Source: Dehalococcoidia bacterium (GTDB lineage: Bacteria; Chloroflexota; Dehalococcoidia; UBA2979). Taken from it: a DNA stretch of 64,000 bases. The position numbers were made by a program, and so were the translations under genes. Of this stretch, positions 1 to 64,000 are shown piece by piece. Under the pieces are notes generated by a model that had not been told where the DNA came from, made no database searches, and was given only the letters and a program-made list of their open reading frames with translations. The stretch covers positions 1,088,001-1,152,000 of the forward strand of contig OZ244720.1 in the NCBI GenBank assembly GCA_965219085.1, written 5' to 3'. Positions within the stretch are counted from its first letter, which is position 1; each line of letters starts with the position of its first letter.

Positions 1-373
1 CGGCGACGCGCACCGGGTGGCGCCTGCACGCCGCGGCGACGCCGTCGGTGAACGCGTCGACGTCATCGACTTCGATGTCGGCGCCAAGTTCGGCGGCGAT
101 CAGCACGTAGCCGGGCTCGGCGCCCATCGCGGCGAGGTCGGAGATCGAGGTCGCCACGGCGCGCCAGCCCACATCGGCGAAGGACATCGTGTCGCGTCGC
201 CAGTGCGTGCCCTCGGCGAGCGTGTCGACGGTCGCGACGGCGAGGCCGGCGTCGACGGCCCACACGGCCGCGTCGTCGCCCGGGGGGACGACGATATCGA
301 GCGCGGCAGCCTCACCGAGCCGCGCGACGATGCGGTCGATCAGGCCGAACTCGCCCAGGTCGTCAACGGTCAT
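1..373 (-). CDS. thiL: Thiamine-monophosphate kinase, 5' part; runs off the window edge
   Basis: Manual translation from ATG at 373: MTVDDLGEFGLIDRI...PGDDAAV...TVDTLAEGTHW...VGWRAVATSISDLAAMGAEP, the typical ThiL motifs. Absent from the ORF track because it is truncated. Confidence 0.93.
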   Translation of the reverse strand, partial: MTVDDLGEFGLIDRIVARLGEAAALDIVVPPGDDAAVWAVDAGLAVATVDTLAEGTHWRRDTMSFADVGWRAVATSISDLAAMGAEPGYVLIAAELGADIEVDDVDAFTDGVAAACRRHPVRVA

Positions 374-508
374 GCCTGCAAGTCTAAGGCTCCTGTCCGG
401 CAGGCACCGGGACGGAGCGCGATGTCAGGTGTTCACCCGCGGCCGCGAGGTCGTCAGCCGCAAGCGGCTCTGCGCAAGTTGCACATCGGCTCGTCAGGAC
501 AACGGCCT

Positions 509-985
509 CTAGGAGGTGGACTGCTCCTCGCTGCGCCTCCTCTGGACCTCCTCCTCAGCAACGCGGATCAACTCCAGACCACGCACGGCAGCTTCGAGTT
601 GCTCGGCGTCGAGCAGTCTCACTGCCGGCAGGATCCGCTCCTGCCCAATGCGCCAGAACTGGTCCATGGCGTCCAGACCCGTGGAGGTCAGCTCGCAAAT
701 CACGACCCTGCGGTCAGACGGGTACGATGCACGCTGCACCATGCGCTTCTCGACCAGGCGGTCCACAACCGAGGTCGTCGCGGAGAGAGACGTGCCGAGG
801 TGGCTGGCGATCATCCCCATCCGGGCAGGGCCGTGCTCCTCAAGGAACGCCAGCGTCTTGATCTGGGGGTTGGTCATACCCAATTGCGCCCAGTCGTCCA
901 GGCGGGCGCTCAGGGTTCGGCGGTTCAAATACTCGACCGCGTCCACGAATCGATCGACCAGCGCTTGATCGTTGTCTGTTTCCAC
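509..985 (-). CDS. MarR family transcriptional regulator
   Basis: LGMTNPQIKTLAFL...IASHLGTSLSATTSVVDRLVEKRMVQR...DRRVVICELT wHTH pattern; GTG start at 985 with a GAGGGG RBS upstream. Confidence 0.9.
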   Translation of the reverse strand: METDNDQALVDRFVDAVEYLNRRTLSARLDDWAQLGMTNPQIKTLAFLEEHGPARMGMIASHLGTSLSATTSVVDRLVEKRMVQRASYPSDRRVVICELTSTGLDAMDQFWRIGQERILPAVRLLDAEQLEAAVRGLELIRVAEEEVQRRRSEEQSTS

Positions 986-1252
986 GCGCTTCCCCCTCTG
1001 GAACCCGCCCGGCGCCGGCAGCCCAGACCTTGGACGCCGACCCCCGCACACTCTAGCGCCACTCACGGATATGGTGTTCGAGGCGGCTCATCGCTCAGGA
1101 TTGCTGCTGACCATCCGTAGTGAGCGACAGTAGCGTAGTCCGAAGGAGTGGACTGCGGAACCGCACAATCGAGCCATATGCTGCGAGCCCGCCGCCCCGA
1201 CGAAATCAAACCGTCCGTTCACTGGGCGGCAGGGCCTGACGCAGCCGATAAA

Positions 1253-4126
<2,874 letters not shown>

Positions 4127-4314
4127 TGGTCTGCCTCGGGCGTTGGGGGAGCGTGGAGGTTGCTCCGGGGAGTTGTCGCCATTCTACCAGTGCGGGCGGT
4201 TACACGGGTGCCTGCAAGGGCTCAATCGCCGTTGGCCGGGCCCGGTTTCCCGTCTCTCAGCGATGTCCCAGCGATCGCTTGTCACTGCGGGAGTGACGCT
4301 TCACCCGCAGCGAG

Positions 4315-5523
4315 CTACGCGGCTTGCTCGAACTGCCTCCGGACCTGGCCTGACCCAACAAAGTGAGAGAGCAGCCGGTGGTTTGCCGTCTCATGGCGGA
4401 TGCGTCCCGCGACGATCGCGGGATGCACTCCGATCCGGTGCGCGAGACCGATCACTGCCATCCCGGTGGGTGCCTCGAGCAGCCCACTCGCCTCCCATTC
4501 GGTCTGGGGAATCAGCGCCTCCTGCGCCCAGGCGTCGGCCTCTGCCTCACGGTCGTGGTATCCATCCCCAGGCCTGGACGGCAGCGCGAGGTCATCGATG
4601 AACGCGTCGTGCTCACCGCCGTCAAGGTGCAAGCCTACGTGGGCGAGTTCGTGGAGCAGCGTGAACCAGAAATTGTCGATGCGGTCATAACGGAGCGTGA
4701 GACCGATCACCGGGTGACCGTCGCTGAGCCGGAGCGCCGCGCCGTCCAGGTGCGTGCGCGGGAGATGCTCGACGATCTCGAGGGCGATGCCGTGTTCGCG
4801 CAAGAAGCCCCGCGCCTGCACAGGGCCGTCCTCGGCGGGGCTCAAACTCGCAAGCTCCTGCAGAAAGTCAGGTGTGACAGTGCCGGGGCCGCACGCGTGA
4901 TCTGGGGGGTGGCTGTTCGCCTCGGCCATGACTTGCCAGCACCACGCGCTCAGCGCGTACGCATCTGTCTTCGCGTTGATGCGCTGATGGTCGTTCTTCC
5001 GGTACAAGGCCGCGACGGCGGCCGGCTGCACACCCGCGCGCCCGGCGAGCTCGTGGATCAACTGCTCGGCATTGCCACGCAGATCGGCAACATCGCGAAT
5101 CCAGCTGCGCTTTGCCATCTGCTTGAGCGGGAACTTGCGGAAATCGATCGCGGTGGCGTCGCCTCCGGGCTCCCGGAGGAGCACCTCGGCGGGGATTCGC
5201 AGGTGATCGCGCAGGGCGCGTGCCATCGGCATGGTGATCGCGCGCTTCCCAGAGAGCACCTCGGAGACCCGGGCGGCGCTCCCGATCATCGGAACCAGGT
5301 CGCGACGACTCAGCCCGGCCTGGTCCATGCGGAACTCGATGGCGGCTACGGGATCCGGGTACCCGAACGTCTCTCGCTTCGACTCGTACAGCTCGACGAG
5401 ATCCGCGAGCACATCGAGCTCGTCGCTCTCCGGGGTGCCTTCCCCGGCATCGAAGATCTCCTCGATGCGGGCGAGCGCGCGATCCAGATCCGCGTCGGTG
5501 CGGATTGGCCTGAGGGCTTGCAT
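4315..5523 (-). CDS. higA: HigA-type antitoxin fused to an ImmA/IrrE-like Zn metallopeptidase domain
   Basis: N-terminal PIRTDADLDRALARIEEIFDA...ELDVLADLVELYE, XRE HTH, and C-terminal DNFWFTLLHELAH (HExxH); directly follows higB. Confidence 0.88.
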   Translation of the reverse strand: MQALRPIRTDADLDRALARIEEIFDAGEGTPESDELDVLADLVELYESKRETFGYPDPVAAIEFRMDQAGLSRRDLVPMIGSAARVSEVLSGKRAITMPMARALRDHLRIPAEVLLREPGGDATAIDFRKFPLKQMAKRSWIRDVADLRGNAEQLIHELAGRAGVQPAAVAALYRKNDHQRINAKTDAYALSAWCWQVMAEANSHPPDHACGPGTVTPDFLQELASLSPAEDGPVQARGFLREHGIALEIVEHLPRTHLDGAALRLSDGHPVIGLTLRYDRIDNFWFTLLHELAHVGLHLDGGEHDAFIDDLALPSRPGDGYHDREAEADAWAQEALIPQTEWEASGLLEAPTGMAVIGLAHRIGVHPAIVAGRIRHETANHRLLSHFVGSGQVRRQFEQAA

Positions 5524-5525
5524 TC

Positions 5526-5819
5526 CTACACCTCCTCGGCGTCTATGCGGTCATACTCCGCGTGCGTTCCGACGAACTTCACGTACAGAAGTCGCTTCGG
5601 GTAGTTGACCCAGGCCACCAACCGGTAGTCATTCCCCTTGATGCGGAAGACGACCCGGCCGCTCCCGATGATGCTGGCCCGCGGGTACCGAGCCAGGAGG
5701 TCCGTCGGCGTTGCCCAATCCTCCTGCTCGACTTCCCGGTACCACGCGAGGAGAGAAGCCTCCGCCGCAGCATGTCGCTCCCAAAATATTCTCAGTGTAC
5801 GTTTGGACAGTATACGCAC
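5526..5819 (-). CDS. higB: HigB family toxin
   Basis: MRILSKRTLRIFW...RVVFRIKGNDYRLV...KFVGTHAEYDRID, the classic HigB signature. Confidence 0.92.
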   Translation of the reverse strand: MRILSKRTLRIFWERHAAAEASLLAWYREVEQEDWATPTDLLARYPRASIIGSGRVVFRIKGNDYRLVAWVNYPKRLLYVKFVGTHAEYDRIDAEEV

Positions 5820-5853
5820 GTTCTATCAATTCCGCTACAGAGTTGCGCAGTAC

Positions 5854-5890
5854 TCCACTCCCAACGGTTGATATTGTACTTGTGAGTGGA
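5854..5890. promoter_or_regulatory. Inverted-repeat operator over the higBA promoter
   Basis: TCCACTCCCAA (5854-5864) and TTGTGAGTGGA (5880-5890) are 10/11 complementary and enclose a minus-strand TACAAT -10 hexamer. Confidence 0.6.
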
Positions 5891-5942
5891 CGCCTGAGCG
5901 AGAGGCTGGCAGTACGTGAGCCTCCTGAACCCGGATCGCACC

Positions 5943-6455
5943 TCATTCCGAACGATCTGCTGTCCACCCGGCTCCGACATCCCCGTGCCCGCCGGCCGCC
6001 GCCTCCATCCGCGCCACGTACCCCTCCGGCAACCCCGCCTCCGCCGCCCCTCGCAGCATCGTCCCGAGGTACGCCCCCGAGGGGGCGATGTGCGCCGCCT
6101 CCCGTGTCGCGACCTGGTAGGCGAGGCAGGCGAGGGCGGCGCCGTCAGGCGTGGTCACGGTCACCTCGATGCGGCGGTAGTGCGCCGGGTCGAGGTGCAG
6201 GCCCTCCTGGCGGTCGAGCGCGGCGCGCTCGGCGAGCGGGATGCGCCAGACGGCTCCCCACACCTCGGCGCCCGGCGCCTCGATGATGTCGGCCACGCCG
6301 CCGTCCCAGCGGGTGCTGCGACGCGTGAACGCGAGGCGGTAGCCGGGAAGCCGGGCGGTGGTGACGAAGACAGCCGAGGAGCAGCTCCCGCGCAGGCGCG
6401 ATCCGAGGAGGTTCGAGCCGTAGCCGAAGTACGCGAAGGTTCCGGCGTCAGTCAG
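5943..6455 (-). CDS. Gamma-glutamylcyclotransferase family protein
   Basis: The frame extends upstream of the ORF-track start to YFGYGSNL...LPGYRLAF...VWGAVW...LDRQEG. Probable CTG start at 6455, overlapping the upstream stop. Confidence 0.85.
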   Translation of the reverse strand: MTDAGTFAYFGYGSNLLGSRLRGSCSSAVFVTTARLPGYRLAFTRRSTRWDGGVADIIEAPGAEVWGAVWRIPLAERAALDRQEGLHLDPAHYRRIEVTVTTPDGAALACLAYQVATREAAHIAPSGAYLGTMLRGAAEAGLPEGYVARMEAAAGGHGDVGAGWTADRSE

Positions 6456-7161
6456 CGGGCGCCTCGCGGCACGCCGCCACGAACGCCTCGAAGAGCGGGC
6501 GCTGGTCCGCGGCCTCGTCGCGCTCTGGGTGCCACTGCACCGACACGGCCCACCGCCTGTCGGGGCGCTCGAGGGCCTCGACGACGCCGTCCCCGGTGGT
6601 GGCGACGACGTTGAGTCCGTCCGCGACGCGGTCCGTCGTCACCGCCTGGTGGTGGCGCGAGTTGACCCGCAGGGTGCGGTCCCCAAAGACCGAGGCCAGC
6701 AGGCTGCCGGGCTCGACCGTCACGTCGTGCCACCCGGAGTCGATCGCGTCGCCCTCGCCGCGCCGGGCGCGATGCGGCTCACGCTCGTGGATGTGCTGGA
6801 GGAGCGAGCCGCCGGCGAAGACGTTGAAGAGCTGGTGGCCACGACAGATGGCGAGCACCGGCACGTCGCGCTCGAAGGCGTCGGCGAGCACCGCCGATTC
6901 GAAGTCATCGCGGTCGGGCGCGATCCCGCGCACGTACTCGCTCTGCTCCTCGTCGTAGCGGCCCGGGTCGACGTCGACTCCGGCGGTCACGACGACGCCG
7001 TCGTAGGCGGGCAGCGTGCGGTTGTCCTCCCACACCGCCTGGTCGTAGGCGACGGGCTCGGCGCCGGTCTCGGCGAGGCGGTCGGTGTAGTCCTCGAAGC
7101 GCTCGCCCATCACTTCCTCGGCGCGGGTCACCAGGATGCGCGGTCGGTCGGCGGGGCTCAT
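6448..7161 (-). CDS. Gamma-glutamyl-gamma-aminobutyrate hydrolase family (peptidase C26, PuuD-like)
   Basis: GVDVDPGRY, PVLAICRGHQL, VNSRHHQAV and VQWHPE class I glutamine amidotransferase motifs; ATG at 7161. Confidence 0.9.
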   Translation of the reverse strand: MSPADRPRILVTRAEEVMGERFEDYTDRLAETGAEPVAYDQAVWEDNRTLPAYDGVVVTAGVDVDPGRYDEEQSEYVRGIAPDRDDFESAVLADAFERDVPVLAICRGHQLFNVFAGGSLLQHIHEREPHRARRGEGDAIDSGWHDVTVEPGSLLASVFGDRTLRVNSRHHQAVTTDRVADGLNVVATTGDGVVEALERPDRRWAVSVQWHPERDEAADQRPLFEAFVAACREAPAD

Positions 7162-7257
7162 CGGGCAGGTGCGGACGGGCGCATGGCCGGAATCCTCGCC
7201 GGGTCGCAACCGACGAGCAGCCTGCGAGGCGCTCGCCGGTCGGCTGGTACACGGGGA

Positions 7258-7334
7258 TGGTCGGGGTGCGCAGATTTGAACTGCGGACCTCGTCGTCCCG
7301 AACGACGCGCTCTTCCAAGCTGAGCTACACCCCG
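7258..7334 (-). tRNA. tRNA-Pro(CGG)
   Basis: CGGGGTGTAGCTCAGCTTGG...CGTCG-TT-CGG-GA-CGACG...GTTCAAATC...CACCCCGACCA; 77-nt cloverleaf with encoded CCA. Confidence 0.97.
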
Positions 7335-7447
7335 GGGAGCGCGGAACCGCGCTCGCAGAACGATCGTAGCACCCGCGCGGAGACAGCGTCGAGGCGACGC
7401 GCGTATGATCCGTAGCGAATGGTGGGGGGAAAGGCCGCACTGCGCGG

Positions 7448-8992
7448 ATGCCCCCGGTTGCACTGTCCTCCCTTCGCAGGCTCATCGCATCGGCGTCGGC
7501 ACGGCGCGCGGCAGCCTTCGTCGCGCTTGGCACGGTCGTGGTGCTCGGCGCGATCGCCGGGTCGACGCCCGGCGAGGCGCAGCGCGTGGACCTCGGCGAG
7601 GAGAACTCGTGGCTGCGCATCCAGAATGTCGGCATCCGCCCGGCCACGATCGAGATCGAGTTCTTCAACCTGGACGGCCGCGCGGTCGCGCGCGACTACT
7701 GCCCTCGCGACGACGCGTGCGAGGCGTTGCCGCCCGGGTTCGGGTGGTCGTTCTTCCAGCAGGGATACCGGCCGCTCGAGGCGGGATACCGCGGCTCGGC
7801 CGTCGCGACGGTGGACCAGCCGTTCGTCGGCCTGCTGGCGCGCGACGTGTTCAAGGATGGGCTATTCCAGATCGGCGGCGACTCGTTGCGCCTCAGCGTC
7901 GGCAGTGCGGCGCAGTACGCACCTATCGTGCAGAACACTGCCGAGTACGTATCGCGCCTCTCCGTGGCGAACCTGAGCGACGAGCACGCCGCGTGCTTCC
8001 AGATCCTGTACTTCGACGAGGGCTCCACGCAGCCCATCCTCGACCCGCCAGGGCGGACCGCAGGCTGCTCGGCGGGAGGCTGGCTCGTCGCGCCGCGCGG
8101 CGCGCTGCTGCGCGACGAGCACGACCTGCCGGTGCCGATGGGCTTCGACGGCTCGGCCATGGTGATCGCGCTGCGGACGTCCGCGGGCGTGCGGGCGGAC
8201 GAGCAGTTGCCCTCGCTGATGGTCGACACGCGTGAGCGAAACGGGCCCGGCCTGGCGACGTACCGCGCCTTCGACGCCCTGGAGCTGAGCCGCGAGATCG
8301 TGCTGCCGCTGGTCGACCGCAACGCCAGCGAGGGGCGCACGACGTGGACCACGCGCTTCCGCATCTTCAGCAGCGTCGGCGAGGCGAACGAGGTGGAGCT
8401 GCTCTTCACGGGCCGTGACGACACGGGCGCCGAGATCGAGATCGAGCACAGCGTGCAGGTGGCCTCGGTGCTGACGTGCGACCAGCGTCTCGACGGCGCC
8501 GGGGGGTGCCTGCCGGACGAGGTAACGCTGCCGGACGTGTTCTTCGGGTCGGTGCGCGCGCGCGCCACCCATCCCATCGCGATCGTCGCCCAGCGACTCG
8601 CGGACGACGGCGCGCTGGCCGACTACCGGGGGTTCACCGCCGAGGAGGCCGCGCGGGAGGTCATGCTGCCGGTGCTCAACAAGAACTTCGGGCCGTGGGG
8701 CGACTTCGTGGGCTGGAACTCGTGGTTCCGGGTCGCCACGTTCGACGGCTCCGAGGGCTCCATGCACGTCATCTACTTCTCGAAGCAGTTCCCGAACGGG
8801 TTGCTCTCACGGGTGGTTAGAGTGGACGGGCAGCGGACGCTGCGCCAGTGGGAAGAGCGGCGCCTGCCCGACGGCTGGGTCGGCAGCGCGATCGTCATCG
8901 CCGACCGCCCCGTCGTCGCCGTCGCGAACCTTGAGAGCGACGTGTTCGAGGGCGACCCGGTGATGCTCTACAACGGCGTGAGCCTCAAGTAG
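7448..8992 (+). CDS. Secreted beta-rich hypothetical protein
   Basis: 514-aa ORF with an N-terminal hydrophobic signal-like segment, repeated beta-sandwich-like units and strong GC3 bias. Confidence 0.75.
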   Translation: MPPVALSSLRRLIASASARRAAAFVALGTVVVLGAIAGSTPGEAQRVDLGEENSWLRIQNVGIRPATIEIEFFNLDGRAVARDYCPRDDACEALPPGFGWSFFQQGYRPLEAGYRGSAVATVDQPFVGLLARDVFKDGLFQIGGDSLRLSVGSAAQYAPIVQNTAEYVSRLSVANLSDEHAACFQILYFDEGSTQPILDPPGRTAGCSAGGWLVAPRGALLRDEHDLPVPMGFDGSAMVIALRTSAGVRADEQLPSLMVDTRERNGPGLATYRAFDALELSREIVLPLVDRNASEGRTTWTTRFRIFSSVGEANEVELLFTGRDDTGAEIEIEHSVQVASVLTCDQRLDGAGGCLPDEVTLPDVFFGSVRARATHPIAIVAQRLADDGALADYRGFTAEEAAREVMLPVLNKNFGPWGDFVGWNSWFRVATFDGSEGSMHVIYFSKQFPNGLLSRVVRVDGQRTLRQWEERRLPDGWVGSAIVIADRPVVAVANLESDVFEGDPVMLYNGVSLK

Positions 8993-9025
8993 GCTGCGGC
9001 TGCCGCTGAGGCGCCAGCCACACAG

Positions 9026-9525
9026 TTGACACAGAAGCACGCCGAGCCCGATGCCGACTGGAGCGCGAGGATCCTGCCGCGAGCACGCTTCTTCCCGGCG
9101 GCGCCCCGCGTCGGGCGCTGGCTGGTCAGCACCCCTCTGACGGTCGCTGTGCCGGAGGTCGCGGTGCTGGACTTCGTCGGCAGCCGGGAGTCGGATCGAG
9201 CGGCGCTCGTGGCGCTCTATGAGGCGACGAACGGGGAGAACTGGCGCACAAACACGAACTGGCTTACAGATTCGCGCTCGGTGAATGGTACGGCGTGACC
9301 ACGGACACCAGTGGCCGTGTCGCGTGGTTATTCCTCGGCGCGAACGAGCTCAGGGGGCCGATTCCGCCGGAACTTGGCGCCTCACCTCGCTCACTCGGCG
9401 CACCCAGCGGCCTCGACCATCTGGGGCTCGCCAACAACGTCGAACTCTCGGGTTGTGTGCCGCTCTCCCTGCAAGCCGTCAGCTACAACGACTTCCTCGA
9501 GCTCGGCCTGCCCTTCTGCGAGTAG
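9026..9525 (+). pseudogene. Decayed RARFFP-domain + LRR gene
   Basis: Half RARFFP domain, then LRR N-cap SDRAALVALYEATNGENW, a frameshift near 9275-9285, then WYGVTTD...GPIPPELG...LGLPFCE; paralogous to 11992-14619. Confidence 0.8.
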
Positions 9526-9562
9526 CTCCCCCTCGCGCTGTGCTCGACGGCGGGCGCGCTCG

Positions 9563-9682
9563 ATGCCCGACAACAGCGTGATGACCACCGCCGAGGTCCT
9601 CGAGCGCTCCGCCGCGTGGCCTGCCAGCGGCGTCTGCGCCGACGGCTCGTGCAGCGGTAACCGCGGCTCCGGGCGGCGGGGG
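9563..9682 (+). pseudogene. Degenerate duplicate of the rnhA 5' end
   Basis: MPDNSVMTTAEVLE...PASGVCADGSCSGNRGSG aligns with intact MPDNGRMTTAEVVE...PASGVFTDGSCSGNPGPG at 14697. Confidence 0.85.
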
Positions 9683-9808
9683 CGCCGCGTGTCCTGGTCC
9701 CGCGACTCGGCCGCGACTCCATAGAGGCTCGCATCGGAGCGAGCCTGGAGTAGGCTGCCGCCGAGGGCTCGGCCGGACGGCTGGCGCAGCAGCGACACGG
9801 GAACGGCG

Positions 9809-11830
9809 ATGCGCACACGCCTGGCCGCGATCGCGGTGATCACCCTCTTCGCAACGCTGGGCGTGACCACCGTCGGTACCGTCGCCGCCCAGAGCACGAG
9901 CGTCGACATCGAGGTGCGCGTCGCCGCGCAGCGCCTCGCCGACGGGCGCACGGAGTTCGCACTCCAGCATCGCGAGCCGGGCGGCGAGTGGAGCGAACGG
10001 GCACTGCCGCGGGCGCGGTTCTTCCCCGCGACGGCCGATGTCGGGCGCTGGCTCACGAGCACGCCGCTGACGGTGCGCGCGCCGGGCGCGGACGCCGACG
10101 ACGACGGCACCGAGGTGCGCGTGACTGCTCGACGCCTCGCGGACGGTCGCACGGAGTTCGCGCTGCGGCACCACGAGCCTGATGGCGAGTGGAGCGGGCG
10201 CGTCCTCCCGCGGGCGCGGTTCTTCCCGGCGTCGCCGCGGGTCGGGCGCTGGCTGGTTAGCTCGCCGCTCACGGTGGCGGCGCCGCAGCCGGAGGCAGCG
10301 GCCGCCGGCGCGTTCACCTCCGTCGACGCCGGGTACGACCACACCTGCGCGATCCGCAATGACGGCACGGTCGCGTGCTGGGGCAGCGACCCCCATGGCG
10401 GCAGACCGCCTGGCGGCTCGTTCACGTCCGTCAGCGCCGGGTGGGGCCACATCTGCGGGGTCCGGACCGGCGGCACGGTCGTCTGCTGGGGCAGCGACCA
10501 GTTCGGCAAGGCCACGCCGGCCGGCGGCTCGTTCAGCTCTATCGACACCTGGTGGGACCACAACTGCGGGATTCGCGCCGACGGCACGGTCGCCTGCTGG
10601 GGCAACGACGAGTCCGGCCAGTCCACGCCACCCGCCGGCTCATTCACGTCGGTCAGCACCGGGTATCGTCACACCTGCGGTGTCCGGACCGACGGCACAC
10701 TCGCCTGCTGGGGCACCGACTACGGCGGCCAGTCCACACCGCCCGCCGGCTCGTTCTCCTCGGTCAGCACCGGGTACGACCACAACTGCGGGCTGCGGAC
10801 CGACGACACGGTCGCCTGCTGGGGCACGAACTACGATGGCGAGTCCGTGCCGCCTGAGGGTTCGTTCACCGCGGTCGGCGCGGGGTCGAGCCACACCTGC
10901 GGGATCCGGACCGATGGCACGGTCGCCTGCTGGGGCTCCGACTTCCACGGGCAGTCCACGCCACCAGAGGGCTCGTTCACCTCGCTCACCGCGGGAGGGG
11001 ACCACAGCTGCGGGCTGCGGACCGACGGAGCGATCACGTGCTGGGGCACCGATGCGGATGGCCGGGCGACGCCGCCCGGGGGCACGTTCGCGTCGATCAG
11101 CGCCGAAGTGTACCACACCTGCGGCCTCCTGACCGACGGCACGGTGGTGTGCTGGAGCGACGACCACCGGACGCCGCCGCCTGCCGGCTCGTTCACGTCG
11201 GTGAGCGCCGGAGCTGCCCACGGCTGCGGGATCCGTTCGGACGGCGCGGTCGCCTGCTGGGGGAGCAGCGACTATGGCCGAGCGACGCCGCCCGCCGGCT
11301 CCTTCACCGCCGTCAGCGCGGGGAGTGGCCACACCTGTGGGGTACGCACCGACGGCACGCTCGCCTGCTGGGGCAGGAACTACGATGGCGAGTCGGCCGC
11401 GCCCGAGGGTTCGTTCACCGCGGTCAGCGCCGGGTCGCGGTACGCCTGCGCGATCCGAACCGACGGCACGGTCGCGTGCTGGGGCGACGACTCCGATGGC
11501 AGGGCCACGCCGCCCGCCGGCGCGTTCACCTCGGTAAGCGCGGGGAGGGACCATACGTGCGGGATCCGCACTGACGGCGCGGCCGTCTGCTGGGGCGACA
11601 ACCTCTTCCACCAGACCAGGCGACCCGTCGGCTCGTTCACCTCAGTCACCGCCGGGGGTGGCCACAGTTGCGGGGTTCGCACCGACGGCGCGCTGGTCTG
11701 CTGGGGCCACGAGTCGGCCTGGCTCGAGCAACCCGCCGGCTCCTTCACGTCGGTCAGCGCCGGATCCCAGCACACCTGCGCGATCCGGACGGACGGCACG
11801 GTCACCTGCTGGGGCGGCGAGTTCCGATGA
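9809..11830 (+). CDS. Secreted RCC1/BLIP-II-like beta-propeller protein with two N-terminal RARFFP domains
   Basis: Signal peptide, then 14 repeats of about 37 aa, FTSVSAGxxHTCGxRTDGTVACWG...TPPAGS. Confidence 0.88.
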   Translation: MRTRLAAIAVITLFATLGVTTVGTVAAQSTSVDIEVRVAAQRLADGRTEFALQHREPGGEWSERALPRARFFPATADVGRWLTSTPLTVRAPGADADDDGTEVRVTARRLADGRTEFALRHHEPDGEWSGRVLPRARFFPASPRVGRWLVSSPLTVAAPQPEAAAAGAFTSVDAGYDHTCAIRNDGTVACWGSDPHGGRPPGGSFTSVSAGWGHICGVRTGGTVVCWGSDQFGKATPAGGSFSSIDTWWDHNCGIRADGTVACWGNDESGQSTPPAGSFTSVSTGYRHTCGVRTDGTLACWGTDYGGQSTPPAGSFSSVSTGYDHNCGLRTDDTVACWGTNYDGESVPPEGSFTAVGAGSSHTCGIRTDGTVACWGSDFHGQSTPPEGSFTSLTAGGDHSCGLRTDGAITCWGTDADGRATPPGGTFASISAEVYHTCGLLTDGTVVCWSDDHRTPPPAGSFTSVSAGAAHGCGIRSDGAVACWGSSDYGRATPPAGSFTAVSAGSGHTCGVRTDGTLACWGRNYDGESAAPEGSFTAVSAGSRYACAIRTDGTVACWGDDSDGRATPPAGAFTSVSAGRDHTCGIRTDGAAVCWGDNLFHQTRRPVGSFTSVTAGGGHSCGVRTDGALVCWGHESAWLEQPAGSFTSVSAGSQHTCAIRTDGTVTCWGGEFR

Positions 11831-11991
11831 GTGGCCGATGGCGCCCGGCGACACCTGTCAGAGCGTGATCGCTGGCCGGAGACCGTGCCCAAGAATCCCT
11901 CTCCCACAGTTGACCAGCAACACCCTGTCATAGAGTGATATTCTCCCGCGTGGAGCACCCCCGCCGACGGGCCTCGAGACTGGAGCAGAGC

Positions 11992-14619
11992 ATGCACGCA
12001 CGCCTGGCCGCAACGGTCGTCATCGCATTGCTGGCCGCGCTGGGCCTCGCCACGGCCACCGCCCAGAGCACGAGCACCGACGCCGAGGTGCGCGTCACCG
12101 CGCAACGCCTGGCGGACGCGCGCATTGAGTTCGCGCTCCAGCAACGCGAGGCCGATGGCGGCTGGAGCGAGCGGATGCTGACGCGGGCGCGATTCTTCCC
12201 GGCGGAATCGGATGTCGGGCGCTGGTTGAACAGCACACCGCTCACGGTGCGCGCGCCAGGCGCCAGCGCCGACAGCGACGGGGTCGAGGTGCGGATCACC
12301 GCGCAGCGCCTCGCCAACGGCCGCACGGAGTTCGCGCTCCAGCAACGCGAGGCCAGCGGTGAGTGGGGCGAACGGCTGCTGCCGAGGGCGCGGTTCTTCC
12401 CGGCATCAACCGCGGTCGGGCGGTGGCTGGTCAGCACGCCGCTGACGGTCAGCCCGCCGATTACCGAGGGATCGATGGCTCAGGGCGGCGCCGACGACGC
12501 CGCGCCCACTCCTGCATGCGGGAGCCGGGAACAGGATGCGCTGGTAGCCCTCTACAACGCGATGGACGGGGCGAACTGGCTCCGCAACACCAACTGGTCG
12601 AGCGAGGAGCCGCTCGGCAATTGGTACGGCGTTACGACCGACAGTGACGGCTGCGTCACTCACCTGGAACTTGCATCGAACCGGTTGAGCGGGGCGATGC
12701 CGGCCGAGTTGGGCAACCTGTCCCGGCTGAGAGTGCTGAACCTCAGCGAGAACAACGGGCTGAGCGGCGCGATACCGCCGGAATTGGGCAGCCTGTCCAA
12801 GCTGGAAACGCTGGATCTCTCCGACCAGACCGGGCAGCCCGACTACAACCACACGTTGACCGGCTCGATACCACCGGAATTGGGCAATCTCGCCAGCCTG
12901 AGAGTCCTGGACCTCTCGTGGCACCGGTTGAGTGGTTCGATACCGACCGAGTTGGGCAACCTCACCAATCTTGAATCGCTCCAACTGCATGGCAACTCGA
13001 CGTTGAGTGGGACGATACCAACCGAGTTGGGGGGCCTTGCGCGCCTGCGGTCGCTCTGGCTCAACCACAACGACCTGAGCGGCGGGATACCCGCGGAGCT
13101 GGGCCAGCTATCGGAGCTCCGACAACTGTTCCTTTCGTCCAACAGCCTGGACGGCGCGATTCCTGAAGAGTTGGGGGAACTGGCGCGGCTGGAGGGCCTC
13201 CATCTCGCCGGCAACGACTTGAGCGGGGCGATCCCCGCTGTGCTGGGGAGCCTTTCCCGGTTGGGGACACTTGATCTCGGCAACAACAATCTGAGCGGGG
13301 CGATCCCCGCTGTGCTGGGGAACCTTTCCCAGTTGGAGACACTCGATCTCAGAGACAACCAGTTGACCGGGGACGTTCCACCCGAGCTGTCAAACCTGTC
13401 CGTGCTGCGCTCCTACTACTTCCACGGGAACACCCTGACCGGCTGTATACCGGCCAGGTTCCGTGCCCTGGAGAGCAGATACGCAATATACCCGTTCGAC
13501 GACCCAAGGCCCGACCTTCCCCCCTTCTGCGAGGAGACGCTCTCGTGCGCAACCGGGGGCGCCGTGCCCGCCGCTGCCAGCAACCCGGGGCTCGTCTCCG
13601 ACTGCGATGTGCTGCTGGCGGCAGTGGACATCTTGGCGGCGGAGGCGACGCTGAATTGGGCTGTGAATAGCCCGATCACCCGCTGGCAGGGAGTCACCCT
13701 CGGGGGAAGGCCGCAGCGTGTCACGCGGCTGATCCTGGGTGGGTTGACCGGCGAGATACCGCCCGAACTGGGTCTCTTGTCGGCAGTGGAAACGCTCGAG
13801 CTCGATGGTGACCTGACCGGCGAGATACCGCCCGAGCTGGGCAACCTGGCCGCGCTGAAGGTGCTGGAGCTCGACTGGAATGCGCTGAGCGGAGACATAC
13901 CGCCCGAGCTGGGCAACCTCACCAACCTGCAAACGCTCACACTGGCCAGTAACCGGCAGTTGAGCGGAGACATACCGCCCGAGCTGGGTAACCTCTCCGA
14001 CCTGAGGACGCTGAACCTCGGGGGGGCTGACCTGGGCGGCCCGATACCGCCCGAGCTGGGTCTCCTATCGCAGCTGACGGAGCTGAACCTCAGCTTCAAC
14101 GAGTTGACCGGGGCGATACCTCCCGAGCTCGGCGGCCTCTCCAGGCTGCAGAGGCTCACGCTGCACGGGAATGGACTGACCGGCGCGATACCGGCTGAAC
14201 TCGGAGAGCTATCCCGGCTGCAACGGCTGGGCCTGGACTCCAACCGCCTGAGCGGCCCGATCCCGGCCGAACTGGGCAGCCTGGCCAATCTGGAGTCGTT
14301 GCTACTCCGTGACAACGGGTTGACCGGCGCGGTACCAGCGTGGATCGGGAGCCTCTCCGGTCTGACGCTGCTGTGGCTCGACAACAACGCGTTGACCGGC
14401 GCAATACCGACGGAGCTCGGCATGTTGTCGAACCTGACGCAGCTGTGGCTCGACGACAACGCGTTGACCGGCGCGATACCGACGGAGCTGGGCATGTTGT
14501 CGAACCTGACGAATTTGCGGCTCTCGGAGAACCAGTTCACCGGCTGCGTACCTGCCGGGTTGGAGGATGTGCGACGCAACGATCTCGATGACCTTGGGCT
14601 CCCGTTCTGCGCCCCGTGA
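11992..14619 (+). CDS. Secreted leucine-rich repeat protein (plant-type 24-aa LRR, two solenoids) with two N-terminal RARFFP domains
   Basis: LxxLxLxxNxLSGxIPxELGxL repeats, two N-caps and two LPFC-type C-caps; ATG at 11992 after GGAG. Confidence 0.92.
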   Translation: MHARLAATVVIALLAALGLATATAQSTSTDAEVRVTAQRLADARIEFALQQREADGGWSERMLTRARFFPAESDVGRWLNSTPLTVRAPGASADSDGVEVRITAQRLANGRTEFALQQREASGEWGERLLPRARFFPASTAVGRWLVSTPLTVSPPITEGSMAQGGADDAAPTPACGSREQDALVALYNAMDGANWLRNTNWSSEEPLGNWYGVTTDSDGCVTHLELASNRLSGAMPAELGNLSRLRVLNLSENNGLSGAIPPELGSLSKLETLDLSDQTGQPDYNHTLTGSIPPELGNLASLRVLDLSWHRLSGSIPTELGNLTNLESLQLHGNSTLSGTIPTELGGLARLRSLWLNHNDLSGGIPAELGQLSELRQLFLSSNSLDGAIPEELGELARLEGLHLAGNDLSGAIPAVLGSLSRLGTLDLGNNNLSGAIPAVLGNLSQLETLDLRDNQLTGDVPPELSNLSVLRSYYFHGNTLTGCIPARFRALESRYAIYPFDDPRPDLPPFCEETLSCATGGAVPAAASNPGLVSDCDVLLAAVDILAAEATLNWAVNSPITRWQGVTLGGRPQRVTRLILGGLTGEIPPELGLLSAVETLELDGDLTGEIPPELGNLAALKVLELDWNALSGDIPPELGNLTNLQTLTLASNRQLSGDIPPELGNLSDLRTLNLGGADLGGPIPPELGLLSQLTELNLSFNELTGAIPPELGGLSRLQRLTLHGNGLTGAIPAELGELSRLQRLGLDSNRLSGPIPAELGSLANLESLLLRDNGLTGAVPAWIGSLSGLTLLWLDNNALTGAIPTELGMLSNLTQLWLDDNALTGAIPTELGMLSNLTNLRLSENQFTGCVPAGLEDVRRNDLDDLGLPFCAP

Positions 14620-14696
14620 GGTGATACTCGGCGCAGGCGGGGCACTCGGTCGCGTGACGCATCGTGGCGCGAAGAGGGCCGCCGGGAGTCGGCGCC

Positions 14697-15188
14697 ATGC
14701 CCGATAACGGCCGGATGACCACCGCCGAGGTGGTCGAGCACTACCGCTCGGGACCCGCGAGCGGTGTCTTCACCGACGGCTCGTGCAGCGGCAACCCCGG
14801 CCCCGGCGGCTGGGGCGTCGTGCGCGTACGCGACAGCAGCGTCGTCGCCGAGCAGCACGGCGACGACCCGGACACGACCAACAACCGCATGGAGTTCGAG
14901 GCGATGATCGCCGGCCTCGCGATGATCGATCCGTCCGAGGCGGAGACCGTCTACTCGGACAGCCGGCTCGTGGTGCAGACGCTCAACGAGTGGGCTGCGG
15001 GGTGGGCGCGGCGCGGCTGGAAGCGCCGCACCGGGCCCGTCAAGAACCTCGACCTGGTGCAGCGCGCCTACGCGCTCGCGCAGGAGCGGCCGTACGTGCG
15101 CATCGAGTGGATCGCGGCGCACGACGGCGCGCGATGGAACGAGTACGCCGACGCCCTCGCGACGGCGTACATGCGCGACGAGGTCTGA
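14697..15188 (+). CDS. rnhA: Ribonuclease HI
   Basis: FTDGSCSGNPGPGGWG, TTNNRME, YSDS, VKNLDL, WIAAH, NEYADALA. Confidence 0.95.
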   Translation: MPDNGRMTTAEVVEHYRSGPASGVFTDGSCSGNPGPGGWGVVRVRDSSVVAEQHGDDPDTTNNRMEFEAMIAGLAMIDPSEAETVYSDSRLVVQTLNEWAAGWARRGWKRRTGPVKNLDLVQRAYALAQERPYVRIEWIAAHDGARWNEYADALATAYMRDEV

Positions 15189-15680
15189 TCGCCGCTATCA
15201 TGGTCGCTGGGCACCGAAAGGGAGCGCGCCGTGACCACCTCAGCCGCAGCCGCCACCTTCGCCGACGCCCGCGAGATGCACGCGGCAGCCCTGGAGCGCC
15301 TCGACGCACGCGACATCCGCGACGCGGCCGAGAAGGCGTGGGGCGCAACCCTGCGCGCCACGAACGCATTGATCCTCACGCGCACCGGCGTGGAGCCGGA
15401 GAAGTCCCCGGCTACGAGCGGCGGGCTGAACGGGTTGGCCTCCCAGGATCCGGCCGTGAGGACGCTGGTGGGCCGCTATTACTCCCGGCAGATACTCCCG
15501 GCAGAGCCAGCTACACGGCGAATGCTTCTACCTGGGCCTGTGCGATCCCGTGCCGGAGACGGAACACCGCATCCGCGAAACCGCCGCGTACATCGACGAC
15601 GCTGAAGCGCTCGCCAACTCCAACCGCTGACCCCATACGCCGACACCCTCGCGACGGCGTACATGCGCGACGAGGTCTGA
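15144..15680 (+). repeat. 45-bp direct repeat of the rnhA 3' end (15144-15188 and 15636-15680)
   Basis: TACGCCGAC(G/A)CCCTCGCGACGGCGTACATGCGCGACGAGGTCTGA, 44/45 identical, flanking the PaREP1-like gene. Confidence 0.95.
15231..15630 (+). pseudogene. PaREP1/HEPN-like gene frameshifted by a 13-bp tandem duplication
   Basis: DIRDAAEKAWGA motif; TACTCCCGGCAGA occurs twice at 15480-15505. Removing one copy restores YYSRQSQLHGECFY...ANSNR* ending at 15630. Confidence 0.8.
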
Positions 15681-15740
15681 ACGCCTCGCCCCGCCGACGC
15701 AAGGTCGGCGGGGTGTGCGCGGTGCGGTCGACGCCCGCGG

Positions 15741-16556
15741 TCAGCGGCCCCGGTATTGGGCCGGGCGCTTCTCGAGGAACGAGTTGACGCCCTCGCGGAA
15801 GTCCTCGGACTTGATCAGGTGGCCGAGCGCCAGCGCCGTGTAGTCCGTGGCGCGCTGCAGGTCGTCGTTGTCGTTGATGTACACGACGCGCTTGCTCGCG
15901 GCGATGCTCAGCGACGGCCCCGAGATGATCTCCTCGGCCAGCTCGAACGCGGTGTCCATGAGCTGGTCGTTCGGCACGATCTTGAGCAGCAGCCCGATCT
16001 CGTAGGCGCGCTGCGCGTCGATCATGCGGCCGGTGAGCATCAGGTCGAGCGCGGCCTGGTGGCCCGCCTGCTGCGTCAGGAAGTGGCCGAGGCCGAAGTC
16101 GGCCATGATCCCGCGCTTGAGCTGCGAGACCTGGAACTGGGCGTCCTCGGCGGCGATGCGCAGGTCGGTGGCGAGCGCGAGCCCCCAGCCCATGCCGACG
16201 CAGTGGCCGTTGATGGCGCTGATGAACGGGACGTCGCAGTCGCGGATGGCGCGCACGGCGTAGCGCTCCGGGTGGCCCGGCCGCCACGGTGGTTGCGGGT
16301 TCGGGTCGTTGCCCGGGATGCGGCGCGCGAGGCCTTCGCGGACGTCGGCGCCGGCGCTGAAGGCGCGGCCTTCGCCGGTGATGATCACGCACTTCGTGTC
16401 GAACTCACCCTCGTTCAGCGACTGTGCGTAGCGTCCGATGCTGTTGGCCATGTCGCCGGTGAACGCGTTGAGGCGTTCGGGACGGTTGAGCTTGAGGACG
16501 GTGATCTCCCCGTGCTCCTCGAAGATGACAGGTTCGGTAACAACTGCGGTGGCCAT
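15741..16556 (-). CDS. Enoyl-CoA hydratase/isomerase family protein
   Basis: LNRPERLNA, ITGEGRAFSAGAD, AINGHCVGMG, DFREGVNSFLEKRPA. Confidence 0.93.
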   Translation of the reverse strand: MATAVVTEPVIFEEHGEITVLKLNRPERLNAFTGDMANSIGRYAQSLNEGEFDTKCVIITGEGRAFSAGADVREGLARRIPGNDPNPQPPWRPGHPERYAVRAIRDCDVPFISAINGHCVGMGWGLALATDLRIAAEDAQFQVSQLKRGIMADFGLGHFLTQQAGHQAALDLMLTGRMIDAQRAYEIGLLLKIVPNDQLMDTAFELAEEIISGPSLSIAASKRVVYINDNDDLQRATDYTALALGHLIKSEDFREGVNSFLEKRPAQYRGR

Positions 16557-16691
16557 GGCCCCCTCCTCGGCGGTCGTTCGATAGCGCCATGCTAGCGCAC
16601 GCGTCGAGCCCGCCGGGCGTCCGTCACCATGTCTGTGGATTTCCCGAGCCGGGCAGGAGGGCGCTCGGACGGTGTCGCGAGGCGGGTGCCG

Positions 16692-16856
16692 CTACATCCA
16701 GAGCCGCATCGCGGCGAGGATGATGGCGAGGCCCGTGAGCTGGACCGCGACCAGGGTGAACTTGAGCCGCTCAATGTCTGCCTTGGTCGCGAGGTGCTCC
16801 ATCGCGCCCTCGATGCGCGCCACCCGCTCGCCGAGCGTCCCGCGCTGTGTCGTCAT
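16692..16856 (-). CDS. Small DUF1640-like coiled-coil + TM protein (array A, copy 3)
   Basis: MTTQRGTLGERVARIEGAMEHLATKADIERLKFTLVAVQLTGLAIILAAMRLWM*, translated manually (below the ORF-track cutoff). Confidence 0.8.
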   Translation of the reverse strand: MTTQRGTLGERVARIEGAMEHLATKADIERLKFTLVAVQLTGLAIILAAMRLWM

Positions 16857-16891
16857 GGCCATGAGGTTCCGTCCCCTGGGTGGCGGTAGCG

Positions 16892-17089
16892 TTACATCCA
16901 GAGCCGCGTGGCGGCGAGGATGATGGCGAGGCCCGTGAGCTGGACCGAGACCAGGGTGAACTTGAGCCGCTGCATCTCCGTCCGCACCTCTGTCCGCAGA
17001 CGCTCGAGGTCGGCCCTGGTCGCGAGGTGGTCAAGCACACCCTCGATGCGCGCAACCCGCTCGCCAAGCGTCCCGGACCGCGTCGTCAT
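16892..17089 (-). CDS. Small DUF1640-like coiled-coil + TM protein (array A, copy 2)
   Basis: LATRADL neck motif and a C-terminal TM nearly identical to its neighbours. Confidence 0.8.
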   Translation of the reverse strand: MTTRSGTLGERVARIEGVLDHLATRADLERLRTEVRTEMQRLKFTLVSVQLTGLAIILAATRLWM

Positions 17090-17123
17090 GGCCGGTTCCC
17101 GCCCCGGTGCGGCCGCTGCGTCG

Positions 17124-17309
17124 CTACATCCAGAGCCGCATGGCGGCGAGGATGATGGCGAGGCCCGTGATCTGGACCGAGATCAGCGTGAACTTGAGAC
17201 GTTGCATCTCCGTCCGCAGACGCTCGAGGTCCGCCTTGGTCGCAAGGTGGTCAAGCACACCCTCGATGCGCGCGACCCGCTCGCCAAGCGTCCCGGACTG
17301 CGCCGTCAT
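17124..17309 (-). CDS. Small DUF1640-like coiled-coil + TM protein (array A, copy 1)
   Basis: MTAQSGTLGERVARIEGVLDHLATKADLERLRTEMQRLKFTL...RLWM. Confidence 0.8.
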   Translation of the reverse strand: MTAQSGTLGERVARIEGVLDHLATKADLERLRTEMQRLKFTLISVQITGLAIILAAMRLWM

Positions 17310-17457
17310 GGCTGGTTCCATTCCGTCGTTGCGGACGTACGGCGTCAGTGTACGCATACGGTCCTTGGATATCCAACAACGATACGGATTGACGTAGCAC
17401 GAGAGGGCGCCGCGGGATTGCAATGCGCGCGCGCCGACGATTGATTGGGCCAGGGGG

Positions 17458-17497
17458 TTGACCTGGCCACCAACGTAAACTAGTTTGCACTGCAAAC
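17458..17497 (+). promoter_or_regulatory. Sigma70-type promoter with an overlapping palindromic operator
   Basis: TTGACC-N17-TAGTTT; the palindrome GTTTGCA-C-TGCAAAC (17483-17497) overlaps the -10, upstream of a membrane protein + wHTH regulator operon. Confidence 0.7.
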
Positions 17498-17523
17498 CTA
17501 GCGGCGAGTCCCGGGGGTGAACC

Positions 17524-18153
17524 GTGGCATCCGATGCAGACCGGCAAGCGCTCACGCCCGAGGAGGGCCTGCTCGCCATTCACGCCACGATGGAGAGCGC
17601 CCGCAGCTCCATGTACCTCGCCGGGACGGCGACGATCCTGCTGCTGTGGGGGGTGATCGTCTCGCTCGGCTACCTCGCCGAATACGCCTTCGACACTGCT
17701 GTTGCCGATTTCGCCGAGGGTCGGCCGTGGCTGAGCGCGCCCCTGTGGGGCGTGCTTGTCGTGGTGGGGATGGTCGGCAGCTCCGTCATCGGGCACCGCG
17801 CGGGCCGCGACCTCGCGACGGGGGAGGCGGTGCGGGGCGCCGGCATCCGCGTCTTCGCGTTCTGGCTCGCGGTCGCGGCAGCGGCGTTCCTCGTGCCGGC
17901 CGCCGCCGGTCTGTGGACCGAGGAGCAAGCCGAGGCGGTACCGCGCGTCGCCATCGGTATTGTGGCGCTGGGGCACATCCTCTTCGGCATCATGCACCGC
18001 CCGGTGATTGCGGCCTTCGGCGTGGGCATCGCCGCGGCGTTCTACGTCCCGAGCTACCTCGCGGGCGACGCCGCGCTGGCGGTGTCGGCTGCGGCGACGC
18101 TGGTCGTCGTCGCGGTGGCCACGGCGTGGATCCGCCGGACCGGGGTGCTGTGA
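17524..18153 (+). CDS. Multi-pass membrane protein
   Basis: About 6 hydrophobic helices; stop overlaps the next start (GTGA). Confidence 0.8.
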   Translation: MASDADRQALTPEEGLLAIHATMESARSSMYLAGTATILLLWGVIVSLGYLAEYAFDTAVADFAEGRPWLSAPLWGVLVVVGMVGSSVIGHRAGRDLATGEAVRGAGIRVFAFWLAVAAAAFLVPAAAGLWTEEQAEAVPRVAIGIVALGHILFGIMHRPVIAAFGVGIAAAFYVPSYLAGDAALAVSAAATLVVVAVATAWIRRTGVL

Positions 18154-18494
18154 CCGACGAGGGCGCGTCGGCTGGCGCGATCGTCCTCAACGAGACGATC
18201 CACCAGCCGACGCGACTGCGCATCATGACGATGCTCGTCTCGGTGCCGGAGACGGATCGGCTCGCCTACGGGTTCATCCAACAGACGCTCGGGCTGACCG
18301 GCGGCAACCTGACCACGCACCTGCGCAAGCTCCACGACGCCGGGTACCTCGACACCACCAAGGAGTTCATCGACGCGAAGCCGCGCACGTGGGTGCAGGC
18401 GACGCCTGCCGGGCGCCAGGCGTTCGCCGACTACCTGTCCAACCTCGAGCAGGCGCTGAACTGGCGCCCGCCCAAACCGCCGGCGGAGGTGTGA
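18150..18494 (+). CDS. Winged-helix transcriptional regulator (HTH_34/ArsR-like)
   Basis: LNETIHQPTRLRIM...LGLTGGNLTTHLRKLHDAGY...KPRTWVQATPAGRQAF. Confidence 0.88.
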   Translation: MTDEGASAGAIVLNETIHQPTRLRIMTMLVSVPETDRLAYGFIQQTLGLTGGNLTTHLRKLHDAGYLDTTKEFIDAKPRTWVQATPAGRQAFADYLSNLEQALNWRPPKPPAEV

Positions 18495-18512
18495 GCCCGG
18501 GCTACGCGCCCG

Positions 18513-19175
18513 TCAGCCCTGCCCGTCGAGGAGCACGCGATCGAGCCACGATGAGAGGTCGCCGGCGCTGGCGGCGTTGACCTCGTGACCCATGGGGTAC
18601 TCGCGGTAGTCGGGGTCAAGGCCCAGCTCTTGCAGGCGGTCGCGCGCTCCGCGGCCTCCCTCGACGCCAGCGGTCGGGTCCTGTGCACCGTGCTGGATGA
18701 GCATCGGGAGCGCGGCGACGGCCTCCGAGGGCGGCTCGTCGCCGAGATCCGCGGGGAAGCCCGTGCTGAGCGCGGCGAGGCCGACCCAGCGCTCCGGGTC
18801 CGCGAAGGCGAGCCGGTACGCCATCCCGCCGCCCTGGCTGAAGCCGAGCAGCGCGACGCGGTCGCGCCGCACCGGGTACGCCTCGAGCGCGTAGTCGAGG
18901 AACTCGTCGATGAGGCCCATTGCCCGCTCGATGGCGGCGGGATCGGTGTTGCCGCCGGGGCCGGCGAAGTCGTACCAGCTGAAGCCGAAGTAGCCCGGCT
19001 GCACCTGGATCGGCGCCTGCGGGCAGAGCATGAGCATCCGTCCGGAGGCGAGGAACGGCCACAGGCCGAGCAGGTCCTGACCGTGCGCGCCGTAGCCGTG
19101 GAGGGCGACGAGCGTCGGCAGTCCCTCGTCGGGGACGTCACCTTCGGGGTGAGCGATGGCGTGGATGAGGGGCAT
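18513..19175 (-). CDS. Phospholipase/carboxylesterase (alpha/beta hydrolase)
   Basis: LHGYGA, GFSQGG nucleophile elbow, HGAQDP, EYPMGHEV. Confidence 0.92.
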   Translation of the reverse strand: MPLIHAIAHPEGDVPDEGLPTLVALHGYGAHGQDLLGLWPFLASGRMLMLCPQAPIQVQPGYFGFSWYDFAGPGGNTDPAAIERAMGLIDEFLDYALEAYPVRRDRVALLGFSQGGGMAYRLAFADPERWVGLAALSTGFPADLGDEPPSEAVAALPMLIQHGAQDPTAGVEGGRGARDRLQELGLDPDYREYPMGHEVNAASAGDLSSWLDRVLLDGQG

Positions 19176-19315
19176 TGGCTCTCCCGTCCGGCCCGCGGCG
19201 GGCGAGCACCATGCGAGTATACGCATCGCCCCCGGCGCAGCCGGGCTGCCCGCGAGGCGTCGGCGGCTGCTAACATCTCCGCGATAGGCGACAGGCACCA
19301 CGCTGGAGGATGCGT

Positions 19316-19801
19316 ATGGCGGACGAACCGACGACGCTCGTAACCCAGGAGATGATCGACCGCAGGGACGACTGGAGCGAAAAGGTCTACTCGCGGCCGA
19401 TCGAGCTGAACGACATCATCAAGTGGGCGATCGCGGTCTACTGGCCCGACGACCCGCCCCGCATCTACTGGGACGAGGAGTACGCGAAGACGACGAAGTA
19501 CGGCGGCATCATTACCCCGCAGGACTTCAACCCGTTCGCGTGGCCCGTTCCCCGTCCGCCGCGCCAGGAGCTGCCGAAGGACGCGGGCGTGGGCGAGCGC
19601 GTGATGAACGGCGGCCAGACGGACAGCTTCGGCGTGCCGATGCGGCCCGGCGACGTGATCAGCCAGTCCTCGGCGCTCGTAGACTGGAACGAGCGGCAGG
19701 GGCGGTTGGGGCTGACGATCTTCAGCTACACCGATACCCGGTGGGAGAACCAGGACGGCGAGCTCGTGAAGACCCGAACCTCGGTCGGGGTCCGCTACTA
19801 G
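19316..19801 (+). CDS. MaoC/FAS1-like dehydratase, N-terminal-type subunit (copy 1)
   Basis: YWDEEYAKTTKYGGII.P, MNGGQ...PMRPGD, WENQDGELV. Confidence 0.85.
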   Translation: MADEPTTLVTQEMIDRRDDWSEKVYSRPIELNDIIKWAIAVYWPDDPPRIYWDEEYAKTTKYGGIITPQDFNPFAWPVPRPPRQELPKDAGVGERVMNGGQTDSFGVPMRPGDVISQSSALVDWNERQGRLGLTIFSYTDTRWENQDGELVKTRTSVGVRY

Positions 19802-19810
19802 GAGAAGACC

Positions 19811-20245
19811 ATGGCCAACAACGTGTACTTCGAAGACGTGAGCGTGGGAGACGACATCCCCTCGTTCACCCGTCAGACAGACCTGATGCACTGGAACCGC
19901 TACGCGGCCGTCAACGACGAGTTCGTCTACATCCACATGGATGACGAGGCGGGCCGCCAGGCGGCCAACGAGCCGGGCGCCTTCGGGATGGGCAACCTGC
20001 GCTGGGCCTACCTGCTCAACATGCTCCGCGAATGGGCCGGCGACGAGGTCGACGTCCGCGAGCTGGGCGTGCAGTTCCGCGCCATCAACCAGAAGAACGA
20101 CGTGCTCACCTGCGTCGGCACGGTCACGGAGAAGACCGAGGACAACGGGGAGCACCTCGTCCGCCTCGACACGAACGTGATCAACCAGGACGGCGCCGCG
20201 ACGTGCCCCGGGCACGCCATCGTCGCGCTGCCGTCGCGCGGGTAG
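19811..20245 (+). CDS. MaoC family dehydratase (copy 1)
   Basis: YFEDVSVGDDIP...IHMDDEAGR hot-dog fold motifs. Confidence 0.85.
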   Translation: MANNVYFEDVSVGDDIPSFTRQTDLMHWNRYAAVNDEFVYIHMDDEAGRQAANEPGAFGMGNLRWAYLLNMLREWAGDEVDVRELGVQFRAINQKNDVLTCVGTVTEKTEDNGEHLVRLDTNVINQDGAATCPGHAIVALPSRG

Positions 20246-20304
20246 CCAGCCGACGGTCGCAAGCCCGACGCCACAGGCGACGGGGACACATTGGAGGGAG
20301 GCGT

Positions 20305-20790
20305 ATGCCGGACGAACTGACGACACTCGTCACGCAGGACATGATCGACCGCAGGGACGTGTGGAGCGAGAAGGTCTACTCGCGGCCGATCTCGCTGAAT
20401 GACATCATCAAGTGGGGGATCGCCGTCTACTGGCCGGACGATCCGCCCCGCGTCTACTGGGACGAGGAGTACGCGAAGACCACGAAGTACGGCGGCATCA
20501 TCGCGCCGCAGGACTTCAACCCCTTCGCGTGGCCCGTCCCCCGTCCGCCGAGGCAGGAACTGCCGAAGAACGCCGGCGTGGGCCAGCGCGGCATGAACGG
20601 CGGCCAGACGGACAGCTTCGGCGTGCCGATGCGCGCCGGCGACGTGATCAGCACGTCCTCAGCGCTCGTCGATTGGAACGAGCGCGTAGGGCGATTGGGG
20701 CTGACGATCTTCAGCTACACTGAAGTCCGCTGGGAGAACCAGAACGGCGAGATCGTGAAGACCCGCACCTCCGTCGGGGTCCGCTACTAG
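20305..20790 (+). CDS. MaoC/FAS1-like dehydratase, N-terminal-type subunit (copy 2)
   Basis: Close paralog of 19316-19801; ATG at 20305 after GGAGG. Confidence 0.85.
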   Translation: MPDELTTLVTQDMIDRRDVWSEKVYSRPISLNDIIKWGIAVYWPDDPPRVYWDEEYAKTTKYGGIIAPQDFNPFAWPVPRPPRQELPKNAGVGQRGMNGGQTDSFGVPMRAGDVISTSSALVDWNERVGRLGLTIFSYTEVRWENQNGEIVKTRTSVGVRY

Positions 20791-20799
20791 GAGAAGACC

Positions 20800-21234
20800 A
20801 TGGCCAACAACGTGTACTTCGAGGACGTGAACGTCGGCGAGGACATCCCCTCGTTCACCCGTCAGACAGACCTGATGCACTGGAACCGCTACGCGGCCGT
20901 CAACGACGAGTTCGTCTACATCCACATGGACGACGAGGCGGGCCGCCAGGCGGCCAACGAGCCGGGCGCGTTCGGGATGGGCAACCTGCGCTGGGCCTAC
21001 CTGCTGAACATGCTCCGCGAGTGGGCCGGCGACGAGGTCGACGTCCGCGAGCTGGGCGTGCAGTTCCGCGCCATCAACCAGAAGAACGACGTGCTCACCT
21101 GCGTCGGGACGATCACGGAGAAGACCGACGAGAACGGCGATCACCTCGTCCGCCTCGACACGAACGTGATCAACCAGGACGGCGTCGCCACCTGCCCCGG
21201 CCACGCCGTCATCGCGCTGCCCTCGCGCGGGTAG
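20800..21234 (+). CDS. MaoC family dehydratase (copy 2)
   Basis: Near-identical to 19811-20245, with the same 9-nt spacer GAGAAGACC. Confidence 0.85.
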   Translation: MANNVYFEDVNVGEDIPSFTRQTDLMHWNRYAAVNDEFVYIHMDDEAGRQAANEPGAFGMGNLRWAYLLNMLREWAGDEVDVRELGVQFRAINQKNDVLTCVGTITEKTDENGDHLVRLDTNVINQDGVATCPGHAVIALPSRG

Positions 21235-21256
21235 CCATACAGCCACACCACACGAA

Positions 21257-21286
21257 CCCCTCGGGAGCGCGCGCTCCCGGGGGGGT
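21257..21286 (+). terminator. GC-rich hairpin after the MaoC cluster
   Basis: CGGGAGCG and CGCTCCCG arms with flanking C/G runs; no U-tract. Confidence 0.4.
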
Positions 21287-21320
21287 CGAGTGCTGCCCGC
21301 TGCACGACGGTGGGTGAGCG

Positions 21321-22148
21321 GTGACGCAGCGCGTCCTCATGTGCGCGCCGCTGCACTACCGGATCGACTACGAGATCAACCCGTGGATGCGCCGCTCCAA
21401 CCGCGTCGACGGCGCACGCGCCCTGCGGCAGTGGCGGCGCCTGCGTGAGCGCATCGAGGGTCTCGGCGTCGCCGTCGAGCTGATCGAGCAGGCGCCCGAG
21501 ACGCCGGACATGACGTTCACGGCCAACGCCGGCGTCGTGATCGGCGACCGGTTCATCCCCTCGAACTTCCGCTTCGCGGAGCGCCAGCCGGAGGAGGACC
21601 ACTTCATCCGCTGGTTCCGCCACCAGGGCTACACCGTCGAGACGATCCACCTCCCGCACTACTGGGAGGGCGAGGGTGACGTGCTGCCCGCCGGGGACCG
21701 CGTCTTCGCCGGCTACCGCTACCGCACCGAGTTTCGCGCGCTCGACCACCTCGAGCAGGCGCTCGGTCCCGAACTGGTGCGGCTCGAACTGGCCGACGAG
21801 CGCTTCTACCACCTCGACACGTGCTTCGCGCCACTGGGCGACGGGCGCGCGCTGTACGAGCCCGAGGCCTTCACCGCCGAGGGGCGTGAGCAGCTCTCGC
21901 GCCACTTCGACGACCTGATCGCGGTCGAGCGCGAGGAGTCGCTGCGGTTCGCGTGCAACGCGCTGGTGGTGGGGCGGCAGGTGGTGATGAACACGGGCTG
22001 CCCGGCGACGGTCCTCGTCCTGCGCGAGCGCGGCTACGAGCCTGTCGAGACCGACACCGACGAGTTCATCAAGGCGGGCGGCAGCGTGAAGTGCCTGACC
22101 CTCATGCTCGACGCCTTCGCCCCGGCTCTCGCAGACGGCGGCGCATAA
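21321..22148 (+). CDS. Amidinotransferase / arginine deiminase-related (DDAH-like) protein
   Basis: IDYEINPWM, PDMTFTANAG, EGEGD, FYHLDTCF, EFIKAGGSVKCLT. Confidence 0.92.
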   Translation: MTQRVLMCAPLHYRIDYEINPWMRRSNRVDGARALRQWRRLRERIEGLGVAVELIEQAPETPDMTFTANAGVVIGDRFIPSNFRFAERQPEEDHFIRWFRHQGYTVETIHLPHYWEGEGDVLPAGDRVFAGYRYRTEFRALDHLEQALGPELVRLELADERFYHLDTCFAPLGDGRALYEPEAFTAEGREQLSRHFDDLIAVEREESLRFACNALVVGRQVVMNTGCPATVLVLRERGYEPVETDTDEFIKAGGSVKCLTLMLDAFAPALADGGA

Positions 22149-22170
22149 CCGACGGTCCGGGCGCGCGCGC

Positions 22171-22512
22171 CTACTGGATGTGGACGACTTCCTGGGCGCG
22201 CTGCCACAACCCCTCGAGGTCGTAGCGGGCGCGCTGCTCCATCGACAGCAGGTGCACGATCACGTCGCCGAGGTCGGCGAGGAGCCAGCCGTCCTCGTGG
22301 CGCCCCTCCCAGCGGGGGTGTGTGCTGTAGGAGTCGGCGGCGGTGTCCACGGCCTCGACGAGCGCGCGCATCTGGCGGTTGCTGCCGGAGGTGGCGATCA
22401 CGAAGTAGTCGGCGAAACCGGCGTATTCCTGGACATCGAGGAGCACCACGTCCGCCGCCTGGCGATCCGCCAGCGCGTCGACCACATCGTTCGCAAGTTC
22501 AATGCTCTGCAG
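22171..22512 (-). CDS. rsfS: Ribosome silencing factor
   Basis: DVVLLDV...ADYFVIATSGSNRQ...WLLADLGDVIVH...YDLEGLW; GAGGAGG RBS 5 nt before a CTG at 22512. Confidence 0.93.
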   Translation of the reverse strand: MQSIELANDVVDALADRQAADVVLLDVQEYAGFADYFVIATSGSNRQMRALVEAVDTAADSYSTHPRWEGRHEDGWLLADLGDVIVHLLSMEQRARYDLEGLWQRAQEVVHIQ

Positions 22513-22825
22513 CCGATCCTCCTCGGTGGCGCTGCGAGTATAGCCGCCCGCGTGGCGTCAGAAGTGGTGTTACCGAAATCGTCCGCCGCGCATCGCAACC
22601 CTGTTACCGAACGGGCGCCTTGATGCGACGACGCCCTTCAGGAGCCGTCTCGCAGGTGTGACCAGGGTGATGCGTTACACGCGCGCGAGCTGAGGCGAGG
22701 GCCCCGTGTCACTCAAGAGATGGCGACGGCTTGCCGTCGGCGCGCTGTCGGCGGCGAGACCAGGAAACAGTCGGCAGCACTCTATCCGACTCGTGTGACC
22801 TTACTACTGAGGTTACTATGTAGCC

Positions 22826-23077
22826 ATGACGACGACGCGACTCAACATGCACGAGGCAAAGACCCATCTGTCGGAGCACATTGCACGCTTGAAGCCAGGC
22901 GACCGCATCATCCTCTGCCGCCGGAACCGCCCCGTGGCCGAGATCCGGCCGTTGGATGAACCCCTGGACGAACCCCGCCCGGTCGGACTCGGCAAGGGTC
23001 TCGCTGAGATCCCCGACTCCTTCTTCGACCCGCTCCCCGAGGAGATGCTCGATCTCTTCGAAGGGCGGGCCACCTGA
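22826..23077 (+). CDS. Phd/YefM-type antitoxin
   Basis: NMHEAKTHLS...RRNRPVAEI...IPDSFFDPLPEE. Confidence 0.88.
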   Translation: MTTTRLNMHEAKTHLSEHIARLKPGDRIILCRRNRPVAEIRPLDEPLDEPRPVGLGKGLAEIPDSFFDPLPEEMLDLFEGRAT

Positions 23078-23090
23078 GCCGCGAGGACAT

Positions 23091-23483
23091 ATGGGGCTCC
23101 TGCTCGACACCGTGGCGTTCCTCTGGCTGGCCGAGGATGATGCGCGCCTGTCGGCGGCGGCGCGCGAGGCGATCGCCGACCCGGCCAACGATGTGTTCCT
23201 GAGTGCAGCCTCGGCGTGGGAGATCGCCATCAAGCACGGTCTCGGACGCCTCCGCCTGCACGTGCCCCCGGACGAATACGTCCCACAGCAGCGCCTCCTC
23301 CATCGCATCGAGACACTCGGGATCGACGAGGACGCCACACTGCAGGCAGGCAAGCTGCCGGACCTCCACCGCGATCCGTTTGACCGGCTCCTCGTTGCAC
23401 ACGCGATTGTGCATGGGCTCACCATTGTCACTCCCGATCGCCTCATCAGGCGCTACACCGTCCCCATCCTCTGGTCGCGGTAG
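23091..23483 (+). CDS. vapC: VapC PIN-domain toxin
   Basis: LLLDTVAFLW, SAASAWEIAIK, HRDPFDRLLVAHA, VTPD. Confidence 0.92.
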   Translation: MGLLLDTVAFLWLAEDDARLSAAAREAIADPANDVFLSAASAWEIAIKHGLGRLRLHVPPDEYVPQQRLLHRIETLGIDEDATLQAGKLPDLHRDPFDRLLVAHAIVHGLTIVTPDRLIRRYTVPILWSR

Positions 23484-23707
23484 CGCGCAGGCGACGCACA
23501 GCCGGGCACAGGTCGGCCTCAGCAGAGCAACAAGCAGATTCCGCTGGGGCCCGTGCTATTTCTGATGCATTGCGGCCGGCCCCCGCGTTCGGGCCGGCAA
23601 TGGACGCGTGAGCACATCGACATCTCGGTGACAGGCCCGCCTGCCGTAGACTCCTCTTCATCACCGCCGCGGGCGCGAGGTCCGCGGGTACTCGAAAGGA
23701 CTGAGCG

Positions 23708-24106
23708 ATGCCACTCACGAGCGAAGCAGCGCAACGCATGATCGCGGCGAGCCACGAGAAGGCGCGCGAGCTGGGCGTGGCCGTGTGCTCGGCGATTATC
23801 GATCCGGAAGGGCGCCTCTTCGCCTTCGGCCGCATGGAGGGCGCGCGCTGGCTCTCCATCGAGGTGTCGCAGGCGAAGGCGCTCACCGGGGCCATGCTCG
23901 GGCGAGACGGCCCCGAACTGGCGGACATGGACTCCGGCGTCCTGGCCGCGCTCGGCGCCATGCACGGCCGCTCGCTGCTCGCCATGGGCAGCGTCACGAC
24001 CCTGACCGAGGACGGCGAGCTCATCGCCGGCATCGGCTGCAGCGGCGCCACCGACGAGCAGGACGGCGAGTGCGCCCACGCGGCGCGCGACGCCTACACC
24101 GCGTAG
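23708..24106 (+). CDS. GlcG/HbpS family heme-binding protein
   Basis: AIIDPEGRL..FGRMEGA...SQAKA...GIGCSGAT.EQD. Confidence 0.85.
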   Translation: MPLTSEAAQRMIAASHEKARELGVAVCSAIIDPEGRLFAFGRMEGARWLSIEVSQAKALTGAMLGRDGPELADMDSGVLAALGAMHGRSLLAMGSVTTLTEDGELIAGIGCSGATDEQDGECAHAARDAYTA

Positions 24107-24209
24107 CTCGACGACTCGCGGCGGTGCGTCGCTCGCCGGAGGGCGGGCGCCGCCGCCCGCGTCGTGATCGCTTCGCATGCTCTCGGCCTGCCCGCGTAGG
24201 TCCAACCGT

Positions 24210-24581
24210 CTATTCGTCGGCCTCGACGATGACGCGTCCGCCGCCGCTGACGTGTACGTGCAGCGCATAGCCGTCGGGCAAGGAGATGCCCACGAGGGGC
24301 GCGACATCCGCCACAAAGGGGTCGACGTCCCGCGCCTGGCCATCCCGGAGCACGGTGACGTCATGCATGTCGAGGGTCTCCTCGCTGCCGTTGGCCAGGA
24401 CGACCCGGCTGACACCGATGAACGGGAGCGCCAGCTCCGCTACGAGCGTGGACGGGAGTGTCAGGAAGCGATTGAAACCGGTGTCGATCACGGCATCCAC
24501 CTCCCGCGTCTCCCCTGTCGGGCCTCGCACAGCCAGGGGCACGACGGGCTCGCAGGCGGCGTTTACCAGACCCTCGATCAC
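24210..24581 (-). CDS. Clan AA (retropepsin-like) aspartic protease
   Basis: MIEGLVN...AVIDTGFNRFLTLP...LANGS...PLVG. Confidence 0.85.
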   Translation of the reverse strand: MIEGLVNAACEPVVPLAVRGPTGETREVDAVIDTGFNRFLTLPSTLVAELALPFIGVSRVVLANGSEETLDMHDVTVLRDGQARDVDPFVADVAPLVGISLPDGYALHVHVSGGGRVIVEADE

Positions 24582-24847
24582 CCGGTACTCCGTGGCGACC
24601 CGCCTCCGATGCTGGCGATCGCCCGGTAGCCGACTCGGAGGAGCCAGACATCAACAGCCTGCGGGTGTTCCGCTCGCAGGTCTTCGCCAGCGCGGCGAAT
24701 CGTGTCGGCGATAACCCAACTTCCGCCGTCGACGTCGATAGCCACGTAGCGTCCGCGGTCGGACGACTCCACGTGCGGGCGGATGTCCCGCTCGTAGATC
24801 TCGTCTCCGAGACGGGCAGTCTCCTCGGCCGGGCGTCGGGTGGGCAT
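24578..24847 (-). CDS. Small protein coupled to the aspartic protease (DUF5678-like)
   Basis: ARLGDEIYERDIR...GRYVAIDVD...WLLRVGY; stop overlaps the protease start (GTGA). Confidence 0.7.
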   Translation of the reverse strand: MPTRRPAEETARLGDEIYERDIRPHVESSDRGRYVAIDVDGGSWVIADTIRRAGEDLRAEHPQAVDVWLLRVGYRAIASIGGGSPRSTG

Positions 24848-24943
24848 CGCGATGTGCTCCTCGTTGCGACCTTCGTCGTAACCGGCGAGCACTGGCGCGT
24901 GCGGAGTGCGCGCCCCCCGCCCCGTGGATCGCGTCGAGGCGCC

Positions 24944-26221
24944 CTACCCGCGCGCTTCGACCACGTGGGCGGCGACGAGTGCCTCGACCTCGGCTTCCGA
25001 CCAGCCTGCCTCGAGCAGCACCCCGCGGGTGTCGCGCGCCAGCGTCGGCGCGGCCCCGCTCGCTGCGGTCGGCGTCGCCGACATCTCCAGCACCGGCCCC
25101 ACGAACGACTGCGGGCCCGTCATGTCGTGCTCGAGGTCGGCGAAGATGCCCTCGGCCTGCACCTGCGGATCCATCCGGATCTCCTCCGGGAAGTTCACCG
25201 GCGCCGCCGGCAGGCCCTCCGCGTCGAAGATCTCGATCCACTCGGCGACCGTGCGCTCGCGCATCTTCTCGCGCATCACGCCGGCGAAGTACTCCATCTT
25301 GCGCTGGTTCTCGGCGTCGAGGATGTCGTAGTCGGGGTCGTCGCTGTCCTCGTGCTCCAGCCCGAGCACCTGCCGGAAGCCGTCGCGGTTGATGCGCGTG
25401 AGCGCGCCGAGGATGATGCCGCCGTCCTTCGCCGCGTAGCCGCCGTAGAACAGGCCGCCGGTGAGGATGCGCTGCTCGCGCACGCGGATCAGCTCCGGGT
25501 AGCTGCCGCCGGCCTCGCGCGTCGCGACGAGGTCCGCGCGCGTCAGGTCGTCGAAGTGCACGTCGGTGACCGGCTCGTAGTTGACGTTGTGGCTCTGCAG
25601 CCACACGCCGGTGCGCAGCAGCGAGGTGTTGATCTTCTGGCCTTCGCCGGTGCGCTCGCGGTGGAAGAGCGCCGAGGCGACGCCCATCGCGGTGGCCATC
25701 GCCGTGCCGTAGTCGGCGGGCGCCCCGAACGTGGCGGCGATGGGCGCGCCGTCGTCGGCGACCTTGCCGTCGCCGGCCATGATCCCGGAGTAGGCCTGCG
25801 CGACCACGTCCGAGCAGCCCCGCTCCGCCAGCTCGCCGCGCGTCCCGAAGCCGGTGCTCTCGACGTAGATGAGGTCCGGCCGGAACTGCTTGAGCGTCTC
25901 GTAGTCGATCCCGACCCGCTCCGCCACGCCGTAGCGGTAGTTCACGACCACCACGTCGATGGTCGGCATCAGCCGGTGGATGATCGCGCGCCCCTCGGGC
26001 TGCTGCAGGTCGACGACGATGTCGCGCTTGCCGCGGTTGAAGGTCTGGAAGGCCTTGCCCTCGTTGGGGACGACGGCGCGGGCTTGCCGCGTGGACTCGC
26101 CGCCGGGCGGCTCGACCTTGATCACGTCGGCGCCGAGGTCGGAGAGCAGCACTCCCGACATCGGGCCGGCGACCACCAGCGTGAACTCCAGTACGCGAAT
26201 ACCATCCAGTGGGCCGGGCAT
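24944..26221 (-). CDS. Class III CoA-transferase (CaiB/BaiF family)
   Basis: GPLDGIRVLEF...LGADVIKVEPPGGE...NRGKR...APTLARDT. Confidence 0.93.
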   Translation of the reverse strand: MPGPLDGIRVLEFTLVVAGPMSGVLLSDLGADVIKVEPPGGESTRQARAVVPNEGKAFQTFNRGKRDIVVDLQQPEGRAIIHRLMPTIDVVVVNYRYGVAERVGIDYETLKQFRPDLIYVESTGFGTRGELAERGCSDVVAQAYSGIMAGDGKVADDGAPIAATFGAPADYGTAMATAMGVASALFHRERTGEGQKINTSLLRTGVWLQSHNVNYEPVTDVHFDDLTRADLVATREAGGSYPELIRVREQRILTGGLFYGGYAAKDGGIILGALTRINRDGFRQVLGLEHEDSDDPDYDILDAENQRKMEYFAGVMREKMRERTVAEWIEIFDAEGLPAAPVNFPEEIRMDPQVQAEGIFADLEHDMTGPQSFVGPVLEMSATPTAASGAAPTLARDTRGVLLEAGWSEAEVEALVAAHVVEARG

Positions 26222-26603
26222 GTCCCCTCCTTCGTGCTTCGTCGGACGTGCAGGCGCAGCCTGCCGCGAGTGTCGATGCTATACGAGCGTGGCGTGAGGG
26301 TGGATGGGGGCGGCGAAGTACAGGTTCGACTGATCCTCGATGCGAATCCAAGTCTTCATCTGGTCAATACGTAGACTCAAGTCGCCGATGAGTACTCCGT
26401 CCGTGCCGAGGCCCAGGGCAAGCAGTTCATCGCCATCCCAACGCGCCCAGGATCAGGTTCCGGGCCGCGACATCGAGGTGATAGGTATTCACCGACCCGA
26501 GGTCCGCGTCGGCTGAGCGCTGCCCGCCGAAGTGCGGCAGCATGGCCCCGGCGGTCGTTGCCAGGAACAGGAGCAGGAAGATGACTGAGGTGGTGCGGCT
26601 CAT

Positions 26604-28229
26604 CTATTCGGCTCCTCGCCACAGCGACTCGACGACCTGGTCCATGATCTCGTCGATCTCAGCGCGCTGGGCGCTGGTGAGATCGTCGTCGTACTGCCGG
26701 GGCCACTCCCCCAGCCAGTTGACGTCGATGACGAATCTCGCCCCGTCCTCGTGCCTGAACACGAGGCCCACCGACCCGTGCTTGGGCGTAGTGCCGGGGA
26801 ACAGGCGGCCGAGCAGCATCTCAGCCTCGAATACCAGCCGGGCGTTGGGCGGGATGTCGAAGACGACCCGCTCAAAGCTCGTTTCATACTGGTACGTGCC
26901 GGTCGGGAGGGGCTGGTCATTCTGTACGCCTCCGCGACGGAACACCGGCCCCGGCTCCCCGCAGTCGGCTTGGGTGACGTCGCTCGTCGCCGAGTCGCCA
27001 AGCACCCCGGGCGCACAACCAGTGAACGACGTACCTGAGATCGAAACGCTCGTCAGGTTCGTCAGCCGGGCCAGCTTCGACGGGATCATCCCCGTGAGTG
27101 CGTTCCCGCTCAGGTTCAGCGTCGTCAGTCCCTTGAGGTTTCCCAGCAGCCCCGACAGCTGTCCGTTGAGGCCGAAATTCGACAGGTTCAGGCCCGTCAC
27201 GCGCTGCGGCGTACCCGAGACCGTGACTCCCATCCAGTCGGATATCGCCTTGCCGGCCGTCCAGTTGAGCTTGCCGGTCCCGCGGATGGTGTCGCGGAGG
27301 CCCAGCAGTGCCTCGCAGTCTGCCACGAGTTCGCCGTTCGTCTCCGGGTTCATCACCGCGACCCCGGACGCGCAGTCACTTACCTCGAACTCGGTCTCGA
27401 CAACGGTGGCGCCAATGTGCGGCTTGCCGTCGGGCCGGGGCCGCACGACCGGCTTCGCAGCCTTCAGGTCGTAGGTGATGGTCGTGGCGGCCGCAGCCTC
27501 CTCGTTCACCGTGAAGGTGTACGTCGTGCCGACCGGCGGCACGAGCCTCGACTCCGAGACGGGTGCGGGGAAAGACGATGGCTCGAGGTAGAAGCGCGTC
27601 CAGCCGCCCGGCAGCCGCGCCGCCGTGACGACGGTGACCTCGAGCCCCGCGTCGACGTGGTACGTGCCGCCCAGGCCTGCGTTCAGTCGCATCGCGGCCG
27701 GGATGTCGGCGACCTGTCTGTAGTCGCCGGGCGCGCCGATGTAGGCGGCGCGGATGCACGTCGGGTCCGTCGGTGTCGCGCAAGAGCCGGGCGCGGCGGG
27801 CGCTGCTGCGGGCGTCGAGGTGGTCGGGGGTGGCTTGACGGCCGCGGGCGAACCCGCGTCGCCCTCCACGATCCCCTCGAGGGCCACGAGCGCCACCGCC
27901 ACCACGACCACCCCGGCCAGCGTCGCCGCCCCCGCCCCGACCCACACCAGCGGCCGCCCCACCGACCACAGGGCAGCCGGCACGGCCAGCACGCCACCAA
28001 GGCGGCGCCGAGGGGCGTCCGGGCGCCAGGCGGCGAGCGCGCGGCGGTTGCGCAGCTCCAGCTTCGCGAGCATGTTCGAGATGTGCGTCTTGACCGTGTC
28101 CGGGCTGAGGCCGAGTCGCGAGGCGATCTCCGCGTTCGTACCGCCCTCGCGCAGCGCGTCGAGCACGCGCCACTCGGCGGGGGTCAGCACGTCGGGGTGA
28201 CGCGGCCGGCCGCGACGGTTGCGCTGCAT
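26604..28229 (-). CDS. LuxR-type HTH + transmembrane + ectodomain containing LRR
   Basis: LTPAEWRVLDALREGGTNAEIASRLGLSPDTVKTHISNMLAKL; TM VVVVAVALVAL; then an LRR N-cap and LxxLNLSGNALTGMIP. Confidence 0.85.
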   Translation of the reverse strand: MQRNRRGRPRHPDVLTPAEWRVLDALREGGTNAEIASRLGLSPDTVKTHISNMLAKLELRNRRALAAWRPDAPRRRLGGVLAVPAALWSVGRPLVWVGAGAATLAGVVVVAVALVALEGIVEGDAGSPAAVKPPPTTSTPAAAPAAPGSCATPTDPTCIRAAYIGAPGDYRQVADIPAAMRLNAGLGGTYHVDAGLEVTVVTAARLPGGWTRFYLEPSSFPAPVSESRLVPPVGTTYTFTVNEEAAAATTITYDLKAAKPVVRPRPDGKPHIGATVVETEFEVSDCASGVAVMNPETNGELVADCEALLGLRDTIRGTGKLNWTAGKAISDWMGVTVSGTPQRVTGLNLSNFGLNGQLSGLLGNLKGLTTLNLSGNALTGMIPSKLARLTNLTSVSISGTSFTGCAPGVLGDSATSDVTQADCGEPGPVFRRGGVQNDQPLPTGTYQYETSFERVVFDIPPNARLVFEAEMLLGRLFPGTTPKHGSVGLVFRHEDGARFVIDVNWLGEWPRQYDDDLTSAQRAEIDEIMDQVVESLWRGAE

Positions 28230-28235
28230 GGAGCC

Positions 28236-28259
28236 ATCGTAGGGCGCGCGCCCTACGAT
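28236..28259. promoter_or_regulatory. Perfect 24-bp palindrome over the -10 of the LuxR fusion gene
   Basis: ATCGTAGGGCGC-GCGCCCTACGAT; the minus-strand TACGAT lies 6 nt before the ATG. Confidence 0.6.
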
Positions 28260-28328
28260 TTACCTCACCCGGCCCCCCTCGCACTCGCCCAAGGTTGCAG
28301 CGAGGGTCACTACGTGGTGCCCGGTGTG

Positions 28329-29606
28329 CTACCCGGCCTGGACGACGGCGCCGTTCGCGAGCAGGTCCTCGACCTCGGCCTCGGACCAGCCGGCCTCGAG
28401 CAGGACGCCGCGCGTGTCGCGCGCGAGCGGTGGCGCGGCGCCGCTCGCCGCGGTCGGCGTCGCCGACATCTCGAGCACCGGCCCCACGACCGACTGCGGG
28501 CCGGTCATGTCGTGCTCGAGGTCGACGTAGATGCCCTCGGCCTGCACCTGGGGGTCGAGCCGGATCTCCTCCGGGAAGTTCACGGGCGCGGCGGGCAGGC
28601 CGACCACGTCGAACGTCTCGATCCACTCGTCGACGGTGCGCTCGCGCATCTTGGCGCGCATGACTTCGCCGAAGTGCTCCGCGGTGCGCTGGCTCTCCGG
28701 GTCGAAGACGTTGTAACCCGGCTAGTCGCTGGGCTCGTCCTCAAGGCCGAGCACGCCCCGGAAGCCGTCGCGGTTCAGTTTCGTGAGCGCGCCGAGGATG
28801 ATGCCGCCATCCTTCGCCGCGTAGCCGCCGTAGTACAGCCCGCCCGTGAGGCGTCGCTCGTTGCGCACCTGCATCAGCTCGGGGTAGCTGCCCCCGGCGT
28901 TGCGCGTCGCGGCGAGCTCGGCGCGCGTCACGTCGTCGAACAGCGCGTCGGTGACCGGCTCGTGGTTGACGTTGTGGCTCTGTAGCCAGACGCCGGTGCG
29001 CAGCAGCGAGGTGTTGATCTTCTGGCCTTCGCCGGTGAGCGAGCGGTGGAAGAGCGCGGCGCAGACGCCCATCGCGGACGCCATCGCCGTGCTGTAGTCG
29101 GCCGGCGCCCCGAACGTGACGGCGATCGGCGCGCCGTCGTCGGCGACCTTACCGTCGCCCGCCATGATCCCGGAGTAGGCCTGCGCCACCACGTCGGAGC
29201 AGCCGCGCCGCGCCAGCTCGCCGCGCGTCCCAAAGCCCGTGCTTTCGACGTAGATGAGGTCCGGCCGGTACTGCTTGAGCGTCTCGTAGCCGATTCCGAT
29301 CCTGTCGGGGACGCCGTAGCGATAGTTCGCGACCACCACATCGATGGTCGGCATCAGGCGGTGGATGACCGCGCGCCCCTCGGGCTGCTGCAGGTCGACG
29401 ACGATGTCGCGCTTGCCGCGATTGAAGGCCTGGAAGAGCTTGCCCTCGTCCGGGATCACAGCGCGGCTCTGCCGCGTGGACTCGCCGCCGGGCGGCTCGA
29501 CCTTGATCACGTCGGCGCCGAGGTCGGAGAGCAGCACTCCGGACATCGGGCCAGCGACGACCAGCGTGAACTCGAGTACGCGAACACCGTGCAGTGGACC
29601 GGGCAT
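28329..29606 (-). pseudogene. Class III CoA-transferase paralog with one in-frame TAG
   Basis: Same 1278-nt length as 24944-26221; TAG at 28722-28724, after which the frame continues intact to 28329. Confidence 0.85.
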
Positions 29607-29758
29607 GTCCCCTCCTCCGTCGTCGGGCGGAGCGAGACGGCGTCGGCCGCGAGTGGTGATGCTATACGAGGGGGGCGTGAGGGGTGTGTAGGCGAGGGGG
29701 CGCGCGGTGCAATTGGCTGGGGATTACATACGGTAGTGCCCACGGCCCGCGTGCATAT

Positions 29759-31801
29759 CTACTCTCCGCCGTTCAGGATGCTGAGGGCGATCGCGATCGT
29801 GCCCTCGACGTTGCTTCCTCTGAGGCTCCCGTCATAAGCCTCTACCTTGTACTCGAGGTCCGTGTCCGGGTCGTACAGCCACACCTCAGTCCTGGCGAGC
29901 CTGGTCGGCCAGTCCAGAACGTTCTCCGGCCAGTACCACACCAGGGCCGGGTAGCCATCGATCACCCGGGCCTCGACGTACCCGTCGGTCGCGCCGGCGA
30001 AGTTGGGGGTGCGCCAGAACTGCCCGACGGAGATCTCCAGGGCCAGGCTGCCACTCTCGTTTTGGTAGACCTCGTAGTAGCCGTAGTACCGGAAAAACTC
30101 ACGATTATAGCCCCACCCGATGTGGGACTGGGTCCAGCCGGCCGGCACCGTCGGCGCCTGGTACAGCGGGTGCTCAGTCACTGTCTCTGCCGGGTCGTCG
30201 GGCAGATCGACCTCGACGGTGAGGTCCAACACCGTGGCCCAGTCGTCATCGGTCGGCACCACAATCCAGTCGCCGTAGCGGATCGGTTGCTTCATGGCGG
30301 TGTTCGGGATGTCGGCAGGGGCCCAGTCGAATTCGACGGTCGTGCTCGCGCTCACGTCGCCGCTGCACCCCAACCACGAGTACGCGTACGGGCGCACCGG
30401 GACGCTGCGTACAGCCCCGTCCCCGGTAGCAGCCCCGGTCACCATGTACCGGGCCCAGCAGTCGTCGGCCTCACGCCACTCGACGAGCTCCCCTTCGGCC
30501 AGGCCGTCGTAGAACCCACCCTGGGTCTTGTCGTCGCCGACCATCACGTTGACAACCAGCACCGTCGCTTTGGTGCGCAGGTCCTCGTACGTCGTCACGG
30601 CTTCCGTCGCGCCCTCGGTCTCCGAGTCATCGTCGGGCATCAGGAACCCGTAGCTGCCGGACGCCGTGGCGGCGCCCGTCGAGTCGAAGCTGTCGTACTC
30701 GAACTGCGCAGCCTGAAGGTCCACCGTCACGACCACGTCGCCCAGCGACAGCTTCCCGTCCGGCCGGGGCCGCACGAACGGCTTCGCAGCCTTCAGGTTG
30801 TAGCTGAACTGCGGCGGCGCCTCGTACGTGTACCCAGCGGGGAGTCCGAGCTCCGTCGGGGCCTCCGTCTCGGCGTTGACCGTGAACGTGAACGTCGTGC
30901 CGATCGGCTTGATCAACTGCGAGAAGCTCACGGGCGACGGCACCCCGAACGTCGGGCCTGGATCCCGCTCCAGGTAGAAGCGCGTCCAACCCTCGGGCAG
31001 CTGGGCAGCGGTCACCACCGTGTACTGCTGCCCGCGCTCGACGTGGTACCGCCCGTCCGGGGTCGCCGTCAGCAGCTTGTCCGCGGGGATGTCGGCGACC
31101 TGCGCGTAGTCGCCGGGAGCGCCCCGGTAGACCGCGTGGATGCACGTCGGGTCGGTCGGTGTCGCGCAAGAGCCGGGCTCCGGGGGCGCTGCCGCGGGCG
31201 TCGGGCTGGGGCGAGGCGCGGGCGTCCCCGTCGGGGTCGGCGAAGCCGCCAGCGCTGGGCTCGGCGACGGGGATATGCCCGGCGTCGCCGTCGGTGCCAC
31301 GGTCCATGTGGGCGTCGCGGTGGCAGACGTTGTCACGGTCGGAGCTGCCGTCGGAGCGACGGTCAGGGTGGGCATGGCCGTCGCGGTGGTCGCAGGCGCC
31401 GGCGCGACGGCTGCGGGCGGCTCGCCGTTCCCCTCCACGATCACCTCGAGCGCCACGAGCGCGACCGCCACCACGACGACGCCCGCCAGCGCCGCCACCC
31501 CCGCCCCGACCCACACCAGCGGCCGCCCCACGGACCACAGGGCAGCGGGAATCGCGAACAGCACGCCGCCGAGGCGGCGTCGCCCCGCGGCGGGGCGCCA
31601 GGCGGCGAGGGCGCGGCGGTCGCGCAGCTCCAGCTTCGCGAGCATGTTCGAGATGTGGTAGCGGACCGTGTTGGTGCTCACGCTGATGCGCGCGGCGATC
31701 TCGGCGTTCGTGCCGCCCTCGCGCAACGCATCGAGCACACGCCACTCGGCGGGCGTCAGGACGTCGGGATGGCGCGGGCGACCGCTGCGGCTGCGTTCCA
31801 T
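29759..31801 (-). CDS. LuxR-type HTH + transmembrane + Pro/Thr linker + ectodomain
   Basis: HTH, TM and proximal ectodomain are paralogous to 26604-28229; the distal part is unrelated. Confidence 0.85.
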   Translation of the reverse strand: MERSRSGRPRHPDVLTPAEWRVLDALREGGTNAEIAARISVSTNTVRYHISNMLAKLELRDRRALAAWRPAAGRRRLGGVLFAIPAALWSVGRPLVWVGAGVAALAGVVVVAVALVALEVIVEGNGEPPAAVAPAPATTATAMPTLTVAPTAAPTVTTSATATPTWTVAPTATPGISPSPSPALAASPTPTGTPAPRPSPTPAAAPPEPGSCATPTDPTCIHAVYRGAPGDYAQVADIPADKLLTATPDGRYHVERGQQYTVVTAAQLPEGWTRFYLERDPGPTFGVPSPVSFSQLIKPIGTTFTFTVNAETEAPTELGLPAGYTYEAPPQFSYNLKAAKPFVRPRPDGKLSLGDVVVTVDLQAAQFEYDSFDSTGAATASGSYGFLMPDDDSETEGATEAVTTYEDLRTKATVLVVNVMVGDDKTQGGFYDGLAEGELVEWREADDCWARYMVTGAATGDGAVRSVPVRPYAYSWLGCSGDVSASTTVEFDWAPADIPNTAMKQPIRYGDWIVVPTDDDWATVLDLTVEVDLPDDPAETVTEHPLYQAPTVPAGWTQSHIGWGYNREFFRYYGYYEVYQNESGSLALEISVGQFWRTPNFAGATDGYVEARVIDGYPALVWYWPENVLDWPTRLARTEVWLYDPDTDLEYKVEAYDGSLRGSNVEGTIAIALSILNGGE

Positions 31802-31910
31802 GGAACCATCGTAGAACGCGCGGTGCGGGGGTTTCCCCGTCCACCCGCCGCCTCCCCGGTCCCGCGCGCCGCGAGGTAGCCGCCTCGGCGTGCGGACCTA
31901 CAATGGACGG

Positions 31911-33014
31911 GTGAGCGCTCCACGCATCCTTGTTGCCATGTCCGGCGGCGTCGACTCCGCCGTCGCGGCCGCCCTGCTGCACCGCGAGGGCTACGACGTC
32001 GTGGGCGTGACGCTGCGGCTCTACACCGAGGCCGACGACACCGCGCTGCGCTCGCGTCGCACTTGCTGCGGCGTCGAAGACGTCGCGGACGCGCGCGCCG
32101 CCGCCCAGCGCATCGGCATCCCGCACTACGTGCTCAACATGGAGCGCGAGTTCGAGCGCGATGTGATCGACGTGTTCACGAGCGCCTACGCCGAGGGCCG
32201 CACGCCCAACCCCTGCCTGGCCTGCAACGACCGCATCAAGTTCAGCACGCTCCTCGACCGCGCGAACGCGATGGGTATCGAGCAGCTCGCGACCGGGCAC
32301 TACGCACGGATTCGCGAGCGCGACGGGCGGTGGACACTCCACGCCGCGGCCGACGACGCCAAGGACCAGTCGTACGTGCTGTACACGCTCAAGCAGGAGC
32401 AACTCGCGCGGCTGCGCTTCCCCCTCGGCGACCTGCCGAAGCCGGAGACGCGCCGCGTGGCCGCCGAGCTCGGGCTCGGCGTCGCCGACAAGCCCGACAG
32501 CGCCGACATCTGCTTCGTCCCCGGCGGCGACTACCGCGAGTTGCTGCGCGCGCGCGGCGTCACGTCACGCGCGGGGGCCATCATCGACGCGGACGGGGAG
32601 GAGCTCGGCCGCCACGAGGGCGTCGCCGGCTTCACCGTCGGCCAGCGGCGCGGGCTCGGCATCGCGACGCCGGGACGCCGTTACGTCACGTCAATCGACG
32701 CCGACGCGGGCGTGGTCACGGTCGGCAACGCCGACGACCTGCTCACGAGCAGCATCGAGGCCTCCGCGCCGAGCTGGGTCGGCGAGCCGCCGCAGCCCGG
32801 CGAGCCGCTGCTCGCCCGCGCGCGGTACCACGGCGAGCCCGTGCCGGCGCGGATCGTCGACCGTTCCGGGGACGGCTTCCGCCTCGCCCTCGACCGCCCG
32901 GTGCGGGCGGCCGCGCCGGGCCAGGCGGTCGTGCTCTACCGGCCGACGCCGGGCGACGGCGACGAGGTGGTGGGCGGGGGCGTGATCGAGCGAGGGGCGC
33001 GCGCGGCGCTCTGA
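31911..33014 (+). CDS. mnmA: tRNA 2-thiouridine(34) synthase
   Basis: AMSGGVDS, GRTPNPCLACN, ATGHYAR, KDQSYVL, KPDSADICF, FTVGQRRGLG, PGQAVVLY. Confidence 0.97.
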   Translation: MSAPRILVAMSGGVDSAVAAALLHREGYDVVGVTLRLYTEADDTALRSRRTCCGVEDVADARAAAQRIGIPHYVLNMEREFERDVIDVFTSAYAEGRTPNPCLACNDRIKFSTLLDRANAMGIEQLATGHYARIRERDGRWTLHAAADDAKDQSYVLYTLKQEQLARLRFPLGDLPKPETRRVAAELGLGVADKPDSADICFVPGGDYRELLRARGVTSRAGAIIDADGEELGRHEGVAGFTVGQRRGLGIATPGRRYVTSIDADAGVVTVGNADDLLTSSIEASAPSWVGEPPQPGEPLLARARYHGEPVPARIVDRSGDGFRLALDRPVRAAAPGQAVVLYRPTPGDGDEVVGGGVIERGARAAL

Positions 33015-33027
33015 GCCCCTCGCGCGG

Positions 33028-33426
33028 TCACTGCCGCGCGTCGAGCGTGTCGAGGTCTCCGGGCCAGTCGAGTAGCCGGCGGTCCGCCGTCACCAGCAGG
33101 TGGCCATCGAGCGCGGTGGCGGTGATCACGCGGTCGGCAGGGTCGCCGTGCATGTCGGGGAGGGCGCCCGCGCGCGCGGCGATGACGGCATTCACCGGGA
33201 TCTCGACGAGCCCTTCGTCGATGAGCGTTGTGCGCCATGCGCCGACTTCGCGGCGCAGCGTGTATCGGCCCTTGTCCTGGAGCATCGCCAGTTCCCAGAA
33301 CGAGATGGCGGACACGGCGAGCTCGCCCTGCCGCCACGCCTGCTCGACCTGTGAGCGCGCGCTGCTGCCGAGCCGCAGGTCGCCGGACCGGCTCCACAAC
33401 AGGACGTGCGTATCGAGCAGGATCAT
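33028..33426 (-). CDS. vapC: VapC PIN-domain toxin
   Basis: MILLDTHVLLW, SAISFWELAML, HGDPADRVITATA, VTADRRLL. Confidence 0.92.
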   Translation of the reverse strand: MILLDTHVLLWSRSGDLRLGSSARSQVEQAWRQGELAVSAISFWELAMLQDKGRYTLRREVGAWRTTLIDEGLVEIPVNAVIAARAGALPDMHGDPADRVITATALDGHLLVTADRRLLDWPGDLDTLDARQ

Positions 33427-33704
33427 GGATTGAGGACGCGGTCCGGGTTCGCCTCCGCCTCCCACGCGACATCGACGGGCTCGATGATGTCGCCGTGGAT
33501 CTCGATGATGTCCCGGTCGCGCCCGAACCACTGCTTCGGCCTGACACGGTAGGGGGTGAGCTTCGCGACCGGCCGGCCACGCTTCGTGATCACGATCTCC
33601 TCGCCGCTGTCGGCGACCTCATCCATGAGCTTCAGGCACTTCGCCTTGAACTCGGCCGCCTTCATCGTGCGGCTGACATCGTCCGAGGTGACCTCGCCGT
33701 CCAT
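33423..33704 (-). CDS. Phd/YefM family antitoxin
   Basis: KAAEFKAKCLKLMDEV...IVITKRGRPVAKL; ATGA overlap with vapC. Confidence 0.9.
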   Translation of the reverse strand: MDGEVTSDDVSRTMKAAEFKAKCLKLMDEVADSGEEIVITKRGRPVAKLTPYRVRPKQWFGRDRDIIEIHGDIIEPVDVAWEAEANPDRVLNP

Positions 33705-33994
33705 GCGGTGCTCCCGTCGTCCGTTCGTGACCAGTATCGTACGTCATATGGTCACGTTGCGCCGCTCACCCGTCGCGTCGCGCGGTCGCGTGATCGAGCG
33801 AGGGGCGCGCGCGGCGCACCGAGCCCCGGACTACCAACGCTGACTGTGGTTACATCGTGCGCACGTTGCGCATCGACACCTCCAGGATTCGTTGTCCGCC
33901 AATACGCGCGCGGCTACGATGACCGTGCGGGGTGCGGCACGGTCGTACCCCCGACATTGCGACTTACACGCGGAACGGCGAGGACGGCAGCACG

Positions 33995-34423
33995 GTGCGA
34001 TACGTCGTCCTCCTGTTCTTCCTGTTCATGCTCGCCGCGGCCGGTGGCGTTGCGGGCGTCCTCTACTTCAACATCACGATGGAGGCGATCCGCGACGGCG
34101 TGATCATTGCCTACGGCCTCCTCGGCGCGCTCTTCTTCTTCGTCGGCATCCTCGTGCTGCTCGGCGTCTTCTTCGCCCTGCGGACTGCTTCCGACGCGAC
34201 CGGCGAGGTCTTCAACGAGTCGGTGCGCCCCGTCACGAACGACGCGCGCGAGATGGTCGGGGACGCACGCGAGATGGTTCGCACCGCCCGCACCAGCGTC
34301 GAGTTCGTGACCGACAACGCCGTTTCGCCCGTGATCCGCGCCGTCGCCGTCGTGCGCGGCGTGCGACGCGGCCTGGAGAGCATGGTCGGGGCACGTGCCC
34401 GCCGCGGAGGACCGGGAGGCTAG
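33995..34423 (+). CDS. Membrane protein (2 TM + helical tail)
   Basis: Two hydrophobic helices; GTG start after GAGGA. Confidence 0.7.
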   Translation: MRYVVLLFFLFMLAAAGGVAGVLYFNITMEAIRDGVIIAYGLLGALFFFVGILVLLGVFFALRTASDATGEVFNESVRPVTNDAREMVGDAREMVRTARTSVEFVTDNAVSPVIRAVAVVRGVRRGLESMVGARARRGGPGG

Positions 34424-34425
34424 GC

Positions 34426-34860
34426 ATGCCAGGCCTGTTCCGCCGACGACGCCGCACGAGGCCGCAGGGCCGGTCCTCGTACCAGGTGGCCGAGGTCATC
34501 GGCTCCTCGGTCAACCTCGACGACGCGATCGAGGCGGCGGCGATGCGCATCGCCGCCCGGAATCGCGCGGAGCGCGCTTCGCGGCGCGGCGACTTCGCCG
34601 CCTGGGCGTTCATGGGCATGGTCGCGGCCGGCGCCTACGCCGCCGTGCGCGCGCTGATGAGCCGCGAGAGCCGCGACTTGCTGGACATGCCCGCCCCGCT
34701 CGGCCCCCTCGCCGCGAGCATCGCCGACGACCTGCGCTCGGCGCGCACGAAGGTGCGCGAGGGCATCATCGAGTCGCGCCGAGCGGCGGACGAGGCGAGG
34801 AGCGAACTCGAATCGGAGTACCGCGACCGCATGGGGCGTGCCGACCCCGACGACGCATAG
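34426..34860 (+). CDS. Hypothetical protein with one hydrophobic helix and a coiled tail
   Basis: ATG 2 nt after the previous stop; AWAFMGMVAAGAYAAV helix; strong GC3 bias. Confidence 0.65.
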   Translation: MPGLFRRRRRTRPQGRSSYQVAEVIGSSVNLDDAIEAAAMRIAARNRAERASRRGDFAAWAFMGMVAAGAYAAVRALMSRESRDLLDMPAPLGPLAASIADDLRSARTKVREGIIESRRAADEARSELESEYRDRMGRADPDDA

Positions 34861-34893
34861 CTCGGCGCCGAAACCCCGGCCTATACTGGCTGT

Positions 34894-34979
34894 GGAGAGG
34901 TGTCCGAGCGGTTTAAGGTGCTGCTCTCGAAAAGCAGTAGGCGAAAGCCTCGTGGGTTCGAATCCCACCCTCTCCGCCA
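34894..34979 (+). tRNA. tRNA-Ser(CGA)
   Basis: GGAGAGG acceptor, CTGCT-CT-CGA-AA-AGCAG, long variable arm, GTTCGAATC, CCA; TATACT -10 at 34882. Confidence 0.97.
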
Positions 34980-35052
34980 GCCTCGAACCCCGACGACCGG
35001 GTCGCCCCGGCGAGGGGCGCACGACAAGCCAATGGCGCGGTCAGCGTCACGC

Positions 35053-35143
35053 GGAGAGGTGCCGGAGCGGCTGAACGGGCTCGCCTGGAAAGCGGGTAGA
35101 GGGTATCCCCCTCTCGTGGGTTCGAATCCCACCCTCTCCGCCA
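35053..35143 (+). tRNA. tRNA-Ser(GGA)
   Basis: CTCGC-CT-GGA-AA-GCGGG anticodon arm, long variable arm, GTTCGAATC, CCA. Confidence 0.97.
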
Positions 35144-35274
35144 GCCTGACCCCCCACCCCCACCCGGGTTCGCTGCTCCCGGACCGTCCCCATCCGGCTC
35201 GCCGTGTGCGGAGCCGATGTCCCGGCGCGCCCCCCTATAGTGTCCGCACCCCGATCGGCTGAATCGGAGCGCGC

Positions 35275-38200
35275 ATGCAGCGCGAGCCCGCTGGCAGCGG
35301 CGTCGGCGACAGCGCGAAGCGGCGCGTGCGCGCTCGGCGCTCGGCGCTGCGCGTCGCGCTCGTCGTGGCGGGCTCGGCCGTGTTGGCTGCGCTCGTGTTC
35401 GCCGGACCGTTCGCGCCGGGCGGCGCCGGCTCGCTGTCCGCCGAGGTCTCCACCGGCTCGGTGGAGACGGATCGGTCCGCGCTGCTCGCCGTCTACGAGT
35501 CCGCGAACGGCCTCTACTGGCAGCGAGACGACCATTGGAACAGCGACGAGCCCCTCGATGCGTGGAGGGGCGTCACCACGGACGAGGACGGGCGCGTCAC
35601 GGCCCTCGAGCTCTCGTTCCTCGGCGACGTGAGCGGGACCCTCTCGCCAGCGCTGGGGAACCTCGACCGGCTGGAGAGCCTGACCGTGTCGTTCACGGAC
35701 CTGAGCGGACCGCTCCCAGCCGAGCTCGGGAACCTCACCGACCTGCAGACCCTGAACCTGTCGTTCAACGAGTTCAGCGGGCCGATCCCGCCGGAGCTGG
35801 GGAACCTCACCAACCTGCAGTCGCTCACGCTGGCCTACAACCAGCTCAGCGGACCGATCCCACCCGAGCTCGGGAACCTCACCAACCTCGAGTCGCTGAC
35901 GATCACGAGTCACCCGTCGAGCGCCCCGACCGACCGCGCCTCGCGCCGCCTCGGCGCCTTCCTGGGGCTGCGAGTAAGCGAGAACCGAGTCGGCGGACAG
36001 ATCCCGCCCGAACTGGGCAAGCTCAGCAGCCTGCAATCCCTCGAGCTGTCATCGAACGCGCTCAGCGGGCCGATCCCGCCCGAGCTCGGCAACCTGACCA
36101 ACCTGGCGTCCCTCTCGCTCGCGAACAACCAGTTGAGCGGACCGATCCCGCTGGAGCTGGGCAGGCTCGCCAACCTGCAGTCGCTGGGGCTGAACGAGAA
36201 CGAGCTCAGTGGCTCGATCCCGCCGGAGCTGGGGCAACTCGCCAGCCTGCAAGTGCTGGGCCTGAGCCGGAACGAGCTCAGTGGCTCGATCCCCCCGGAA
36301 CTGGGGCAACTCGCCGGCCTGCAGGGCATCGTCCTCGCCAACAACCAGTTGAGCGGCTCGATCCCACCCGAGCTGGGCGACCTCACGCACATGCGAGCGC
36401 TGGTCCTCTCCGATAACGAGTTGAGCGGCCCGATCCCGGCCGAGCTGGGCAACCTCGCCGGCCTCCAGTTCGTGCGCTTCGCCGGCAATCCAGGCTTGAG
36501 CGGATGCGTGCCCCGCACCCTGCGCCATCTCCTCACCCTCCCGACATTCTCCCTGGCAGGGCCCGGCCATGACTTCGTCGAGGTGGACGTGAACGGCGAC
36601 GGCGATACCGATGACGCGCTGGACGGCGACGTGCCCGGTCTGGGGCTGCCGTTCTGCATGCTGCGCGACCTGCAGCTCGGCGGCGCCACCCTCGACCCGC
36701 CCTTCGCCGCCGGCGCCCCGGCCTACACCGCCTCCGTGGACGGCTCCGTCGCGCACACGGCGGTGACCGCGACGCTCATCGACGGCCACGCCTACGTGCT
36801 GGTCCGCAAGGGCGGGCGGACCTACGCGAGCGGCGAGCCGGTGCCGCTCGACCCGGGCGTGAACGCCCTCAGCATCGAGGTCGCACCGCTGGACGCCACG
36901 CCCCGCCAGGTCTTCACCGTGGCGGTGACACGAGGAGCCGTCGTTCCGATCACGCTCGAGCTGCGCGATGGCAGCGACCTCGTGATCGCGCCCCCCGGCA
37001 CGGCCACCACGGCCGCGAGGCTCCTGGACGGGACCGACGTGCAGGTCGCGTGGAAGTACAACCGCGACACGCGTGCGTGGGACCGCTCGTACCTCCCGGC
37101 GATCGGCTTCGGGGGCTTCCCGATCGGGGCCGGCGACGCGCTCTGGGTCATCGCCGGCAGCGACCAGACGCTGACCGTCGAGGGAGCGCGACCTCCGGCC
37201 GGGGCACAGCCGCCCGGCCCCGTCACGCTCGCCGTGCGCGAGGGCAGCGACCTCCTCGTTGTACCCGCGGGCGCGCCCACGACAGCCGCCGCACTGTTTG
37301 GTGGGACCGACGTGCAGGTCGTGTGGAAGTACGACCGCGCTTCGCGGGCCTGGGACCTCTCCTACCTTCCCGGCCCGGGGTTCGGGGGCTTCGACATCGC
37401 GCCCGGCGATGGGCTCTGGGTGATCTCGCCGCGCGCCCAGACGCTCGGCGGGGCGCCCGCACCGGCGCCTGTCGAGCCGCGGATCGCGGACCCGGTGGCC
37501 GAGGTCAGTACGAGCGAGACCCATACTTGCGCGCTGCGCGAGTCGGGCGAGGTCCTCTGCTGGGGGGCGAACGACCAGGGTCAGACCGACGTGCCGCCGG
37601 AGCGGTACCGCGCCGTCGCCGCGGGTTCGGAGCACACGTGCGGCCTGCTCGAGTCGGGCGAGATCGTCTGCTGGGGGAGCGACCGCGGGGGCCCGTTGGA
37701 CGTGCCGGACGGAACGTACATCGCCGTCGGCGCCGGGTACGCGCGCACGTGCGCGCTTCGCGAGTCGGGCGAAGTCGCCTGCTGGGGATCGTACGGGAGC
37801 GCGCACCAGGACGTTCCATCGGGGACCTACCGCTCGCTGAGCGTGGGGTTCACGCACGCGTGTGCGCTCGGCGAGTCGGGCGAGGTGGTCTGCTGGGGCA
37901 GCAGCGCATTCGACCAGAGCGATGCACCGTCGGGGGTGTACAAGTCGGTGAGTGCGGGCCGAAGCCACACATGCGCGCTTCGGGAGTCGGGCCAGCTGGT
38001 GTGCTGGGGGCTGAACACGTCCGGGAACCGCATGCCCAACTTGTCCGGTACGTACCGCTCGGTCAGCGCGGGTGACGGGTTCACGTGCGGTGTGCGGGAA
38101 TCCGGGAAGGTCGTGTGCTGGGGGAACAACCACCGGGGGGTGACGGAGGTTCCCGACGGGCGCTACGTCTCCGTCAGCGCGGGCGAGCACCACGCGTGCG

Positions 38201-39726
38201 CGGTGCGCGAGTCGGGGGCGATGGACTGCTGGGGCGGCAGCGAGCACGACTACGGCCAGGCGGATGCTCCGGCCGGGCGCTACCTGTCGGTGAGCGCCGG
38301 CGAGTGGCACAGCTGCGCGGTGACGGAGATGGGTGAAGTGGAGTGTTGGGGCTCGGGCCGCTGGGGCATGGGGCAAGTGCAATCGCCCGCCGGGCGCGGA
38401 TACGGTTCGGTGGTCGCCGGGAACGACCATACCTGCGGGATCCTGCAGTCGGGTGAGGTGCGGTGCTGGGGCAGCAACGCGAGCGGTCAGCTCGACGTGC
38501 CGGCCGGGCGCTACCAGTCCGTGCGCGCCGGCAGGGGGTACACCTGCGCGCTTCCCGAGTCCGGGGACGCGGTGTGCTGGGGCTCGGGCGCCCCCACGTG
38601 GCGGGCCGATCCCCCGGAGATCTACCGGGGCCTGCGAGCGGGCGAGCAAACCTGCGAGACGCTCGAGTCGGGCGACGTGATCTGCCCGGACGGCAGCGCA
38701 TACGTGCAGCACGGCGCGCCCGAGGGCCCGTACGTGGCGCTCACCGCGGGCAGGTGGCACCGATGCGCGCTGCTCGAGTCCGGCGAGGTGGCCTGCTGGT
38801 TGGGTGGGATCGAGTCCCATGGGCGGCCGGCGGTCGTGACTGCCCGGCCTGCGGCGGTACCGCCCGAGCTGGCTGCCCCGCTGCCGACCGCCGATGCCGG
38901 CGACTCGGGACCCGGAGCCCTCGTCGTCGATGCGGGCGCCGAGCACACCTGCGCGTTGCAGGCGTCGGGCGAGGTGCTCTGCTGGGGAGCGGTCGGCTGG
39001 CGCGGCGAGCTCGTCCCGCTGCCGCGGGGTCAGTACCGCTCGATGAGTGTCGGCGGGGACCGGTACACGTGCGGCGTCCGAACGTCGGGTGCCGTTGTGT
39101 GCGCGGGGATCCACGATGCGTCCTTCAACCAGGCCCCGGGTGAGGACCGCTACCAGTCGGTGAGCGCGGGAGGACGTCACGCCTGCGCGTTCCGGGAATC
39201 GGGTCAGCTGGACTGCTGGGGCGACAACCGGTTCAGGCAGGCGACCGTGGCGCCGGGACCCTACTCGGCGGTCAGCGCGGGCGAGTTCCACACCTGCGCG
39301 GTGCTCGAAGCCGGCCCCGTAGTGTGCTGGGGGCGCAACGAACACCGCCAGGCCGACGGGGCGCCGGGCCGGTACACTGCGGTCGCGGCTGGTTCGACGC
39401 ACAGCTGCGCGCTCGCCGAGTCCGGCGAGGTCGTCTGCTGGGGAGACAACGAGCACGGCCAGACGGACGCGCCGGCGGGTCGCTACCTGTCAGTCGGCGC
39501 GGGCGAGACGCACTCCTGCGCCCTCGCCGAATCGCGCGAGGTCGCTTGCTGGGGCGGCAACGAGCACGGCCAGTCGGACGTCCCGGCCGGCAGCTACGAG
39601 GCGGTCACCGTCGGCGGCCTGCACACGTGCGCGGTGCGCACGTCGGGCGAGGTGGTCTGCTGGGGCAATACCGAAGACTTCCGGACCAGCGTGCCTGAGA
39701 TCCTCGCCGGGGCCGGGCCCGGTTAG
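35275..39726 (+). CDS. Large secreted mosaic protein: LRR + cadherin-like beta-sandwich + duplicated unknown domain + RCC1-like repeats
   Basis: About 11 LRRs (LSGPIPPELGNL), LDPPFAAG..AYTASV sandwich, two copies of GSDL...GTDVQVxWKY.R..RAWD.SYLP, about 19 HTCALRESGEVxCWG repeats. Confidence 0.88.
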   Translation: MQREPAGSGVGDSAKRRVRARRSALRVALVVAGSAVLAALVFAGPFAPGGAGSLSAEVSTGSVETDRSALLAVYESANGLYWQRDDHWNSDEPLDAWRGVTTDEDGRVTALELSFLGDVSGTLSPALGNLDRLESLTVSFTDLSGPLPAELGNLTDLQTLNLSFNEFSGPIPPELGNLTNLQSLTLAYNQLSGPIPPELGNLTNLESLTITSHPSSAPTDRASRRLGAFLGLRVSENRVGGQIPPELGKLSSLQSLELSSNALSGPIPPELGNLTNLASLSLANNQLSGPIPLELGRLANLQSLGLNENELSGSIPPELGQLASLQVLGLSRNELSGSIPPELGQLAGLQGIVLANNQLSGSIPPELGDLTHMRALVLSDNELSGPIPAELGNLAGLQFVRFAGNPGLSGCVPRTLRHLLTLPTFSLAGPGHDFVEVDVNGDGDTDDALDGDVPGLGLPFCMLRDLQLGGATLDPPFAAGAPAYTASVDGSVAHTAVTATLIDGHAYVLVRKGGRTYASGEPVPLDPGVNALSIEVAPLDATPRQVFTVAVTRGAVVPITLELRDGSDLVIAPPGTATTAARLLDGTDVQVAWKYNRDTRAWDRSYLPAIGFGGFPIGAGDALWVIAGSDQTLTVEGARPPAGAQPPGPVTLAVREGSDLLVVPAGAPTTAAALFGGTDVQVVWKYDRASRAWDLSYLPGPGFGGFDIAPGDGLWVISPRAQTLGGAPAPAPVEPRIADPVAEVSTSETHTCALRESGEVLCWGANDQGQTDVPPERYRAVAAGSEHTCGLLESGEIVCWGSDRGGPLDVPDGTYIAVGAGYARTCALRESGEVACWGSYGSAHQDVPSGTYRSLSVGFTHACALGESGEVVCWGSSAFDQSDAPSGVYKSVSAGRSHTCALRESGQLVCWGLNTSGNRMPNLSGTYRSVSAGDGFTCGVRESGKVVCWGNNHRGVTEVPDGRYVSVSAGEHHACAVRESGAMDCWGGSEHDYGQADAPAGRYLSVSAGEWHSCAVTEMGEVECWGSGRWGMGQVQSPAGRGYGSVVAGNDHTCGILQSGEVRCWGSNASGQLDVPAGRYQSVRAGRGYTCALPESGDAVCWGSGAPTWRADPPEIYRGLRAGEQTCETLESGDVICPDGSAYVQHGAPEGPYVALTAGRWHRCALLESGEVACWLGGIESHGRPAVVTARPAAVPPELAAPLPTADAGDSGPGALVVDAGAEHTCALQASGEVLCWGAVGWRGELVPLPRGQYRSMSVGGDRYTCGVRTSGAVVCAGIHDASFNQAPGEDRYQSVSAGGRHACAFRESGQLDCWGDNRFRQATVAPGPYSAVSAGEFHTCAVLEAGPVVCWGRNEHRQADGAPGRYTAVAAGSTHSCALAESGEVVCWGDNEHGQTDAPAGRYLSVGAGETHSCALAESREVACWGGNEHGQSDVPAGSYEAVTVGGLHTCAVRTSGEVVCWGNTEDFRTSVPEILAGAGPG

Positions 39727-39756
39727 CCGGACCTCAGGCAGCGCCGCAGCTCGCCG

Positions 39757-41175
39757 TTAAGCGTCCTCCGCGCCCGGTGCATCGTCGGGCGGCGCCTGCA
39801 GGTGCCAGTCCGTCACCTGCTGGTAGGCATGGCCCATCCGGGCGAGCAGCGCCTCGGCGAACGGGGCGCCGACGATCTGCGCCGACAGCGGCAGCCCGAG
39901 CTCGGATGAGAACCCCGAGGGCAGCGCCAACGCCGGGTAGCCCAGCAGGTTGAACGGCCCCGCGTAGCTGGGCATCGTCAGACGCCGGTTCAGGTCGGGA
40001 GGCGGGTACTCCGGCGCGGGCTCCGGGGTCATCGGCACGACGAGCGCGTCGACGTCGGCCATCACGCGCGCGGCCTGCTTCGCGTACCAGCTGCGGAAGC
40101 GCTGGGCCTGGATGTAGTCCGCCGCCGAGTAGAGCGCGGCGCGGCCGATCATGAGCCGCGCCCCCTTGCCGTACTCGGTCCAGCGGTCGCTGGCCATGTC
40201 CATGCGGTGGTAGGCGAAGGCCTCGGTGAGCATCGTCAGCGTGTTGGCGTCCTTCGCGATGTCCGAGTGCGGCAGGTCGACCTCGACGACCTCCGCGCCG
40301 AGGCCGGCGAGCGTCTCGATGACCGCCTCGGCCGCCGCCGCCACCTCCTGATCGAGGTCCTCGTGGTCGAAGAAGTACGCGCGCGGCACCCCGATGCGCA
40401 GCCCGGCCACACCGGCGTCGACGCCTTCGAGGTAGTCCTCGGTGGGCTCGGTGGAGGCGGTGGGGTCACGCGGGTCATGGCCGGCGATGACGTTGAGGAT
40501 CGCGCCGCAGTCGTAGGCCGAGCGGGCCATCGGGCCGATCGAGTCGAGCGAGTAGCCGAGCGGTACGCAGCCCCACTTCGGGACGCGCCCGTACGTGACC
40601 TTGAGCCCCGTGTGGCCGCAGTAGGCAGCCGGGAAGCGCACCGAACCCCCGGTGTCCGTCCCGAGCCCGCCGAGCACCATGCCGGTGGCGACGGCGATCC
40701 CTGTGCCCGACGACGAGCCGCCGGGCGTGCGGTCCAGCCGCCACGGGTTCAGCGGGATCGGGAACGGCTTCTCCTCGTCGGGCGTCCCGAGGGCGAACTC
40801 GGAGAGCACGAGCTTGCCCATGATCACGGCGCCGGCCGCGCGCACGCGCTCGCTGACCACCGCGTCGTAGCCCTCGCCCCACGCCGGGTCGAGGATGAGC
40901 GAGTTCGCCGTGGTCGGCTGGTCCACCGTGGCGAGCAGGTCCTTGATGCCAAACGGGATGCCCTGCAACGGCCCGCGGTCGACGCCGGCCGCGAGGTCGG
41001 CGTCGGCCTGCGCGGCCTGCTGCATCGCGCCCGCCTCGTTGACGGCGATGAACGCGCCGAGGCGCGCGTCGAGCGCGCCGATTCGCTCCAGCGCCTCCCC
41101 GGTCAGCTCGACGCTCGTCACCTCGCCGCCGCGGAGTGCGGCGGCGGCCGATGCGATCGTTCGTGGCGACGTCAT
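39757..41175 (-). CDS. Amidase signature family protein (GatA-like)
   Basis: GIPFGIKD, TPGGSSSG, GTDTGGSVRFPA. Confidence 0.93.
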   Translation of the reverse strand: MTSPRTIASAAAALRGGEVTSVELTGEALERIGALDARLGAFIAVNEAGAMQQAAQADADLAAGVDRGPLQGIPFGIKDLLATVDQPTTANSLILDPAWGEGYDAVVSERVRAAGAVIMGKLVLSEFALGTPDEEKPFPIPLNPWRLDRTPGGSSSGTGIAVATGMVLGGLGTDTGGSVRFPAAYCGHTGLKVTYGRVPKWGCVPLGYSLDSIGPMARSAYDCGAILNVIAGHDPRDPTASTEPTEDYLEGVDAGVAGLRIGVPRAYFFDHEDLDQEVAAAAEAVIETLAGLGAEVVEVDLPHSDIAKDANTLTMLTEAFAYHRMDMASDRWTEYGKGARLMIGRAALYSAADYIQAQRFRSWYAKQAARVMADVDALVVPMTPEPAPEYPPPDLNRRLTMPSYAGPFNLLGYPALALPSGFSSELGLPLSAQIVGAPFAEALLARMGHAYQQVTDWHLQAPPDDAPGAEDA

Positions 41176-41179
41176 CGTG

Positions 41180-41380
41180 CTACTCCCGCACCGGCGGAAC
41201 CGGCGCGAAGATCAGCGCGGGCTCCTCGTAGCGGACCTCCTCGATGAAGAGGCGGTCCGCCTGCTCGCGCAGGGTCGGGTAGCCCTCGACGAGCGATTCG
41301 AACTCCTCGTCGCTGAGGGGCAGGCCGGCCGCATCGATGAGCGCGCGGACGGTCGCCTCGACGTTGTCTGGGACGGGCAT
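41180..41380 (-). CDS. Small amidase partner protein (AtzG/GatC-like)
   Basis: 66 aa, AAGLPLSDEE...YEEPALIF, ending 4 nt before the amidase start. Confidence 0.6.
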   Translation of the reverse strand: MPVPDNVEATVRALIDAAGLPLSDEEFESLVEGYPTLREQADRLFIEEVRYEEPALIFAPVPPVRE

Positions 41381-41539
41381 CGGTTCCCCCCACCCGCGCC
41401 CCGTCTCCGCCCATCGGGCGGAGGCGCGGCGCCGCGTAGCCACTGAGTGTGCGCCGCCGCCGCCGCGCGATCGCTTGCGGCGGCGACGGGGCGAAGCATA
41501 GCGCCCGCACGTTGCGTCGATGCGTCGGGCCGCGCGGCC

Positions 41540-42691
41540 TTACTCGGCCACGAACGAGACCGTCACGTCCGAGTTCACCGTCACCGTGTACTCCCGACCC
41601 GGCTCGAAGCCGCCGCCGAGGGGCACAGTCGTCTCGACGATGGGGAGGTCCGCGGTGCACGCGACGTTCGGGTCGACGTTCTCGTGGTGGGTCACGACGA
41701 CATCGATGCGGTCCGGCTCGCGCCGCTGGATCTCGTAGCCGTTGAACTGCGAGCAGCTACTCCCCTTCGGCATGGCGGAGACGACCTGCAGCTCGTACGC
41801 CGGCGGCGTGCCCTCGAGCCGCACGACCTCGGCGCGCTCGATAGACGGCTCGGCCAGCGCGCTGTGGCGTAAGGCGGCGTCGGGCAGGGTGAAGGCAGCG
41901 GCCACCACGTCGTTCACCGTGACCTCGTACATCAGCCCGCTCACCAGCGACGGCCCGAGCACCATGATCGTGTCCAACTCCACGCGTTCCCTGTCGCAGT
42001 CGATCCCCCACGGCGTGGGCGGCGGCTGCATGAGCGTGACCCACGCCTTGATCTGGGCGCCCCGGATCTCCCACCCCTCGTTGCCGGGCCGGGCGCAGTT
42101 CTCGATCGTCGACTGGTAGTAGGCGATGCGCAGCGGGTGGTCCGGCTCGTTCGCGATGAGCGTCGCCAGCACGATCCGCGCGGGCGTCTCCACCCACTGC
42201 CGCCAGTCCAGGTCCGCGTCGACGAGGCCGGGCGGCGGCTCCACCAGCACGAGGAGCATGTCGACCCGGCTCGGGTGACCGCGCGTGATGACGTCGTATG
42301 CGGTGTCGTTGGTGAACGCGAGACGGCCGTCCGACTCGATGATGCGCGCGGTGATCCCGTAGACGTTGCCGTCGTCGATGTCGTCGCGGTGGTAGCCGAC
42401 CTCGAAACGGATAGCGACCTGGCCGGGGTTCTCGATGGTCTGGCGCGCGATGAGTGGGGCGGCGGCGTCCTGGTAGGACACGTCGCGAAGCTCAACCACG
42501 AGCATCGCCTCCTCGGTCAGCGCAAGGCGCTCGCGGTAGGTGACCGTGCCGCTGACCGACGCGTTGGGGCTGCGGCCCGAGGTCACCTCGAGCTCACCGG
42601 CTGGCTCGGGGTCGCTACTGCAGGCGGCAGCCGCCAGCATGAGCAACAGCGCCACGGCTGCCAGCAGCGCGCCCGTGATCCGTGCAGTCAT
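41540..42691 (-). CDS. YbaY-family lipoprotein with C-terminal extension
   Basis: Lipobox AAACS; VSGTVTYRERLAL...VELRDVSYQDAAA YbaY motif; two Cys-paired beta domains follow. Confidence 0.85.
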   Translation of the reverse strand: MTARITGALLAAVALLLMLAAAACSSDPEPAGELEVTSGRSPNASVSGTVTYRERLALTEEAMLVVELRDVSYQDAAAPLIARQTIENPGQVAIRFEVGYHRDDIDDGNVYGITARIIESDGRLAFTNDTAYDVITRGHPSRVDMLLVLVEPPPGLVDADLDWRQWVETPARIVLATLIANEPDHPLRIAYYQSTIENCARPGNEGWEIRGAQIKAWVTLMQPPPTPWGIDCDRERVELDTIMVLGPSLVSGLMYEVTVNDVVAAAFTLPDAALRHSALAEPSIERAEVVRLEGTPPAYELQVVSAMPKGSSCSQFNGYEIQRREPDRIDVVVTHHENVDPNVACTADLPIVETTVPLGGGFEPGREYTVTVNSDVTVSFVAE

Positions 42692-43327
42692 CGGAGCCTC
42701 CCTCCGTACATGTGGTACGCGGGGAGGAGCGCATCCGGGTGCAGGAAGCGGCGCCGAACCTAGCGCTCCTCGGCCCCTGCATACCTCGTGATACATCATC
42801 TCACTTTAGGCGCGGCGCTGCACGTCGGGTGCTGACCGCCGAGGACTTCTCGACGGCTCGGGCGGGCAGGCGCTCGCGCGCATCGAGGCTCGCCGATGCG
42901 TCGAAGCGAACACCTCGCCTACGGCCTTGCAGATCGGGCCGGCCCTCATAGCAAGAAGGTTGACGCGTCGTCGCCACGCCCTCGCCCGTCGATCTCCTCC
43001 CGCCCGCGGAGCCGGACTGCCACGACAACCGCCCGCAGCGCTTGACATCCGGTCGCGCCATATGGGCGTATAGAGTGGTGCTAGCCTGTGGAGATCGCCG
43101 TCATCATGACGCCAGGACAGATTGAACCGGACCGCCGTTACGCGACATGTGCGGGAGAGATCGATGTGCGGTCACTTCACGCCCGCATGGACGACGGACA
43201 CCCTCACCCGCGGTGTGCTGGCGCTCCGGGGGGCGCCCGCCGCCGATCTCCGGACCCGCGCCGCTGCGGCGCCCCCGCCGACATGCCCACCGCCGCGCAG
43301 CGCGGCGTGGCCAACTGAGGGGCAGCA

Positions 43328-46300
43328 GTGCCCCGGTTCCGCGCGGTGGTCGGTGCGCTGCTTGCGCTCGGCGTTCTCGCGTTCGCGGCGCAGCAGGCGC
43401 GTGCGCAGGAGGTCGACAGCACAGCTCCGGCCTTCATGAGCGCACGCACCGACACTAACGGCGAGAACATCATCGTCACGTTCAGCGAGCCTGTCACCAT
43501 CAACCCCGCCGTGACGCAGATCAGCGATCTGCACAACGTCCCCGTGCTGGATCTCATTCGGGGCGTCCTGAGCGTGACGATCGATGGCAGCGAAGACCTC
43601 CTGTCCGGCGCGGCCGTGTCGGGGAGCGAACTCACGATCCGGCTGACCGCTCCCGGAATAGAGGCCGGCCAGGCCGTGAGCGTTGCTTCCGACACGGTGT
43701 TCGCCCGCGACTTCGTACCCCTCTTCGTCGATGCTGACGGGAACGCCGTTCCGCTCTTCTCCTCGCGGAGCGTGCAGAACCTCTCCGTCATCCCTCGGGG
43801 CCCCGGTGTCGCTGCGGGCCCAGTCGTGAGCACGAACTACCTGCGGATAGCCGAGGGGGAGAGCGAGAGGTACACCGTGAGGCTCCCATCGCGGCCATCG
43901 GGCGACGTCACCGTCGAGCTGTTCGTCTGGCGGCTCGGGGCGATCCGAGTGGAGCCGCACCAGATGACGTTCACGAGCAGCAACTGGAACGCGCCCCAGA
44001 TCGCGACGGTCCTCACCGACAGCGACGACGACTCCCAGGATATCTGGACGGTGATCCTCCACACACGCAGCGACGCCAGTCTGGGGAGGGCTGCGGCGAT
44101 CGTGCGCGTGATCGTGGACGACGAGAACGAGCTGCTGCGTGTGTCCGGAAGCAGCACGCCCGAGTACACCGAGAACGCCTCCACAACGGTGGCTACGTAT
44201 GTCGCCCCCTGGACGTCGGGTGTGGCGTGGTCGCTGTCCGGCGCCGACAGCGACCACTTCTCCATCAACAAAGAGGGCGACCTCTCATTCGTCGCGCCTC
44301 CCGACCACGAAGACCCGGCGGACGCCGACGCGGACAACGTGTACCACGTGGGCGTCCACGCATCCGACGGATCCGCGTCGGGCTTTCTCAGGGTGAGCGT
44401 CACCGTCACGGACCTGAACGAGCCGCCCGATGTCTTCGGCCCGGTCGGCGTCGGCGTCGAGGAGGACTCGGGCACATTGGTGGGGGCCTACACCTACGAC
44501 GACCCGGAAGATGGCGCCGCGAGGTGGTCGCTTGCGGGGAGCGACCACCACCACTTCACCGTCACGAACGGTGAGCTGCACTTCAGGGAGGCGCCCGACT
44601 TCGAGAGCCCGGCCGATGCGAACGGGAACAACCGCTACGAGGTCACTGTCCTCGCCGAGGATGGAGGCGACCTCCCCGGGAAGCGCCGCGTGACCGTCTC
44701 CGTGATCGACGTCAACGAGGAGCCCTCGATCGACGGACCGGCGAACGTTGCCTACGCGGAGAACCGTACCGGGGCCGTCGCCGCCTTCACCGCCACCGAC
44801 CCGGAGCAGCACACGATCCTCTGGTCACTCTCGGGCGCCGGCGCGGACGACTTCACGATCACCGGCGGCGTGCTGCGCTTCGTCGAGGCACCAGACTACG
44901 AGAGCCGAGCCGACGCCGGCGGGAACGGTGCCCACGGGGTGACGGTGCAGGCCTCCGACGGCGCGCTGACCGCCACGCAGGCGGTGACCGTCACCCTCAC
45001 GGACGAGGACGAGGCGGGAGCACTCGTCCTCTCCTCCGGGCAGCCGCAGGTCGGCGCCCTCCTCGCGGCGACCCACACCGACGCGGACGGGATCGTCAAC
45101 GAATCGTGGTCATGGGCGCGCTCGACCAACCGGAGCGACTGGAGCGCAATCGCAGGAGCGACGACCGACCGGTACACGCCCACGGGCGCCGACCTGAGGC
45201 ACTACGTGCGGGTCACGGTGCAGTACGACGACGGCCACGGCCCGGGCAAGAGCCGCGGCAGCGTATCGGACCGTCGGGTGAGGGCGCGGCCCGCGGCGAA
45301 CCGAGCCCCGGAGTTTCCCTCCCCCACAGCAGCCCGTTCTCTCCCCGAAAACGCCGGCCCCGGCACGTCGGTCGGCGCACGGGTGGCGGCCACCGACGCC
45401 GACGGCGACCTGCTCCGATACTCCCTCTCGGGTCCGGGTGCGGAGACGTTCGTCATCGACGGAGCCAGGGGAACGATCCAGGTGGCTCCGGGGAGGCTCC
45501 TCAACCACGAGGCGCAGAACTCCTACTCCGTCACGGTGACCGCCACTGACCCGTCGAACTCCCGCGCCGCGGCGACCGTGACGATCGCCATCGAGGACGT
45601 CAGCGAGGCGCCGACGGCCGTGGGGGACACGGCGTCGACGAACGAGGGCGAGGCGGCATCGATAGACGTGCTTCACAACGACGCCGACCCCGAGGGCGAC
45701 CTCCTGACGGTGTCGCTTGAGTCCGCGCCTGAAGGCGGCGCCGCGACGGTGGAGGCCAACGGCGCCATCACCTACACGCCCCGGCCCGACCACCACGGCC
45801 CCGACGCCTTCACGTACAGCATCTCCGATGGCGAATACTCCGCCACGGCCACGGTCGTCGTGAACGTGCGAGCCGTGAACCACGCGCCCGCGTTCCCCAC
45901 CGCATCGACCGTCCGATTCGTCGACAGCCGCTCGGCCGCCCGCACCAACGTCGGCCCGCCGGCCGCCGCGATCGATCAGGATGGCGACCAGGTGACGTAC
46001 CGGCTCTCCGAGCGCGCGGCCCGGACGTTCGACATCGACGAGCACACGGGCCAGATCCGACTGAGAGCGGGCACGGTGCTCGATCCCGCCGAGCGAGACT
46101 CCTACGGCGCCACGGTGACCGCGACCGACCCCTCGGGTGCGACCGCGAGCATCAACGTGACGATCACGGTCACCGAGCCATCCCGCTCCCGGTCGGACGG
46201 GCCGTCCCGGCCTCCCAGCGGCGTCGACTTCGAGTGGACCGTCGAGCACGATCTCGACGAGCTCGACGCCCACAACGAGTGGCCCACGGGACTGTGGTCC

Positions 46301-47524
46301 GACGGCACGACCTTCTGGATCACTGAGGCCGGCCCGGACTCCGACGGCGGCGTCTATGCCTACGACCTCGCGAGCGGCGAACGCAGGGAGCGGGCAGAAT
46401 TCGATCTCGATGAGCGGAACCGGGCCCCGCGCGGCCTCTGGTCCAACCGCGAGACGGCCTGGATCTCCAACCACGACCGGAACCGGCTCTACACCTACGA
46501 CCTCGCGAGCGGGGAGCGCGCCGAGCACCGCGACATTGTCCTCGACGCGCGGAACGGCGACGCGCACGGTCTCTGGTCCGACGACGAGACCGTGTGGGTC
46601 GTGGAGGGCGAGAAGGCGGCCCTCTTCGCCTACGATCTCGGGAGCGGCGATTTCCTGGCCGAGTACAGACTCGATTTCGCAAACGACGACCCGCGCGGAG
46701 TCTGGTCCGACGGCGTGACGGTCTGGGTCTCCGACGATGGAGCCAAACGCCTCTTCGCCTACCGCCTGCCCGTGCCGCGGCAGGCCGGGTCGATCAGGCT
46801 CGAGCTCGTCGCAGAGGAGGACTTCGGGGAGCTCTTCCTCTCAGAGGCAAGCAACAACAGCCCGCGCGGCATCTGGTCCGACGGCGGCGTGATGTACGTC
46901 GCGGACGAGCACGACGGCCGCGTCTACAGCTACAACATGCCCGATGCGATCGACGCACGCCTCGCCTCGCTCACGCTCAGCGGCATCGACATCGGCGAGT
47001 TCTCACCCATCAGGAGGGAGTACGCGGCCGTCGCTCCCACCGGGGTCACGGAGACGACGATCGATGCCCGCGTTGAGCAACCCGGGACGAGCGTGGCCAT
47101 CGCGCCCGACGACTCAGACGCCCGCACCAGCGGGTACCAGGTGGCGATCGCGGACGGCGTGGAGGTCACGGTCACCGTGACCTCATCCGACGGGAGCCGG
47201 AAGGGCGTCTACCACGTGCGGATCGCCCCCGGGCCAGCGGCGCCCTGCCTGCGGGGCGCCGTCGCCGTCGGCTTCAGCCTCCTCACCTACGCAGGGGGGA
47301 GCGTCGAGGAGCTGATGTCGTGCGCGGAGGACCGACACGTCACGGCCCTCTATGCCACACGGGACGGCGCCCTCGTTTCCTACATTCTCGGGGCGCCGGA
47401 CCTCGTGAACCGCACCTTCCGCGAGTTCTACGCGGACGGCGTCCCCATCAACACTCCCCTGCTCGCTAAGAGTGACGGCCCGGCCTCGCCCGACACCAAC
47501 GGCGAGGGCGACACTCAACCCTGA
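43328..47524 (+). CDS. Secreted cadherin/Ig-repeat adhesin with a beta-propeller and a C-terminal GGSV domain
   Basis: Signal peptide; repeated PDxExPADA..NxY / DxNEPP / ATDxDGD cadherin motifs; PRG(L/V/I)WSD propeller repeats. Confidence 0.88.
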   Translation: MPRFRAVVGALLALGVLAFAAQQARAQEVDSTAPAFMSARTDTNGENIIVTFSEPVTINPAVTQISDLHNVPVLDLIRGVLSVTIDGSEDLLSGAAVSGSELTIRLTAPGIEAGQAVSVASDTVFARDFVPLFVDADGNAVPLFSSRSVQNLSVIPRGPGVAAGPVVSTNYLRIAEGESERYTVRLPSRPSGDVTVELFVWRLGAIRVEPHQMTFTSSNWNAPQIATVLTDSDDDSQDIWTVILHTRSDASLGRAAAIVRVIVDDENELLRVSGSSTPEYTENASTTVATYVAPWTSGVAWSLSGADSDHFSINKEGDLSFVAPPDHEDPADADADNVYHVGVHASDGSASGFLRVSVTVTDLNEPPDVFGPVGVGVEEDSGTLVGAYTYDDPEDGAARWSLAGSDHHHFTVTNGELHFREAPDFESPADANGNNRYEVTVLAEDGGDLPGKRRVTVSVIDVNEEPSIDGPANVAYAENRTGAVAAFTATDPEQHTILWSLSGAGADDFTITGGVLRFVEAPDYESRADAGGNGAHGVTVQASDGALTATQAVTVTLTDEDEAGALVLSSGQPQVGALLAATHTDADGIVNESWSWARSTNRSDWSAIAGATTDRYTPTGADLRHYVRVTVQYDDGHGPGKSRGSVSDRRVRARPAANRAPEFPSPTAARSLPENAGPGTSVGARVAATDADGDLLRYSLSGPGAETFVIDGARGTIQVAPGRLLNHEAQNSYSVTVTATDPSNSRAAATVTIAIEDVSEAPTAVGDTASTNEGEAASIDVLHNDADPEGDLLTVSLESAPEGGAATVEANGAITYTPRPDHHGPDAFTYSISDGEYSATATVVVNVRAVNHAPAFPTASTVRFVDSRSAARTNVGPPAAAIDQDGDQVTYRLSERAARTFDIDEHTGQIRLRAGTVLDPAERDSYGATVTATDPSGATASINVTITVTEPSRSRSDGPSRPPSGVDFEWTVEHDLDELDAHNEWPTGLWSDGTTFWITEAGPDSDGGVYAYDLASGERRERAEFDLDERNRAPRGLWSNRETAWISNHDRNRLYTYDLASGERAEHRDIVLDARNGDAHGLWSDDETVWVVEGEKAALFAYDLGSGDFLAEYRLDFANDDPRGVWSDGVTVWVSDDGAKRLFAYRLPVPRQAGSIRLELVAEEDFGELFLSEASNNSPRGIWSDGGVMYVADEHDGRVYSYNMPDAIDARLASLTLSGIDIGEFSPIRREYAAVAPTGVTETTIDARVEQPGTSVAIAPDDSDARTSGYQVAIADGVEVTVTVTSSDGSRKGVYHVRIAPGPAAPCLRGAVAVGFSLLTYAGGSVEELMSCAEDRHVTALYATRDGALVSYILGAPDLVNRTFREFYADGVPINTPLLAKSDGPASPDTNGEGDTQP

Positions 47525-47674
47525 ACGGCATGTCGGCGCGGAGCCCCGGCCACGGACTTCCGCACCGAGTCCTACCGGCTGCGTCTCACCACCGCCACGA
47601 AGAGGGTCCGCTGAGGACTCCTCGTCGGCTCGGGCACGCCGGCGCGATGGTTGAGGGCCCGTTGCGTCGATGGC

Positions 47675-48457
47675 TCAGCGGCCGCGGCGGCGCTGGCGCT
47701 GGCCGTACGAGCGGATCGCGCGCAGGAAGTCGATGCGGCGGAACGCCGGCCAGTACGCATCGCAGAAGTAGTACTCGCTGAACGCGCTCTGCCACAGCAT
47801 GAACCCCGACAGCCGCAGCTCCCCCGACGTCCGGATCACGAGGTCCGGATCCGGGATGTCCGGCGCGTACAGGTAGCGTCCGAGCTCGTCAGCGTCGAGG
47901 GCGCGCGCGATGTCCGCGAGCGAGTCGCCGCGCTCGGCGCGGTCGTCCATCATCCGCCGCACCGCGTCGACGATCTCGTCGCGGCCGCCGTAGCCGACGG
48001 CGACGACCAGGTCGCCGTCGCCGTTCCCGGCCGTCGAGCGCTCGACGCGCTCGATCGCCTCGACGGTCGAAGTCGGCAGCAGGTCGCGGCGGCCGACGGC
48101 GCGGATGCGCCGCGGCAGCGCGGCGTGGCGCTGCTGCTCGGCGAGCGCCTCGACGCGCGTCTCGACAATCTCGTAGATGGCGTCGAGCTCGGCGGCGGGG
48201 CGCTGGAAGTTATCGGTCGACAGCACCCAGATCGTGACGACGGGGATGCCGAGTTCGTCGCACCAGGTGATGAGGCGTTCGATGTTGTCCGCGCCGTCGC
48301 GGTGGCCCGCGCCGACGTTCGCGAGGCCCGCGGTGCGCGCGAAGCGGCGGTTGCCGTCCGGGAGCACGCCGACGTGGTGGGGGATCGCGCCGCGGCGCAC
48401 CTCCGCCTCCAGCCGCCCCTCGTAGAAGCGGTAGACGAGCCGGCGCAGCAAGTCCAC
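47675..48457 (-). CDS. cis-prenyltransferase (UppS family, short-chain Z-isoprenyl diphosphate synthase-like)
   Basis: PHHVGVLPDGNRR, LSTDNFQR, YGGRDEI, DPDLVIRTSGELRLSGFMLWQSA. Confidence 0.93.
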   Translation of the reverse strand: MDLLRRLVYRFYEGRLEAEVRRGAIPHHVGVLPDGNRRFARTAGLANVGAGHRDGADNIERLITWCDELGIPVVTIWVLSTDNFQRPAAELDAIYEIVETRVEALAEQQRHAALPRRIRAVGRRDLLPTSTVEAIERVERSTAGNGDGDLVVAVGYGGRDEIVDAVRRMMDDRAERGDSLADIARALDADELGRYLYAPDIPDPDLVIRTSGELRLSGFMLWQSAFSEYYFCDAYWPAFRRIDFLRAIRSYGQRQRRRGR

Positions 48458-48487
48458 GCGAGGGCCGTGCGAGGCGCTCCCGCGCGC

Positions 48488-49396
48488 CTACGCGCGCTCC
48501 GCCCGCACGATGAAGCGATCGCGGTACGACTTCGTCGCGACGTCGAACTCGCCGCCGCAGGTGATGAGCGTGATGCTGTCGACCGGCACGTCGCCGCTGA
48601 GGACCGGGAGCCACTCGGCATCGGGGCCGTCCGCCTCGATCTGGCGGGTCCACGTGACCGTGTACTGCAGGACGTTGCCGCCGACCTCCACCTCGATCAC
48701 GTCGCCGGGGGAGAGCAGGCGCAGGCTGAAGAAGACGCCCTGGCCGCGGTAGTTCGCCTCGGCCCACGGGATCGTGTGGTTGTAATCGACGTGGCCGGAG
48801 AACACGGCGTTCTTGCCGCCGCCCGGCACGCCGCCGAGGCCGTCCCACTCCGAGAAGTCGTACCACACGACGTCGCCGGGGCCCGTCGGGTTGGGCATCT
48901 TCGCGCCCACGTAGCGCTGCCCCACCGGCGCGTCGACGCCGAGCACCGGGATGCGCAGCCGCCCGAGCGTCGCGTCCGGCGCCTCGCCGAACAGCCGATG
49001 CAACTCGTCCAGGCTGAACACCGTCGGCGCCCCCGCGGGTTGCGCGGGCGCGGCGACGGCATCGTCGCCGTCGTCGGGCTCGGGCGTCGGCGTGGGGGTG
49101 GGCGTCGGCGTGGCGGTCGGCGTGGGCGTCGCCGCCGGGGGTGGCGTCGCCACGGGCGGCGACGGTGTCGCGGTCGCCGAGGCGGCGACGGCGGGCGGCT
49201 GCGCCTCGGCGGCCGGCGCCACGGACGTGATCACCACGTCCGGGGGGTCGTCGTCGCCGCCTGTGAGGACGAACGTCGCCGCGATCAGGATGCCGGCCAG
49301 CACGCCGGCGACAACGCCGATCGCGGCCCAGCGCGCGAGCGGCGACCTGCTGGATGAGAACAGCGTGTCGAGGAAGCGCGGGCGTTTCGAGGTCAT
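48488..49396 (-). CDS. Class F sortase
   Basis: N-terminal TM, Pro/Thr linker, LRIPVLGVDAPV, FSGHVD, ITLITCGG, YRDRFIVRA (His-Cys-Arg triad). Confidence 0.9.
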   Translation of the reverse strand: MTSKRPRFLDTLFSSSRSPLARWAAIGVVAGVLAGILIAATFVLTGGDDDPPDVVITSVAPAAEAQPPAVAASATATPSPPVATPPPAATPTPTATPTPTPTPTPEPDDGDDAVAAPAQPAGAPTVFSLDELHRLFGEAPDATLGRLRIPVLGVDAPVGQRYVGAKMPNPTGPGDVVWYDFSEWDGLGGVPGGGKNAVFSGHVDYNHTIPWAEANYRGQGVFFSLRLLSPGDVIEVEVGGNVLQYTVTWTRQIEADGPDAEWLPVLSGDVPVDSITLITCGGEFDVATKSYRDRFIVRAERA

Positions 49397-49608
49397 GCGG
49401 GGAGTCCTTCGGTCTCGACCCGGCTGCGCGCGGTCACGCCGCCGGTTCGACTCCCACCACTCGTGACATATCGTTCACGATGCGGCGCGTGCTTGCAACA
49501 CCCATCGTCGCGCCGAACGTACGCTTATCACGATTGTTTGGCTGTAATCCAACCATTGACCCGCTACACTGGCAGCGCACCCGCCCCCACCGACCGAGGG
49601 GAGCAGCG

Positions 49609-49890
49609 ATGGCCTTCGACACCGAGCGCGCAGCCCGCCGGCTCACGGACGCCGGCTTGGACGAACGTGCCGCGAACGGCGTGGCGGACGTTGTGGGCTC
49701 CGCTACCGACGGACTCGCCACCGAGGCGAGCCTCGAGTCCGGCTTGCACGCGCTCGAGACGAGCTTGCTGGAAGTCAAGTCCAGCATCGCGGCGCTCGAG
49801 GCGCGCATCTACCGCGCGCTGTGGCTGCAGGGCATGGGCATCCTCGCCGGCACCGCCGCGATCGTCACCATCATCAACGTGCTCAACTGA
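49609..49890 (+). CDS. DUF1640/CCDC90-like coiled-coil membrane-anchored protein (array B1)
   Basis: MAFDTERAARRLTDAG head, LATEASL neck, C-terminal TM. Confidence 0.85.
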   Translation: MAFDTERAARRLTDAGLDERAANGVADVVGSATDGLATEASLESGLHALETSLLEVKSSIAALEARIYRALWLQGMGILAGTAAIVTIINVLN

Positions 49891-49923
49891 CGCACCCGCC
49901 CCCACCGACCGAGGGGAGCAGCG

Positions 49924-50238
49924 ATGGCCTTCGACACCGAGCGCGCAGCCCGCCGGCTCGCTGACGCCGGCTTGGACGAACGCGCCGCCAACGGCGTCGC
50001 CGACGTGGTGGCCAGCGCCACCGACGGACTCGCCACCGAGGCGAGCCTCGAGTCCGGCTTGCACGCGCTCGAGACGAGCTTGCTGGAAGTCAAGTCCAGC
50101 ATCGCGGCGCTCGAGGGCCGCATCGACGCCAGCATCGCGAAGCTTGAGGCGCGCTTCGCTCGCGCGCTGTGGCTGCAGGGCATGGGCATCCTCGCCGGCA
50201 CCGCCGCGATCGTCACCATCATCAACGTCCTCGACTGA
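49924..50238 (+). CDS. DUF1640/CCDC90-like protein (array B2)
   Basis: As B1 plus one 11-aa stalk unit. Confidence 0.85.
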   Translation: MAFDTERAARRLADAGLDERAANGVADVVASATDGLATEASLESGLHALETSLLEVKSSIAALEGRIDASIAKLEARFARALWLQGMGILAGTAAIVTIINVLD

Positions 50239-50270
50239 CGCACCCGCCCCCACGAGCGAGGGGAGCAGCG

Positions 50271-50552
50271 ATGGCCTTCGACACCGAGCGCGCAGCCCGC
50301 CGGCTCGCTGACGCCGGCTTGGACGAACGCGCCGCCAACGGCGTGGCGGACGTTGTGGGCTCCGCTACCGACGGACTCGCCACCGAGGCGAGCCTCGAGT
50401 CCGGCTTGCACGCGCTCGAGACGAGCTTGCTGGAAGTCAAGTCCAGCATCGCGGCGCTCGAGGCGCGCATCTACCGCGCGCTGTGGCTGCAGGGCATGGG
50501 CATCCTCGCCGGCACCGCCGCGATCGTCACCATCATCAACGTCCTCGACTGA
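50271..50552 (+). CDS. DUF1640/CCDC90-like protein (array B3)
   Basis: Nearly identical to B1. Confidence 0.85.
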   Translation: MAFDTERAARRLADAGLDERAANGVADVVGSATDGLATEASLESGLHALETSLLEVKSSIAALEARIYRALWLQGMGILAGTAAIVTIINVLD

Positions 50553-50584
50553 CGCACCCGCCCCCACGAGCGAGGGGAGCAGCG

Positions 50585-51070
50585 ATGGCCTTCGACACCG
50601 AGCGCGCAGCCCGCCGGCTCACGGACGCCGGCATGGACGAACGCGCCGCCAACGGCGTCGCCGACGTGGTGGCCAGCGCTACCGACGGACTCGCGACCGA
50701 GGCGAGCCTCCAATCCGGCCTGCACGCGCTCGAGACGAGCTTGCTGGAAGTCAGGGCCAGCATCGCCGCGCTCGAAGGCCGCATCGACGCCAGCATCGCG
50801 AAGCTTGAGGGCCGTATCGACGCCAGCATCGCCGCGCTCGAGGGCCGCATCGACGCCAGCATCGCCACGCTCGAGGGCCGTATCGACGCCAGCATCGCCG
50901 CGCTTGAGGGCCGCATCGACGCCAGCATCGCCACGCTCGAGGGCCGTATCGAGGCCAACATCGCGAAGCTAGAGGCGCGCATGATCAAGTGGACCGTCGG
51001 CGCAATCCTCGCCGGAATGAGCGCATCGGCCGCCATCGCCGCGGCCATCGTCCAGCTCATCGGCGGGTGA
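50585..51070 (+). CDS. DUF1640/CCDC90-like protein (array B4, long stalk)
   Basis: Six SIAxLEGRI(D/E)A units (33-bp tandem repeat, about 50759-50956) and a different TM (MIKWTVG...). Confidence 0.85.
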   Translation: MAFDTERAARRLTDAGMDERAANGVADVVASATDGLATEASLQSGLHALETSLLEVRASIAALEGRIDASIAKLEGRIDASIAALEGRIDASIATLEGRIDASIAALEGRIDASIATLEGRIEANIAKLEARMIKWTVGAILAGMSASAAIAAAIVQLIGG

Positions 51071-51075
51071 GCACG

Positions 51076-51363
51076 ATGGCCTTCGACACCGAGCGCGCAG
51101 CCCGCCGGCTCACGGACGCCGGCATGGACGAACGCGCCGCCAACGGCGTCGCCGACGTGGTGCGCAGCGCCACCGACGGACTCGCGACCGAGGCGAGCCT
51201 ACTGGAACTCACGGCCAGCATCGCCGCGCTCGAGGGCCGTATCGAGGCCAACATCGCGAAGCTTGAGGCGCGCATGATCAAGTGGACCGTCGGCGCGATC
51301 CTCGCCGGCATGGGCGCGTCGGCCGCCATCGCCGCGGCCATCGCGCAGCTCGCCGGCGGGTGA
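51076..51363 (+). CDS. DUF1640/CCDC90-like protein (array B5)
   Basis: Same head, short stalk, MIKWTVG-type TM. Confidence 0.85.
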   Translation: MAFDTERAARRLTDAGMDERAANGVADVVRSATDGLATEASLLELTASIAALEGRIEANIAKLEARMIKWTVGAILAGMGASAAIAAAIAQLAGG

Positions 51364-51427
51364 CCGCGGACGCCGCCATGCGGGTCGGGATCGATGCAGC
51401 CTCCTCCCACCACGTCACACGGCACCC

Positions 51428-51512
51428 CGCGGGGTATCCCCGCGTGCAGCCAAACACGGGGTATCCCCGCGTGAAAGCCACACACGGGGTATCCCCGCGT
51501 GAAAGCCACACA
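51428..51512 (+). repeat. Three tandem 27-28-bp units carrying the palindrome CGGGG-TAT-CCCCG
   Basis: C(G/A)CGGGGTATCCCCGCGTG..AGCCA three times; TAT centres at 51435, 51462 and 51490. Confidence 0.92.
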
Positions 51513-51516
51513 AGGA

Positions 51517-51541
51517 GAGGGCCCCCACATGGGGGGCCCTC
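51517..51541. terminator. Hairpin between convergent transcription units
   Basis: GAGGGCCCCC-ACATG-GGGGGCCCTC, a 10-bp stem. Confidence 0.55.
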
Positions 51542-51591
51542 CCGCGATCAGCGTCCGAGGGGGCGCTAACGCCCCCGCGTGGCGCCGAAGG

Positions 51592-52203
51592 TTAGTCGAT
51601 GCGGCCCGTCACCGTGCGCGCACCCGCGACGCCGGCAGCAGCCAGCGCGCCGAGCGCGAGGACGAGGAACATCGAGGCCGAACCGGACTCGGTCGCGAGG
51701 CCGGCGTTGCCGTCATCCGGCGGCTCCGGCGTCATGCCGTTCTTGTCGTCGTCCTCGGGCATCGCTGGCGTTGCCTCTGGCGTCGCCTCGGGCATCGCTG
51801 GCGTTGCCTCAGGTGTCGCCTCAGGCGTCTCCACCGGAGGAGGCGGCGCGATGGTCAGCGCGATGACCTGGGCGTCGGACGCGGCCCACGTGGCCGTCTG
51901 CTCGGCGGCCTGGCCGTTGACCTGGAAGGTCACGGTCGCGCCGTCGACGGCGCCGCCGCCACAGTCCTCCTCGTCGACCCAGATGGCCCACTCGCCGGCG
52001 TTGTCGACCTCGGTGGAGTCGCAGACGACGCCGCCGATCAGCGCGGTGATGGTGCCGCCCGCCTCCTGGCCGCCACCGTAGTAGATGGCCTGGGTCGGGC
52101 CCTGCGCGAGCGCGGAGTGCGCACCGAACGCGAGCGGCCCGAGCAGCAGCGCGAGGAGCGCCGCCACGAAGGCGAGCCGCGCGGGTCCCTTCGTCATGTT
52201 CAT
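51592..52203 (-). CDS. Secreted protein with a C-terminal sorting-signal-like motif (candidate sortase substrate)
   Basis: Signal peptide, Cys-paired beta domain, EATP linker, PEPPDDGNAGL followed by a hydrophobic helix and RTVTGR tail. Confidence 0.75.
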   Translation of the reverse strand: MNMTKGPARLAFVAALLALLLGPLAFGAHSALAQGPTQAIYYGGGQEAGGTITALIGGVVCDSTEVDNAGEWAIWVDEEDCGGGAVDGATVTFQVNGQAAEQTATWAASDAQVIALTIAPPPPVETPEATPEATPAMPEATPEATPAMPEDDDKNGMTPEPPDDGNAGLATESGSASMFLVLALGALAAAGVAGARTVTGRID

Positions 52204-52361
52204 TCAGTCTCTCCTTGCCGGGCTCATCGCTTCCGGGTCCGCCACCCGGGAGCGCCCTTTGGGCTTGACGTTTCGGATGGGAGAGCGGGCCCCGGACCGG
52301 TCAGACCGGTACCGCGAGCCCGCTGCTCCTCTCCTGTTCAAGGCCGAGGCGTCGTGACGCC

Positions 52362-53378
52362 CTAGCCCTCCATGCCGTTGTCGCCCATGGAGTCGTCCAT
52401 GCCGTCGTCGCCCATGGAGTCATCCATGCCGTCGTCGCCCATGGAGTCTTCCATGCCGTCGTCGCCCATGGAGTCTTCCATGCCGTCGTCGCCCATGGAG
52501 TCTTCCATGCCGTCCATGCCGTAGTTGCAGTCGCTCACGATGACCGCTTCAGGGCCATCGAAGCCGTCGCCGTACGCGCTCATGAACGGGGCGTTGACGA
52601 TGCCGAACTCGGGGTTCGGGACGAACGGCAGGTAGCCCTCGCCGTCCGGCTCGTTGACCCAGATGGTCGAGCTACCGGGGCACACGGCCAGGGCCGCGGC
52701 CTCGAGCTGCTCCACCGAGCCACCGCTGAAGATCGCCAGGCCCTGCGAACCGCTCAGCGACGGAGGCGCGGGCGGAGGCGCGGGCGTCGCTTCGGGCGTT
52801 GCCTCAGGCGTTGCTTCAGGCGTTGCCTCAGGCGTCGCTTCGGGCGTTGCCTCAGGCGTTGCCTCAGGCGTTGCCTCAGGCGTCGCTTCGGGCGTTGCCT
52901 CAGGCGTTGCCTCAGGCGTCGCTTCGGGCGTTGCCTCAGGCGTCGCTTCGGGCGTTGCCTCGGGCGTCGCCTCAGGCGGAGGCGCAGCGGCGACCGTCAG
53001 CGCGATGCCGTGCAACGGGTCGGGCGGCAGGTAGCCGGCCGTCCAGTCCAGGGTCTCAGCAGCGGGGTCGCCGTTGATGGTGAACGTGATGGTCGCGCCT
53101 TCCACGGCGCCACCGTCACAGTCGGCCGGGTGGATCGTAAAGGCCCACTGGCCGTTTGCGGCGGCAGTCATCGTGCCGCACTCCACGTCGCCGATCGAGG
53201 CGGCGATTACGTCACCCTCGGCGACAACGCCTCCGGCTTCGGAGTCGCCGTAGACGTTGGCCGGCGGCGGGGTCACCTGGGCGACCACGGAGCCGGCGTT
53301 GAATGCGAGCGGCACCAGGATGAGCGCGAACAGCGCGGCGACGAACCCGAGAGAGGTCAGTCCCTTCGCATTGCTCAT
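52362..53378 (-). CDS. Secreted surface protein with (EATP)16 linker, GGSV domain and Met/Asp-rich tail
   Basis: N-terminal domain paralogous to 51592-52203 (DCxGGAVxGATxTF); same AAGGAGAGACTGAATG leader. Confidence 0.8.
   Translation of the reverse strand: MSNAKGLTSLGFVAALFALILVPLAFNAGSVVAQVTPPPANVYGDSEAGGVVAEGDVIAASIGDVECGTMTAAANGQWAFTIHPADCDGGAVEGATITFTINGDPAAETLDWTAGYLPPDPLHGIALTVAAAPPPEATPEATPEATPEATPEATPEATPEATPEATPEATPEATPEATPEATPEATPEATPEATPEATPAPPPAPPSLSGSQGLAIFSGGSVEQLEAAALAVCPGSSTIWVNEPDGEGYLPFVPNPEFGIVNAPFMSAYGDGFDGPEAVIVSDCNYGMDGMEDSMGDDGMEDSMGDDGMEDSMGDDGMDDSMGDDGMDDSMGDNGMEG
52372..52510 (-). repeat. 27-bp coding tandem repeat x5, M(E/D)DSMGD(D/N)G
   Basis: CATGCCGTCGTCGCCCATGGAGTC.TC units are directly visible. 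Confidence 0.9.
52783..52974 (-). repeat. 12-bp coding tandem repeat x16 (EATP)
   Basis: GGCGT(C/T)GC(C/T)TC(A/G) over 192 bp. Confidence 0.93.
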
Positions 53379-53481
53379 TCAGTCTCTCCTTCTTGAGGGG
53401 ATTGCGTTTCGGAGCGGCCCCCGCGCCCCGGCCGAAACCAGGGCGCGGGGGGCGCGTATTTCAACCAGGCGCTAATCCCCC

Positions 53482-55416
53482 CTAGCCGCCACAGCCGCCG
53501 ACGAGCAGCGGCTCGTTGGCCGGGACGCCATCCGAGAACAGCGCGTTGAACGGGGCGTTGACCACCTCGACCATCGTGCCCGGGATGAAGGACACGTAGT
53601 TGCCCTGGTAGTCGGTCGCGTACGCCCTGACACCGGCGCCGCAAGCGTCGGTTAGTGCCGTGGCGAGCTCGTCGACCGAGCCGCCCGTGAAGGTCACCAG
53701 GGTGAAACCCTGGGCCGCGGGCTGCTTGCTCAGGCTCGGGGCCGCCGGAGGCGGCACAACCACCTCAACCGGCTCAGAGCCAGTGTTCAGCTCGAGGACG
53801 TGCTGGACGCGCGCGTCACCCTTGCCTGCACGGATCCGGAAGACCGCCGTGCCCTCGCTGAGCGGGGCCGTGTAGGTGAACTTCCCAATACCGTTGGTGG
53901 TCGTGACGGAACCGTCGGTGATGCCCTCAATGAGGCCATCGCCCTGGACCTTCAGGACCTCAACGGTCGTCTCGCCGACAAGGACGCCCTCGTCGTCGCG
54001 GACCGTGATGATGACCTCGTTGTCGCTCAGCGGCACAAGGTACGAACCAGTGGCCGGGCTGGTCTCGAGGGACGACGGCGCACCGGCGACCTCGATCTCA
54101 ACCGAAGCCTCAAGGTCGCCCAGCACGAAGTTAATCGTGTGCACGCCACGGGCCGATGCCTCGTTGTCAGCCGTTCCCGCGACATCCGGGGTGGCCGTCA
54201 CCTCGACGACACACTGGCCGTCGTCGTTCGTGCCGGTCGACGCGAATACGCCCACGACTGGGTCAGGAGTCTGGTCAGGAATGGCCACGACCTCGGTCAC
54301 AGGACCACAAGCCGGGATGTCGCCCTTCTCGATCTCGCCCTGGGTCTTCTTGTCCTTGTTGACGTTGTAGGCGCCGTCCTCGTCCACAGCCGTGGTGACG
54401 AGGTTAGAGTCATCCTCCGGGCCTACGACTTCTTCGTCACCCGCCTCCGGCTGCACACCCTTGACCGGGTTGTCCGCACCGTCGGTGACGGTCAGGACCA
54501 CGAAGACCGATCCGCCGACCTCGATCGAGTCCTGCTCGGCCTCGGCCACGAGGTTCTTCGCATCGCCGAACAGGGTGACCTCGAGCGTCTGGGCGTCGAG
54601 GGTCCCGTGGGTCACCGTGATGGTCGCAGTGCCCTCGCGGTTACCACCGGTCAGCGTGACAACGGCGTTACCGTCGGCACCGGTGTCCCCGGTGAAGTTG
54701 CTCGTGCTCGTCCAGACCTGGCACCACTGCACGTTCTGAGCGGCCGCGATGTTGGTCGGGTTCACGCCCGACGCCGGGCAGTTCAGCGTGCCGAGCGTGG
54801 TGATGAACGTGATGCGCTCATCGTTCATACCATCCTTGGTCTTCTGGTTGTTCGTGACGGTCGCACGAATCTGCGTGGAGCCACCAGCAGCACTGCCGTC
54901 AGCATTGATCGTCGTTGACGCTGCCTTCACCGCCAGCCTGGCCGGCTTCGGCTCCGTCGTGACCGTGATGACCACGGTCGTACTGGTCTCGGTAGTGGGC
55001 ACCGCCAAAGTGTCGGTGAGGACGATGGTGTACCTCAAGATGATGAACCCGTCGGCCGAGTCCTCATCGACGTTCAGCTTAACCTGAACGGAGCCATCAA
55101 TGTCTGCATTGTCCCCGTCGACGCCAGTGTCACAACTACCGTCGTCGCTACAGGCGAGCGTCTGGTCGCCGCCCGATGCGAAGCTACCGGTCGACGTGCT
55201 GTTCTCCCCGTCGATCGTGAACCGTACGATCTCCGCATTGGCAACAGTAATGACCGCTGTGTCGCCTGGCTCGACCTTCGCCGTGTTGGTGCCCCCCACT
55301 ATGACGTCCTTGGCCTCGACGGTTGTCGGGGAGGACGTGATCAGCACAGCGAACGCGACCGCGAATGCGGCGGCGATCACGAGTGCGGATGCGCCTAGCT
55401 TTCGTACGTAACTCAA
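53482..55416 (-). CDS. Secreted acidic Thr/Val/Asp/Gly-rich Ig-like repeat protein (S-layer-like) with a C-terminal GGSV domain
   Basis: TTG start after a purine-rich RBS; signal peptide; invasin/Big-1-like strands (ITFITTLGTL, GTATITVT, TVTDGADNPV); Lys-richer and lower GC than neighbours; about 500-bp upstream gap. The S-layer role is inferred. Confidence 0.72.
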   Translation of the reverse strand: MSYVRKLGASALVIAAAFAVAFAVLITSSPTTVEAKDVIVGGTNTAKVEPGDTAVITVANAEIVRFTIDGENSTSTGSFASGGDQTLACSDDGSCDTGVDGDNADIDGSVQVKLNVDEDSADGFIILRYTIVLTDTLAVPTTETSTTVVITVTTEPKPARLAVKAASTTINADGSAAGGSTQIRATVTNNQKTKDGMNDERITFITTLGTLNCPASGVNPTNIAAAQNVQWCQVWTSTSNFTGDTGADGNAVVTLTGGNREGTATITVTHGTLDAQTLEVTLFGDAKNLVAEAEQDSIEVGGSVFVVLTVTDGADNPVKGVQPEAGDEEVVGPEDDSNLVTTAVDEDGAYNVNKDKKTQGEIEKGDIPACGPVTEVVAIPDQTPDPVVGVFASTGTNDDGQCVVEVTATPDVAGTADNEASARGVHTINFVLGDLEASVEIEVAGAPSSLETSPATGSYLVPLSDNEVIITVRDDEGVLVGETTVEVLKVQGDGLIEGITDGSVTTTNGIGKFTYTAPLSEGTAVFRIRAGKGDARVQHVLELNTGSEPVEVVVPPPAAPSLSKQPAAQGFTLVTFTGGSVDELATALTDACGAGVRAYATDYQGNYVSFIPGTMVEVVNAPFNALFSDGVPANEPLLVGGCGG

Positions 55417-55662
55417 AATGTTCTCTCTTCCTTCGAGTTACTTCGTTATCTGTGTTCCGTCGCGTCGCGCTGGTCGATCGCCCTCCTCATATCGGGGCTC
55501 CCGTTGCGAGGGTCTGAACTGCGGGGCTTGTGCCGCCGCTCGAGCTGGACGCCGCAAGCATCCCGCCTGTCATCCCGTTCGCTGGAAGCCGGTCTCCTGT
55601 TCTCGCGCCTGGCTTGCCGCCGCGCAGCGCACAACACGCCACGACCGGGCAGCCCCCCTTCA

Positions 55663-55755
55663 TGCGGGGATACCCCGCAAGGGCCGGCACATGGGGAGTA
55701 ACGCGCGGGAGCGGCCTCGGGTTAATGCAGGTCAGCAATGCGGGGATACCCCGCA
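55663..55755 (-). promoter_or_regulatory. Two TGCGGGG-ATA-CCCCGCA palindromes flanking an ECF-type promoter candidate
   Basis: Palindromes at 55663-55679 and 55739-55755; between them, minus-strand TTAACCCGA-N10-GCGCGTT (55725-55700). Confidence 0.65.
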
Positions 55756-55943
55756 GGGAGCGGCATGTGCGCACACCCCGCCCCCACCCGTTGGCCCTCG
55801 CTGCGTGGAGATGCCCGTGGGCGCCTCGTATCCCCCGGCGTCGGGGCACGCGTTCTCTCCACGTGCAGTGATAGCGCACGCAGCCGCAAGCGTCGACCCG
55901 CGGGGTATGTTCGCCGCCACCCGGCGAGCGCCCGCCCGTCCCC

Positions 55944-57179
55944 CTACTGCCCCGTCGACGCCTCGCCGGCCAGCACGCACACCAGGTCATCGTTCGCCAA
56001 CCCTGCGTACGCCTCGCACACGTAGCCGTCGCCGTCGCCGTCGAACTCCAGCGGCACGCGGTAGTCCGGGAACCCGCCCCCGTCGCTGAACGACCGCGGC
56101 GAGATGTAGCGCGCCGCCTCCCGGCACGACCCGTACGCCAGCGCCCGCATCGTCGCCTGCTCCCGCACCGCCCACGCCTCGAAGTCCGCGTAGAGCTGCT
56201 GGAGCGGGACGCCGAACGCCGCCTCGAACGCAGTGTGCAGCTCCGCGCCGTCACGGACGTCGTCGTAGAACGCCAGCCAGTCCTCGAACGCGCCGTACGA
56301 CTCGATCGCGTACAGCGCGGCCGCCCCCATCAGGTCCTGATGCGCCCGGCCCGCGCGGAAGTCCGTGGCCGGCTCGTGGAAGACCGCCGAGCGGTAGCGG
56401 TCGTTGCGCACGGTGGGGGGCTCCCCCCGCTGGTACCAGGTCCAGTAGTACTCGAACGTGGCCGCCCCCACCCAGCGCGCGCTGACGTGGTGGGGCTGCA
56501 CCGCGCGGATGAACCACTCCCGCGCGATCGCCGTCGCGTCCGTCCGGCACTCCGGCCCAACAAAGATGTGCGCCCCGCGCTGGAACGCGCACTCGCCCGG
56601 CAGCTCGTCGAGCGCCTCCCCGAACGCCTCCTGGTAGCGCACGAGCAGGCCCGCGGGCGTGTACGCGATGTTGATCGTGATCGGCCCCTCGTGGGTGAGG
56701 CCGAGGTTCGTGCGCGCGTACGTGATCACCCTGCGCATCTCCGTCGCGATCGCGCGTTGCTTCGCGCGGTCGTCCCACATCCCTCGCACGCTGCAGCACG
56801 TGGCGCGCCCTGTCAGCGCCTCGCCGGGCGGGAGCAGATGCGGCGTCGCGGGGGTCAGGGGCGTGAACGGCAGCGCTTCCACCCCGCCGACCTCGACCTC
56901 GACGGTGACGGGCACGGAGATGGTCACCGGGTCGCTGAACAGCAGGGTCGGGATGCCGGGGTACTGCTCGAGATCCACGCGGAAGTCGTGGGTGATCCAC
57001 TCGTGGCCTCCTGGCCCGAGCTGGCGCGTGCTCACGAAGGCCGACTGGGAGCGGAGGCTGACCCAGAACTCCAGCTCGACCTCGACGCTGGTCTCGACGG
57101 TGCGTGTGGCGGCGAAGGCGCTGAGCGCGCCCGCGGCGGCGAGCACGGCGAGGAGACCCACGATGGCGGCACTTTTCAT
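55944..57179 (-). CDS. Secreted protein with a C-terminal Excalibur-like Ca-binding motif
   Basis: Signal peptide; YGSCREAA...DYRVPLEFDGDGDGYVCE. Confidence 0.75.
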   Translation of the reverse strand: MKSAAIVGLLAVLAAAGALSAFAATRTVETSVEVELEFWVSLRSQSAFVSTRQLGPGGHEWITHDFRVDLEQYPGIPTLLFSDPVTISVPVTVEVEVGGVEALPFTPLTPATPHLLPPGEALTGRATCCSVRGMWDDRAKQRAIATEMRRVITYARTNLGLTHEGPITINIAYTPAGLLVRYQEAFGEALDELPGECAFQRGAHIFVGPECRTDATAIAREWFIRAVQPHHVSARWVGAATFEYYWTWYQRGEPPTVRNDRYRSAVFHEPATDFRAGRAHQDLMGAAALYAIESYGAFEDWLAFYDDVRDGAELHTAFEAAFGVPLQQLYADFEAWAVREQATMRALAYGSCREAARYISPRSFSDGGGFPDYRVPLEFDGDGDGYVCEAYAGLANDDLVCVLAGEASTGQ

Positions 57180-57281
57180 GACGGCGAGGATAGCGCGCGT
57201 GTAGGGATGGGTAGCAGGGTTGGGTTGCTACACAGTACAACGCGGGTGACGGAGGGCTACGTGAAGGAGCCTGGTTGAGGA

Positions 57282-57541
57282 CTAGTTGAGGACCTGCGCG
57301 ATGGCGGCGGCGATCGCGGCAGCGATGCCCATGCCGGTGAGGAGCGTGCCGACGGTCCAGCGCGTGAGGCGCGTCTCCATCTGGTGCATCTCTACTCGCA
57401 GGCGCTCCTCGGAGAGCCGCACCTCGTGGCGGAGCAACTCGAGGTCCCCTTTGGTGGCGAAGTCGCTCGGAGCTGCTTGGGCTGAGGTCATGCACTCCTC
57501 CCTGGGAGTTTGGCGGCGCGCAGCGTGTCGAATAGCGCCAC
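57282..57541 (-). pseudogene. DUF1640-like gene (array C3), frameshifted in the head region
   Basis: GTG at 57541 gives MALFDTLRAAK, then a 1-nt shift to TPREECMTSAQA...FATKGDL...RWTVG TM. A headless 69-aa product from ATG 57491 (GGAGGAG RBS) remains possible. Confidence 0.7.
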
Positions 57542-57546
57542 GGCGG

Positions 57547-57825
57547 CTAGCCCAGCGCGACGATGACGGTGGTGGCGAGTGCGATGACGGCCGTGAGGAA
57601 GGTGGCGGCGGCGCCGACGGCGAGGTAGATGCGGTTGAGCAGGCGCTGCTCCGCGAGCGCGAGGTCCGAGCGCAAGAGCGCAATCTCCCGGTCCAGGTCG
57701 TCCCTCGTCGCCAGGCTCGCGCCGAAGTCCTCGGCGAACGTGGTGACGAGCACCTCGGCCTGCTCGGCGGGAATACCCGCCGCCTGGAGTTGTTGTGAGG
57801 CGCGCAGCGTGTCGAGCATCGCCAT
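57547..57825 (-). CDS. DUF1640/CCDC90-like protein (array C2)
   Basis: MLDTLRASQQLQAAG...LATRDDL...NRIYLAVGAAATFL TM. Confidence 0.85.
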   Translation of the reverse strand: MAMLDTLRASQQLQAAGIPAEQAEVLVTTFAEDFGASLATRDDLDREIALLRSDLALAEQRLLNRIYLAVGAAATFLTAVIALATTVIVALG

Positions 57826-57830
57826 GGTGG

Positions 57831-58238
57831 CTAGTCCAGGGCGACGATGACGGTGGTGGCGAGGCCGATGACGGCCGTGAGGAAGGTGGCGGCGGCGCCG
57901 ACGGCGAGGTAGATGCGGTTCACGACGCGGTGCTCGGTCTGCGCGATCTCGCCGCGCAGGCGCTCCTCGGTCTGCGCGAGATCGCCGCGGACGGCAGCGA
58001 TCTCGCCGCGCAGGCGCTCCTCGGTCTGCGCGAGATCGCCGCGGACGGCAGCGATCTCGCCGCGCAGGCGCTCCTCGGTGCGCTCGAGGTCGGAGCGCAA
58101 GGCGGCAAGGTCGACCTTCGTTGCGACGCGCTCACCGACGTCTTCCGCGAAGGCGGTGACGATGGCGTCGGCCTTGGGGGCCTCGAAGCCGGCCTCCTGG
58201 AGTCGTTGCGACGCGCGCCGCGTGTCGAATAGCACCAT
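57831..58238 (-). CDS. DUF1640/CCDC90-like protein (array C1)
   Basis: FDTRRASQRLQEAGF...VATKVDL; 54-bp (18-aa) stalk repeat x2; same TM as C2. Confidence 0.88.
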   Translation of the reverse strand: MVLFDTRRASQRLQEAGFEAPKADAIVTAFAEDVGERVATKVDLAALRSDLERTEERLRGEIAAVRGDLAQTEERLRGEIAAVRGDLAQTEERLRGEIAQTEHRVVNRIYLAVGAAATFLTAVIGLATTVIVALD

Positions 58239-58524
58239 GGTGGCATGCTACGTCGCCACGCGCGGTTCTCGCTACCAACAAGACGGATTATTCGGATCCG
58301 GATATAGCGGGGCGCGGGCGAGGGATACGACCGGGCAACAACAAGGCCGGGCATACGCCCGGCCCCGATGCGCGTCGGTTCGCTGCTGGGACTGACGAGA
58401 CCCGTCGCGGGCAGTGTGCGGAGACGCGGCGGGGATGTCAAGTTGATTGCGATTGTTCGGTACAGCAGCACTCTCACCCACTCCGCCCGCACCCATCGCT
58501 CATCACGTCCGCCGTTACGTCGCG

Positions 58525-58549
58525 TTAACCCGATCGGCTGCGGCGCGTT
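58525..58549 (+). promoter_or_regulatory. ECF-type promoter candidate upstream of the sigma gene
   Basis: TTAACCCGA-N9-GCGCGTT, i.e. AAC-N16-CGT; matches the motif at 55700-55725. Confidence 0.5.
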
Positions 58550-58740
58550 TACCGGGGTGCGATGGGAGCGTGGCGGGTGAGCCGAATCAGGCGTGTCGAA
58601 CGGTCGCGCGGCAGCTATGAGCGCCGGGGCGCATCCCGGGGCGCATCCCGGGGCCCGGAGGGCCCGGGCGACCTCGGCAGCCCCGTACACGGGCAGTCCG
58701 TATACTGGTGCGCGGGCCCCGCGACGGCGGACCTCGTGCC

Positions 58741-58821
58741 CGCGAGGTATCCTCGCATAACCGGCCCCGCGAGGTATCCTCGCATACCCGGCCCCGCGAG
58801 GTGTCCTCGCATAACCGGCCC
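58741..58821 (+). repeat. Three tandem 27-bp units carrying the palindrome GCGAGG-TAT-CCTCGC
   Basis: CGCGAGGT(A/G)TCCTCGCATA(A/C)CCGGCCC three times, ending 2 nt before the sigma ATG. Confidence 0.92.
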
Positions 58822-58823
58822 AG

Positions 58824-59450
58824 ATGCCGTACGAGATGCCGAACCCTCCATCACACAGCCTCACACCGGACGAAGAGCGATCGCTGGTCGATCGCGCGCG
58901 CTCGGGCGACCAGGACGCCCTCGGCGCGCTCTACGACGCCTACGCGGACCGGCTGTATCGCTACTGCCTGACGCGCGTGGGCGACGAGACGGAGGCGGAG
59001 GACCTGGCCGAGGACGTCTTCCTGAAGGTGCTGGGCGCGATCGAGCGCTTCGAGTGGCGGCCCGGCGAGGACGGCCAGCGCATCCCGTTCGGGGCCTGGC
59101 TGTTCCGCATCGCCCGCAACGAGATCGCCTCGTACCGTCGTCGCGCGGCCTCGCGGCCGCAGCAGACGGAGCTGCCGGAGGTGCTGCACGACACGCGGCG
59201 CGGCCCGGCCGAGCTGGCGGAGACGAAGCTGACCATCGAGGAGGTGTTCCGGGCGGTGCGCGAGCTGCCCGACGCGCAGCGGGAGGTGATCCTGCTGCGC
59301 TTCGCCTCGGGCCTGACGGTGGCGGAGACCGCCGCCGCCCTGGGCAAGAAGGTACCGAACGTGAAGGTGTTGCAGCACAAGGGCGTCCAGCGCCTGCGCG
59401 CACTCTTCACCACCCCGCCGCCCCGCGGGGTATCCCCGCATCAAAGATGA
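58824..59450 (+). CDS. ECF sigma-70 factor
   Basis: LVDRARSGDQDALGALYDAY, AEDLAEDVFLK, FGAWLFRIARN, LPDAQREVILLRF...AETAAALGK. Confidence 0.93.
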   Translation: MPYEMPNPPSHSLTPDEERSLVDRARSGDQDALGALYDAYADRLYRYCLTRVGDETEAEDLAEDVFLKVLGAIERFEWRPGEDGQRIPFGAWLFRIARNEIASYRRRAASRPQQTELPEVLHDTRRGPAELAETKLTIEEVFRAVRELPDAQREVILLRFASGLTVAETAAALGKKVPNVKVLQHKGVQRLRALFTTPPPRGVSPHQR

Positions 59451-59480
59451 TCGCGGAGCGGGCGGGCGGACGGTGACGCC

Positions 59481-60686
59481 ATGACGAACATGCACGACGA
59501 ACCCTTCGACGACCTGCGCAGTGGCGATCTCAATGGCGACATGCCGGGCGAGATGCCCGGCGACGAGCTGCTGAGCGAGATCGACCTCGCCGACGCCGAG
59601 CGCTTCGCCGAGGTCATCGACCGCCTCGAAGCAGGCGGCGGGGTCGACCTCGACCCGCGCGAAGACCCGACGCTGGCCGCGCTGACCACGGTGGCCGCGC
59701 AGCTCCGCGACAACGCCCGCGACGCCACCTCGACGCCGCGCTTCGAGTCGTACCGCGCGCGGTCGCGCGACTACCTGCTGCACCGCATCGCGCGCGAGCG
59801 CGAGGTGCTGGCGGCCTCGGCGCGCCCGCAGCCTGAGCGCGAGGAGCCCTCGGGGCTGGGCGGCATCCCGTTCCTGCGCTGGAACGTGCTCTCGCCGATC
59901 GCCAGCGCGGCGGCGGCCGCGGTCGCGGTGCTCGCGTTCGTCGCGTTCACCGGCAGCGACACGCCGGCGCCGGTCGCGCCCGAGCAGGCCGCGGTCGTCG
60001 ACACCCCGGCCGTGGCGCCGGTCGCCGACGACGCGGACGAGCAGGACGCGGTCGAGCCGGTGACGCCTCAGCCCGACCCGGTGCGGGTCGCCACCCTCAT
60101 CCTCTCGAGCCGGCCGTCGAACGAAGAGATCCTCGACCGGTTCGCCGCGGCGACGAGCGTGCGCTACGCGGCCATCGCGGACGACGCCGTGGTCGCGGCA
60201 GTGGACGACACCGCCGCGGATGACGTCGTGGACGAAGCGCCGGCGGCCGAGGCCGCCCCGGCGCCCGCGACGCCGCCTGTCACGGTGGCCGTGGCGCCCC
60301 GGCCCGTGCCGGTGGCCGCGGCGACCAGCGAGGTGTTCAGCGTGTCAACGCAGCGCGCGACGCCTCGGACGCTCCCGGACCAGCTCGACTACATCGACAC
60401 GCTGCTGGGCGAGTTGACGGTGATGGTGGAAGGGCAGGAACGGGTGCCCGCGCAGCTGCTGCGCGAGATCACCGAGTCGATCGCCGCGGTGGCGTACCGC
60501 ATCGAGTCGCGCCCGGACGAGGTGACGCACGCGCAGGTGGTCGCCTACATCCACGCAGCGGCGGACGGCCGGTTCCTCCTCGCCGCGGCGGTGGCGGACG
60601 AGGCGGACGAGGCGGCGCTGAACGCCGCGCGCCGCGTGGCGCAGGACGGCGTGGTGGTGGCGGGCTGGTACTTCAAGTACCGCTAG
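59481..60686 (+). CDS. Putative transmembrane anti-sigma factor
   Basis: Directly follows the ECF gene; helical cytoplasmic N-terminus, single TM (AAAVAVLAFVAF), Ala/Pro linker and helical C-domain. Confidence 0.65.
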   Translation: MTNMHDEPFDDLRSGDLNGDMPGEMPGDELLSEIDLADAERFAEVIDRLEAGGGVDLDPREDPTLAALTTVAAQLRDNARDATSTPRFESYRARSRDYLLHRIAREREVLAASARPQPEREEPSGLGGIPFLRWNVLSPIASAAAAAVAVLAFVAFTGSDTPAPVAPEQAAVVDTPAVAPVADDADEQDAVEPVTPQPDPVRVATLILSSRPSNEEILDRFAAATSVRYAAIADDAVVAAVDDTAADDVVDEAPAAEAAPAPATPPVTVAVAPRPVPVAAATSEVFSVSTQRATPRTLPDQLDYIDTLLGELTVMVEGQERVPAQLLREITESIAAVAYRIESRPDEVTHAQVVAYIHAAADGRFLLAAAVADEADEAALNAARRVAQDGVVVAGWYFKYR

Positions 60687-60832
60687 CTGTAGTGCCTACA
60701 CACCTGCGAGACACCTGATCGTAAAGGGTGGGCAGTACAGCTAGTCCGGCCGCGAACGCGGTCACTAAGGCCTCCATCTCCTATTCAGCAAGACGGGGGA
60801 TAACTGGAAGGTCGTCGTCGACCACAGGGGCA

Positions 60833-61198
60833 TCACTCCTCAGGCTTCTCCTGGACGCACGCGGAACCAGACCGAACGAACGTCTGTGCCGCCTCGTCGC
60901 TGATCGGGCGCCCCGTAGCCATCGCAGCGCTCCACGCCAGGTAGTCGTCGAGTGATGCGTTCTGCTCCCACCAGTCGAAGATACACGTGCACTGCTCACG
61001 GTCGGCACCCTGGGCGATGCAGCCGTCGACCATCCCGGCCTTCATCACGGCTGGCCACGGCACTACCTGATCGGTGGCCTCGACAGCGCCGCGCTCCTCG
61101 TCGCCCGAATGGTGCAGGTGCCCATAGTGGAGCCCCATCGCAAGCCCGATGAGCCCGGCGTTTATGGCGAGCAGAAGCAGGTAGTGGCGCCAGTTCAC
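60833..61198 (-). CDS. Small exported Cys-containing hypothetical protein
   Basis: GTG at 61198 overlaps the upstream stop; N-terminal TM; GCIAQGADREQCTC...ACV. Confidence 0.65.
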   Translation of the reverse strand: MNWRHYLLLLAINAGLIGLAMGLHYGHLHHSGDEERGAVEATDQVVPWPAVMKAGMVDGCIAQGADREQCTCIFDWWEQNASLDDYLAWSAAMATGRPISDEAAQTFVRSGSACVQEKPEE

Positions 61199-61482
61199 GA
61201 GCGGAACCACTCTTTGATCGCCTCGCCCCACCGCCACCGGATGAGGATGGCCATGGTGGTCAGAACCGCGACGACGATGGCCACGCTGAACGGCCCCAGC
61301 AGATCGTGCGGTATCAGGTCGGGAGCGAGCGCGTCGCTCCCGAACATGACACCGGCGATGACGAGGCCGGTGACGGCGCCGCCCACGGCCTCCCACCACT
61401 TCACCGATCGCGGCCGATCCCTCGCGCTGGCGTAAAACAGCACGGTCAGGATCGCCAGCGACACGATCAGGCTGGTGGCCAT
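61195..61482 (-). CDS. Small 3-TM membrane protein
   Basis: 95 aa with three hydrophobic helices; starts 3 nt after the upstream stop. Confidence 0.7.
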   Translation of the reverse strand: MATSLIVSLAILTVLFYASARDRPRSVKWWEAVGGAVTGLVIAGVMFGSDALAPDLIPHDLLGPFSVAIVVAVLTTMAILIRWRWGEAIKEWFRS

Positions 61483-62138
61483 GGGCTAGTCCTCGAAGAA
61501 CTGCACGTGGCATACCACGATGGACGTGTACGCGCAGACGAGAAAGCACGCCAAGCCCCACAGTGCGGTGAAGAGGACGACCCACCGGCAGACGTTCCAG
61601 CACGTCAGGATTCGCACCGTCTGGCAGATCTCCAGCTCGCCTCGGGCGGCGGCTCCCGAACCGGCCGCATCAGGCGGCTGCGGTGTGCCAGACCACACGC
61701 CATCGGTGACCGATACGTCATGGCCTTTCCCCTTCATCCGAAGTGTCCCTGCGAACGGGCGCAGTGGTTGGCCGGACGCATCGTACGTCGTTGCGATGGT
61801 CGAGCGGACCGTCACCGTGATGTCGGCGCCCTCCACGAAATTGGTGAGCGCCGGGTCACTGAACGAGTTGTCACCGTCCAGCACGCCACTGGCGGTAACC
61901 GACCCCTGCTTCACGACGAGGGTGTAGCCCTCGTAGTCGCCAAGGCGTTCGTTCTGCTGCTCGAACAGCGTGATCACACCGTCCCGCAGGTTGATCACGA
62001 AGCGACTGACCTCGCTGTCGGCGAACTCCCATTCATCACCCACATCGAACCTGAGTTCGTTGACCTGACCCCTTGAAACGGGACCACCGTTGATGAGAGT
62101 CCTTTGGCCCATGAAAGTGGGCAGAGGAGGACATCACG

Positions 62139-62417
62139 GTGAAACGACGCAGGCACACGCCCGAGCAGATCGTGCGTAAGCTGCGGGAGGTGGAGCGGCT
62201 GCTCGGCGAAGGGCAGACGATCGCCGAGGCGGCGAAGCAGATCGAGATCTCGGAGCAGACCTACCACCGCTGGCGCAACCAGTACGGCGCGATGAAGGCC
62301 GACGACGCCAAACGGCTGCGCGAGCTGGAGCGCGAGAACGTCCGGCTGAAGCGGATCGTCGCCGACAAGGAACTCGAGATCGACGCGCTCAAGGAGATCG
62401 CCCGGGGAAACTGGTAA
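62139..62417 (+). CDS. IS3 transposase OrfA
   Basis: RHTPEQIVRKLRE...ISEQTYHRWRNQYG...RLRELERENVRLK; slippery GGGAAAC just before the stop. Confidence 0.93.
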   Translation: MKRRRHTPEQIVRKLREVERLLGEGQTIAEAAKQIEISEQTYHRWRNQYGAMKADDAKRLRELERENVRLKRIVADKELEIDALKEIARGNW

Positions 62418-63268
62418 GCCCGTCGCGCCGGCGCGAGGCAGTCTGCATGTTGCAGGACCGCCTCGAGTTGTCGGAACGGCGGGCATGCCGGGTCACCGGC
62501 CAGCGCCGCTCCACACAGCGCCGCCTCCCGGTGCGCGGCCGCGGCGACGACGCGCTGCGCGCGGAACTCCACGCCTTCTCGCGTGGCCACCCCCGCTGGG
62601 GCTACCGCCGGGCCTGGGCGACCTTACGCGAGGAGGGCTGGGGCGTGAATCGCAAGCGGGTGCAACGGCTCTGGCGCGAGGAGGGGCTGCGCGTCCCGGT
62701 GAAACGACGCAAGCGTCAGCGTCTGGGGGACTCGGCTCAGCCCGCCAGGCGGCTGCGTGCCGAGCGGCCGAACCACGTCTGGGCGCTGGACTTCCAGTTC
62801 GACCAGACCGCCGACGGGCGGGTCCTGAAGCTGCTCAACGTCGTCGACGAGCACACGCGGGAGGCGCTGGCTATCGTGGCCGCCAGGAGCATCAACGCCG
62901 ACGCCACGGCCTCAACGCTCGAGGGGATCGTCGCCCGGCGCGGGACGGCGCCTGGGTACATCCGCTGCGACAACGGTCCAGAGCTCACGGCCAACGCGCT
63001 GCGCGACTGGTGCCGGTTCTCCGGCACGGGCAGCAGCTACATCGAGCCCGGTGCGCCGTGGGAGAACCCGTACGTGGAGTCGTTCAACGGCCGGCTGCGC
63101 GACGAGTTCCTGGCCGTCGAGCAGTTCGACAGCCTGCTCGAGGCGCGGGTGCTCGAGGACTGGCGGATCGAGTACAACACGAAGCGCCCGCATAGCAGCC
63201 TGGGCTGGCTCGCCCCGGCTGCCTACGCCGAGCGCTGGGAGGCTCAGCAACACGCTGGACTCTCATAA
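62414..63268 (+). CDS. IS3 transposase OrfB (DDE), expressed by -1 frameshift
   Basis: WGYRR, NRKRVQRLWREEGL, WALDF, CDNGPE, PWENPYVESFNGRLRDE, RPHSSLG. Confidence 0.93.
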   Translation, partial: VSPSRRREAVCMLQDRLELSERRACRVTGQRRSTQRRLPVRGRGDDALRAELHAFSRGHPRWGYRRAWATLREEGWGVNRKRVQRLWREEGLRVPVKRRKRQRLGDSAQPARRLRAERPNHVWALDFQFDQTADGRVLKLLNVVDEHTREALAIVAARSINADATASTLEGIVARRGTAPGYIRCDNGPELTANALRDWCRFSGTGSSYIEPGAPWENPYVESFNGRLRDEFLAVEQFDSLLEARVLEDWRIEYNTKRPHSSLGWLAPAAYAERWEAQQHAGLS

Positions 63269-64000
63269 GCGGTGGTCTCGCGAAGGGGGTCCGGTCATCG
63301 TTATATGTGTCCTGGCCCTGCGGGCCGATGTGGACCGTTGTGTCGCGTCCTGCGGCGAGACTGTCCAGGTCTGCATCGGTGATGGTGGCCAGGTTGGCTG
63401 GGCCGAGAATGCCAGTCACGCTGTAGGTGTTGGTGCCATCAGTCTGCGTGATGCGGATCTCGTAGCCCGAGCGTGGGTGGTCGTGGCCAGTTCCGTGTCC
63501 TCGTCGACCTCGACGAGGTTGGCGCCCGGAACGATGCGTATAAGTTCGACCGGCAGACTCTCCCCGTCGCGCGTGATGTGCCATGGGGAGTTGGGGCGCG
63601 CTTCGATGGTGGTGTGCACCACGCCGTGGACGTTGCCCAGCCCAGACCTCACGGAGCCGGATGGGACGACAACGTTGTGTGTGGTCTGCTCGACACCACT
63701 CCCATCGATCGTGCGCGACTGATTGATTGGTTCCCGGACCTCGGTCGCATCGACATGGGTTGCCACCAGGACCTTCTTGCTGGTGGCGTCCACCATCGCC
63801 TGCATGTAGTACCCGTCGGCGCGGTTGCCCTGGCTGTCCACGTAGGACAGCACGAGGCCGACGAAGCGCTTACCGTCCCGCTCACCGCCGAGGAACACGC
63901 CTACGGTGTCCCCGATGAAGCCACTTTCGTGCGCTTCCAGGTTGCTACTGCGCTGATGCCGAACACCGTCCGCAACCGCAGCCCTGTGTGCCTCTGCGTA

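Follow-up and report, generated by a model that had tools for sequence, protein, structure and literature searches.

Within a 64,000-nucleotide window of the genome of a Dehalococcoidia bacterium, we describe a gene set that is rather likely to constitute a cell-surface module, characteristic of a Dehalococcoidia family, that is controlled by an ECF sigma factor and linked to a sortase, and in which the secreted protein p203 would be anchored via a C-terminal GNAGL signal. A poorly understood group of sortases would thereby gain candidate natural substrates. The genes and elements of the locus are as follows (positions are those of the window):

43328..47524, plus strand: cadherin/Big_9 surface protein of 1398 aa (Pfam Cadherin, Big_9) with one C-terminal tail domain
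47675..48457, minus strand: uppS, undecaprenyl-diphosphate synthase (Pfam Prenyltransf, 234 bits)
48488..49396, minus strand: sortase (Pfam Sortase, 54.4 bits vs. cut-off 26.6)
49609..51363, plus strand: array of five paralogues with coiled coil and C-terminal TM segment (93, 104, 93, 161, and 95 aa)
51430..51497, plus strand: REP-like palindrome CGGGGTATCCCCG, three tandem copies
51592..52203, minus strand: p203 (203 aa), third secreted protein of the operon
52362..53378, minus strand: p338 (338 aa), with signal peptide and tail domain
53482..55416, minus strand: p644 (644 aa), TTG start, with signal peptide and Ig-like domains
55700..55725, minus strand: ECF-type promoter of the p644 operon, TTAACCCGA-N10-GCGCGTT, 309 nt upstream of the TTG start
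55944..57179, minus strand: p411 (411 aa), secreted, with a sub-threshold Excalibur-like DGDGDGYVCE motif
57282..58238, minus strand: array of three coiled-coil + TM paralogues (65, 92, and 135 aa)
58525..58549, plus strand: ECF-type promoter of the sigma gene, TTAACCCGA-N9-GCGCGTT, 299 nt upstream of the start codon
58824..59450, plus strand: ECF sigma factor, nearest to the BldN family
59481..60686, plus strand: putative membrane anti-sigma factor (401 aa), named by position only

An earlier note on this DNA had listed a sortase, two coiled-coil arrays, a three-gene secreted-protein operon and an ECF sigma factor, all of which are present; the operon p644-p338-p203 occupies 51592-55416 on the minus strand. 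The 411-aa gene that had been listed as an Excalibur-motif protein is also there; however, its Excalibur match falls below the Pfam threshold (E=0.021, 15.6 bits vs. cut-off 22). It adjoins the operon only in genomes G018 and G010 and one further close relative. The ECF sigma factor is recognized by Pfam (Sigma70_r2, 59.8 bits; r4_2, 42.6 bits) and by TIGR02937 (90.6 bits, cut-off 42.9), and its best NCBIfam family model is that of the BldN family, TIGR02952, with a score of 146.7 bits that is below the cut-off of 206. The proposed ECF/anti-sigma pair is thus confirmed for the sigma factor, whereas the partner owes its name to its position, and no family was recognized in it by Pfam or NCBIfam searches. 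The putative anti-sigma factor comprises a conserved N-terminal part of ~75 aa, one hydrophobic segment, and a conserved C-terminal part of ~80 aa; its gene follows the sigma gene at 11 of 78 sortase loci and in relatives, and it diverges faster than the sigma factor (63% vs. 89% identity to G018). In 11 out of 14 genus genomes, the distance between the sigma gene and a p644 copy is 2.7-16 kb.

The AAC..CGT motif previously noticed upstream of both the operon and the sigma gene is indeed shared and forms part of a longer ECF-type promoter, TTAACC-N14-15-GCGTT. The short pattern AAC-N15-18-CGT carries little information by itself, because it has ~0.68 matches per kb per strand. The extended motif TTAACCCGA-N9/10-GCGCGTT has exactly two matches in the 3.3-Mb genome, one upstream of the sigma gene and one upstream of p644, both oriented with the transcription of their gene. 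The reversed pattern has 6 matches in this genome vs. 2 for the forward pattern, so the raw match count is meaningless, and position and conservation alone count. By these measures, 22 of 25 genomes have TTAACC-N14/15-GCGTT, with variable spacers, ahead of their sigma orthologue, and 11 of 12 genus genomes keep the motif 241-341 nt upstream of p644 homologues; it is also found upstream of p644-type genes in genera g3, g4, and g5. In 16 genus genomes, 27 of the 38 matches of the promoter pattern are at sigma or p644-class genes. Across the 78 sortase loci the pattern has 24 matches, 17 of which lie on the sortase strand at most 7 kb upstream, while three control patterns gave 3, 1, and 3 matches. 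The operon leader is long, and the RBS of p644 is strong and conserved. The RNA libraries of one study yielded contigs that overlap p203, p338, and p644 in part, along with 195 nt of the leader; they are weak evidence of operon expression, and neither transcription start nor expression level is readable from contigs. Taken at the level of sequence, these data indicate that this dedicated, stress-type sigma factor very probably drives the p644-p338-p203 operon.

Two other elements of the co-regulated surface module proposed earlier drop out, whereas the promoter shared by the sigma gene and the operon stands. The palindrome CGGGGTATCCCCG, which had been regarded as a second shared cis-element, is a genome-wide repeat, whose 72 copies are spread over 34 places of the 3.3-Mb genome and for the most part form 25-30-nt tandem arrays. 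The window contains 6 copies vs. 0.19 expected, including those at 55665 and 55741 that flank the operon promoter and one at 59426 that falls within the sigma ORF, at its 3' end; the only form upstream of this gene is a variant palindrome, CGAGGTATCCTCG, in three copies (58739-58821). In relatives, CGGGGTATCCCCG is not conserved at these sites, and the copies near the operon are kept only in the closest relative, G018. The coiled-coil proteins, thought to be membrane spacers of the module, are encoded beside it in 7 out of 12 genus genomes and at 6 of the 78 sortase loci, all in this genus, and the genome-wide motif search found no ECF promoter for their arrays. They are without signal peptide and have a sole C-terminal helix preceded by Arg; thus they probably face the cytoplasm and would not serve as external spacers. 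The five plus-strand genes (GC3 0.90-0.92, GC2 0.50-0.56) contain 33-nt repeats and encode zero to about seven 11-residue repeats, and the minus-strand array has 54-nt repeats; the 135-aa member of the latter matches PF07798 (CCDC90-like/DUF1640) at 39.2 bits vs. cut-off 33.5. About ten further members of this family are scattered in the genome.

The p203 protein consists of a signal peptide, a ~90-aa beta-sandwich domain with two invariant Cys residues, a variable acidic/Pro linker, and a C-terminal signal, where GNAGL (51697-51711) is followed by a Ser/Gly stretch, a TM helix, and an Arg tail. In an alignment of 16 p203-family sequences from four genera (A1), no other stretch of the C-terminal half is as conserved as GNAGL, with G165, A167, and G168 invariant and N166 and L169 conserved in at least 90%. 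The p203-type proteins (~200 aa) of these four genera end with an invariant G-N/S-A-G-L/F motif, which reads PxTGNAGL in most relatives, before a membrane helix and Arg residues. At E<=0.001, 1693 representatives of the family were counted, and GxAG[LFIVM] with a TM segment is found in 38 of the best 150 of them, mostly as PxTGNAGL; in relatives, the same signal ends otherwise unrelated proteins. Upstream sequence of at least 1.5 kb is available for 66 sortase loci; at 15 of these, an ORF on the sortase strand that bears the signal ends no more than 1.5 kb before the sortase gene, and they include Chloroflexia loci with QPPxTGDAGL. In the studied genome p203 has Asp at the usual scissile Thr (PPDDGNAGL), and some other genus members have Asp or Val; this p203 may be cleaved elsewhere or not at all. 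This unusual tail signal is probably used by the only sortase of the genome to fix p203 to the cell wall.

The sortase is single-copy according to tblastn and profile searches, and the exosortase family has no match in the genome. It had been called a class F sortase; Pfam confirms a sortase, and the class F model is its best NCBIfam match, but the score of 56.3 bits is below the cut-off of 166. The protein has an N-terminal TM anchor, a Pro/Thr-rich linker, and a catalytic domain with His202, Cys280, and Arg298, a triad that is invariant in alignment A3; a search against PDB gave no sequence match. In 12 out of 15 genus genomes the sortase gene is located 2-15 kb from a p644 copy, and in three it is more than 90 kb away. 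Here it lies outside the operon, without a matching promoter, and is paired with uppS, 30 nt downstream; this adjacency is found at 6 of the 78 sortase loci, all from close relatives, and a uppS paralogue elsewhere in the genome is 34% identical. The premise that no sortase acceptor is obvious failed upon a check for peptidoglycan genes, which are represented by a dcw cluster with four Mur-ligase matches, FtsW, and PBP, and by a RodA/PBP2 pair. Since the genome encodes peptidoglycan synthesis, the acceptor is no puzzle.

The p644 protein has a signal peptide, about five Ig-like beta-sandwich domains, and a C-terminal alpha/beta tail domain (residues ~555-644, window 53485-53754); its AlphaFold2 model (mean pLDDT 79.3) matched generic Ig-like arrays alone in Foldseek. 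Outside the genus, no full-length homologues were found; those within it have 32-57% identity and often occur in several copies, and p644 evolves fast. In this genome, an HMM of the tail domain matched 36 proteins, which are mostly giant adhesins; therefore, p644 is one of many. The 1398-aa protein encoded beyond uppS is matched by this HMM with E=2.5e-38. In p338, a signal peptide is followed by a p203-type N-domain, an (EATP)n linker, the tail domain, and acidic (DSMGDDGME)n repeats, so that it has one domain in common with p203 and another with p644; its gene contains tandem 12-nt and 27-nt repeats. Both p644 and p338 lack a C-terminal membrane helix and have no anchor of their own.

Comparison across genera supports, on gene order and content, a conserved unit made up of the sortase gene, the operon for secreted proteins, and the ECF/anti-sigma pair. 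The p644-p203 pair is present in 14 out of 14 fetched loci. In G020 (genus g3) and G021 (g4), the ECF gene is divergent from a compact operon that encodes a tail-domain protein, a p203-like protein, a small protein, and, as its last gene, the sortase; in G022 (g5), a p644-like and a p203-like gene run divergently from the ECF/anti-sigma genes. The core present in four genera thus comprises the ECF sigma and membrane anti-sigma factors, the secreted Ig-like protein with the tail domain, and the p203-type signal protein. The linkage anticipated by the earlier note therefore holds across genera for sortase, operon, and ECF gene, whereas the coiled-coil arrays are linked within the genus only. Synteny within one genus possibly reflects plain inheritance.

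We propose that the membrane anti-sigma factor would hold the BldN-like sigma factor, through a presumed direct binding, until an envelope signal frees it. The freed sigma factor would then transcribe its own gene and p644-p338-p203 from the TTAACC-N14/15-GCGTT promoters, each with a ~300-nt leader, and all three proteins would be exported. The single sortase, as the presumed enzyme, probably cleaves the p203 signal at a putative cut site and joins p203 to peptidoglycan precursors, making it a wall-anchored stalk. The p644 and p338 proteins are probably held at the surface through the tail domain and its presumed binding partner, and p338 fuses a p203-type head to this domain.

Other readings of the locus were weighed against this module. 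That p644 is an S-layer (major wall) protein, with the operon building a protein lattice and p203 as its membrane or wall anchor, is unlikely. It agrees with the secreted string of Ig-like domains, the long leader and strong conserved RBS, the fast evolution and several copies, and the RNA-library contigs; moreover, the S-layer proteins 8c8m and 8opr are among the Foldseek matches, ranked 40 and 50, and the p203 N-domain weakly matches the Sulfolobus SlaB anchor (Z 7.1). However, the fold matches are of a generic kind, many unrelated Ig arrays do equally well, the same tail domain is found in 36 proteins, the genome makes peptidoglycan, and control by an ECF sigma factor suggests induced rather than constitutive expression. 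The likeness of the p203 N-domain to CnaB-type and pilin domains (Z 5.5-6.1) would fit a sortase-assembled pilus-like fibre with p644 at the tip, p338 as the shaft, and p203 as the wall-anchored base, as would the operon of g3 and g4 in which three secreted proteins are encoded together with the sortase, and the domains that p338 has in common with each neighbour. We regard such a fibre as very improbable, since these fold resemblances go no further than a common arrangement, only p203 ends with a sorting signal while p644 and p338 have no terminal membrane helix, and the sortase is nearest to class F rather than class C.

It is also quite improbable that descent alone keeps a loose set of envelope genes together here, with no shared function and a sortase that serves other substrates. 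Gene distances do vary from 2 to 16 kb within the genus, the order is broken in G001, G014, and G006, and the coiled-coil arrays, p411, and uppS are linked in subsets only. Nevertheless, two other genera have this gene set condensed into a single operon beside the ECF gene, the promoter is common to several genera, and in distant Chloroflexota related sortases have a gene with the signal directly upstream; this largely refutes the reading for the core of sigma factor, operon, and sortase.

The sigma-controlled, sortase-linked module that we favor resembles the sigma-BldN/RsbN system of Streptomyces (Bibb et al. 2012; Elliot et al. 2003), which, in excerpts from PMC4255298 and PMC8225981, controls chaplins and rodlins, the long chaplins being anchored by class E sortases. 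As far as these excerpts describe that system, the two are alike in the BldN family as best NCBIfam model of the ECF sigma factor, in an adjacent membrane anti-sigma factor that diverges much faster than the sigma factor, in targets that are secreted surface proteins, and in one wall-anchored target class with a sortase signal beside related proteins without it. The sigma factor here, however, does not reach the BldN cut-off (146.7 vs. 206 bits), its proposed surface-protein targets have no relation to chaplins, and aerial growth is not known from the host, a Dehalococcoidia bacterium; judged by the same excerpts, the signal is PxTGNAGL/GNAGL instead of LAXTG, and the sortase is nearest to class F instead of class E.

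Class F sortases, such as SrtF of Cutibacterium acnes (LPXTG), are described in excerpts from PMC8225981 and PMC13251363 as having physiological roles that are still unknown. To the extent of these excerpts, the sortase studied here shares with them the sortase fold, the best NCBIfam match, the His-Cys-Arg triad, the N-terminal membrane anchor, and a high-GC monoderm host, but it scores only 56 vs. cut-off 166 bits and has no PDB sequence match. Compared with the class F LPXTG given there, the candidate signal has Pro or Ala for Leu plus an invariant NAGL, and its Thr is not kept in every genus member. Like the LPXTG sorting signal (TIGR01167), it has the tripartite layout of short motif, hydrophobic helix, and basic tail, with a PxTG core in most p203-family members and a gene that adjoins the sortase gene. 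Unlike LPXTG, its conserved part, GNAGL, is downstream of the usual cleavage site, and eight to ten Ser/Gly residues separate motif and helix; p203 has no match to TIGR01167, and a relative scores 7.9 vs. cut-off 15.9 bits. One look-alike cluster in the ESM Atlas bears the automatic name 'LPxTG domain-containing', which we note as a lead only.

The core of the region, which comprises an ECF sigma/anti-sigma gene pair, the operon p644-(p338)-p203 and a sortase, is a real conserved module and a novel form of predicted sortase anchoring under ECF control. The genome is a single contig of 3.31 Mb with 70% GC, and the gene map of the window is based on ORF listing, codon-position GC and family scans (Pfam, NCBIfam), which agree with the gene inventory of the earlier note:

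47675-48457, minus strand: uppS
48488-49396, minus strand: sortase
49609-51363, plus strand: five tandem genes for coiled-coil proteins with a C-terminal transmembrane helix; the plus-strand frames are real by GC3 (0.90-0.92)
51592-52203, minus strand: p203, secreted protein of 203 aa
52362-53378, minus strand: p338, secreted protein of 338 aa
53482-55416, minus strand: p644, secreted protein of 644 aa
between p644 and the coiled-coil genes at 57282: p411, secreted protein of 411 aa with a sub-threshold Excalibur motif
57282-58238, minus strand: three further coiled-coil genes
58824-59450, plus strand: ECF sigma factor
59481-60686, plus strand: membrane protein of 401 aa, putative anti-sigma factor

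All of these genes except uppS had been proposed to form one co-regulated surface-layer module with shared cis-elements. Promoter and neighbourhood evidence retains the sigma/anti-sigma pair, the p644-(p338)-p203 genes and the sortase, whereas the palindrome, the missing wall acceptor and the coiled-coil spacers drop out of the proposal. The label of p411 holds at the motif level only, as the Excalibur calcium-binding domain (PF05901) scores 15.6 bits against a gathering cut-off of 22 (E=0.021).

Across relatives, the sortase, the p644 operon and the ECF gene are linked, whereas the coiled-coil arrays lie beside the module in one genus alone. In this genus, a p203-type gene follows p644 in 14 of 14 loci, sometimes with a p338-type gene in between; in 11 of the 14 judgeable genomes a distance of 2.7-16 kb separates the sigma gene from a p644 copy, and the sortase lies 2-15 kb away on the other side of p644 in 12 out of 15. 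The sigma-p644 distance exceeds 300 kb in the genomes G001, G014, and G006; in the first two the operon is relocated, and the sortase and sigma genes are still 13-18 kb apart. Since synteny within one genus may be inherited, the loci from three other genera (G020, G021, and G022) weigh more. The anti-sigma/ECF pair of G020 is divergent from a compact same-strand row encoding a 420-aa protein, a 552-aa protein with the C-terminal alpha/beta domain of p644 (termed the tail domain), a p203-like protein of 197 aa, another tail-domain protein (187 aa), and the sortase. In G021, the genes that run divergently from the ECF gene encode a tail-domain protein of 689 aa, a p203-like protein of 175 aa, a protein of 223 aa, and the sortase. 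In G022, a p644-like and a p203-like gene run divergently from the ECF/anti-sigma pair, and the sortase is encoded elsewhere. A p203-like gene and a sortase gene are also adjacent in G019, G003, and G039, the last of which represents another family.

The sigma factor is an ECF (group 4) protein with regions 2 and 4 only (Sigma70_r2, 59.8 bits; r4_2, 42.6 bits; TIGR02937, 90.6 bits vs. a cut-off of 42.9), and its score of 146.7 bits against the BldN family model TIGR02952 is under the curated cut-off of 206.45. The adjacent 401-aa protein has one hydrophobic segment at approximately residues 125-157, as read from the sequence, and its gene lies beside the sigma gene in relatives and in 11 of 78 loci collected around sortase relatives from public Chloroflexota MAGs. 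Neither Pfam nor NCBIfam, loose thresholds included, gave a match to an anti-sigma domain (ASD/ZAS, RskA, etc.); the protein is a sigma-adjacent membrane protein, and the name anti-sigma is assigned by position only. The RsbN-type anti-sigma factors are described as divergent (PMC4255298). On three public Dehalococcoidia MAG contigs (L105, L106, and L107), the ECF/anti-sigma pair and the sortase are immediate divergent neighbours, and the locus yielded no p203-like gene.

The AAC..CGT motif noticed upstream of both the operon and the sigma gene occurs as AAC-N15-18-CGT by itself 0.68 times per kb per strand. Genome-wide, the extended motif TTAACCCGA-N9/10-GCGCGTT matches at two sites only: one precedes the sigma start by 299 nt, the other the p644 start by 309 nt. 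Each site points in the direction of its gene, and the two are unrelated in spacers and flanks. A looser promoter pattern gives 6 matches in this genome when reversed; the number of matches has no significance of its own, and position and conservation carry the weight. In 22 of 25 genomes, the sigma orthologue is preceded at 134-324 nt by the form TTAACC-N14/15-GCGTT, with variable spacers; these genomes include all 17 of the genus with the orthologue (the present one among them), four further genera in the family, and one genome from a different family. The motif also precedes the p644 homologue by 241-341 nt in 11 of 12 genomes of the genus, as well as the p644-like genes in G020, G021, and G022. 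Moreover, 27 of 38 matches of the loose pattern across 16 genomes of the genus fall at the sigma and p644 gene classes, and of the 24 matches in the 78 sortase loci (1.22 Mb), 17 share the strand of the sortase and lie at most 7 kb upstream of it (three control patterns gave 3, 1, and 3 matches). The TTG start codon and the RBS of p644 are conserved. The predicted promoter of the sigma gene itself, whose -35 element contains AAC and whose -10 element contains CGT, has the form expected for ECF autoregulation, and the conserved promoter pair is the signature of a putatively autoregulated ECF sigma factor with a very small regulon. The shared motif is real and far better founded than first reported. 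Near-identical sequence is present in sponge metatranscriptome libraries: contigs of four RNA libraries from one study match with 0-3 differences per ~200 nt and cover parts of p203 and p338 and both ends of p644, the 5' end together with 195 nt of its leader (to position 55611). This coverage fits a long transcribed leader; the contigs show no start, strand or level, and the operon parts that they leave uncovered are uninformative.

The second proposed cis-element, the palindrome CGGGGTATCCCCG, is a 13-nt GC-rich hairpin motif located at window positions 51430-51497, 55665-55753, 58739-58821, and 59426-59438, with 6 copies in the window vs. 0.19 expected. Two exact copies flank the operon promoter, a variant unit alone occurs three times upstream of the sigma gene, and one copy lies within the last codons of the sigma ORF. 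The genome as a whole has 34 sites with 72 exact copies in total, most of them repeated at a spacing of 25-30 nt in tandem arrays of up to 8; among the relatives examined, none but the closest one (G018) has copies at these sites. The palindrome is a lineage-specific REP-like repeat, and its genomic copy number and non-conservation rule it out as an operator.

The p203 protein consists of a signal peptide, a beta-sandwich of ~90 aa with two invariant Cys residues, a hypervariable acidic/Pro linker, and a C-terminal signal. In an alignment of 16 sequences from four genera (A1), this signal comprises an invariant G-N/S-A-G-L/F motif, a stretch of 8-10 Ser or Gly residues, a hydrophobic helix, and an end rich in Arg, an arrangement that has the tripartite form of sortase signals. 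The same tail closes other, unrelated proteins in relatives (e.g., PKTGNAGL, PRTGNAGL, and PETGTAGL). A search of 1.84 billion proteins with a profile of the p203 family retrieved 1693 representatives (E<=0.001); 38 of the best 150 have GxAG[LFIVM] followed by a helix, mostly as [PA]PxTGNAGL, which is an LPXTG-like core with Pro/Ala replacing Leu and NAGL added. Ten clusters of the family that were looked up bear the sole name "hypothetical protein" (one member is from a Dehalococcoidia MAG), and one look-alike cluster in the ESM Atlas is automatically named "LPxTG domain-containing", which we treat as a lead only. The p203 protein of this genome has PPDDGNAGL, within PPDDGNAGLATES, where relatives have, e.g., PPKTGNAGL. 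Because Asp thus replaces the usual scissile Thr here (as Asp or Val does in a few other members of the genus), GNAGL rather than PxTG may be recognized. The hydrophobic helix and basic tail behind a short conserved motif, as in the LPXTG model TIGR01167, are present in p203; the model itself gives no match for p203 and 7.9 bits for a relative (cut-off 15.9), the cut-offs of the NCBIfam LPXTG and other CTERM models are unmet by the signal, and Pfam and NCBIfam at loose thresholds return nothing usable for the p203 tail. The N-domain fold has a best VIA Z of 7.3 (1nkg), tied with many unrelated beta-sandwiches; CnaB, pilin and transthyretin-like folds and SlaB are among the ties in this common arrangement, and no family was assigned.

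In 15 of the 66 sortase loci with at least 1.5 kb of upstream sequence, a signal-bearing ORF ends within 1.5 kb upstream of the sortase on the same strand. Ten of these ORFs belong to the p203 family and five encode larger proteins, of which four, from Chloroflexia/Dehalococcoidia loci, have [QS]PPxTGDAGL and one is doubtful. On the MAG contigs L133, L137, L141, and L152 from these two classes, proteins of 293-491 aa ending in [QS]PPxTGDAGL and a helix precede tandem pairs of remoter sortases; it therefore seems that the signal accompanies sortases of this clade even outside the p203 family. Elsewhere in the genome, a second candidate substrate at positions 750348-751186 of the contig (minus strand) has a signal peptide, NTGNAGL, a helix, and an RRRIA end; the ORF calls divide it between two overlapping frames (218 and 61 aa), which suggests a frameshift, and it adjoins transposase-like ORFs. 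A p203 paralog of 174 aa at 2829825-2830313 (plus strand) has the C-terminal helix and basic tail without GNAGL.

The sortase domain (PF04203, residues 147-301) scores 54.4 bits vs. a gathering cut-off of 26.6, and the catalytic residues H202, C280 (in TLITC), and R298 are invariant in 10 aligned sequences. Its class F label is partly upheld: NF033748 is the best sortase-class model, yet the score of 56.3 bits is below the NCBI curated cut-off of 166. No PDB sequence matches at E<=0.01. By tblastn and profile search this is the sole sortase in the genome (a search with the Pfam Sortase model overlooked even this one), and no exosortase-family enzyme was found, which in a genome 92.7% complete does not establish absence. 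The supposition that a wall acceptor is missing fails, since the genome has peptidoglycan genes: six Mur-ligase-domain matches, four of them clustered at 2.809-2.817 Mb with FtsW and a PBP, and a RodA/PBP pair located separately, at 0.26 Mb. The sortase can therefore be expected to have an acceptor, and the enzyme is a candidate for a putative transpeptidase role on the p203 signal. The uppS gene is located 30 nt from the sortase on the same strand (window 47675-49396, minus strand), a pairing shared by 6 loci among the 78, each of them from a close relative, which may tie the sortase to lipid carrier supply; the genome has a second uppS paralog (34% identical).

The model of p644 (pLDDT 79) has a signal helix, approximately five Ig-like sandwiches, and the compact tail domain. 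An HMM built from p644, p338, and a neighbouring cadherin-like protein of 1398 aa detects the tail domain in 36 of 2,720 crude ORF calls of the genome (E<=1.6e-11); most of these proteins are 1-8.5 kaa long and end in two copies. Neither the ESM Atlas (every score below 0.9) nor Pfam and NCBIfam at loose thresholds yielded a usable match for the tail. The p338 protein joins a p203-type N-domain to a tail domain. Within the genus, p644 homologs are 32-57% identical and often multi-copy, and the sigma factors are 73-93% identical; such divergence and multiplicity would be expected of an exposed, fast-evolving protein.

The anchored p203 stalk might serve as an ECF-controlled, cohesin-dockerin-like wall docking site for the tail domain that sets the display of p644, p338, and the entire set of giant tail-bearing adhesins in the genome (36 proteins have the domain), an explanation that we consider rather unlikely; if it were true, p338 would be an adaptor or chain extender. 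Complex prediction for the p644 tail (548-644) and the p203 N-domain (35-126), with alignments as input, gave 0.29, 0.31, and 0.32 against a mark of 0.32 (controls 0.00-0.02), which counts neither way. A rival candidate role for p644 is that of an S-layer protein, which would be the most abundant envelope protein and form a regular lattice; Foldseek matches its fold to generic Ig-like arrays only, and the RNA contigs cannot rank genes by level. The operon does not fit sortase-assembled pili, in which several pilins each carry a sorting signal: a C-terminal helix with a basic tail is present in p203 alone.

The coiled-coil family has about nineteen members in the genome, eight of them in the window. 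The proteins lack a signal peptide and have a single C-terminal helix preceded by Arg, so the positive-inside rule would place most of each protein on the cytoplasmic side and speaks against spacers of an external layer. Within the genus, the sortase and a coiled-coil gene are often divergently oriented; arrays are found near the module in only 7 of 12 genomes of the genus and in none of the other-genus loci, and a motif search found no ECF promoter at the arrays. Loosened thresholds in Pfam and NCBIfam brought no usable match for these genes; in a scan of five of the eight against PF07798 (DUF1640/CCDC90-like), one passes (39.2 vs. 33.5 bits), two score 20-23 bits, and two have no match.

In logic, the nearest described system is sigma-BldN/RsbN of Streptomyces, which drives secreted sheath proteins including sortase-anchored long chaplins (PMC4255298, PMC8225981). 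Class F sortases are widespread, with one characterized member, and papers of 2021 and 2026 (PMC8225981, PMC13251363) describe their physiological roles as unknown; a quadruple class F mutant of one actinomycete had no phenotype. The literature search found nothing on a Dehalococcoidia sortase, a PxTGNAGL signal, a class F sortase with a sigma factor, or such a module. Through this module, the class-F-like Chloroflexota clade gains a candidate substrate family (1693 representatives), a defined signal PxTGNAGL, and a dedicated regulator, which can be tested by peptides and reporter fusions without growing the organism. For these uncultured Dehalococcoidia, with dozens of giant adhesins lacking an obvious anchor, the module offers a first handle on surface organization.

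Several genes of the window contain in-frame tandem units that look prone to length change, namely 33-nt (11-residue) units in one coiled-coil gene (50756-50986), 54-nt units in another (57943-58104), and, in p338, 12-nt EATP units in ~17 copies (52733-53023) and 27-nt DSMGDDGME units (52364-52541). Two overlapping ORFs of 92 and 273 aa at 62055-63268 (plus strand) resemble a two-ORF transposase. The first 17-25 residues of the neighbouring ORF at 61486-62112 (minus strand) recur at 9 other places in the genome and are probably the end of this putative insertion sequence.
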